Source of the DNA: Macrostomum hystrix
Taxonomy: Eukaryota > Animalia > Platyhelminthes
NCBI GenBank assembly: GCA_950097015.1
Contig: CATNEN010000002.1
Location: forward strand, 5,270,001 to 5,334,000
Direction of reading: 5' to 3'
Length of the DNA: 64,000 bases
Shown: positions 1 to 64,000 of the stretch, piece by piece
How positions within the stretch are numbered: the stretch's first letter is position 1
Layout: the number at the start of each line of letters is the position of its first letter
Made by a program: the position numbers and the translations under genes
Notes under the pieces: generated by a model
The model's database searches: none
Told to the model about the DNA's origin: nothing
Seen by the model: only the letters and a program-made list of their open reading frames with translations

Positions 1-180
1 GAACCACTCCTGACACTGAACCACTGCTGACACTGAACTACTCCTGACACTGAACCACTGCTGACACATAATCAGTGCTGACACTGAGCCAGTCTTGACA
101 CTGAACCACTGCTGACACTGAACCACTGCTGACACTAAACCACTCCTGACACTGAACCACTGCTGCCACTAAACAACTGC
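1..180. repeat. 17-nt minisatellite (CTGACACTGAACCACTG), intronic
   Basis: Visible tandem units upstream of the exon at 217. Confidence 0.8.
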
Positions 181-216
181 TGACGCCGACATCGTCAACC
201 AAATCCACCATCGCAG

Positions 217-2977
217 GGGGTGCACACACCCATCCTTCACCTGTCCGGCCTAGTTGAAGGTGACTACGCATTCGAGCTGACAGTGACAGACGCCAGAGGC
301 CAGACAGACTCGGCCTCCGTGAATGTGCTGGTTAAACGAAGGCCTAAGAATGCGCTGCCGGTTGTTACCCTGTTGCCACCGGAGCTCACGGTGAGTGCTT
401 TATGCGGAGTAGCGACAATTATGTTGCGATAAAGAAATAAAAATGCATCGAAATCAACTCCCACGAACTCTCTCACCAGGTTGAGCTGCCTCTGGCCCGA
501 TTAATCTTGAACGCTACCGCTGTGGACGATACCGGTGTGAAGTCCTGGCGCTGGACCCTGCTATCCGGCCCCGGCAGTCCCCAGTTGGCCAACGTCACAA
601 CACCAAGCGTCACCCTGACTGGCCTGCAGGCCGGCGTCTACAAACTGCGCGCCGATGCAACCGATCTGGACGGAGGCATCGGCTCCGCCACCGCCACCCT
701 GACTGTGAAGCCGGGTCCCAATCAGGCGCCGAAGGCTCACGCAGGCGGCGACCAAATAATTGATTTGGACGGCACCGGAGCCGCACTCGTCGCTCTGGAC
801 GGCACCAAAAGTTGGGACGATAAGGCTATTGTGGAGTACCAGTGGACTAGGTAAAGTACTCTAGACTCTTAGACATAACGTCTGGAGTTTTAACTTAATT
901 TAATTAAAAGTGAGAGCACAAAGAAATTTAATACTGCCGAATTAGCTGCGAGACTAAAGTACACATAAAAGTACATGTCAGACTAAAGTACACAACATAA
1001 AAGTACATGTTTAAATAAGGTACACATAATATAAGTACATGCATGACTAAAGTACACATCATAAAAGTACATGTGTGACTAAAGTACACATAAAAGTGCA
1101 TTTTTGACTAAAGTACACATCATAAAAGTGCATGTGTGATTAAAGTACTTTGCATAAAAAGTATGTGTGGGCTTAAGTGCATTCTAAAAAGTACAGTTGG
1201 ACTAAAATGCAGAAAAGAACAATACATAATTTTACAAAAAGACTCTAGTAAACGTGTCCTTAATTTATAAATGGGTCTTGAGCACAAAACGGTTTTACTT
1301 TAAGCCAATTTTGCTTTAAAGCAAAAATCATCCAATTTCACTACAGGCAAGACGCATCTCTGGCAGTTGGCCAGGTGTTAAACGGCTCAGACAGTTCTGC
1401 CCGCCTGCTGCTCATCGGCCTACTGCCAGGGCGCTACAGCTTCAGCCTGACAGTCAAAGACTCCGAAGGTGCTTCGGATACGGCCAAAGTTGCCGTCCTA
1501 GTCCGGCCATGGCCGCACGCAGCCTCGGTGGCCAGCCTGGAGCTGCGGGCGGAGCCGTCGGCGCTGCGTCAGTCGGACCTGACCAACCTGATGTCGCAGA
1601 TGCAGCTGATTCTACGCGGCCCGCATCCGGGCTGCAAACTGAAGCTGCTGGGTCTGCGGCCACGTCAGGCCAGCATTGTCATGCGACTCAGTGCCAGCTT
1701 CAGCAATGGCAGCTACTTGGCTGGTCCGCGGCTCGCCTCGCTGCTGAAGCGCCGCCTGCCTGCCACCCTGCTGGACTTCCCCGTGCTGGAGCTTCACACC
1801 GAGGTCTGCCAACTCGGCTGCTCTAACCGCGGCTACTGCGACAATGCCACCAGGCAGTGCGTCTGCGCCTCATTCTGGATGGAGAATCCCTGGCGACTGA
1901 GATTTGGCGACGGCGAGTCCAACTGTGATTGGTCCGTGGTGTACGTGTCACTGAGTGTCACCCTCAGCCTGCTGGGCTTCTGTGCCACCACCTGGCTGCT
2001 CTACTGCTGCCTGCGCTATCGAAGGGCCACGGCGGCTGCGGCTGCCGCTCACCTGCGCAGCGGCGGTGGCAGCAAAATGCGCCGATTGAGAAAAGCTGCG
2101 GCTATGGTGGCCGGGAGCGGCTCAAGGGATAAGGTGCGTTTTATCCCTCACTGAGTTTCCATATCTAAACCATTTATATATCATTATGTATCAGTTGTTG
2201 TCATTTAGGATAAAAAAGGCATTTAAATTATATCTCGTATGTACATTTTTATTTCTTTTCCTTTATCCTTTTTCCTTTTTATGGGCTTTTGCACCATTTA
2301 TCAGTTTTTCAATTGTTTCTTTTACTATTTATTCCGTTTTATCCCGGTTATTTATCCCATATCGCATTCATCAAATTTGTTATGTATCCTGTTTCCTATT
2401 TATTCCATTTCTGATATATTTTATTTATCATTAATTCTATTTTTCTATTATCCCATTCTGAATTTTCCCATATCCTAATTATCCCATTTCCCAATTATCC
2501 AATTTCCCAATTATCCCATTTCCCAATTATCCCATTTCCCAATTATACCATTTCCCAATTATACCATTTCCCAATTATCCCATTTCCCAATTATCCCATT
2601 TTTCCTATTATCTCATTTCCTTATCATCCCATTTCACATTTAATGCATTTCCCAGTTATCCCATTTCTCAATTACCCTGTTCCCTATTTTCCCATCTCCT
2701 ATTTATCCCATCTCTAAATTATCACTTTTCCCAATTATCCTACACTGCATCCCTAACCACTGCTCAGGTGTACTACGCGCCGCTGAACAGTAACGGCAAC
2801 GAATCAGGGGGGCGCATGAGCTTCAGCCTGTCCTCAGACGAGGAGGACACGGTGTTCAGCAGGCGCGTTGCCTCAGATCCCAGTTTGGGAGGCGGCGCAG
2901 CCAAGGCGGATCACAATAGCAACAGAATCCCCATGTCCAATCTGCTTAGCAACGGCAGCGCGAATGCGGATAAATAG
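217..2977 (+). CDS. KIAA0319L: KIAA0319/KIAA0319L-like type I membrane protein, 3' part (PKD domains, Cys-rich juxtamembrane region, TM, cytoplasmic tail); 5' end lies upstream of the window
   Basis: Exons 217-390, 480-850, 1347-2133, 2768-2977 with AG/GT boundaries and consistent phases. PKD-type motifs GDYAFELTVTD, GVYKLRADATD, GRYSFSLTVKD; CSNRGYCDNATRQCVCASFWMENPW; CDWSVVYV followed by a hydrophobic TM. Paralog assignment (KIAA0319 vs KIAA0319L) is not resolvable by eye. Confidence 0.85.
2445..2740. repeat. ~16-nt degenerate satellite (ATTATCCCATTTCCCA) in the last KIAA0319L intron
   Basis: Visible tandem units. Confidence 0.75.
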
Positions 2978-3379
2978 GTAAAAATGTAATTAACCGAATC
3001 ATTTTCTGAATTATTACCTTTTAGCAAATTGTGTTCTAGTGAAGTTGCAGTAACTAGCTAGTGTTTATTCTTTCATTCCGTGATATCAAAATATCGATTT
3101 TGCTGGGTTGCCGCTTCCTCTGCTGTGCGTGTCGCTAATTTGTGTTCATTTTCAAACAAGCATGTCCTTCAACTTATTGCGCCATTTGAAATGCCATGTG
3201 CCTATCAAGCGACTATAATGATCTATACTACTTGTGACTGAACAGTAGTATGTAAAATGCTGACAGCGCTGCCTCCGCGTGTACAGCGATGTTTTATTCC
3301 ACTTAACAGAAATTCACTTTCTGTTTTAAATAAAATAGTTGCTCTTGCTCTTTCATTTTCTTCACAATGCTGTTTAGGA

Positions 3380-4400
3380 TCCTCAAATTGTGGGAAAAGG
3401 TTTCCGGATCTTTCAATTGGGTAAGGTTTCCCAAATGTTTAAATTTGGGAAAACATTCCCAGATCCTCAAATTGTGGGAAAATATTTCCGGATCTTTAAA
3501 TTGGGTAAGGTTTCCCAAATGTTTAAATTGTGGGCAAAGATTCCCGAATCCTCAAATTGTGGGATACGGTTCCCAGATCCTCAAATTGTGAGATTAGGTT
3601 CCCAGATCCTCAAATTGTGGGATTAGGTTCCCAGATCTTCAAATTGTGGGATTAGGTTCCCAGATCCTCAAATTGTGGGCAAAGATTCCCGAATCCTCAA
3701 ATTGTGGGATTAGGTTCCCAGATCCTCAAATTGTGGGATTAGGTTCCCAGATCTTCAAATTGTGGGATTAGGTTCCCAGATCCTCAAATTGTGGGCAAAG
3801 ATTCCCGAATCCTCAAATTGTGGGATTAGGTTCCCAGATCTTCAAATTGTGGGATTAGGTTCCCAGATCCTCAAATTGTGGGCAAAGATTCCCGAATCCT
3901 CAAATTGTGGGATTAGGTTCCCAGATCCTCAAATTGTGAGATTAGGTTCCCAGATCTTCAAATTGTGGGATTAGGTTCCCAGATCCTCAAATTGTGGGAT
4001 TAGGTTCCCAGATCTTCAAATTGTGGGATTAGGTTCCCAGATCCTCAAATTGTGGGATTAGGTTCCCAGATCCTCAAATTGTGGGATTAGGTTCCCAGAT
4101 CTTCAAATTGTGGGATTAGGTTCCCAGATCTTCAAATTGTGGGATTAGGTTCCCAGATCTTCAAATTGTGGGATTAGGTTCCCAGATCCTCAAATTGTGG
4201 GCAAAGATTCCCGAATCCTCAAATTGTGGGATTAGGTTCCCAGATCCTCAAATTGTGGGATTAGGTTCCCAGATCCTCAAATTGTGGGATTAGGTTCCCA
4301 GATCCTCAAATTGTGGGATTAGGTTCCCAGATCCTCAAATTGTGGGCAAAGATTCCCGAATCCTCAAATTGTGGGATTAGGTTCCCAGATCCTCAAATTG
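3380..4400. repeat. 29-nt minisatellite (CCCAGATCCTCAAATTGTGGGATTAGGTT) with interspersed variant units
   Basis: Visible tandem units; variant GGGCAAAGATTCCCGAATCC recurs. Confidence 0.9.
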
Positions 4401-5186
4401 TGGGCAAATCCTTCGGTACTCAAATTTGGAGGGGGGAATATCCCAGTTACTCAAATTGTCGGCAAGACTCAAACTGCAGTAGATAATCTCCCAGATCCTC
4501 ACATTTGGGGAAGTGGGAAATGTTTTCGGAAACCTTCAGCTTGTTTAAGTAAGTCTCCCAGATTCCAAGTGTGGGAGTTGAATACACAGCCCATCTCTCC
4601 ATAAATATTCAAACACTTTTGGTTAAAAATTCGTTTTTATCAGAAAATGTCAGCTACGTAAAATTGTGCTTTGATTCCTATCATTTTCTGTCAGCCTTTG
4701 AAATTTCAAACATCAAAATATATTCAGTCTTCCGATACTGTCTACATAAATGTCACCTGTTAGTTTTTCCTCATAAATATATTGCTCAGTTCTTATAAAT
4801 GATTCGGTTTAATATGATACGATTTGCTAATTACTTTTTTATCGTCCTTATATTCCTTTAAACTAAAAGTGTGAAAAGAAAGTGTTTTCCTCTGATTTGC
4901 TAGGCTTTGGGGTTTTTTGTAACTTTTTATTTGCTTTTAGAATACTTCAAAAAATAAAATCTGTAATTATAGGCTACGAATTATATTTTTAGTGCACTCT
5001 AAAAAAAACTACTTTCATTTTTATCTATTGTGATATCACTTTCACATCTGCTTCTGACAATTAACGTGTTCTTGTTTGTTTCATCAATCGATTTTGCTTT
5101 CAATTTTTGTTTACTTAAACGTGCCAATAAGATCATAGATCTCAGTTAAACTTGCATCACAAAGAAAAAATGTCAGAGATTGTAGG

Positions 5187-5700
5187 CCCTGACGCACAGG
5201 TAGATAGATTGATAATAGCCACTGACGCACAGGTAGATAGATTGATAATAGCCACTGACGCACAGGTAGATAGATTGATAATAGCCACTGACGCACAGGT
5301 AGATAGATTGATAATAGCCACTGACGCACAGGTAGATAGATTGATAATAGCCACTGACGCACAGGTAGATAGATTGATAATGGCCACTGACGCACAGGTA
5401 GATAGATTGATAATAGCCACTGACGCACAGGTAGATAGATTGATAATAGCCACTGACGCACAGGTAGATAGATTGATAATGGCCACTGACGCACAGGTAG
5501 ATAGATTGATAATGGCCACTGACGCACAGGTAGATAGATTGATAATGGCCACTGACGCACAGGTAGATAGATTGATAACAGCAACTGACGCACAGGTAGA
5601 TAGATTGATAACAGCAACTGACGCACAGGTAGATAGATTGATAATAGCCACTGACGCACAGGTAGATAGATTGATAATAGCCACTGACGCACAGGTAGAT
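5187..5700. repeat. 33-nt minisatellite (GCCACTGACGCACAGGTAGATAGATTGATAATA)
   Basis: About 15 near-identical tandem units; explains ORFs 5111-5747. Confidence 0.9.
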
Positions 5701-6359
5701 CTAGAGATAGATTGATATGGTATGCGGCACATCTCCATGACAGCCAAGGCCTGTACTCATTATGTACTCAAATGAGTTTTGTCTATCAAAGTTCGGTATT
5801 TTTACTGCAGTAAGTTTATTTGCTTTTTGTTTAATTGGTATATTAAGCATCAAATCCTTCGCTTCATGCCAAATGAAAAACGAAATTCAAAAAATTTTAT
5901 TCATATTTAATTTTTCTTATTGGAGAAATTCCTTATACAATGTGCTTAGGCAGTCATCATATAATTGCTTAATTGTTTAATTTACACTCATATTAGCGCA
6001 CTAATAATTGGCCTTAATTTGTAACTAACATTGTATATGACCTATATATATATTTATATTATTTATTCATCTTGTGTTCTAGAAAATTGTGACATGCCTA
6101 AAAGAAATTTGAAGCATTGCATAATTGTCTTTGCAATTGAATTGCATCTATGCTTGATGAAACATACTTTTTTGCTTTTTCTTTTAGTTCTTTTAATTAT
6201 TTAGCGGGTTTAAATAGACTTTCTAAATTGGTTTTTCATAGACAAAAATAGACAATAAGCCATGCGTGTTACTTGCAGTAGACAAGGCAGATTGTACCGA
6301 TTTGAAAGCTTATGTTTATATGCTTTTTATAGAGAATATGCTTCATTTGATAAAAAACG

Positions 6360-7510
6360 GGATAGACAATGGTAGATGAGTAGAGGAGCTAGGAGATTGG
6401 TAGACAATGGTGGGAAATGAGCTGACAATGGTAGAAGATGGGTTGACAATGGTAGCAGATGGTTGGACTAGGGTAGTAGATGGGTGGACAAGGGTAGTAG
6501 ATAGATTTTAAATGGTAGGAGATAAGTAGACAATGGTAGGAGATAAGTGGACAATGGTAGGAGATGGTTAGACAATGGTAGGAGATGGTTAGACAATGGT
6601 AGAAGATGGTTGGACTAGGGTAGTAGATGGATTTAAAATGGTAGGAGATAAGTAGACAATGGTAGTAGATGGATTTAAAATGGTAGGAGATAAGTAGACA
6701 ATGGTAGTAGATGGATTTAAAATGGTAGGAGATAAGTAGACAATGGTAGGAGATTGGTAGACAATGGTAGGAGATTGGTAGACAATGGTAGGAGATGGGG
6801 GACAATGGTAGGAGATGGGTGGAAAATGCTAGGATATTGGTAGACAATGGTAGGAGATTGGTAGACAATGGTAGGAGATTGGTAGACAATGGTAGGAGAT
6901 AAGTGGACAATGGTAGGAGATAAGTAGACAATGGTAGGAGATAAGTAGACAATGGTAGGAGATTGGTAGACAATGGTAGGAGATTGGTAGACAATGGTAG
7001 GAGATAAGTGGACAATGATAGGAGATAAGTAGACAATGGTAGGAGATAAGTAGACAATGGTAGGAGATTGGTAGACAATGGTAGGTGATAAGTAGACAAT
7101 GGTAGGAGATGGGTGGACAATGGTAGGAGAAGAGTAGACAATGGTAGGAGATAAGTAGACAATGGTAGGAGATTGGTAGACAATGGTAGGAGATAAGTAG
7201 ACAATGGTAGGAGATAAGTAAACAATGGTAGGAAATAAGTAGACAATTGTAGGAGATAAGTGGACAATGGTAGGAGATAAGTGGACAATGGTAGGAGATA
7301 AGTGGACAATGGTAGGATATAAGTAGACAATGGTAGGAGATAAGTGGACAATGGTAGGAGATAAGTGGACAATGGTAGGAGATAAGTGGACAATGGTAGG
7401 AGATAAGTAGACAATGGTAGGAGATAAGTGGACAATGGTAGGAGATAAGTGGACAATGGTAGGAGATAAGTGGACAATGGTAGGAGATAAGTGGACAATG
7501 GTTAACGATG
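6360..7510. repeat. 21-nt minisatellite (GACAATGGTAGGAGATAAGTA)
   Basis: Visible tandem units. Confidence 0.9.
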
Positions 7511-7659
7511 GGGGACAATCAGACGACAGAATTTAAACAGATGCTGTCTACAGCGTGAAGTCCGAAAAATGTTTCTGCCAGTGTTGCTATGGCAACAAAA
7601 GTTCTCACATCGAGTCTGAGCCGAGGGTGTCCTTCACTGTTGCAGCTCGCGCAGGCACA

Positions 7660-26469
<18,810 letters not shown>

Positions 26470-27089
26470 TCGGTGATCATGTAAAAGTAACTGTTTTTTA
26501 CTGAAAGTTTTCCGAATTTTTTACTGTATTTATTCAATTGACGGCATTCTGGTTCGCTTACTCATTGAAAACAATGCTGTGTATAGGTGCTTGGGTTCAC
26601 CTGCTGTTTCGAAGAATGTCATCCTAACTTAACTTTAAGCCAAGTTATTGTCCTTATCAGGCTTGCTTTTTGCCACATGATGATGCACTTTTACAGCTGC
26701 TGCAAATGTGATATCGCTGCGAATGGCCATTTTAATTGAATTCGTTTTTTTGCTAGCATTATAATAAAATTGACATTTCAAGTTCAGATAGTGTTTTTTG
26801 TTGCCAAAACAATCGAGTAATATTTTCATTTTTATCAACTGTCCTCTGCCTTCGTCATTACGCGATGATTTCGTGTTATCGTAGAATACTGACTCCACTG
26901 AAATATGCTAACTTTGGCATCAAGGTCGAGAAGCACGTGACGATTTTGTGCGAATGCTGAATAGTGCCTCCACTAAGTTGTGCTATTTTTTGCATCAAGG
27001 TCAAGAAGCACGTGCCAATTGCGTGTGAACGCTGAATATTGACAGCACTGGGCAGTGCTATTTTTAGCATCAAGTTCAACCATACCCAA

Positions 27090-27225
27090 CCAGAGTCTGA
27101 ATCATGGCTAAACCAGAGTTTGAATCATGGCTAAACCAGAGTTTGAATCATGGCTAAACCAGCGTTTGAATCATGGCTAAACTAGAGTTTGAATCATGGC
27201 TAAACCAGAGTTTGAATCATGGATA
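27090..27225. repeat. 23-nt repeat (AATCATGGCTAAACCAGAGTTTG)
   Basis: About 5-6 tandem units. Confidence 0.8.
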
Positions 27226-27319
27226 ATATTCATTTAATGTTGTTCTTCTCAATTTTCTACAAAAGCAGCTAATATAAAAATTCAACTGAGGAACATTGTC
27301 AACTTAGAATCATCATCCA

Positions 27320-28055
27320 TGGGGAGTCATCATCAAATGAGGGATCATGGTCAACTGGGGGTTCATTGTCAACTGGGGATCATTGTCAAGTGGGGGATCA
27401 TTGTCAACTGGGGGATCATTGTTAACTGGGGGATCATGGTCAACTGGGGGCCCATTGTCAACTGGGGGATCATTATCAACTGGGTGATCATCATCAACTG
27501 GGGTATAATTGTCAACTGGGGGATCATTGTCAACTGGGGAATCATTGTCGACTGGGGGATCATTGTCGACTGGGGGATCATTGTCAACTGGGGGATCATT
27601 GTCAACTGGGGGATCATTGTCAACTGAGGAATCATTGTCGACTGGGGGATCATTTTCGACTGGGGGATCATTGTCAACTGGGGGATCATTGTCAACTGGG
27701 GGATCATCATCAATTGGGGGATCATTGTCAACTGGGAAGTCAACATCAAATGGGGGATCATGGTCAACTGGGGGGATCATTGTCAACTGGGGGATCATTG
27801 TCAACTGGGGGATCATGGTCAACGGGGGTGATCATTGTCAACTGGGGGAACATTGTCAACTGGGGATCATCATCAACGGGGAGTCATCGTCAAATGGGGG
27901 ATCATAGTCAACTGGGTGATCATCATCAACTGGGGGATCATCATCAACTGGGAGATCATGGTGAACTGTGGGATCATTGTAAACTGGGGGATCATCATCA
28001 ATTGGGGGATCATTGTCAACTGGGGAATCATTGTCAACTGAGGGATCATTGTAGC
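27320..28055. repeat. 18-nt G-rich minisatellite (GGGGGATCATTGTCAACT)
   Basis: Visible tandem units. Confidence 0.88.
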
Positions 28056-28927
28056 TTTAAAAAGCTGTAAATTCAGCTGCTAATAAGTATATACTAGACG
28101 AATTTAAAATATTTCTGCTCCCCGAAGGGGGGCAAAACTTGCTAGTTACGAGCTAAAATGGCCCTTAAAATCGCGCATACAACCAACGCTTTGTAGTTCA
28201 TGCAGATATTCAATGGTGTTTTAAACTAATTTTATGGCAGTGCCAGAACAACACAATCCAAGACTTAAAGCCAAAGCTTAACTCCTCAATAGCTCTGGTA
28301 GTCACTCTTGTTCAGTGACGATGCTCACTATCACCGAAGCGCTACACAATAGTCTACTCGCGTCTCCAGCTCAATCCGGAGCGCAGAAAAAACAATGGTC
28401 GTCAAGCTTCGTCAAGAAACTTCTAGAATCTGCCCCACAGCTGAGTGTACAGTCCAAATGAAAATGTTTATCCATAAGGAAAACTGTATAGAATAATCGA
28501 TTCTTTGAATTGACAAACCTAATAGACTCGGTCAGGTTTGAGGGGCTGGGAACTGGTAGCAATGAGCGATATTAAATTTGCCACCAACCCCCCTGAGCAA
28601 GGGCTATCAGCAAAAAAACATCTGCTCCATGCTCAGACCATGCTTCGACCCTGCCAACAATGAGTGGGCAGCCCAACAGTGCTTGGCGGTCCACTGTGCA
28701 GCTGATTTGGCTCATTGCTGCAGCCAGCATGAATTTGCCGGGAAGCTATTCAGCATAAAATAGCTGGATAGCCAAGCAGTCCAAACCTCGACTAAGGATT
28801 CTCTTCGACTGCTGAGTATAGAACACGATTTCCGCGGCGTTCGATACACGAGCTGAGAATCCTTGTTAGCTTTGAGCCTATTCTCAATTGCGTCGAAATT
28901 TGAACTGTTTTAATTATCACCTGGGCA

Positions 28928-31900
28928 ATGATGTTTGGCAGAGTGACCCTGTCATGCGGCCTGCTGCTGCTGCTGGCGGCCACAGGTCGAACCAGCCCCG
29001 TGGCCGATGGTGAGTGCTTGTCGAAACTATACATATGAGATAGCATATAGCATATGAGAACAGGCACATCAATTATTGACAGTGGACCACCAACCAGCAG
29101 CAACATGCAATTCCGCTATACCCACTGACTCCTGAGCGCACATGCCACAGATACTGTACGCTAGCTCACACTCACTCAGGTGTGTACATCTGCCCTGACT
29201 CTCTTATCGTCAGTCAGTGTTACACTTTCGCTTGGAGGTTGGCCCACAAATGAATGTGGCCTCGCCGCGGAATCGAGCTCAGAGTCTCAGTAGTCTCAGC
29301 AATTCAAAAAATTGTCAAGCGCTTCAGTAAAACTATAGGAGGGTGAAAACGGCCTAAAAATTATAGGTGTGATTTCTTCAATGAAATCCCATGAAATCTG
29401 ACTCTAATTTTTTGTTTAAACTGATTTCAGATGTCGAGACATCATATGTCACGGGTGAGTGAGTCTATCTAGTTTCGACTTGATCAGTAGGACTACCAAA
29501 CCATTTTGTGCCCGTTTTAATTACAAGGGAGGGATTTCCTCCCCCCAGAAAATATTTTACGCAGCGCCCGAATGCTAACTGCGTTGGGTGGTGACTGATT
29601 GGTTGACAGACTAGGCGATGGTGTCCTGTGGTTGAGCTGCGCCTAATATTTAGGCTTGAACAGTGAAATTGGAGAAATTCGCGTCAGGGTGTCCATAGTG
29701 GCCTATTTCCCCCCTGTTGTAGCCCTTGAAGGTTCAGCAGTCTGTCTAGATAAAAGTAGGTGACCACCGAAGACGGAGATGATGCAGGCACACTCGGGTG
29801 ACATGCTGATCAATTTTGAAGGCCTGGCAAGGCCGCACTGAGGCGCAGTGCAAATTTGTGCATAGGGGTGCATGAAATACACTAGCTCTTGTGGGAAATA
29901 TCTGACCTTCGGTTAGAACTGTTGAATATCTCGACGGTCAGAAGACCTGGTGATTTGATTACTGTTTCAGAAGATGCGCCACAAGAATGTGGCCCGTGTT
30001 GTTGAGTTTCGTGTGCTTGCGTTGCTACGTTCGCAAAAAAATCCGGTAGAACAGGTAGTTCTACTGTTAATACGAGCGTATTATTTTCTGTATAAAATAA
30101 ATATTCGTTGAACAATTTGTTTAGAACCGGAAGTCGTTGAGGAGAGGCCGGAAACTGTGGTGGACGAGAAGCCGGAGGTGAAAGAGGAGAATCTTCTCCT
30201 GCCGGAGGAAGAGACGGACAGCTCTGAGTCCGGCGAGGAGCTGGAAGACCCGAAGGGGACCTCGGAGGACCGTAAGTTTTGTTCGGCTCCGTTTAGTTCC
30301 GTTCTGAACTCGAAAAAGGATTTTTAACTGACAGAAACTCATTCCATGCAGTTGCCAAGCGGCTGGTCGTCGGTGGCGATGAAGGCTCCCTGCCGCCTCA
30401 GTTCAGAAGTGAGTTGATGGTGCAGTTATTCACCCAACAGTTCAAGCAACGAAAACTGACGACAGATTTGACAACACTGACTGACAACGAAAACTATTGA
30501 ACTTCCACCGCAACGCCTCCCCACAGAGATAGACTCTCTGTGCCTCATCTCTCCCGTGTCTCATCTCTCCCGTGTCTCATCTCTCATGTGCCTCATCTCT
30601 CCCGTGTCTCATCTCTCCACTGTCTCATCTCTCCCGTGTCTCATCTCTCATGTGCCTCATCTCTCCCGTGTCTCATCTCTCCCGTGTCTCATCTCTCCCG
30701 TGTCTTATCTCTCATGTGCCTCATCTCTCCCGCGTCTCATCTCTCCCATGTCTCATCTCCCCCGTGTCTCATCTCTCCCGTGTCTCATCTCTCCCGCGTC
30801 TCATCTATCCCGTGTCTCATCTCTACCGTGTCTCATCTCTCATGTGTCTCATCTCTCATGTGTCTCATCTCTACCGTGTCTCATCTCTCCCGTGTCTCAT
30901 CTCTACCGTGTCTCATCTCTCCCGTGTCTCATCTCTCCCGTGTCTCATCTCTCCCGTGTCTCATCTCTCCTGTTTCTCATCTCTCTTATATTGTAATTTT
31001 CAACGGATCAAAATTTTACTGTTTATTGTTGTTTTTGGACAATCTTTTAAATTAGATTAAACATGTAGTTAATATTTTACTAAGCAAGTAACTCGATTTT
31101 TCGTAATTTTCCAGATAAGCGCGGATATAGACGTCCCCCGATTGTTGGTGGAGATGTGCATTCACTGCCTCCAGGATACAGAAGTAATTTTTTTCTTATT
31201 TGCTCTACCAGAAACTTTGTTTGTAAGTAGCATAGAGACAATGTTCATGCGCAATTATTTTCAGAGATCTACATTAAATCGAAGACTGTCGGCGGACAGG
31301 TCAACCGCCCACTGCCCTACCGCCGTGAGTGAGATCATTTTTCCCATTTTTGCACTTTGAATGCAGCGTCAATACTACTATTAGTGGTCATTGGGTCTTC
31401 AACTAAACACAAAATAATATATTCCTAATGGTGAAGGATTTACTTAATGGTATTGATCAAGCATTAGCTGCATCCACACAGCCTTGCGAGTTAAGATCTA
31501 CGGTTGTACGAAGTCCACAATACCCGCGCTTCTGGTGGAGCTTGTAGCCTGATTCCTTTGGTTGGACACTACAGAAAAATAGTTACTCTACTCAGCAGAT
31601 CACCCTAAGGCCTCATGAAAATGCACCGATAGATGGCTTCATCGGCTGCTTCAAGGACAAGCGCTCAGACCGCGACCTGTTTAAGCTGGCGTACACTTCC
31701 AGCAGAAACACTGTTGACAAGTGCCGCAAGACCTGCGAGACACTGGGCTTCCACTACGCGGGCCTGCAGGGCGGTCGGCAATGCTTCTGCGGCAAGCGAT
31801 TCGGCACCCACGGCAGGGCCCAGTCCTGCAATCTGACCTGCTCAGGCAACAGGGCACAGAAATGCGGGGGCAGTCTGGCTAACAGTGTCTATCACAGCAG

Positions 31901-34900
31901 TGAGTTCATGCTCATGAACTGAATCGTCAAAACTGGTCAAAACTGGCATGCTGTGCTTCAGTCTCCTAGATTTCTTCCTCGTGCTCAATACACCGATTAA
32001 TTTTTTCCTTCTCTTGGTTCGGCAGACTTGTTAATATTATAAATAGTTTGCTAATTGATGGTGTTAGCAATGAGCACTTTGATCTCAATGTTGCAGGTGG
32101 TTTCCGCGCTGTCGGAGTTCACACCAGAATCGGCGGTAAGGGCCCGCTGCCACCGTGGTTTTCAAGTGAGTGCGATCCAGTTTTTGCGAAGTGTATTTAG
32201 AAACTTACTTCATGGACATTTCCAAGCAACTCAGCATTACAGGAAGCTAAAGATTTAGGCTTCATCAGGAATCAGGCCTTTAGAAATCTGAGCAATCTTT
32301 AGCAACAAGCTTTGAGCACTTTTTGGCTCTTAACAGTAGAAAGGGCACGCTATTTTCGCCCTGAGGAAAGACCCTGGGGAATTTCAAATAGCCACTGCCT
32401 ATACTTCCCCATAGCTCCCAAACCGAATCACCGACTTTCGTGAGAGTCCAACATATGCATCAACATTATCCGCCCTTAATTACGACGAACCAACTTTCAA
32501 AGCCGTCCGACGTCAGCATCGTCGAAATATTCAGAGATTCTTGTCGAAGACCCTGGTGACAAGGACAGCTAACATTTCTCTGTGCAAATCTATGGCGAAT
32601 CCGCGGCAATGTTCTACTTCCGTTCGTTATATTATTTTATTCGTTTGTATTCGTGCCACACGTGGATTCTGAGTTTGAAAAAAGTTGTGCTGACGTGGCT
32701 TTGCCGTGACTTGACACTTGGATCTATGTCTATGGCAAAATCTGGCAAATATGGGGGAACAGGAAGCTAAAGCGCAGAAATTCTGCAGCTGAAGATTTCG
32801 CGAAGGCCAAGCTGCGTCAAATGCATGGCACGAGTGCTGCTCTATTCGAAAGCCACCTCGAAGAATTCTTATGGCGCCGTCTATACCCCAAGAATAGCTT
32901 CGGTGCCCTCCTCTACTGGATTAGGCACTTACCCGGTTTGAGAGAAGAAAGACTGACCAAGACTTTTCAGAACTGTGTGACCAAACTACTGACTTTTTGC
33001 TACCGTTAAACTTGTTTTTTGTCGTTATCTGTCGTTTGCAAACAAAAAATAATATAACGAACGGAAGTACTCGTAGAACATTGCCAAATCCATTATTGGT
33101 TCAGCAATATAATAATTAGCAATAGTATCAACAGTAATAGCCGTCATGGTTGCATGATGACATTTTGTGAGTAGATAAGTTAGGCCTACATTGGTACTTT
33201 TGTCAATCGTTGAATCGTTGAATATTTCGAGGATGCCGATATTTTAGTGATTCTGGAAGCCGTTTCATCGGATAGAGCAGAACATTTTAGCCCGTGTTCT
33301 AAATTTTATGGCGATTGGTTGAATATTTTGTGGGATGCAGAAAAAGATAGGGGTATTTGAAATACCCCGCGGTCGTTTGTTCAAATCCAACCGGCTGTAA
33401 CGACGTCGCAATCGTCAATTTCACAATTCAGTCGGCAAGTCCAAGAACTCGCTGCCACCGCGCTACCGAGGTGAGACACGCGAACTAAATTGGTAAATAA
33501 GAATTGATAAGATTTAAGGATAGTCGCGAAGCTCAGCAAACGTACTTATATGAACCGCAGGAAAGCACTCCTTCAAGAAAATCCGCGTCGGAGGCGACAT
33601 CGGATCTCTGCCGCCGCAGTACAGGAGTGAGTCATACTACAAAAGCAGGTTTTCATACTTTACTAAGTATTATAACAAGTTTTTGAGGTTTAGCAACCAA
33701 TTAGATCTCCTAAACGACCTGCTACGTTTTTAATCGAATTACAGAGAAAAACAAGTTCATCCGAGTTGGAGGCGACATCGGATCTCTGCCGCCGCTGTAC
33801 AGGAGTAAGTCATACTACAAAAGCAGCTTTTCATACTTTACTAAGTATTATAACAAGTTTTTGAGGTTTAGCAACCAATTAGATCTCCTAAACGACCTGC
33901 TACGTTTTTTAATCGAATTACAGAGAAAAACAAGTTCATCCGCGTCGGAGGCGACATCGGATCTCTGCCGCCGCAGTACAGGAGTGAGTCATACTTAAAC
34001 AGTTGTTGTACTCAGTCACTTATGCTGTTTGTGATTGTTAATCCTTAAGGTTTTTGCAACCGGTTATACGAGCGTATTGTTCAATTACTTTCTGTTCAAT
34101 CGTGTTGCAGAGAAGCACAGGTTCATCCGAGTTGGAGGCGACATCGGATCTCTGCCGCCGCTGTACAGGAGTAAGTCATACTACAAAAGCAGCTTTTCAT
34201 ACTTTACTAAGTATTATAACAAGTTTTTGAGGTTTAGCAACCAATTAGATCTCCTAAACGACCTGCTACGTTTTTTAATCGAATTACAGAGAAAAACAAG
34301 TTCATCCGCGTCGGAGGCGACATCGGATCTCTGCCGCCGCAGTACAGGAGTGAGTCATACTTAAACAGTTGTTGTACTCAGTCACTTATGCTGTTTGTGA
34401 TTGTTAATCCATAAGGTTTTTGCAACCGGTTATATTGTTCAATTACTTTCTGTTCAATCGTGTTGCAGAGAAGCACAGGTTCATCCGAGTTGGAGGCGAC
34501 ATCGGATCTCTTCCACCCCAGTACAGGAGTGAGTCAGAAAACTCACTGAATGATTCATATATCTTGCAAGTTAAATTGTGCTGATGTCATAGCTCAGAAC
34601 GCAAAAAACGCGATTTCAGAGAAGCTCGTGTCACCACCAGGCTCCTCCAAGAGCTCCCTGCCACCTAAGTTCAGAAGTGAGTGAATTCCGCACCTTGATC
34701 CTAAACCCAACTCAATTCTTTTAATTTCTTCAAAACTTAAAGGGTAGCTTAATAAGTACCCTACCACTGTTAATAAAAACAGTAGAGTTAAAAAATTCCT
34801 TACTCAATCCATGTCGACTGCTAAAAAATAAATATAACAGTTCCAGGAGGGCTGCGGGCAATGGCACATCATTCGGTGACACTAGACCCGCAGCCAGCGA

Positions 34901-37900
34901 GGAGGCAATTCTGCCAATTCCGCTGACTCCTGAGCACACGTGCACACAGATACCGTACGCAGGCACACACTCACGCAGGTGTGTACATCTGCCCTGGCTT
35001 TTTCATCGTCAGGCAGTGTATACTTTCACTGTACTTTGGAGGTTGGCCCTCACGGGCGTAAATTGCACTACAGGCCCCCAAGCCTTCTCTCCGCGGCTGC
35101 GCCACAAACGAATGTCGTAGACGTAGATGCTGATGAATGCATTCAAGCCTCTAAGGGTCTGATAAGGCTCATGAAATTGTTCGACTTCCAGCTGGCAATT
35201 TTAAGGGGCCAAGCGTTCTACCAGGATCGACCGAGGGCTCCTTGCATCCGCGCTACCGCGGTGAGTGAGATGCGGCCTCCTGATCTTACCTCTTTGCTGC
35301 TCCTAAAGTTTGTAGATACAAAAACAACTCTAACTCGAGTCATTGGTTTTGCAGTTAACTTAAACCAAGGCTCCGATTAGCTTTGATTGCTAAAACATAA
35401 GAGCACAAATAACAAAGAGACACGTACTCACCTTGAACTGCAGGGAAGCTGCAAATTGTCAAGCACATCCGGGTCGGAGGCGACATCGGATCTCTGCCAC
35501 CGCAGTACAGGAGTGAGTCCTACTATGGTTGATACTCCGTCACATCATTCATGGTGTTATTTCTAGCTTTAGTTTATTACAGGGATAGTAAACGAAGATT
35601 CCCCTGTTTAATCACGTTGCAGAGAAGCACAAGTTTATCCGCATCGGTGGTCACAAGAGCGCCCTGCCGCCCAAGTTCAGAAGTGGGTACTTTTGGATTT
35701 GGACTGCTTTTTCACAATTTAGTTTAGCTCTTTTATGTATCCAAACTCTAAATGCATAACACATAAACTCAAGCGTTATGAGAAAACTAAAACTTCACAA
35801 ACTCCATACAACATGAGTAGCAGCTTTCTCGTGAATTCGTGGACAGGTAAATCCTAGAATAAAAGTGCATTGAGCGCGAAAATTGTTCCAAAATTTGTGG
35901 GCCCATAGAGTAGTTGCTCAAAAGACAAGCAGTCTCTCGCCTGGAGCCCTGTGTGGACAGATTAAAAATTGACGCTATCAACCAATGGGGCGGCTTGTAG
36001 CAACAGATAAGACTTGCATCCTGGAATGAAAGACTAAAATTTTGAATAAAAAATTATGACTTAACTTTTGATACCCAGTTGGCAAGTTGAAGAGGCCAAG
36101 TGTTCTACCAGGATCGACCAAGGGCTCATTGCATCCGCGCTACCGCGGTGAGTGAGAAGCAACCTGTCACTAAACATTTGCCTTATTTTACATTTTTAAT
36201 CCGTGAATTTATGGATTCGCTGATATATTCTATGACAAGTCGTGTCCTATAACTGAAAATTTTGTTTTAAAAAAAGTACAAAATCAACACACAAACCACA
36301 GGTAAGCACACTTTCAAGCACATCCGGGTCGGAGGCGACATCGGATCCCTGCCGCCTCAGTACAGGAGTGAGTCTTAGTTCATCTAGTTGTTGATACTCT
36401 GCAAAAAGTGCTTTTAAGGTTAACAGCCAATAACGACCAACAACCTGGGTGACTGGCAGAGCGGTTAACGCGTTTGCCCCTCGCACCAAGGTCCCTGAGC
36501 TCGATTACATGGCGAGGCCACATTCATTTGGGGTGCAGCCGCGGAGAGAAGGCTTGGGGGATTGTCGTGCAATTTACGCCCTCGAGGCCCAACCTCCAAT
36601 GTACAGTGAAAGTATACACTGCCTGATGATAAGAAAGGCAGGGCAGATGTACACACCTGCGTGAGTGTGTGCGTGCGTACATTCAGCGGAATGGGCAGAA
36701 TTGCCTCCTCGCTGGCTGCGGGTCTAGTGTCACCGAATGATGTGCCATTGCCCGCAGCCCTCCTGCAATTATTATTATTATTATTATTATTATCAATTAC
36801 AGAGAAAAACAAGTTCATCCGAGTTGGAGGCGACATCGGATCTCTTCCGCCGCAGTACAGGAGTGAGTCATACTTAAACAGTTGTTGTACTCAGTCACTT
36901 ATGCTGTTTGTGATTGTTAATCCATAAGGTTTTTGCAACCGGTTATATTGTTCAATTACTTTCTGTTCAATCGTGTTGCAGAGAAGCACAGGTTCATCCG
37001 AGTTGGAGGCGACATCGGATCTCTTCCACCCCAGTACAGGAGTGAGTCAAAAAACTCACTGAATGATTGATAATTATTGAAAATAAAACTATGCAGATGC
37101 CAGAATTGAAGACTCCAACATTTCAGAGAAGCTCGTGTCACCACCAGGCTCCTCCAAGAGCTCCCTGCCACCTAGGTTCAGAAGTGAGTGAATTCCGCAC
37201 CTTGATCCCTGTCTGATTGTTGACTAAGCCAATTCTCGACTACCTGTGGGACATATCTCTCTAATAGAAACATTAATTAAGATTCTATCTATGATGAGTT
37301 TGAACATGTTCTTGTGGTTAGACGTTATGGCTTCTATTGGTAAATGCTAGCCTCCAAGGAATTTTAAAAAGTTTATAAAAAATTGTTCGATTTCCAGTCA
37401 GGAAATTGAAGGGGCCAAGCGTTCTACCAGGATCGACCAAGGGCTCATTGCATCCGCGCTACCGAGGTGAGTGAGATGCAGCTTATTTATCTTACCTCTT
37501 TGCTGCACCTTGGGTTTCGATATTCATTTTGTTGCTGTCAAGACAAGTCCACGCTTCATTAACTCAAACCATTATTTATAAAAAAAACAAATCTCAGGAA
37601 AACACTCCTTTATGCACATCCGTGTCGGAGGTGACATCGGATCTCTGCCACCTCAGTACAGGAGTGAGTCATACTTGAAATGGATCATGTTTGAGAAGCA
37701 GCTGTTGATGCTCCATCACAGCGACAGCGAAGGTTATTGAAGCAGGGTTTGTTAACGAAGATTTTCCTGTTTAATATTGTTGCAGAGAAGCACAAGTTCA
37801 TCCGCATCGGTGGTCACAAGAGCGCCCTGCCGCCCCAATTCAGAAGTAAGAAAAGCTAATCACTGACCGAAAAATATTTACTTAAACTGTAATTGTGCCT

Positions 37901-40900
37901 ATGTCCTGACTTGGAGCCAAAAACACAATTTCAGAGAAGCTCGTGTCACCACCTGGCTCCTCCAAGAGTTCCCTGCCGCCTAGGTTCAGAAGTGAGCGGT
38001 TGCTCTGAATTAAAGTAATAATTTATATTTATATTGCCAAGGCCTTACTGAACTGGAAAGTGAATGTCAATGTAAGGCTCTAGAATAAGCCTGAGGTCAA
38101 TTCTCGAAACAAACCGACTGAACTCAGTAGCTGGTCGATACAATCGACAGGAAACGCCGAGGCATCTTCTTCCCATGGCGCCCTGGCGGAGGTTTGACCT
38201 GGACCTCCATTCTACTCGTAGAGCCTTAAGTTTGAATGTCCTTTGTTTTATTAGATTATAACTTCTGTGAAAATTATAATTTAAATGCACTTTCCTGCAC
38301 AAAAGCCTTGTTAAAAAATAGTTTTCTTAAAAAATTATGCTTGAATAAAGTTTTTTTGCTCTAGAAAAAACATAAGCAAAAACTGTTGCGTCCTAGATTT
38401 AGGAGTGAGTTCGCCTTGGCAATCATCTAGGCACATTTCAGCTGCACTCCAGTCAGCGACAATGCTTCTTGCAGGAGCCCTTGAAAATGAGAATTCGTTG
38501 GTACACCATTTCAGAGAAGCACAGGAAGGTCACGAGGCACATCCGGGTCGGAGGCAAGAGCTCCTTGCATCCTAGATTTAGGAGTGAGTTCGATTGGCAA
38601 TCATTGGCAGATCATAGCAAAAATGTCTTTCAATTATCCGTTTTCTATCGTAAGCAAGAACTTTTCGGTAAAGAAACTTCAGACTGGGCTGGTCAGTCAG
38701 ACTAAAACGGCAGGAAATTTACAATGCAATCGAAGAAAAAAGTTTCTTATTTAGACAAGACCGAATAGAAACGAGTTTTTAATGTGCAACGTAATTTTGA
38801 TTTACATTTTTTACTTTAAGTAACACAACTAAATTTTAACTGTCGCGTATAATTTCAAATTTCCCATCATATTTGGTTGCCCAATCACCTGATTCAATGT
38901 TACAAGCCCTTTGCACAGCTAATCCACAAAGCGACACCTGCTGATTTTACCTTTCAGACAAGCGCGGGCCAATTCTGGTTGGAGGAAGTGAGGGCTCCCT
39001 TCCACCACAGTACAGAAGTGAGTTTCCGAAATTTCCGAAAAATTCTCTGTTTTAGAAAGTACAACTAAAATGTTATCTTGAATGCGAATCACTTCAGAGA
39101 AAAATTGGAAGATCGTGAAGCACTTCAAGGTCGGAGGAAGTGAGGGCTCTCTGCCACCGCAGTACAGAAGTGAGTCGTTTTCGTATTCCCACTGCAATTT
39201 GATTTTAACGATTTGAAAAGCTGTAATAGTATATGATTATTTCTTAGGGGGCCGGTGGCAGAGCGGTTATCGCGTTTGCCTCTCGCACCAAGGTCCCTAA
39301 GTTCGATTCCGCGGCGAGGCCACATTTATTTGGGGCGCAGCCGCGCAGAGAAGGCTTGAGGGCTTGTCGTGCAATTTTACGCCCTTGAGGGCCAACCTCC
39401 AAGGCACAGTGAAGTGTACACTGTCTGACGATGACAAAGTCAGGGCATAGGTACACACCTGTGTGAGAATTGCCTCCTCGCTGGCTGCAGGTCTAGTGTC
39501 ACTAAGAGATGTGCCACTGCCCGCAGCCCTCCTGCAATTATTATTATTATTATTATTATGATTATTTCTTAAATGAAGAACTGAAATATTAGCCCAAATT
39601 CGACTTCGACTCACTTCAGAGAAAAACAGGAAGATCGTGAGGCACTTCAAGGTCGGAGGAAGTCAAGGCTCTCTGCCACCGCAGTACAGAAGTGAGATTT
39701 TTTAGATCTTTTTTAAATATACATGAAGACTGAAATGCAAAGTCGTTAACCTTGTTTCGCACGTGTTTATCAATCCAGAAAAGCACTTTTCGTTTGTGAG
39801 GCACTTCAAGGACGGAGGAAGTGAGGGCTCCCTTCCACCGCAGTACAGAAGTGAGTCGTTTTTTATTTCTAATTGCAATTTGATTTGAAAGATTCGAAAA
39901 GCGGCAATAATGTATGATTATTTTTCATGAAGTACTGAAATATTTCCCAAATTCTACTCACTTCAGAGAAGAACAGGAAGATCGTGAGGCACTTCACTGT
40001 CGGGGGAAGTGAGGGCTCTCTGCCACCGCAGTACAGAAGTGAGTCGTTTTAGTTTAAGGAATTATTTTTTACGAGAAAACTTGAAATATTTTATTTTATG
40101 CGACTCACTTCAGAGAAGAACAAGAAGATCGTGAGGCACTTCACGGTCGGAGGAAGTCAAGGCTCTCTGCCACCGCAGTACAGAAGTGAGTCGTTTTGTG
40201 ATCGTTGTATTCTTGCTACTTTTCGATATGAGCGCGCGATTCAAACTTTCTCAACAGAAAAGGAGTTGTTTACATTGAAAGCTATTTTTTCCTAAATCTG
40301 AATCATTTCAGAGAAGAACTGGAGGATCGTGAGACACTTCAAGGTCGGGGGAAGTGAGGGCTCTCTGCCACCTCAATACAGAAGTGAGTCTTTAGTTTAC
40401 TTACTGCATTTCCATTTGAACGATTTGTACAGTTGTACCAGTAGATTCTTGTTTTTGAAAAATAAAATATTATCTCGAAAACGAATCACTTCAGAGAAGA
40501 ACAGGAAGATCGTGAAGCATTTTAAGGTCGGGGGAAGTCAAGGCTCTCTGCCACCGCAGTACAGAAGTGAGATTTTATTTATTTTTCACACACACAACAC
40601 AGGAAGCCTGAAATTTAAATTTTAATGACCTTTCTCGCGTATTTATCAATCCAGAAAAGCACTTTTCGTTTGTGAGACACTTCAAGGTCGGAGGAAGTGA
40701 GGGCTCCCTGCCACCGCAGTACAGAAGTGAGTCGTTTCAAAACGTATAGTGTTCCAGCTGTATTCCAATTAAAACGGCGATCACAACAGTAGTATATTAT
40801 TTTTACATGCAAAGCAGAAAAGAGTTTCAAATACGACTCACTTCAGAGAAAAACAGGAAGATCGTGAGACACTTCAAGGTCGGAGGAAGTCAAGGCTCTC

Positions 40901-41471
40901 TGCCACCGCAGTACAGAAGTGAGTCGTTTTTTATTTCTAATTGCAATTTGATTTGAAAGATTCGAAAAGCGGAAATAATGTATGATTATTTTTCATGAAG
41001 TACTGAAATATTATCCCAAATTCTATACCCACTTCAGAGAAGAACAGGAAGATCGTGAGGCACATCACTGTCGGGGGAAGTGAGGGCTCTCTGCCACCGC
41101 AGTACAGAAGTGAGTCGTTATAGTATTTCGATTTTAGCAGTGACAACAGTTTAAGGAATTATTTTTTTTATAAAAACTGAAATATTATTTTTTATGCGAC
41201 TCACTTCAGAGAAGAATTTGAAGATCGTGAGGCACTTCAAGGTCGGAGGAAGTCAAGGCTCTCTGCCCCCGCAGTACAGAAGTGAGTTCATCTTGTTGGC
41301 GTTCTTTTAAGCAAATTTTTGAAGCACGCGATGTAAATACGAAATCTGACGAAAATGTCTTTACCTCAATAATATTCAGAACACCACATTGTGCTCAGCC
41401 ACGGACATAAATCTGTGAGACATCATGGAGTGAAGGCCGCTCCAGTTAGTCATCGACACACCACCAAGTAG
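28928..41471 (+). CDS. Secreted WSC-domain protein with 38 tandem micro-exon-encoded cationic Pro/Gly peptide repeats (putative polypeptide precursor), 43 exons
   Basis: Exons: 28928-29009 (signal peptide MMFGRVTLSCGLLLLLAATGRTS); 29431-29454; 30125-30271 (acidic); repeats 30352-30408, 31115-31183, 31265-31324; WSC 31633-31899; repeats 32097-32165, 33432-33470, 33561-33626, 33745-33804, 33924-33983, 34111-34170, 34290-34349, 34469-34528, 34620-34676, 35192-35260, 35444-35512, 35623-35682, 36079-36147, 36302-36367, 36803-36862, 36982-37041, 37127-37183, 37398-37466, 37598-37663, 37786-37845, 37935-37991, (38365-38404, 40 nt), 38515-38583, 38958-39017, 39098-39169, 39620-39691, 39779-39850, 39967-40038, 40114-40185, 40312-40383, 40495-40566, 40655-40726, 40847-40918, 41038-41109, 41210-41281; terminal 41380-41471 (TAG). 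Every exon has an AG acceptor and a GT donor (mostly GTGAG/GTAAG). All introns are phase 1 and internal exon lengths are multiples of 3 except the 40-nt one. Confidence 0.85.
29108..29285 (-). mobile_element. SINE family B partial copy in intron 1 of the micro-exon gene
   Basis: Reverse complement match to family B (ctgactcctgagc..caggtgtgtacatctgccctgac..ggaggttggccc..atgtggcctcgccgcggaatcgagctcag). Confidence 0.65.
30540..30990. repeat. 16-nt minisatellite (CCCGTGTCTCATCTCT); a related array lies at ~42400-42720
   Basis: Visible tandem units. Confidence 0.88.
31633..31899 (+). CDS. WSC (carbohydrate-binding) domain exon of the micro-exon gene
   Basis: GFIGCFKDKRSDRDLFKLAYTSSRNTVDKCRKTCETLGFHYAGLQGGRQCFCGKRFGTHGRAQSCNLTCSGNRAQKCGGSLANSVYH carries the WSC pattern GCF.D / C...C / YAGLQ.G.QCFCG / C...C.GN....CGG....SVY. 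The exon is 267 nt, phase 1-1. Confidence 0.88.
32790..32945 (+). mobile_element. Merlin/IS1595-like transposase C-terminal remnant
   Basis: Translates AKAKLRQMHGTSAALFESHLEEFLWRRLYPKNSFGALLYWIR, resembling the GT...F.SHL.EF.WRR C-terminal motif of Merlin transposases. No upstream catalytic ORF is seen. Confidence 0.45.
34843..35115 (-). mobile_element. SINE family B copy (lacking head), reverse orientation
   Basis: Reverse complement of the family B body (caggagggctgcgggcaatggcacatcattcggtgacactagacccgcagccagcgaggaggcaattctgcc...ggaggttggccc). Confidence 0.75.
36447..36792 (+). mobile_element. tRNA-derived SINE family B, full-length copy in a micro-exon gene intron
   Basis: 5' GG..TGGCAGAGCGGTTAACGCG (A box) and GAGCTCGATT.C (B box), a body shared with five other copies, a 3' hairpin GGCTGCGGGT..GCCCGCAGCC and a (TTA)n tail. 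Confidence 0.8.
39247..39557 (+). mobile_element. SINE family B copy with 14-bp target-site duplication
   Basis: Flanked by ATGATTATTTCTTA at 39233-39246 and 39558-39571. The paralogous intron near 39910 (tgtatgattatttttcatgaag) lacks the insert, i.e. an empty site. Confidence 0.85.
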
Positions 41472-41919
41472 ATGCAGGAAGCTGTGGTACGTACTCTTCA
41501 TTTTCAGTTTGAGTTTTTAGATTTTATAAACGATGGCACAATATAATCATAAATAAGTGATCTCCCATGCTTTGCAGCTTAATCAAATCAAGACTTCCAC
41601 ACTAGTGGAGTACAGTGGTCTCTGGAAGAATTTTACATACTGAAAAATAAAGTGATAATATGAAATCAATAAACAATTTTGTTTGTTTTCCTTTCGGTCC
41701 TTGCACTAAATTCAAATTCGCTGGTCTCTTAAGCAGAGTATTTTGGTGTTTTGAAGCTATTTTTTGTTTCGCAATAAATTGAAAGCTTAGAAATAAACTG
41801 ACCTAGTTACTCTGTACTTTTGGTTCTTGGTTGATCAATAAAATAAAGATTTTTTCATTTCTTCGATCGCTTTAGGATATCAAATATATTTTGAAGGCTT
41901 GTGCAGTGCAAGTCTAAAC

Positions 41920-42804
41920 CTGGGGTCGGTGGCAGAGCGGTTAACGCGTTGCCTCTCGCGCCAAGGTCCCTGAGCTCGATTCCGCGGCGAAGCCACATTT
42001 ATTTAGGGCGCAGCCGCGGAGAGAAGGCTTGGGGGGCTTGTCGTGGAATTTATGCACTTGAGGGCCAACCTCTGCACAGTGAAGTGTACACTGTACACTG
42101 CGTGACGATGAGAAAGTCAGGGCAGACGTACACCAGTGTGAGCGTGTGCCTGCGTACAGTATCTGTGTCGTGTGTGCTCAGGAGACAGCGGAATGGGCAG
42201 AATTTCCACCTCGCTGGCCGCGGGTCTAGTGTCACCAAATGATGTGCCACTGACTGCAGCGCTCCTGCAATTATTATCATTATTATTAAGGTTCGGTCCT
42301 CGTCCAGATGCGGCCCTCGAAGCTCCTAAATCCGGCCCGCTACCAGTTCCTACACCTACAGTGTGCTGTAGCATATTTCCTCTGTCGCGTCTCTCCGGCG
42401 TCTACCTCTCCCCTGTATCGTCTCTCCCATGTCTCATCTATCCCGTGTATCGTCTCTTGCATGTCTCATCTATCCCGTGTATCGTCTCTTGCATGTCTCA
42501 TCTATCCCCTGTATCGTCTCTTGCGTGTCTCATCTATCCCGTGTATCGTCTCTTGCATGTCTCATCTATCCCGTGTATCGTCTCTCCCATGTCTCATCTA
42601 TCCCGTGTATCGTCTCTCCCATGTATTATCTTTCCCCTCTCTAATCTCTCTATTGTCTTAACTATCCCGTGTCTCATCTCTCCCTTGTCTCGGCTCTCCC
42701 ATGTCTCATCTCTCCCGTCTCATATTTCTACAGTCAATGCGGCCCGCTGTCATCTGATAGGTTCTCTCTTTGGCCCGCTAGCTAATAAGTTTGCCGAACC
42801 CTTG
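41920..42804. mobile_element. Non-autonomous hAT (Charlie-like) element with nested SINE and internal 16-nt satellite
   Basis: Right end AAGTTTGCCGAACCCTTG (reverse complement CAAGGGTTCGGCAAACTT). The left end C[SINE]AAGGTTCGG is restored when the SINE is removed. 8-bp flanks GTCTAAAC (41912-41919) and GTCTAGAC (42805-42812); subterminal GGCCCGC motifs. Confidence 0.55.
41921..42287 (+). mobile_element. SINE family B copy, inserted into the left end of a hAT-type MITE
   Basis: Same head, body and tail as 36447-36792. Confidence 0.78.
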
Positions 42805-43318
42805 GTCTAGACTATGTGCAAGTTTAAGGTGAAATTAATCGCACTAATAATGTAAAAAATAATGTGAAAATAAGAAAAAGAAATACTTTTTTGTGTTAGA
42901 GCCCATTTGGAACAAACGAAGTCTACAGCTATCGATTTTGACAATCGCCTAATTTAGAAGACTTGTTTATTTATCTGATTCTAATCTAAACAGTTAAGCA
43001 TAAGCTTGCTACTTATTTTCGAGTATATCTTTTAAAGATAGATATATTGACGGGGCTAAGGGGTAAAACGGGGTTACACCTTCCGGGTTCTCGAGTGACT
43101 TATGATGAGCAAAAACGACAATAATATGCGTTCAAATGGAGCAAGGACAGGTGTGATACATGCCAAGATTGTATTGTTGTTATTCTATGAGCTGGAGTCC
43201 ATTGAAAACACACTGATCTATGAGTGGCATCTAATATGTATATATAGTGTGTGTGTATTAGTGCAAACAAACCAACTGTTGTCAAACCTCTAGTCTTAGA
43301 ACAATCGGCCGAAAAAGA

Positions 43319-46300
43319 TCAGTAAGCCCTAATCTTCGGGGGCACAGTCGGGCAGTCCTTCTGGTCCAGAGTCTTGTCAATGACCGGGCGATACTCCAGG
43401 CTTACTTTGCCAGTGGCGGCGTCCATGAAGCACAGGGTGTGCTTGCGCCAGTGCTGCTCGTATGGTCGCTTAGTCTGGCCATCGATGGGCTTAGTGTAGT
43501 CGTATTCGTCGATGCGATCCTTGAAGTCTTCGCGAGCGTGCGCACCGCGCGACTCCTTGCGAGCTTCGGCAGCGTACACGGTCTGGGGTGAAGGGTTCCG
43601 GGTGTAGGATGCAGGGTTTCGTATGTAGGGTGCAGGGTTCCGGGTGTAGGATGCAGGGTTTCGTATGTAGGGTGCAGGGTTCCGGGTGTAGGATGCAGGG
43701 TTTCGTATGTAGGGTGCAGGGTTTCGTATGTAGGGTGCAGGGTTTCGGATGTAGGGTGCAGGGTTCCGGTTTTCGGATTTAGGGTGCAGGGTTCCGGATG
43801 TAGGGTGCCGGTTTTCGGATTTAGGGTGCAGGGTTTTTCATGTTGGGTGCAGGGTTCCGGATGTAGGTTGCATGGTTTTAGAGGGAGGGCAAAGGGATTC
43901 GGAGCAGGGTGAAAGGTTTCGGATGTAGGGTGCAGGATTTCGGAGGTAGGGTGCCGGTTTTCGGATGTAGGGTGCAGGGTTCCGGATGTAGGGTGCAGGG
44001 TTCCGGATGTAGAGTGCAGGGTTCCGGATGTAGGGTGCAGGGTTCCGGATGTAGGGTGCAGGGTTCCGGATGTAGGGTGCAGGGTTTCGGATGTAGGGTG
44101 CCGATTTTCGGAAGTAGGGTTTCGAAATGTAGGGTTTTAAAGGTAGGTTCCAGAGTTATAGAGCTAGGGTGCAGGGTTTCGGATGTGGGGTGCGGGTTTT
44201 CAGAGGTAGGGTGCGGCTTTTCGGAGGTAGGGTGCAGGGTTCTAGATTTAGAGTGCAGGGTTCCGGGTGTGGGGTGCGGGTTTTCAGAGGTAGGGTGCGG
44301 CTTTTCGGAGGTAGGGTGCAGGGTTCTAGATTTAGAGTGCAGGGTTCCGGATGTAGAGTGCAGGGTTCCGGATGTAGAGTGCAGGGTTCCGGATGTAGAG
44401 TGCAGGGTTCCGGATGTAGGGTGCAGGGTTCCGGATGTAGAGTGCAGGGTTCGGGATGTAGGGTGCAGGGTTCCGGATGTAGGGTGCAGGGTTCCGGATG
44501 TAAGGGTGCAGGGTTCCGGATGTAGAGTGCAGGGTTCCGGATGTAGGGTGCAGGGTTCCGGATGTAGAGTGCAGGGTTCCGGATGTAGAGTGCAGGGTTC
44601 CGGATGTAGAGTGCAGGGTTCCGGATGTAGAGTGCAGGGTTCCGGATGTAGGGTGCAGGGTTCCGGATGTAGGGTGCAGGGTTCCGGATGTAAGGGTGCA
44701 GGGTTCCGGATGTAGAGTGCAGGGTTCCGGATGTAAGGGTGCAGGGTTCCGGGTGTAGGGTGCAGGGTTCCGGATGTAAGGGTGCAGGGTTCCGGATGTA
44801 GAGTGCAGGGTTCCGGATGTAGAGTGCAGGGTTCCGGATGTAAGGATGTAAGGCGGATAAATAAGAGTTTAAAAAGCCACAAACCTGCCCAGCATTCAGC
44901 ATGAGGTTCTGCAGTTCCAGAGTCTCAACCAAGTCCGAATTCCAGATCAGGCTCCGGTCCGTGACCTTCAGATCGTCCATCCGTTTGTAGACTTCGTCGA
45001 ACTCTCGGCAGCCGCGCAGCAGCGTCGGGCCGTCGCGGAAAACGGCGGCGTTGCGCTGCATGGCCTTCTGCAGGTCCAGCCGCAGCTCGGCGGTCGGCGT
45101 GCCGCCTTTGGCGTTACGCAGACGGTCGATGTTGGCCACGGAGGCTTCGCCGGAATCCTTGCGCAGCGGCGCCTGGGACTCGCCGGGCCGGTTCTCCTTG
45201 GCGATGGTGTGGGCGCAGGCGCGACCGAACACCACCAGGTCAAGAAGGGAGTTGGCGCCAAGCCTGTTGGCTCCGTGCACAGACACGCAGGCAGCCTCGC
45301 CAGCCGCGTACAGGCCTGGAATCACCACGTCCGAGCCGGTCTTCGGGTCGTAGGTAATGGCCTGCCGTTGAGGAATGCGTTTGGATGGGTGGTGTTCAGA
45401 AGCAATATCAAAATCTCACCTCATTCTACAGAATAGCTGCTTTAAAATCTTCAAAAGCTTAAAAATATTATTCAGTTCTACAGTATAGCTAATTTAAAAT
45501 CTTATCCCATAGTTGATTTAAAATCCCACCCTATAGCTAATTCAAAATCTCACACCATAGCTACTTTAAATCTCACACCATAGCTACTTTTAATCTCACC
45601 CCATAGCTACATCAAAATCTCACCATAGCTGATTCAAAATCTCACCATAGCTGATTCAAAATCTCATCCCATAGCTGATTCAAAATCTCATCCCATAGCT
45701 GATTCAAAATCTCACCATAGCTACATCAAAATCTCATCCCATAGCTGATTCAAAATCTCACCATGGCTACATCAAAATCTCATCCCATAGCTGATTCAAA
45801 ATCTCACCATAGCTGATTCAAAATCTCACCATAGCTACTTCAAAATCTCCCACAAAGCTACTTCAAAGTCTCACTCAAAGCTACTTTAACATCTCACCCA
45901 AAACTAATTCAAAATCTCACCATAGCTACTTCAAAATCTCCCACAAAGCTACTTCAAAGTCTCACTCAAAGCTACTTTAACATCTCACCCAAAACTAATT
46001 CAAAATCTCATCCCATAGCTACTTCAAAATCTCACCCAAAGTTAACTCAAAATCTCACTTATAGCTACGCTCGTATTTCAAAATTTTACCCCATAGCAAT
46101 TTCAAAATATAATCCCATGGCTATAATCTCAAAACATTCCATTTTTCAAAATTTCACTAGGATTCGCAGACCTAAGCAACGATGCGCATGCAAAGCCTCA
46201 CCTGGCCACGCCAGTTAGTGGGCACACCGCCCATGTTGTAGTGCACAGTGGGCAGTACAGGAATCGGTTCGCGAGTAACGTCAACTCCGGCAAAGATGTG

Positions 46301-48552
46301 AGCAGTCTCAGAGATGCCAGGCAAGCGGCTGCGCAGCTGCTCAGGTGGCAGGTGGTGCAGCTGCAGGAAGATGTGATCCTTTTCCTTGCCAACTCCGCGG
46401 CCCTCCCTAATCTCGATGGTCATGGCCCGAGAGACCACGTCGCGACTAGCCAGATCTTTGGCTACCGGCGCATATCGCTCCATGAATCTTTCACCTTCGC
46501 TGTTGACCAGATAGCCGCCCTCGCCGCGGCAGCCCTCGGTGATGAGACACCCAGCGCCATAGATGCCAGTGGGATGGAACTGGACAAATTCCATGTCCTG
46601 ATTAGGCAGGCCAGCGCGGCTTACCATGGCTGTGCCATCGCCAGTGCAGGTGTGAGCCGAGGTGCATGAGAAGTAGCACCGGCCATAGCCGCTGTGATTG
46701 GAGAAAATTATTTAGTAAGGAAAGAAATGACAACTGGACCAGATGTACAAGCAGTAGCATTGTACATATAAGGATATAACTAAATGATCAACTCTCAAAA
46801 ATGTACATTATTTGCACATCTTTATTATATTGTTACAACTACTTTTTGCAGATTTTAGAATGATAACTGAAAACAATGATCATACTCAAGTTATAATTTA
46901 TAGCTAACTATTATTGATCATTAATGGATTTAAGAAATACATGAGCCATAAAAATATAAAAATTGCAACTCATTAATCTGAAGGTAGCTTGTTGGTTATT
47001 TTAAGAATAGATAAGTATGTTTACTAGCTTACTAGCTAAAGTAAATAAAATAAATTCAGTTAATAACATAAAACTAGCCAAATACCAAAAAGTATTGAAT
47101 AAGCTAAAATAAATTAGTCCAATAATGATTTTAATTGCTGTTTTGTTATTAAAGGGTTCTATAAATTTAATGAAAAGCATTTTATTAAAGTATTCGAGAC
47201 CATAATAAGAGTTCATATGCCTTGATTTACATTTTTTGCATTTGAAATGAACTATTTATATAATGACATATAATTTAAAGTTTTTTATAGAAAGGCTTTA
47301 GCTATTGCTGCCTTTTAATCAGATACAATAGTGAAAAAAACATTGATTCAACCTGAACTTAATGTTAGCCTATCTATAGGCCTACCAATTGGCCAACTGA
47401 TTGTTTACCATATAGTTCAAATAGACAGTTACTGTCACTTTATAAAGATAACTAGTCTACCAAACACAACATTTTACTTTAGAGAGGTTATTGCTTCACA
47501 ACAATGAATAAAATAATATTTAATTCATTGGAACAACTAGTATACTGAAACATTATGTACACAAATGACAATTTTTAAAGTATTTCATATTTTTATAGTA
47601 TTTGTCATGACATTAATATAATATTTTATTGTTGTACATTAAGTAGTATAGGCCTATATGTAGCAATCATGAGCTATTTTAATGCAGAATAGGCCCCTAA
47701 TCACTTAAAAAATAGACTGCCTTGCTACCTAAATAAAAGATGTCTAGATTATATTTCAGTAGCAAATATTAGTAGATAGTAGCAAAAAGTGAGAAAATAA
47801 GCCTGAACAATATAATGACAAAATATAACTCCACTCCAGTTCACTCACCCTGTTGCTAGAACTGTATTCTTAGACTGAAACCTATGAAGAGTGCCATCTT
47901 CCAGGTTCAATGCAATAACACCCTTGCAAATGCCATCTTCGTAGAGGATGTCCAGGGCAAAGTACTCAACAAAATAGTCACAACCATACTTCAAGGACCT
48001 GCCATAGAGGGTGTGCAGCATAGAGTGGCCTGTTCGATCTGCCACTGCGCAGCAGCGATGTGCCTGGCCTCCTCTGCCATAGTCAATACTCTGGCCACCG
48101 AATGCACGCTGATAGATCTTGCCATTCTCCAGCCGACTAAATGGCATGCCATAGTTCTCCAGCTCAATCACAGCTTTTGGTGCTTGCTCGCACATGTAGT
48201 GAATTGCATCCTGATCACCAAGCCAATCTGAGCCCTTCACAGTGTCGTACATGTGGAATCGCCAGTCATCGGGCTCCATATTACCCAAGGCAGCATTAAT
48301 TCCACCTTGGGCGGCGACGGTGTGCGAACGCGTAGGAAAAAGTTTGGTTATGCAGGCTGTCTTGAAGCCTTCGTTGGCGAGTCCGAAAGCAGCTCGCAAG
48401 CCGGCGCCACCTGCGCCAACAACAACAGCATCGTAAACATGGTCAATTACAGGGTACTGCGAGGTTATTGAACTTGTGGTCGCATTGCGATGCAAGCGCT
48501 GGTTAAAGCCAGCAACATTGCGTAGTCTGGCAAGCCGCCCTAACTTCAGCAT
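43319..48552 (-). CDS. SDHA: Succinate dehydrogenase flavoprotein subunit, mitochondrial, 644 aa, 4 exons
   Basis: Exons (-) 48552-47849, 46691-46202, 45361-44885, 43582-43319; phases are compatible. Basic N-terminal transit peptide; [11 protein letters not shown]; FAD-His motif [12 protein letters not shown]; FVQFHPTG; [11 protein letters not shown]; [14 protein letters not shown]; [15 protein letters not shown]; ends PPKIRAY*. Confidence 0.97.
43588..44850. repeat. 21-nt minisatellite (GGGTGCAGGGTTCCGGATGTA) filling SDHA intron 3
   Basis: Visible tandem units between SDHA exons 3 and 4. Confidence 0.92.
45500..46130. repeat. 22/24-nt degenerate satellite (CCATAGCTGATTCAAAATCTCA) in SDHA intron 2
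   Basis: Visible tandem units. Confidence 0.8.
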
Positions 48553-50344
48553 CGCTTTATACAAAGAATGCCAGGAACACTGCAGTCCAACGAAGTCCAG
48601 CAGAGAAAGATTGAGTGAAATTAAACTTGATTATCAGCAAGTTTATATTTTATGTTTTCATTTTTTAACCAATGAAAAAGAATACTGTAATGCATATTTT
48701 TTAAGATTTTGTTACCTAACGATAATTTTTACGTAAAATTTTAACACAGGGTACAAATCAGTTTTTCAGCTGTATCTTTTGTTATATCATACTTTTACTC
48801 AAGTCGGCGTTTTAACGTATGTTTAAAATAATAGAGGTAGACCACTTCACTATATGCTTTCGTCAATATAAAGTTTCAAATACAATTACAAACCAACGAA
48901 ACACTATAAGCACAGCGTACACTGTAGTGTAGTGTACGCAGTAGTGTGCATGCCATAATTATATCGAATTTATTTACTTAATAGGATGCATTTTATACGA
49001 GTTTTCGGAGCATCTCGATCGCGATCTCAAGGACATTTCATATTTTTTATGTCGATGAAATGGCTGCAGGAAAATGCATGCATGTACTGAATATAAGTAA
49101 CACCCACAAGTCATAAAATCCGATCAGACTATATAGATGGAACCGTAATTGGAATTAAAGTTGACACTAAAGTTGCAGTCACTGCATACTAGAATCGAAG
49201 CTGCGGTACATAATTCCTAAGTTTATTCAACAATTAAATGCCACAAAATTAGGACGAAAAAATGTTATTCGACCATGCAAATACAATGACAGCATTTAGT
49301 CATAATTCCAATTCAAGGGCTATTGTCTATATTTATATTGAATGTTCAAATAATCTGGTCTGGATCACATTTCACTGATGATGCTCGCAAAGCCACTTTT
49401 TTATTGATGTTAGCTGCAGTTTTGAAATAGGATCTCCAAACCCCTAGATAATAAAATACATGTAAAATCAATGCAAAGTATTTACACGTGCTTCTATCTG
49501 AGGAAGAAGGCGAAAGCACCTATGTAAGATGACAATCCGAAAGGCAAACAGCATACCTTCTGCGGCCTCCTCTATCTCTGTTTCTCTCAGTCTCCGCGCG
49601 ATACTACTTGGAGTTCAGTCACGGATCGAAGGTCGTTGAGTGGACTCGAGGGCAGTGCGGGGTATGCTGGAGATCTCTCATTTGTTAATAGGGATCAAAG
49701 TCCTGACAAGTACTGAAGCCGCGATGAAGGGAAGATGAAGAGCCGCAGGTTTACTGTATTATATTAGGAGGCCACTAGAGAAATGATCAGCTTGATGGTT
49801 GTTAGATAACTCATTAAATCCGGCGAGATACTGATTGTATATGAACACGACTGCGTTGGGAAGCCCCGGCCGCGCTCCGCATTATACTGTACGTCCTTCC
49901 CTGGAGGATGAAGCGAAATCATTTCAGTTGCGTCGCCATTAGCGGTGTAGTCTAGCTGCGTGGTCTTGGGTGTCGACCTTCTATGCAGGAAAAGTGCATG
50001 GCTATCCAGCATTTATGCTCATGCATATCATGCCTTATGTGCCCGACCCAAATGTATTTCTAATTTATGGACGGGTGTCCGTTGGATGCATTGAAAGCCC
50101 TTGTCTATAAACAATCCATTCTCGGCTTTCTACCAATCCTAAGAACAGATGGCCAGCAGTTTGCACAACAACATGGCTTCAATTTTAAAGGATTTTCAAG
50201 TTTCATTTTTCATCTGCCACTTAGGAAAGGGTTGCCACTCGCTCAGTTCTGTTTAAAAAATTGGCTACAAAGCTTAAAAAACTCATCAGTTCAAAGCACT
50301 AAAACTTTTACGGAAACTTGTTGGTTGGTGACAGTGAAACTTAT

Positions 50345-52215
50345 TCGGAAACTCGTCAGTTCGTGACACTGGAACATCTTCGGAAACACGTCAGTTCATG
50401 ACACAGGAACATCTTCGGAAACTCGTCAGTTCATGACACTGGAACATCTTCGGAAACTCGTCAGTTCATGACACTGGAACATCTTCGGAAACTAGTCAGT
50501 TCGTGACACTGGAACTTCTTCGGAAACACGTCAGTTCGTGACACTAAAACTCTTATGAAACTAGTCAGTTCGTGACACTGAAACTTATTCGGAAACACGT
50601 CAGTTCGTGACACTGGAACATCTTCGGAAAGTAGTCAGTTCGTGACACTGAAACTTCTTCGGAAACTAGTCAGTTCGTGACACTGGAACATCTTCGGAAA
50701 CTAGTCAGTTCATGACACAGGAACATCTTCGGAAACTCGTCAGTTCATGACACTGGAACATCTTCGGAAACTCGTCAGTTCGTGACACAGGAACATCTTC
50801 GGAAACTCGTCAGTTCGTGACACTAAAACTCTTATGAAACTAGTCAGTTCGTGACACTGAAACTTCTTCGGAAACTAGTCAGTTCGTGACACTAAAACTC
50901 TTATGAAACTATTCAGTTCGTGACACTGAAACTTCTTCGGAAACTCGTCAGTTCGTGACACTGCAACTTCTTCGGAAACTAGTCAGTTCGAGACACTGCA
51001 ACTTCTTCGGAAACTAGTCAGTTCGTGACACTGGAACATCTTCGGAAACTAGTCAGTTCGTGACACTGGAACATCTTCGGAAACTAGTCAGTTCGTGACA
51101 CTGGAACTTCTTCGGAAACACGTCAGTTCGTGACACTAAAACTCTTATGAAACTAGTCAGTTCGTGACACTAAAACTCTTATGAAACTAGTCAGTTCGTG
51201 ACACTAAAACTCTTATGAAACTAGTCAGTTCGTGACACTGAAACTTATTCGGAAACACGTCAGTTCGTGACACTGGAACATCTTCGGAAAGTAGTCAGTT
51301 CGTGACACTGAAACTTCTTCGGAAACTAGTCAGTTCGTGACACTGGAACATCTTCGGAAACTAGTCAGTTCATGACACAGGAACATCTTCGGAAACTAGT
51401 CAGTTCATGACACTGGAGCATCTTCGGAAACTCGTCAGTTCGTGACACAGGAACATCTTCGGAAACTCGTCAGTTCGTGACACTAAAACTCTTATGAAAC
51501 TATTCAGTTCGTGACACTGAAACTTCTTCGGAAACTCGTCAGTTCGTGACACTGCAACTTCTTCGGAAACTAGTCAGTTCGTGACACTGGAACATCTTCG
51601 GAAACTAGTCAGTTCGTGACACTGGAACATCTTCGGAAACTAGTCAGTTCGTGACACTGGAACTTCTTCGGAAACACGTCAGTTCGTGACACTAAAACTC
51701 TTATGAAACTAGTCAGTTCGTGACACTAAAACTCTTATGAAACTAGTCAGTTCGTGACACTGAAACTTCTTCGGAAACTAGTCAGTTCGTGACACTGAAA
51801 CTTCTTCGGAAACTAGTCAGTTCGAGACACTGCAACTTCTTCGGAAACTAGTCAGTTCGTGACACTGCAACTTCTTCGGAAACTAGTCAGTTCGAGACAC
51901 TGCAACTTCTTCGGAAACTAGTCAGTTCGTGACACTGCAACTTCTTCGGAAACTAGTCAGTTCGTGACACTGCAACTTCTTCGGAAAGTAGTAAGTTCGT
52001 GACACTGAAACTTCTTCGGAAACTAGTCAGTTCGTGACACTGGAACATCTTCGGAAACTAGTCAGTTCGTGACACTGAAACTTCTTCGGAAACTAGTCAG
52101 TTCGTGACACTGGAACTTATTCGGAAACTCGTCAGTTCGTGACACTGAATCTTCTTAAAAAAACTAGTCAGTTCCTGACACTACAACTTATGAAACTCGT
52201 CAGTTCATGACACCA
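50345..52215. repeat. 35-nt minisatellite (GTCAGTTCGTGACACTGGAACATCTTCGGAAACTA) with a 33-nt variant
   Basis: Visible tandem units. Confidence 0.92.
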
Positions 52216-54059
52216 AAACGGATGGGTTCGCGACTTCGCGCTACGCCTTATGTAGAACTCAATCGCGACCTTGAAACCGAACTATTGTGGCGGCAAAACT
52301 TTCAAAACTTTAAAGTTGAAACACGATAAAATTTGTGTTGATTGTGACCGATCCTGAAATTTTCTCTGAATCTTCACTGATCTTCACAGAAACTTTGTGT
52401 CGGCAAACGTAGCTTCTGCTGCAGGGCATTAAACTTTGCGGTCTAAAGTTTAACCCATTCCGCTGTGACAAGGGAGCTACTGGTATAGTGCCTAAGCGCT
52501 GAAGTTGAAATCCCGGGGGAATTTAGAATCGCAAATTACAAGTTGAAGACTTAGCCTTCTGTTAAGAAAGTCAACGTTATAGCTGAAGTCTCTAGTCAGA
52601 GGTGAATGGTATTTGTATTAGCTGTATTCTCGCAGACCGGCATTTTCTGATCCGTCCGGTAGAGCTGAATAGAAATTGTCTTGAGAAATTGCCATGCAGA
52701 CTGAAAGGAGCCGCTGAGCACGCCGCTATGGGTTCAGCACAATGGCTGCCCTGCATTGGGGTGGAGTCCTTTGCAACATGTAAATAAAACTACGAGCGTA
52801 TTGTTGTTTACTTTCTCGCAATGTTAACCACTGGATATGAATATTAGGGCAGGATAGTGCTAAAAAACTAAATCATCAAAAGTACTAATCTCAGACATCG
52901 TTTTCAAGCCAGCGTCCATCTTTTATTAATTTTTGGATTTTGGAAAATTGATACTTTGTGTCGGAATTAAACAACAAGAAAAGTTTAAAGATCTTCGGTA
53001 GGCATGTAAAACTTCCGTGAAAATCAAAATGGGTGTTTTCCTCACATAGCAGGTTTCCTTACACACATTAGACGGACATTTAAAACTATTTCAAACATTG
53101 GTAACAAGGAAATAAAATAACTGACAAGATTATAAACCAAATGACAAGAGCAGAAAACAACTGACAAGACACCAGCTAGCAAGATTAGAAACCAATTAAA
53201 AAGATCATTAACCAACTGACAAGTTTATAAAACCAAACGGCAAGATCTTAAACCAGCTGACAAGATCATTGAATTAACCAACTGACAAGAGAATTTAACA
53301 ACTGACAAGATAATTTACCAACTGACAAGAGAATTTACCAACTGACAAGATCAGAAACCAACTGACAGAACCAGACACCAACTGATAAGCTGAGAAAGAA
53401 TTGCAAAAGTACATCGCGAAGAACAGTACACAAGCAAGTCCGTGGGCGCGGGTCAGATGTATAGTATTATAGCATTTCTCACAGCACTATGGGATCCAGT
53501 GTGTGCATGTCTCCTATATTCGGACGGGCAATTCGGGAGATAGCATCGGATAATTTTTTTGTCCGGGAATGAAAAAGAACGATTGGAATCTAGCCATGGA
53601 GAATTGGGCACTGTGTAGGGGCATTTGAATTAGGGCTCAAGGAGTTGGCGGTCTGCCAGCCCTGTTTGGGATAAGACAGCGTGGAGAATTGAATCGGGTA
53701 TCGGATGAAATGGTGGCGGAATCCCTGGCAGCGCTACCCCATACAAATTTCGTTAATTCGGGCTGCGAAGTCTAGGGACAGTCGAATGGATGGATGGATG
53801 CGGCTGAAGTCCTCGAGTAAAATCTGCGGGCTGCAGGACAACCCATGGCTAGGCTTCCAAATTTAGAAGCCAGAGTGACAGAGAAATAATCGAGTTGCTG
53901 TTTGCCTTTAATCCAGACTTATAGAAAAATCAGCGCTGCCAGTCTTCCACAGTGATTGATTTGCTGAACTAGTCGCTGGGAGAGTTCGGTATCAGCAAGA
54001 CTTGAAAACTTCTGCGCAACGCTAATCAATGTAATGCAAGACTCCGTGTTTTGCAAGAC

Positions 54060-55400
54060 TGTTATCTAGAATGCGGCACACATCACACTTGTTGGTGTTA
54101 TCTAGAATGCGGCACACATCACACTTGTTGGTGTTATCTAGAATGCGGCACACACATCACACTTGTTGGTGTTATCTAGAATGCGGCACACATCACTCTT
54201 GTTGGTGTTATCTAGAATGCGCCACACACATCACGCTTGCTGGTGTTATCTAGAATGTGGCACACATCACGCTTGTTGGTTTTATCTAGAATGCGGCACA
54301 CACATCACACTTGTTGGTGTTATCTAGAATGCGGCACACACATCACACTTGTTGGTGTTATCTAGAATGCGGCACACACATCACACTTGTTGGTGTTATC
54401 TAGAATGCGGCACACACATCACACTTGTTGGTGTTATCTAGAATGCGGCACACACATCACACTTGTTGGTGTTATCTAGAATGCGGCACACACATCACGC
54501 TTGCTGGTGTTATCTAGAATGCGGCACACACATCACGCTTGTTGGTGTTATCTAGAATGCGGCACACACATCACGCTTGCTGGTGTTATCTAGAATGCGG
54601 CACACACATCACACTTGTTGGTGTTATCTAGAATGCGGCACACACATCACACTTGTTGGTGTTATCTAGAATGCGGCACACACATCACACTTGTTGGTGT
54701 TATCTAGAATGCGGCACACACATCACACTTGTTGGTGTTATCTAGAATGCGGCACACACATCACACTTGTTGGTGTTATCTAGAATGCGGCACACACATC
54801 ACACTTGTTGGTGTTATCTAGAATGCGGCACACACATCACGCTTGCTGGTGTTATCTAGAATGCGGCACACACATCACGCTTGTTGGTGTTATCTAGAAT
54901 GCGGCACACACATCACGCTTGCTGGTGTTATCTAGAATGCGGCACACACATCACACTTGTTGGTGTTATCTAGAATGCGGCACACACATCACACTTGTTG
55001 GTGTTATCTAGAATGCGGCACACACATCACACTTGTTGGTGTTATCTAGAATGCGGCACACACATCACACTTGTTGGTGTTATCTAGAATGCGGCACACA
55101 CATCACACTTGTTGGTGTTATCTAGAATGCGGCACACACATCACACTTGTTGGTGTTATCTAGAATGCGGCACACACATCACACTTGTTGGTGTTATCTA
55201 GAATGCGGCACACACATCACGCTTGCTGGTGTTATCTAGAATGCGGCACACACATCACGCTTGTTGGTGTTATCTAGAATGCGGCACACACATCACGCTT
55301 GCTGGTGTTATCTAGAATGCGGCACACACATCACACTTGTTGGTGTTATCTAGAATGCGGCACACACATCACGCTTGCTGGTGTTATCTAGAATGCTGCA
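54060..55400. repeat. 38-nt minisatellite (GTTATCTAGAATGCGGCACACACATCACACTTGTTGGT)
   Basis: Highly homogeneous tandem units. Confidence 0.93.
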
Positions 55401-55621
55401 AAGACATCACACTTGTCGGTTCTATTTATAATGCGGCACGAATGCGAGCCGTGGAAAGTACTTTTCGTCTAAAACTGATATGAACATTTTGACGCACCTA
55501 AACTTCCGATAATTCCGTTCTGTGCATTCATCTCAATATCTCCCTTCGTCTACATTCAATCCCTTCATCTCTATAAATCTCCTTTTACCTATCTTCATAT
55601 CATTTTATCCATCTTCATCAG

Positions 55622-55892
55622 GAGGGTGAGTGGCAGAGCGCACCAATGTCCCTGGGCTTGATTCCACAGCGATGTCAAATTAGTCTGTGGCCTATTTCGT
55701 GCTCCCGTGTCATGCAATTTTTACGCCCTTGAGGGCCAACCTCCAAGGCACATTGAAAGTGTACAGTGCCTGATATACACACCTGTGCGAGCGTGTGTGC
55801 TCAGGAGTCAGCGAAATGGGCAGAATTGTCTCCTCGCTGGCTGCGGGTCTAGTGCCACATAATGATGTGCCATTGCGCGCAGTGCTCCTGCA
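55622..55892 (+). mobile_element. SINE family B copy
   Basis: gtggcagagcg..cttgattcc..ttacgcccttgagggccaacctccaaggcac..gggcagaattgtctcctcgctggctgcgggtctagtg..ctcctgcaa. Confidence 0.75.
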
Positions 55893-56664
55893 AAATACTA
55901 TTCTCTCCCATCAGTATAACAAATTATATTTGCGTTCTTCAAGCGTTCTCTAAATAGTTTGTTTTTGTTTATCGCTCAAGGAAAATGTCTATAACGCCAT
56001 ATCATATCTGTGAGCACAGGAAACGATAAAATAGTTAACTCACCTTGAAGAGGCCACTGAAGCTATTCTTCAATAGACTAGACGTCTTCGGGACAACATC
56101 TGCCGCATTGTTCTAACACCCAAACAGCTGAATCCCTAAAATATCCCCTCTAGGTGCCGCCCGTCGCTTCCTAAAATAATCCCCCTCATTCTCGGCTATC
56201 TCCCGTCTCACCTGTCTTCAGAATTTGAGCACAGGTCAATCATCGACAGAAAAATGATGACGGCCCCCAGATAAGAGCTGAGGCGCCTTCACCCGAGTCT
56301 CTCCTCTGCTTTGGCTGGGGAGACATGAAAAATTCAAGAACCCCAGAGAAGAAGGGATAGTGCAAATCGATAATGACGACTTGTGAAAAAATAGAGCATG
56401 AACCCGATTGCAGTCTCGAGGGTGCCTGGTGTCCCGGACCCAACATTTGCTAAATGATTTATGACATATTCGTCCTGCCATGTCAATCTTTCAATCTTCT
56501 TTAAGGTTTTCTGCTGCTTCATCTGCTTCTGCTTTCGTTATGATTTTTTCTGAAAGCCAATCACCTCATCATTCTTCTAGTTTGGACATCTCGGCTAAGC
56601 GTCATCAATTATGTTGCAGCAGCAGCAGCTTTGAAGTCTTATCTCATTTCTAATTTTCGAAAAT

Positions 56665-57145
56665 AGGTGAGAGAGTGAATTGGTGAGAGAGTGAATAGGT
56701 GAGAGAGTGAATTGGTGAGAGAGTGAATGGGTGAAAGAGTGAATAGGTGAGAGAGTGAATAGGTGAGAGAGTGAATTGGTGAGAGAGTGAATAGGTGAGA
56801 GAGTGAATAGGTGAGAGAGTGAATAGGTGAGAGAGTGAATTGGTGAAAGAGTGAATAGGTGACAGAGTGAATTGGTGACAGAGTAAATAGGTGAGAGAGT
56901 GAATCGGTGACAGAGTAAATAGGTGAGAGAGTGAATTGGTGAGAGAGTGAATCGGTGAGAGAGTGAATTGGTGAGAGAGTGAATCGGTGAGAGAGTGAAT
57001 CGGTGAGAGAGTAAATCGGTGAGAGAGTGAATCGGTGACAGAGTAAATAGGTGAGAGAGTGAATTGGTGAGAGAGTGAATCGGTGAGAGAGTGAATCGGT
57101 GAGAGAGTGAATCGGTGAGAGAGTGAATAGGTGAGAGAGTGAATT
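56665..57145. repeat. 16-nt minisatellite (GTGAGAGAGTGAAT(A/T/C)G)
   Basis: Visible tandem units. Confidence 0.88.
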
Positions 57146-58129
57146 GGAGATGAATATGTGAGTGTTAACGTGAGATTAAATTCTCCCAGTAAATAGTTGC
57201 GAGAGAAGTTACTGCTGCAGAAGTTCGTCAAGAATTTAGGACATTCATAAGTCACAAGAGTCCAGATCAAAACACTTTTAAGTACGAGTGACATGAACTC
57301 TGTGCATTAAATATTTAGACAGTCTCTGATTGCCTACTCTGTGCCAGGACTTTCCAGGAGATGCCTTGATCTTCTCAAAGGCATTGATGTGGTTTCATCT
57401 AAGCTGACAATTCTTTTAGGAGCAGACCACTGCATGGTTGAGCAGTCAGAAAGAGCAGAAATTTATCGGGCAAGCAGCCAAACTTACAGAATTCAAAAAG
57501 AATTCTTCTCAAACGTGCTTCACTTCAGACTGCCGGCCCCGAGGGTTCACAGCCGAGAGATCGATATTTGATACAGACGAGAAAACTTGCATGACCTTTG
57601 CTGGCAGAATAGACACAAAAGATAATTTAGCTCTCGGAAATGATTTCTAATGCAGCCCGACTGCCAGTTTGGGATTTTAGAATGGTCTGCCTTGACAACT
57701 GTCAGCTACTCAGCTACACAAAACTTATTGTTGCTCCAATAATTCGGCTAACCTTCTGTGAGTTCAGTTTGTATTATGACCATGCTCTCTTTAGTCTGAA
57801 ATACAACAGCAAATCACTAATATAATTCTAACAAACTAAATCAGCCCTTTCAGAGGTTTGAGTGACATTGCTTAGGGCAGCCATGTTCTTAATTCTAGTT
57901 GCCATAAAATTATAACAAAAGCAACTGTTTGTGGGTGAGCAGATTGCACTAAATCTGTTTAAGTACAGGCTTTGTATAAGAGTGAAACAAAGTCAGGTAT
58001 ACTGCAAAATATTGACAAATTGTGTCCCATGCAAAAAGCGACTGGTAATATATGGTCTGTACTGTCTGATTTTTAATTACCGCTCATTCGAATAACAGAG
58101 CAATATCTTAATTCTTCAAATATTTGATA

Positions 58130-61100
58130 GGACATCACACCAAAGAGTCCACATGGCTGATAGGACATCACACCAAAGAGTCCACCTGGTTGATAGGACA
58201 TCACACCAGGGAGTCCACATAGAACATCACAATAAAGAGTCCACCTGGTTGATAGGACATCACATTAAAGAGTCCAAACGGTTGATAGAACGTCACACCA
58301 AAGAGTCCACATGGTTGATAGGACATCACACCAAAGAGTCCAAACGGTTGATAGAACGTCACACCAAAGAGTCCACATGGTTGATAGGACATCACACCAA
58401 AGAGTCCACATGGTTGATAGAACATCACACCAAAGAGTCCAAATGGTTGATAGGACATCACACCAAAAAATCCACATGGTTGATAGAACATCACACCAAA
58501 GAGTCCACATGGTTGATAGAACATCACACCAAAGAGTCCAAATGGTTGATAGAACATCACACCAAAGAGTCCAAATGGTTGATAGGACATCACACCAAAA
58601 AATCCACATGGTTGATAGAACATCACACCAAAGAGTCCACATGGTTGATAGGACATCACACCAAAGAGTCCACATGGTTGATAGAACATCACACCAAAGA
58701 GTCCACATGGTTGATAGGACATCACACCAAAAAATCCACATGGTTGATAGAACATCACACCAAAGAGTCCACATGGTTGATAGGACATCACACCAAAGAG
58801 TCCACATGGTTGATAGAACATCACACCAAAGAGTCCAAATGGTTGATAGAACATCACACCAAAGAGTCCAAATGGTTGATAGGACATCACACCAAAGAGT
58901 CCACATGGTTGATAGGACATCACACCAAAGAGTCCAAATGGTTGATAGGACATCACACTAAAGAATTCAAACGGTTGATAGAACGTCACACCAAAGAGTC
59001 CAAATGGTTGATAGGACATCACACCAAAGAATCCACATGGTTGATAGTACATCACACCAAAGAGTCCAAATGGTTGATAGGACATCACACCAAAGAGTCC
59101 AAATGGTTGATAGGACATCACATCAAAGAGTCCACATGGTTGATAGAACGTCACACCAAAGAGTCCAAATGGTTGATAGAGCATCACACCAAAGAGTCCA
59201 CATGGTTGATAGAACGTCACACCAAAGAGTCCAAATGGTTGATAGAACGTCACACCAAAGAGTCCAAATGGTTGATAGAGCATCACACCAAAGAGTCCAC
59301 ATGGTTGATAGAACGTCACACCAAAGAGTCCAAATGGTTGATAGGACATCACACCAAAGAGTCCACATGGCTGATAGAACATCACACCAAAGAGTCCACA
59401 TGGTTGATAGAACGTCACACCAAAGAGTCCACATGGTTGATAGGACATCACACCAAAGAGTCCACATGGCTGATAGAACGTCACACCAAAGAGTCCACAT
59501 GGCTGATAGAACGTCACACCAAAGAGTCCACATGGTTGATAGAACGTCACACCAAAGAGTCCACATGGCTGATAGAACGTCACACCAAAGAGTCCACATG
59601 GTTGATAGAACGTCACACCAAAGAGTCCACATGGTTGATAGAACGTCACACCAAAGAGTCCACATGGCTGATAGAACGTCACACCAAAGAGTCCACATGG
59701 TTGATAGGACATCACACCAAAGAGTCCACATGGCTGATAGAAACATCACACCAAAGAGTCCACATGGTTGATAGAACGTCACACCAAAGAGTCCACATGG
59801 TTGATAGGACATCACACCAAAGAGTCCACATGGCTGATAGAACGTCACACCAAAGAGTCCACATGGCTGATTGAACATTACACCAAAGAGTCCACATGGC
59901 TGATAGAACATCACACCAAAGAGTCCACATGGTTGATAGAACGTCACACCAAAGAGTCCACATGGTTGATAGAACATCACACCAAAGAGTCCACATGGCT
60001 GATAGAACATCACACCAAAGAGTCCACATGGTTGATAGAACGTCACACCAAAGAGTCCACATGGTTGATAGGACATCACACCAAAGAGTCCACATGGCTG
60101 ATAGAACGTCACACCAAAGAGTCCACATGGCTGATAGAACATCACACCAAAGAGTCCACATGGCTGATAGAACATCACACCAAAGAGTCCACATGGTTGA
60201 TAGAACGTCACACCAAAGAGTCCACATGGTTGATAGAACATCACACCAAAGAGTCCACATGGCTGATAGAACGTCACACCAAAGAGTCCACATGGTTGAT
60301 AGGACATCACACCAAAGAGTCCACATGGCTGATAGAACATCACACCAAAGAGTCCACATGGTTGATAGAACGTTACACCAAAGAGTCCACATGGTTGATA
60401 GGACATCACACCAAAGAGTCCACATGGCTGATAGAACATCACACCAAAGAGTCCACATGGTTGATAGAACGTCACACCAAAGAGTCCACATGGTTGATAG
60501 GACATCACACCAAAGAGTCCACATGGCTGATAGAACGTCACACCAAAGAGTCCACATGGCTGATAGAACATCACACCAAAGAGTCCACATGGCTGATAGA
60601 ACATCACACCAAAGAGTCCACATGGTTGATAGAACGTTACACCAAAGAGTCCACATGGTTGATAGGACATCACACCAAAGAGTCCACATGGCTGATAGGA
60701 CATCACACCAAAGAGTCCACATGGTTGATAGAACGTCACACCAAAGAGTCCACATGGTTGATAGGACATCACACCAAAGAGTCCACATGGCTGATAGAAC
60801 GTCACACCAAAGAGTCCACATGGCTGATAGAACATCACACCAAAGAGTCCACATGGCTGATAGAACATCACACCAAAGAGTCCACATGGTTGATAGAACA
60901 TCACACCAAAGAGTCCACATGGTTGATAGGACATCACACCAAAGAGTCCAAATAGTTGATAGGACATCACATCAAAGAGTCCAAATGGTTGATAGAACAT
61001 CACACCAAAGAGTCCAAATGGTTGATAGAACATCACACCAAAGAGTCCACATGGCTGATAGAACATCACACCAAAGAGTCCACATGGTTGATAGAACGTC

Positions 61101-61420
61101 ACACCAAAGAGTCCACATGGTTGATAGGACATCACACCAAAGAGTCCACATGGCTGATAGAACGTCACACCAAAGAGTCCACATGGCTGATAGAACATCA
61201 CACCAAAGAGTCCACATGGCTGATAGAACATCACACCAAAGAGTCCACATGGTTGATAGAACATCACACCAAAGAGTCCACATGGTTGATAGGACATCAC
61301 ACCAAAGAGTCCAAATAGTTGATAGGACATCACATCAAAGAGTCCAAATGGTTGATAGAACATCACACCAAAGAGTCCAAATGGTTGATAGAACATCACA
61401 CCAAAGAGTCCAAATAGTTA
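58130..61420. repeat. 33-nt minisatellite (CATCACACCAAAGAGTCCACATGGTTGATAGAA)
   Basis: About 3.3 kb of tandem units; a unit length divisible by 3 explains the long repetitive ORFs on both strands. Confidence 0.95.
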
Positions 61421-62052
61421 AGTACAACACTTGGTAGCTCAAAACCTCACTGACACAACGAGTAAGCCGACTAAAAGTACAAGCCGCGGATCCAACTGAC
61501 ACCTGCTGGGACAGAGTCAGACACGAAATATCAATAAATGTACTTTACAAAAGTGCATGCTTGTCAGATCACAGTATGCGGAGGTTGGTACTGGCTGAGG
61601 AACAAGTAATTAAAAATAGAAATTTAAGCACGCAAAAAATTAATTTGTTAGACAACTTATAATAATAATAAGTGAATTTCACAGACATTTTTAAATACCG
61701 AAATTTGAAATTGTTTGGTATATCACTGAACTTCCAAAAATGCTTGAAAAAAAAATTTTGGCTAGCAGACATACGAGTTGTTGAATTTGGGAAGAAATCA
61801 AGGCAGCCAATCAGATCGTTTCCAGGAGTCTGAAATTCTTCGTTTTTTCTCTCTCCCTCTCCACTCAGATCTGCATATTTTGCAAGCTTTTAGCAGACCA
61901 GGCGACATACCGGAAGAACTGAACAAAAACTGCATAGATATTATTTTGCATGTCTACTGTACAGTGTTTGCTAATAATATCGGAATTTAAATACTTACAT
62001 AACTGGACATACTTAAATACTAAGTGAGTATTTAACTTTTGTGACTTTGCCA

Positions 62053-62360
62053 ATAAGAATAAGAATAATATTAATTGATTATACCTGCCCCAAATGCGCC
62101 AGAAATGAAGCCGACAGCTCAGCCGCAGCTATTGCGCGGCGCATCTGAAGGCTGCGTACGGCTGTTCAGTCCATGGACCGGGGGGACGCCACACCTACCC
62201 TCAATCACCCCAGCTGATGCTGGTACCCATTTAAACAGCTGGGTGAACTGAAGCAATACAGAGTTAAGTGTCTTGCTAATCGGCCCAAATAGTTTTAGTG
62301 GTGTCGGAAATCGAACCCTCGACGTTCAAAGTCATGACGCTCTAACCACTAGGCTACAAC
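62053..62360 (-). mobile_element. SINE family A copy
   Basis: Homologous to 8067-8376 (gccgacagctcagccgcagct..gcgcggcgcatctgaaggctgcgtac..cagctgatgctggtacccattt..ctaaccactaggctacaac). Confidence 0.8.
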
Positions 62361-63656
62361 TAAGCAAATATAAGCAATTTTTTGTGCCTTACAAAGCCAC
62401 CGAAAATATCAATAACCGAGTTAGTGTACTCATACTTCAGTCCTTGGCGCTTCTATTTGAAGGTGCTTAACTCAAGATTTAATTCCCAATATGGGAAGAC
62501 TGTTACAAATGAGACTGGACCCCATTCTCTGACACCTAAAGCGGATTTGGGACAGGTTTTGTTTGGGCAGGATTTTCTAGCGATCGAACCACCTTGGATT
62601 AGGGGACAGCAGCGTCTGAATTGGTTAGGAGATTAACACGACAGCCTAGCTCGCTTGCCTGTTAATACCCTTGATCAGGTAGACAATAGGTATGCAGCAT
62701 GTGGCACGTAACATTTCAGTAGAAAAGTAATGCAATGATTTACGAGCGTATTGTCCACCCGGAAGGATACAAGATACTTTCCTAATAGAGCTGCAGTTAT
62801 TTTCAATGCACAACTCCGAACGATACGCAACTCAGGATCATGATTGTAGCTAGCCTCGCAGTGGGCGTTTGGGTATTATCTTTCTGGCTAATTAGATATA
62901 TTCTCTTATGAAGAATGACTTCAAAGCTTCTTTTAATGTTCCGTAATTTTTGTTCTGACGGCCAAAGTTATTTGAGTTCTTTGAGCAGCTGTTTACAGAA
63001 TCTTTGAGCAGAGTCATGGATTCTGACTTAATTTGTACTTTGTAGCGATAAGAAATCAGGATAAATAACTTTGTATCTGCTTTGATAAACATGTAGCTAT
63101 TTTTAGAAGTGCAATGATGAGTCACTGCATTAGCGTTTCTATTTTTAGATTCAGTAAATTTCGCAGAGATAATAAAAATTTACCGCGACAAAAGGCCTAA
63201 CACAAGCCAAGAAAAAATAGAAATCTTCACCTTCATGAGACACAATTAATTTTTTTGGGGAAAAACTGACAAGTGAGTTGCAAATCAATTTCCAGTCTAT
63301 TTTAGACCGGTAATTTACTTAACACGGCTAGTCAAGACAAGAAAGTTTTGCTTCGATTCGTCGCAAGCAGCTGCAAAGTTTTAATTAGAAACAAACAAGA
63401 CACAGCAGTGATTAGCACAGAGGTCCACCCCTAAAATGGATTGAAATTCTTGTCCGTGATGATCAGTAATTATTGGCCACTTTTCGGGCTAGCGAAAAGA
63501 CGGGTTTGACGCATTCCTATCGACTACTGCGTCAGTTTTTGGCTATTTTAAACTCTTTTTTCTGAAGGCTATTTATAAGGCCGTGTTTAAAGTAAAGTCG
63601 GCTCTAACAGAAAATAAATTCATGATGACATTTTAGACAATCAGACGGGCAACAAA

Positions 63657-64000
63657 ATGGAATCTGCGAATCACTCAGACGACGTGGCATTCGGCAAGGT
63701 GTTCATTGTGTACGGCAACTGCTCCAAGCTGCAGACTCCACTGTTCCATCCAGACAATGGCTTCATGCAGGTCACAATGGACAGCCTGTACTTCATCAAG
63801 TGCATCGCTGCCATGGTCGGCCTGATCGTGAACCTGGTCTCCATCCGGGTCTTCATGGCATTCAAGCGACGGAGCTTGTTCATCTCCATGATCTTCTACC
63901 TGAGTGCCTGCGAGGTCTGCTTCAACGGCTCCGGCTTGTCATTCGAGCTCTTCTACCTGCTGGTTGGCAGCACCAATGGTCACCTCATGCCGATCAGCAG
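63657..64000 (+). CDS. Probable rhodopsin-like (class A) GPCR, N-terminus with TM1-TM2; runs off the window end
   Basis: Open from ATG 63657 to the end: MESANHSDDVAFGKVFIVYGNCSK... has N-glycosylation sequons NHS and NCS, TM1 ..IAAMVGLIVNLVSIRVFM, a basic loop KRRS, and TM2 IFYLSACEVCF. Codon usage is GC3-rich like the other genes. It is absent from the ORF track because there is no stop in the window. Confidence 0.6.
   Translation, partial: MESANHSDDVAFGKVFIVYGNCSKLQTPLFHPDNGFMQVTMDSLYFIKCIAAMVGLIVNLVSIRVFMAFKRRSLFISMIFYLSACEVCFNGSGLSFELFYLLVGSTNGHLMPIS

What the first reader, a model, noticed from the sequence alone, without database searches (positions are those of the whole stretch)
28928..41471. 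Uncharacterised secreted polyprotein built from 38 one-peptide-per-exon micro-exons plus a WSC domain
Seen in sequence: ATG 28928 opens a signal peptide, followed by a 24-nt exon, a Glu-rich exon ending ..EDL|AKR, three repeat exons, a WSC exon, 35 more repeat exons (39-72 nt) and a His-rich terminal exon (~1000 aa). Each repeat exon encodes one variant of basic-[VI]GG-x(2-4)-[SA]L[PH]P-x-[YF]R, e.g. KKNKFIRVGGDIGSLPPQYR, KKHKFIRIGGHKSALPPKFR, KKLVSPPGSSKSSLPPRFR, IGKLKRPSVLPGSTKGSLHPRYR, KKNRKIVRHFKVGGSQGSLPPQYR. All introns are phase 1 and exons are symmetric, so any subset can be skipped in frame. Exons are conserved while introns drift, which implies coding selection. Established: symmetric micro-exon arrays in secreted proteins generate isoform diversity in schistosome MEG genes, and WSC domains bind glycans. 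Inference: a glycan-targeted cationic peptide library (antimicrobial, toxin, mucus/adhesive or reproductive secretion) diversified by exon duplication and skipping. I do not recognise the family. The ORF track misses it almost entirely.
Basis: partly seen in the sequence, partly recalled or inferred. Interest (0 to 1): 0.92.

Follow-up and report, generated by a model that had tools for sequence, protein, structure and literature searches.

The report
Secreted flatworm calpastatin-like peptide array
A spliced gene, likely from a Macrostomum flatworm, strings together 37 short exons that each encode one copy of a peptide resembling the active segment of the vertebrate calpain inhibitor calpastatin, giving a likely secreted protein predicted to block calpain proteases, which would be an unexpected use of this inhibitor motif in an invertebrate secretion.

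Summary
The gene is real: 42 coding exons, 1003 aa, all 41 coding introns phase 1, with 37 in-frame repeat exons (not 38; one look-alike is out of frame). Contigs of five public runs from two studies show the predicted GT..AG joints, and the WSC exon is both included and skipped. Repeats are conserved (dN/dS 0.11-0.47), not diversifying.

Its tail, [VI]-G-x4-S-L-P-P-x-[YF]-R, matches calpastatin subdomain B (L-G-x4-T-[IL]-P-P-x-Y-R) in exact register. Calpain_inhib was the only Pfam hit for the repeats, though below cutoff. A modelled complex with Macrostomum lignano calpain scored 0.84 (best control 0.15), with the peptide in the calpastatin-B pose across the catalytic Cys/His; the pass may come from memory of solved complexes.

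It is not a calpastatin family member: no A/C subdomains, likely signal peptide, basic. Best reading (0.7): a secreted multivalent calpain inhibitor, likely convertase-processed, with an optional glycan anchor. M. lignano has a small paralog, and a secreted Paramecium protein carries the same motif three times. Tissue and target cell are unknown.

The parts
28928..29009 (+). Exon 1: ATG and predicted signal peptide (27 codons)
29431..29454 (+). Exon 2: 24-nt symmetric exon
   Evidence: splice signals only
30125..30271 (+). Exon 3: acidic (Glu-rich) pro-piece, followed by AKR site in exon 4
   Evidence: net charge -20 over residues 27-85; weak likeness to the acidic piece of paralog P0007
30352..31324 (+). 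Repeat exons 4 (30352-30408), 5 (31115-31183), 6 (31265-31324)
   Evidence: joints 4-5 (loose end) and 5-6
31633..31899 (+). Exon 7: WSC domain, alternatively spliced cassette
   Evidence: Pfam E 1.7e-19; inclusion joints in X4, X5 and skip joint 31324>32097 in X4, X5, X1, X3; WSC piece also in X2
32097..33470 (+). Repeat exons 8 (32097-32165, divergent, 3-residue loop) and 9 (33432-33470)
33561..36147 (+). Repeat exons 10-20: 33561-33626, 33745-33804, 33924-33983, 34111-34170, 34290-34349, 34469-34528, 34620-34676, 35192-35260, 35444-35512, 35623-35682, 36079-36147; includes a recent 366-nt tandem duplication
36302..37991 (+). Repeat exons 21-28: 36302-36367, 36803-36862, 36982-37041, 37127-37183, 37398-37466, 37598-37663, 37786-37845, 37935-37991; block related to exons 10-20
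38365..38404 (+). 40-nt repeat look-alike, out of frame with an in-frame stop; skipped in RNA contigs
   Evidence: joint 37991>38958 in X4, X5, X1
38515..38583 (+). Repeat exon 29, in frame, 3-residue loop; skipped in X4, X5, X1; one X1 contig covers it with a 6-nt gap
38958..41281 (+). Repeat exons 30-41: 38958-39017, 39098-39169, 39620-39691, 39779-39850, 39967-40038, 40114-40185, 40312-40383, 40495-40566, 40655-40726, 40847-40918, 41038-41109, 41210-41281 (eleven of 72 nt)
   Evidence: exon 31 was the peptide modelled on calpain
41380..41486 (+). Exon 42: His/basic C-terminal peptide, stop at 41469-41471, start of 3'UTR
41578..41745 (+). Inferred non-coding last exon after a 3'UTR intron (41487-41577)
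   Evidence: X5 contig 32 covers 41577-41745 from its position 151; donor and acceptor; the joint itself is not among the rows shown

Best explanation
The gene is spliced into a likely secreted precursor whose 37 one-exon repeats each carry a calpastatin-subdomain-B-like motif and are predicted to bind across the active site of calcium-activated calpain and block it. Steps: (1, shown) the exons are spliced in phase 1, and the WSC exon is optional. (2, inferred) The signal peptide routes the protein to secretory granules, where the acidic pro-piece offsets the basic repeats. (3, inferred) Basic sites built across the splice joints (R|KK at 24 of 35 adjacent repeat joints, plus the first AKR) are cut by convertases, releasing 13-24-residue units; an uncut multivalent chain is the alternative. 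(4, predicted) V-G sits beside the catalytic Cys/His, four residues loop away from it, S-L-P-P packs on the primed side, and the basic arm lies on calpain domain III. (5, inferred) The WSC isoform tethers the inhibitor to glycans. (6, least certain) The target is calpain exposed outside cells (surface or wound-released, in high-calcium water) or reached through the basic arms, in the worm, a mate, prey or a predator. Gland secretion at the body surface and seminal fluid are the two leading sites.
For: Unprompted Pfam result: Calpain_inhib PF00748 was the only family for a repeat (E 0.077), for a two-repeat stretch (E 0.0035) and for the independent Paramecium protein (E 0.0076), always at profile positions ~91-126. 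Published motif: KLGERDDTIPPKYQ, TIPPXYR, and TLPPKYK in CAST1 (PMC4057710, PMC6271145; passages). 25 of 37 repeats fit [LVI]G-x4-[TS][IL]PP-x-[YF][RQK] (0 of 740,000 shuffles). 34 of 37 keep the 4-residue loop register, and loop length is reported crucial in calpastatin (PMC7863939, passage). A profile built only from the repeats scores the bovine motif above all 35,335 background 13-mers, P about 3e-6. Complex model with M. lignano calpain P0100 and 2 Ca: 0.84 in three runs, best of 3 controls 0.15, contacts agree at 95% or more, partner pLDDT 70-72. The mark was reached by 51 of 78 solved and 2 of 108 mismatched pairs (eukaryotes: 71 of 105 solved, 2 of 126 unrelated). Contacts V17-C106/H264/G263/G200/A265, L24-E102/L103 and P25-W294 correspond to those listed for calpastatin Leu, Ile and Pro. 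Purifying selection. A flatworm has extracellular calpain that calpastatin blocks (PMC5635006, abstract and passages).
Against: No activity was measured. All Pfam scores are below the 22-bit cutoff, 0 of 32 single repeats of 27-28 aa passed HMMER's filter, and the paralogs P0004, P0006, P0007, P0008 gave no Calpain_inhib hit. PDB sequence searches did not return the calpastatin chains. My pattern was relaxed after the fact (V/I for L, S for T, F for Y); no repeat has the exact L...T form, and the four loop residues differ. 12 of 37 repeats fail the pattern, including 6 with Pro in the L position. Calpain-calpastatin complexes are solved (3BOW, 3DF0), so the model pass may be memory. Peptides were outside the calibration, alignments were not used, and 11 of the 34 modelled residues were intron read-through. 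Classical calpains are mostly cytosolic, so a secreted inhibitor needs an unproven route to its target. Subdomains A and C, which add affinity in calpastatin (my knowledge), are absent.
Confidence: 0.7

Rival explanations
1. Apidaecin-style precursor of cationic antimicrobial peptides; the calpastatin likeness is incidental.
For: Same gene plan: conserved N-terminus, then one peptide per exon (PMC1847501, passage). Acidic pro-piece, basic processing sites, units of net charge +1 to +9, pI 11.2. WSC could aim at microbial glycans (my knowledge).
Against: The conserved part is the weakly charged tail, while the basic arm varies. Pro is only 9%. The same tail occurs with acidic spacers in P0002. 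It does not explain the 4-residue register or the calpain model. The arms could still be antimicrobial as a second role.
Confidence: 0.12
2. Structural secretion (mucus, adhesive, rhabdite or copulatory-plug matrix) in which a basic repetitive chain binds polyanions or is cross-linked through Lys, Gln or Tyr.
For: Repetitive, Cys-free, 65% disorder-promoting residues, net charge +168; optional glycan-binding domain.
Against: Structural repeats do not need one precise 13-residue register per exon. Gln varies (23 of 37). Basic sites suggest cleavage.
Confidence: 0.07
3. Inhibitor or decoy for another papain-clan cysteine protease (cathepsin-like, of prey, predator or microbe) rather than calpain.
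For: Such proteases are extracellular or lysosomal and so easier to reach (my knowledge). The complex tool states that a pass does not tell which family member binds.
Against: Calpastatin is described as highly selective for calpains (PMC7863939). The modelled arm uses calpain domain III. Not tested against a cathepsin here.
Confidence: 0.06
4. Signalling-peptide precursor (neuropeptide or pheromone-like), or cell-entering PPxY decoys for WW-domain proteins.
For: Classic prepro layout; 4 joints read R|GK, a possible amidation signal; 25 of 37 units contain PPxY.
Against: Most units lack an amidation Gly. PPxY explains 4 of 13 conserved positions, and 8 units have Phe for Tyr. WSC is not expected in a neuropeptide precursor (my knowledge).
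Confidence: 0.05

Closest known systems
Calpastatin (PF00748, MEROPS I27), subdomain B
   Same: Hydrophobic-Gly, 4-residue loop, [TS][IL]PP-x-[YF]R in exact register; repeated units in a likely disordered chain; same predicted pose on calpain.
   Different: 37 B-only units of 13-24 aa instead of four A-B-C domains (four is my knowledge); signal peptide; strongly basic; one unit per phase-1 exon; optional WSC; invertebrate. Calpastatin is reported absent from C. elegans and Drosophila (PMC3315469, PMC3771957; passages). Homology versus convergence is unresolved.
Macrostomum lignano UniRef proteins A0A1I8IUW5, A0A1I8JK32, A0A1I8JLP8, A0A1I8JIW0 (P0004, P0006, P0007, P0008)
   Same: Signal-like stretch, acidic piece, basic arms and ...GGSESSLPPQF repeats. 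P0006 lacks one whole unit of P0007 while keeping the junction residue, as a phase-1 exon skip or loss would.
   Different: Only 1-2 full motifs, no WSC; automatic names (KI67, BLVR) are uninformative; gene structure not seen.
Honey bee apidaecin gene
   Same: Conserved N-terminus, then one secreted peptide per exon; variable exon number.
   Different: No sequence match found; apidaecins are proline-rich antimicrobials and highly variable, while these units are conserved.
Schistosome micro-exon genes (MEGs)
   Same: Flatworm secreted protein, symmetric small exons (80% of CDS in exons of 72 nt or less), alternative splicing.
   Different: Each exon here is a complete copy of one motif; dN/dS is low, not high; under 1% of CDS lies in exons of 36 nt or less; no MEG hit in the profile search.
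M. lignano prostate-limited WSC proteins (Mlig-pro set)
   Same: Secreted WSC proteins of the same genus: at least 13 of 76 listed transcripts have WSC in their annotation (my count by eye).
Paramecium sonneborni CAD8062986.1 (P0002)
   Same: Signal-like N-terminus; three copies of the motif at a 23-24-residue period, best VGGDQNSLPPQYR.
   Different: Acidic spacers; attached to a long body (trichocyst-matrix-like by my recall only; Pfam gave no such hit).

Membership tests
Calpastatin | Subdomain B motif L-G-x4-T-[IL]-P-P-x-Y-R | tested here: met
   25 of 37 with conservative changes allowed (V/I, S, F); 0 of 37 exact
Calpastatin | Four-residue loop-out length | tested here: met
   34 of 37 in register; importance per PMC7863939
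Calpastatin | PF00748 score at or above 22 bits | tested here: inconclusive
   Best 18.3 bits for a two-repeat stretch; 0 of 32 single repeats listed; the spliced 1003-aa protein was not scanned
Calpastatin | Helical subdomains A and C flanking B | tested here: not met
   Units are 13-24 aa; Pfam match confined to profile 92-116 of 130
Calpastatin | Cytosolic protein without signal peptide (my knowledge) | tested here: not met
   N-terminal hydrophobic stretch in the gene and its paralogs; hydropathy only, no SignalP
Calpastatin | Ca-dependent inhibition of classical calpains | not testable with these tools
   Model supports binding (0.84 vs best control 0.15); no assay
Calpastatin | Shared ancestry (exon borders and phase of vertebrate subdomain B) | not tested
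   No vertebrate gene was fetched
Schistosome MEG | Most of CDS in very small symmetric exons, signal peptide, alternative splicing | tested here: met
   40 of 40 internal exons symmetric; 80% of CDS in exons of 72 nt or less but 0.8% in 36 nt or less; skips
Schistosome MEG | Raised dN/dS (diversifying antigens) | tested here: not met
   0.11-0.47 among paralogous exons versus PMC4350168 (that paper compares orthologs and paralogous genes)
Apidaecin-type antimicrobial precursor | One peptide per exon after a conserved N-terminus | tested here: met
Apidaecin-type antimicrobial precursor | Proline-rich peptide with antimicrobial activity | tested here: inconclusive
   Pro 9.3% overall; activity not testable
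WSC domain (PF01822) | Pfam match above cutoff, eight cysteines | tested here: met
   70.2 bits vs 27.8, full profile; 8 Cys
M. lignano seminal fluid (Mlig-pro) proteins | Prostate-limited expression | not testable with these tools
   No tissue data; supplement 2 of PMC5977470 has names only

The most novel reading that the evidence does not exclude
Arrays of the calpastatin-B motif are a recurrent secreted tool of eukaryotes, arisen separately in a flatworm gland product and in a Paramecium secreted protein, used to shut down calpain in another organism (mate, prey or predator). In the flatworm, splicing switches the array between a free and a glycan-anchored form.
Probability: 0.25. Interest if true: 0.95.

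Novelty: new variant of a known kind. Interest (0 to 1): 0.86.

Why it matters
Calpastatin is the textbook specific protein inhibitor of calpains, known as a vertebrate cytosolic protein and reported missing from fly and nematode. A secreted, 37-valent, B-only version in a flatworm would show that calpain inhibition also happens outside cells or between animals. It would reopen how invertebrates restrain classical calpains, and it supplies about 30 natural, selection-tested variants of a short calpain-inhibitor peptide. The claim is cheap to test: synthetic 20-24-mers, a fluorogenic calpain assay, and in situ hybridisation and RNAi in an established model worm.

Tried and rejected
No genome is held for the window, so paralogs could not be counted. 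No listed run is on record as RNA ('no RNA holder listed'); the spliced joints are the evidence used. WSC-exon search among longer proteins: 1 hit in 8 candidates, an oyster protein. Repeat alignment by word index: 0 of 7991 candidates, and it missed even P0004, so it is insensitive. Profile search of 1.84 billion representatives: 4 hits; P0003 and P0005 rejected as chance. PDB sequence searches: nothing relevant. ESM Atlas with P0007: best 0.80, then no usable hit. Rfam and tRNA scans of 28000-43000: none. Earlier findings of this scan: none. Exon tree: groups exon classes but has long-branch warnings; not used for order of events. Joint 34528>37127 (X4) rejected as evidence of skipping because exons 15 and 23 are identical. 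Contig depths (WSC included 29 and 18, skipped 121 and 89) suggest the WSC form is the minor one, but the tool warns that contig depth cannot rank parts of a gene. Recalled likenesses to the trypsin IVGG N-terminus, Bowman-Birk loop and cystatin LVGG were dropped untested: each covers only 3-5 residues. The two primary calpain-calpastatin structure papers and the original MEG paper were not read (ids not held).
Full report
OBSERVATION. Reading 28000-42500 and scoring donors and acceptors gave a model of 42 coding exons, 3012 nt and 1003 aa without internal stop. All 41 coding introns are phase 1, and 40 of 40 internal exons are symmetric. The order is signal peptide, 24-nt exon, acidic piece, three repeats, WSC (E 1.7e-19), 34 repeats, His/basic tail. 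That makes 37 in-frame repeats. The motif occurs nowhere else in the window.

SPLICING. Five runs hold part of the stretch; none is on record as RNA. Their contigs nevertheless join the exons at the predicted GT..AG sites. Among the rows shown, 16 of 41 coding junctions appear (45 joints were not shown), and a loose end before exon 5 equals the last 30 nt of exon 4 in X4, X5 and X3. The runs belong to two studies. The WSC exon is a cassette: the skip joint 31324>32097 is in 4 of 4 runs and the inclusion joints in 2 of 4, and X2 also holds a WSC piece. Exon 29 and the out-of-frame look-alike are skipped in X4, X5 and X1. Copy number in the 96-98% identical 366-nt duplication is unverified.

SELECTION. 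In six exon classes, exon identity is 0.86-0.95 against 0.39-0.75 in flanking intron (random 0.45), and pairwise dN/dS is 0.11-0.47 (pairs share history). The array grew by single-exon and block duplication and keeps its peptide.

RELATIVES. A 22-position profile against 1.84 billion representatives gave 4 hits. P0004 and its three cluster mates are Macrostomum lignano proteins with the same layout and 1-2 motifs (blastp to the model E about 1e-17, pairwise). This is my basis for placing the window in Macrostomum; the species is inferred, not shown. P0002 is a Paramecium sonneborni protein with a signal-like N-terminus and three motif copies at a 23-24-residue period with acidic spacers. About 0.07 exact matches of that kind are expected by chance in the library (recalled residue frequencies), so it is suggestive only. 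P0003 and P0005 are chance.

WHAT THE REPEAT IS. Pfam returned one family for a repeat, for a two-repeat stretch and for P0002: Calpain_inhib, at E 0.077, 0.0035 and 0.0076, all below the 22-bit cutoff. Against this, 0 of 32 single repeats and none of the four paralogs were listed. Papers print the inhibitory subdomain B as KLGERDDTIPPKYQ, TIPPXYR and TLPPKYK. The repeat consensus V-G-G-[SD]-x-G-S-L-P-P-Q-Y-R lines up without gaps, with identity or conservative change at all motif positions and divergence only in the four looped-out residues. 25 of 37 units fit a relaxed pattern, against 0 of 740,000 shuffles. 34 of 37 keep the loop length, which is reported crucial for inhibition. One of the three short-register units is the skipped exon 29. 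A profile made only from the repeats ranks the bovine motif above all 35,335 background 13-mers (P about 3e-6).

COMPLEX MODEL. A classical calpain was found through a metagenome pattern scan, and its homolog list included M. lignano calpain P0100. Folding residues 32-520 with two Ca and exon 31 (34 residues, 11 of them intron read-through) scored 0.84 in three runs against a best control of 0.15. Contacts agreed at 95% or more and partner pLDDT was 70-72. The mark was reached by 51 of 78 solved and 2 of 108 mismatched pairs; on eukaryotes by 71 of 105 and 2 of 126. V17-G18 lie on C106, H264, G263, G199-G200 and A265; L24 on E102-L103; P25 on W294 and Q100; further contacts fall in domain III. 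These correspond to the contacts listed for calpastatin Leu679, Ile686 and Pro687-688. Like complexes are solved (3BOW, 3DF0), peptides were not calibrated and my alignments were not used, so this shows likeness of pose, not that the peptide inhibits.

MECHANISM. Shown: the spliced symmetric array, the WSC switch, conservation, and the motif register. Predicted: calpastatin-B-type occupation of the calpain cleft. Inferred: secretion; processing at basic sites made across joints (YR|KK 22, FR|KK 2, YR|GK 4 of 35 adjacent joints); glycan tethering by WSC. The open step is how a secreted inhibitor meets calpain. Schistosomes expose active calpain that calpastatin blocks. Injured cells release calpain (same paper). 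Secreted calpastatin is reported in bone (PMC10003151, listing only). The basic arms may carry units into cells (inference). WSC proteins are common among M. lignano prostate transcripts, which keeps a seminal-fluid role open; I put surface or gland defence near 0.5 and seminal fluid near 0.35 by judgement.

COMPARISON AND NOVELTY. It works like calpastatin subdomain B but is not filed as calpastatin, because A and C are missing and it appears secreted. Its gene plan resembles apidaecin and, loosely, MEGs, without their diversification. I found no description of this gene or of a secreted invertebrate calpastatin-like array in the listings. These show only top rows of an open-access library, and I ran no search pairing Macrostomum with calpastatin. 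Calpastatin is stated to be absent from C. elegans and Drosophila.

PAPERS SEEN. Passages only: PMC4490696, PMC4057710, PMC6271145, PMC7863939, PMC3315469, PMC3563603, PMC3771957, PMC4631099, PMC1847501, PMC4350168. Abstract and passages: PMC5635006. Passages plus all of supplement 2: PMC5977470; its supplement 1 was not read and may bear on the prostate question. The two bovine papers are modelling studies built on 3BOW. The primary structure papers were not read.

VERDICT. A real, expressed and conserved gene. Best explanation 0.7: a secreted multivalent calpastatin-B-like calpain inhibitor. New variant of a known kind; interest 0.86.

Noticed in passing
P0002 residues 354-413 (Paramecium sonneborni CAD8062986.1): Secreted-looking ciliate protein with three calpastatin-B-like motifs at the same 23-24-residue period as the flatworm array but with acidic spacers; its only Pfam hit is Calpain_inhib. 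The body looks like a trichocyst matrix protein by recall only.
   Followed up: partly
P0006 versus P0007: M. lignano paralog forms differ by exactly one 23-residue unit with the upstream junction residue kept, as a phase-1 exon skip or loss predicts.
   Followed up: partly
window ~34834-35120 (-), 36454-36798, 39250-39570, ~41920-42285: Copies of a ~300-nt SINE-like element ending in an ATT microsatellite, three in introns of the gene and one just downstream; summed contig depth in the hundreds to thousands in X4 and X5; no Rfam or tRNA match.
   Followed up: partly
window 41487-41577: Inferred intron in the 3'UTR, 15 nt after the stop codon.
   Followed up: partly
window ~32400-33300: Intron 8 holds a dispersed repeat with many divergent matches in all runs laid.
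   Followed up: no
window ~370-2980 (+), ~7540-26470 (+), ~43320-48630 (-): Neighbours look like a KIAA0319-like gene (PKD hit), a DNA polymerase B family gene (REV3-like by recall) and succinate dehydrogenase A (FAD_binding_2 hit), with introns full of minisatellites; unrelated to the finding.
   Followed up: partly
runs X1-X5: Runs under three different organism codes carry identical or near-identical exon sequence in the pieces shown.
   Followed up: no

Follow-up and report, generated by a model that had tools for sequence, protein, structure and literature searches.

Whether the residue formed where two exons meet can decide the fate of the peptide ahead of it is the question raised by a long array of short basic exons in Macrostomum hystrix (contig CATNEN010000002.1, positions 5,270,001 to 5,334,000; this stretch of 64,000 nucleotides is the window analysed). 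Every unit of the array is divided from the next within a codon, and an earlier note had proposed that the split codon selects between release and amidation. From the analysis described here the junction pattern is best read as an inherited repeat boundary, not as a switch for peptide release or amidation. The gene itself is that of a flatworm and probably encodes a secreted polycation of intrinsically repetitive build, with one WSC domain.

The gene and its protein

The gene model occupies 28928..41471 of the window on the + strand, as do all exons considered below, and is a single open frame from the ATG at 28928 to the stop codon at 41469-41471. With exon boundaries placed by GT-AG, reading frame and homology between repeats, the prediction is of 42 exons, a 3012-nt CDS and 1003 aa. 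Recomputed from the sequence, GT-AG is present at all 41 introns (median length 119 nt) and the internal exons are without exception phase 1-1, with lengths that are all multiples of 3 and, for 38 of the 40, between 24 and 72 nt. The encoded order is signal peptide, acidic 48-aa exon, WSC domain, 37 basic repeat exons and His-rich tail. Exon 1 (28928..29009) carries the start codon and a signal-peptide-like N-terminus, MMFGRVTLSCGLLLLLAATG..., in which a basic n-region and a 13-residue hydrophobic core are discernible by eye. The acidic segment is exon 3 (30125..30271), the net charge of exons 1-3 being -18, and L-A-K-R begins exon 4 right after it. The first repeat is in exon 4 (30352..30408), and the last exon (41380..41471) encodes the His-rich basic tail and the stop codon. 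For the whole predicted protein the net charge is +168 (120 K, 100 R), with G+S+P contributing 31%.

Exon 7 (31633..31899), a single phase 1-1 exon, encodes a complete WSC domain, of carbohydrate-binding type, with 8 Cys; it matches Pfam PF01822 over profile positions 1-82 of 82 at 70.2 bits (cut-off 27.8). With this exon as query a word search gave 0 candidate proteins, and an exhaustive protein search gave 7057 matches. Every one of the best 150 of these 7057 is a multi-WSC protein (2-23 matched stretches), and in none of those 150 is the repeat motif present, though a single-WSC orthologue scoring <140 bits would rank below them. Of M. lignano WSC proteins, the nearest that were found, P0002 and P0089, are likewise tandem multi-WSC and lack the repeats described here.

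The 37 repeat exons encode 13-24 aa each, are basic, and share the core V-G-G-x-x-G-S-L-P-P-x-Y/F-R. Within a unit the N-terminal half is cationic (net +2 to +6); the other half is neutral, rich in G/S/P, and closes with S-L-P-P-x-Y/F-R, and it is the C-terminal S-L-P-P-x-Y/F-R-K that is the most conserved block. Interior dibasic pairs occur in 9 units of the array besides the boundary sites, and since basic residues are also spread over the N-terminal halves, they are not confined to the boundaries. A super-repeat, a-b-c(n)-d, is evident, with the a and b exon types forming its start and being copied as a block. The first a-b pair (33432..33626) has a truncated 39-nt copy of the a exon, and is followed at 33745..34676 by five c-type exons (KKN/HK/RFIRVGGDIGSLPPQ/LYR) and one d-type exon. 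Within this last stretch a 366-bp two-exon unit is present in 2.2 copies that are 96% identical, from which the array is taken to be still expanding. Further downstream, eleven 72-nt e-type exons (KKNRKIVRHFKVGGS[EQ]GSLPPQYR; 39098..41281) show a five-exon higher-order repeat.

Across the repeat exons pN/pS is 0.13-0.49, pointing to purifying selection. For the e-type exons it is 0.32, with exon identity at 0.87 and intron identity at 0.46. Most introns of the array have diverged to random level, those between a/b exons and between e exons having an identity of 0.45-0.50 against a random baseline of 0.54. This is pertinent to the notion that the locus is non-functional, whether as an exon array in decay or as repetitive DNA in which a frame is open by chance. 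In its favor is that the repeats are without a matching database protein. A stop-free 59-aa stretch over the b exon 33561-33626 gave 0 candidates in a word search, and one of 107 aa over exons 36-37 gave 36 candidates with 0 significant, full-length relatives lying outside the length filter in both cases; a literature search on the repeat motifs yielded a single, unrelated match. Against it are 41 consecutive GT-AG introns and 1003 codons open with a start, signal peptide, intact WSC domain and stop, and the keeping of exons while introns were randomised, with pN/pS well under 1. The notion is extremely improbable.

Junction codons and the amidation question

An Arg codon plus one base ends 36 of the 37 repeat exons; the assertion that almost every repeat exon ends in this way thus stands with one exception, 32097-32165, which ends Ser+A. 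Recomputing exon ends and starts reproduced, for straight exon-to-exon splicing, the count of R-K-K at 24 junctions, formed by A+AG at 22 and by A+AA at 2, with the e-type exons all joined by Lys codons of these two kinds. At two junctions the product is R-N-K-R. One is where the final A of exon 4 meets the AT that begins the N-K-R-G... repeat of exon 5 (31115..31183; junction 30408/31115, residue 103), and the other, with A+AC, is between exons 29 and 30 (38515..39017; junction 38583/38958, residue 689). Both had been proposed as furin-type, and they do conform to that consensus; in the whole protein R-x-[KR]-R occurs only at residues 103-106 and 689-692, each spanning a junction.

A different outcome arises at the G-ending repeat exons, all four of which yield Y-R-G-K. 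These are the a exons 33432-33470, 35192-35260, 36079-36147 and 37398-37466, and their b partners are 33561-33626, 35444-35512, 36302-36367 and 37598-37663, starting with GA, GG, GT and GA respectively (pairs two to four thus occupy 35192..35512, 36079..36367 and 37398..37663). Gly is kept at the four a-b junctions despite the differing third base (A, G, T, A). The pairing of G-ending exons with Gly partners, claimed to hold four times in four, is indeed seen; what does not survive is its independence, as one a-b exon pair has been copied as a block and the four instances count as one event. The codon arithmetic for skipping of the partner is also right, G+AG specifying Glu. With all internal exons phase 1-1, skipping is always in frame and alters only the split-codon residue. 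Growth of the array from phase 1-1 exon-plus-intron units would place every repeat boundary in a split codon.

The claim that Y-R-G-K is amidation-like is not supported. At all four junction Gly residues the next residue after Y-R-G-K is H or L, so R-G-K is without a canonical Gly-dibasic amidation signal, and across the 1003-aa protein G[KR][KR] has one match only, at residue 200, which belongs to the WSC domain. The arrangement by which an amidated precursor is recognized, Gly plus a dibasic or Arg site at the peptide C-terminus, is therefore absent from these units. H-P-R-Y-R is the ending of the a exons, the intron lying inside the following Gly codon, and on the N-terminal side a-type units carry a single Arg only (F-R-T/I-G) and no dibasic site. 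Basic sites beside units are the 24 R-K-K and 2 R-N-K-R, the a-type having F-R-T/I only on the N-terminal side.

A processing- or amidation-type motif straddling a conserved intron does have a counterpart in NPY/NPF genes, where the Arg codon immediately ahead of the C-terminal Y/F-Gly-dibasic is interrupted by the intron (PMC2953531). There the order is R-x-R and, across the intron, Y/F-G-K-R, in a prohormone of <200 aa that gives one peptide. Here, in contrast, it is P-R-Y-R and, across an intron in the Gly codon, G-K-H/L, with no dibasic pair, in a 1003-aa repeat protein. The a exons lack the NPY/NPF C-terminal R-x-R-Y/F-Gly-dibasic with its intron in the Arg codon, and an NPY-like reading of d plus a exons was discarded, the motif being shifted by an extra Arg and the dibasic pair absent.

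Alternative uses of the boundaries

What would be made of these boundaries by splicing is one consideration. It could be envisaged that the phase 1-1 exons are spliced alternatively and the junction residue is set in this way, and with it release (R-K-K, R-N-K-R), amidation (R-G-K) or neither (R-E-K). The symmetry of the exons, by which each skip would be in frame with change to the split codon only, is congenial to this, as is the constancy of Gly at the a-b junctions. So too is an interspersed element in intron 16 (34824..35115) that is inverted relative to a copy in intron 21 (36520-36785): the two are complementary over 161 nt at 91% and 103 nt at 93%, bracket exons 17-21, and as an inverted pair could promote skipping of what lies between (ARAGORN found no tRNA in the intronic element). 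However, the a-b pairing is that of one duplicated block, at a divergence of ~0.2-0.4 per site it is no surprise that four copies have kept two bases, and G at donor -1 and acceptor +1 is favored by splicing itself. Moreover, G-K-H/L is monobasic Lys, a poor context for amidation, and donors are near-uniform GTGAGT and uniformly strong, so that a and b exons are not set apart as regulated. Such a switch is very unlikely. Its fuller form, a splice-programmable polyprotein in which exon order sets Lys, Asn, Gly, Glu, Arg or Ser and hence the fate of a unit (release, amidation or retention in the polymer), is highly improbable, though if true one gene would yield tissue- or state-specific peptide cocktails. 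The junction-codon idea follows from the phase 1-1 repeat architecture, and would gain importance only with isoform and peptide data in which exon choice is seen to be regulated.

Cleavage regardless of splicing has more to commend it, but is still unlikely. Convertases would cut most R-K-K and R-N-K-R boundaries and a carboxypeptidase would trim the products, giving ~30 related peptides of 17-22 residues, with antimicrobial, pheromone-like, seminal or neuro-endocrine roles and the WSC domain as a carrier or sorting module. Suggestive of this are the signal peptide, the acidic pro-region and K-R ahead of the first unit; the tribasic R-K-K is strictly periodic at 24 boundaries with the furin-type consensus at 2 more, unit length is peptide-typical, S-L-P-P-x-Y/F-R-K, the most conserved part of the unit, abuts the basic site, and purifying selection is on every unit. 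Yet planarian prohormones were recognized by a signal sequence, flanking basic cleavage sites, a length of <200 aa and membership of no other annotated class (PMC2953531). The signal sequence is present in exon 1, as judged by eye, but with 1003 aa and a folded WSC domain scoring 70 bits the protein departs from two of these features. In addition, R-K and K-K are weak as convertase sites; the supposed peptides would be fragmented at the interior dibasic pairs of nine units, a-type units have no dibasic site on the N-terminal side, and a Gly-dibasic signal is absent outside the WSC domain. The fallback offered in the earlier note, a repeat polymer that stays intact, has the better support.

A probable secreted polycationic polymer

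Probably, then, this is a flatworm gene for a gland-secreted polycationic repeat polymer, perhaps cut at two furin-type sites. The repeat array would have grown by tandem duplication of phase 1-1 exon-plus-intron units, and the boundary residue, usually Lys, Gly at a-b and Asn before K-R, would be part of the inherited, selected repeat sequence. The mature product may act mainly as a polymer in a gland secretion, where it would bind, or turn into a gel, material that is glycan or negatively charged, with proteolysis, if any, presumably at K-R88 and the two R-N-K-R sites rather than at every junction.

Several known systems are instructive for such a polymer. All tropoelastin splice sites are phase 1:1 and its exons are removable cassette-like without frame shift (PMC12554196). 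This feature is common to tropoelastin (ELN) and the 42-exon model, and ELN is also a secreted, basic, Gly/Pro/Val-rich repeat polymer with the junction residue in a split codon. There is, however, no sequence relationship, elastin is without a WSC domain, and its hydrophobic exons alternate with Lys cross-linking ones, a cationic and a neutral half being combined here in each exon; cross-linking of the flatworm protein is conjecture. Among flatworm genes, the Schistosoma micro-exon genes (MEGs) are comparable, and exon skipping is known to vary their proteins (bioRxiv 10.1101/2023.06.21.545858). They too encode secreted proteins, and in both cases a signal-peptide exon is followed by many exons that are short and symmetric (3-81 bp for MEGs). 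The comparison is one of architecture: MEG exons are mostly much shorter than those here, which are of 57-72 nt, their introns are long (up to 5 kb, against a median of 119 nt here), and MEG products are small, not tandem-repetitive and lack WSC.

Motif likenesses of two other kinds were set aside. PPxY as a WW-domain ligand was rejected, the protein being secretory. For a DOPA-type adhesive, the likeness to mussel PPTYK-like motifs is a resemblance only.

Macrostomum itself provides further parallels. The M. lignano adhesive protein Mlig-ap1 is 5407 aa. Its Lys/Arg-rich regions bind negatively charged sugars (PMC6410801), and it too is a secreted, Lys/Arg-rich flatworm gland protein, gland origin being putative in the present case. 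It differs in having C-type lectin, vWD, C8, TIL and EGF modules (PMC6410801) and a far more extreme charge. Among annotated prostate-limited transcripts of M. lignano, WSC-type best matches predominate (PMC5977470 Table S1; PMC6953679; PMC4490696), though secretion and WSC are the only features that these candidates have in common with this gene. For the source of the secretion, prostate and seminal fluid are the best guess, one drawn solely from that M. lignano base rate, with egg cement or another adhesive as the alternative.

If the polymer reading is true, duplication of one phase 1-1 mini-exon would have generated a complete, compact, taxon-restricted secreted protein, with selection visible on every copy and one duplication very recent. 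For a flatworm genus in which glue and seminal-fluid proteins are actively studied, it would be an added design, WSC plus polycation, and the gene would be worth examining by in situ hybridisation and RNAi.

The predicted gene and its surroundings

The repeat exons were located through their recurring donor context, an Arg codon plus one base followed by GTGAGT, and from each donor the frame was walked upstream to an AG acceptor, after which the model was extended to a full gene. The predicted repeat gene runs on the + strand from an ATG at 28928 to a stop at 41469-41471 in 42 exons, with introns that are GT-AG in 41 of 41 cases and internal exons that are all phase 1-1 and always a multiple of three in length; its coding sequence of 3012 nt specifies 1003 amino acids. 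Exon 1 encodes a signal-peptide-like N-terminus, exon 3 an acidic segment of 48 residues, exon 7 (31633-31899) a complete WSC domain (PF01822, full profile, 70.2 bits against a cut-off of 27.8), exons 4-6 and 8-41 the 37 basic repeat units, each 13-24 residues long, and exon 42 a basic, His-rich tail. With 120 K, 100 R and 46 H to 52 D+E, the predicted protein has a net charge of +168 and a computed pI of ~11.2, G, S and P making up 31% of it. In a six-frame scan the L-P-P-x-Y/F-R motif of the repeats is confined to model exons.

The neighbors are housekeeping genes. Upstream, also on the + strand, are REV3/DNA polymerase zeta-like exons (7555-8004, 11932-13518 and 23384-23902; Pfam REV3_N, DNA_pol_B_exo1 and DNA_pol_B), with large minisatellite arrays between them, and downstream on the - strand lie two exons of an SDHA-like flavoprotein (46175-48564; FAD_binding_2, E-values 2e-41 and 3e-55). 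The window is unusually minisatellite-dense, with 61 TRF rows and arrays of up to 3.4 kb (e.g. 14039-16217, 17870-21271, 58124-61419), and intron 4 of the repeat gene carries a 16-mer repeated 28 times (30540-30985).

Junction codons and the history of the array

Arg plus one base ends 36 of the 37 repeat exons, and the codon split by the junction (last base of one exon | first two of the next) gives R-K-K at 24 junctions (22 A|AG, 2 A|AA), R-N-K-R at 30408/31115 (A|AT) and 38583/38958 (A|AC), and R-G-K after 33470, 35260, 36147 and 37466 (G|GA, G|GG, G|GT and G|GA, respectively), a recount in agreement with the 24, two and four of the earlier note. The furin-type consensus that it recognized at both R-N-K-R junctions holds, these being the sole matches to R-x-[KR]-R in the whole protein, and under the genetic code a splice from a G-ending exon to one starting AG would indeed give Glu; from an A-ending exon to a type b exon, which starts GA, GG or GT, it would give Arg or Ser. 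The G/G pairing, described as holding four times out of four, does yield Gly at all four junctions, but these are not four independent pairings. Exon types recur as a super-repeat a-b-c(n)-d, four times over, type a reading ...GSLHPRYR plus G and type b G-K-H-x-F-x-x-IRVGGDIGSLPPQYR; in the alignment the G/G junction is therefore one exon pair, block-copied three times. Eleven e-type exons of 72 nt, with their own five-exon periodicity, follow the four super-repeats.

The array copies are not young. Identity among a-b introns and among e-type introns is 0.45-0.50 against a baseline of 0.54, which is the random level; since the repeat exons retain 87-94% identity beside introns so randomized, with pN/pS of 0.13-0.49 across every exon class, the peptide sequence of each unit, junction residues included, is under purifying selection. 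That this is no functional gene at all is scarcely credible. Retention of G-G in four copies with a variable third base fits general constraint, and fits also a splice-site preference for G at those positions; it is no evidence that Gly in particular serves as a signal. The junction regularity is real, and is a consequence of the gene's build by duplication.

A 366-bp two-exon unit, exons and introns together, is present in 2.2 copies at 96% identity (33742-34536), a sign that the array is still growing. An exon pair was thus duplicated very recently, which suggests that copy number varies among individuals. Separately, at 38380-38410, ~130 nt upstream of the true exon 29, lies an incomplete and degenerate copy of the 3′ end of that exon (…CGTCCTAGATTTAGGAGTGAGTTCG), which looks like the remnant of an exon duplication that was aborted or has decayed.

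Splicing, processing and the predicted product

The mechanism put forward in the earlier note, that alternative splicing could set which peptides are made and whether they are released or amidated, is possible but unsupported, and we consider it very improbable. Donors are nearly all GTGAGT, 33 of the 41 having A at -1, the acceptors too are uniform, and introns have a median length of 119 nt; among the donors, acceptors and introns of the repeat gene no regulatory mark on a or b exons was seen. Four introns contain a SINE-like interspersed element of ~300 nt (34824-35115, 36520-36785, 29155-29220 and 39466-39554), in which ARAGORN called no tRNA. Those of introns 16 and 21 lie in inverted orientation to one another (264 nt, 91-93% complementary) and bracket exons 17-21, which the pair could, in principle, loop out, favoring in-frame skipping or back-splicing.

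Full processing of a polyprotein precursor is a more serious, though still unlikely, alternative. The predicted signal peptide, an acidic pro-region with K-R directly behind it, tribasic sites at regular period, two furin-type sites and units of peptide size speak for it; against it are the length of 1003 aa, a folded WSC domain with eight cysteines, dibasic sites inside units, and a units whose N-terminal side is F-R-T/I-G, without a dibasic site. A Gly-dibasic signal is lacking as well: the supposed amidation-like R-G-K is not borne out, as K-H or K-L comes after each junction Gly, and a whole-protein motif scan found G[KR][KR] only inside the WSC domain and not at boundaries. In NPY/NPF genes a processing and amidation signal does straddle a conserved intron, in the Arg codon before Y/F-G-K-R (PMC2953531), a motif different from the P-R-Y-R|G-K-H/L of the repeat gene. 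Planarian prohormone criteria comprise a signal sequence, flanking basic sites, a length of <200 aa and dissimilarity to other gene classes (PMC2953531), and the predicted protein departs from the last two.

When all units are aligned from their right ends, a nearly invariant core emerges, V-G-G-x-x-G-S-L-P-P-x-Y/F-R and then Lys; in exon types b, c and e, the commoner ones, the core has a neutral or slightly acidic character. The N-terminal half of each unit has net charge +2 to +6 and, additional to the boundaries, nine units have interior dibasic pairs, so that positive charge is spread along the chain and does not serve as punctuation between neutral peptides. The product would probably be a polycationic repeat polymer that is secreted and perhaps undergoes limited cleavage of the furin type.

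Relatives and precedents

A word search of proteins with the WSC exon gave no match, and an exhaustive search gave 7057 WSC proteins, the best 150 of which are all multi-WSC and in none of which the repeats occur; among the listed matches are two M. lignano UniRef entries, P0002 and P0089, both tandem-WSC. No relatives emerged from searches with stop-free genomic stretches, one over a b exon and one over two e exons. Homology searches were run exon by exon, with a length filter and summed-domain-score ranking, and their blanks are compatible with existing orthologues.

WSC-type best hits dominate annotated prostate-limited putative seminal-fluid transcripts in M. lignano (PMC5977470 Table S1; PMC6953679; PMC4490696), and its adhesive protein Mlig-ap1 acts through Lys/Arg-rich regions, which bind negatively charged sugars (PMC6410801). 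The closest architectural precedent is tropoelastin, whose genes are all phase 1:1, allowing cassette-like exon removal (PMC12554196). Schistosome micro-exon genes, with secreted proteins from short symmetric exons, are the flatworm precedent. The repeat gene is an apparently undescribed member of a familiar class, that of taxon-restricted, secreted repeat proteins that arose through duplication of phase 1-1 exons.
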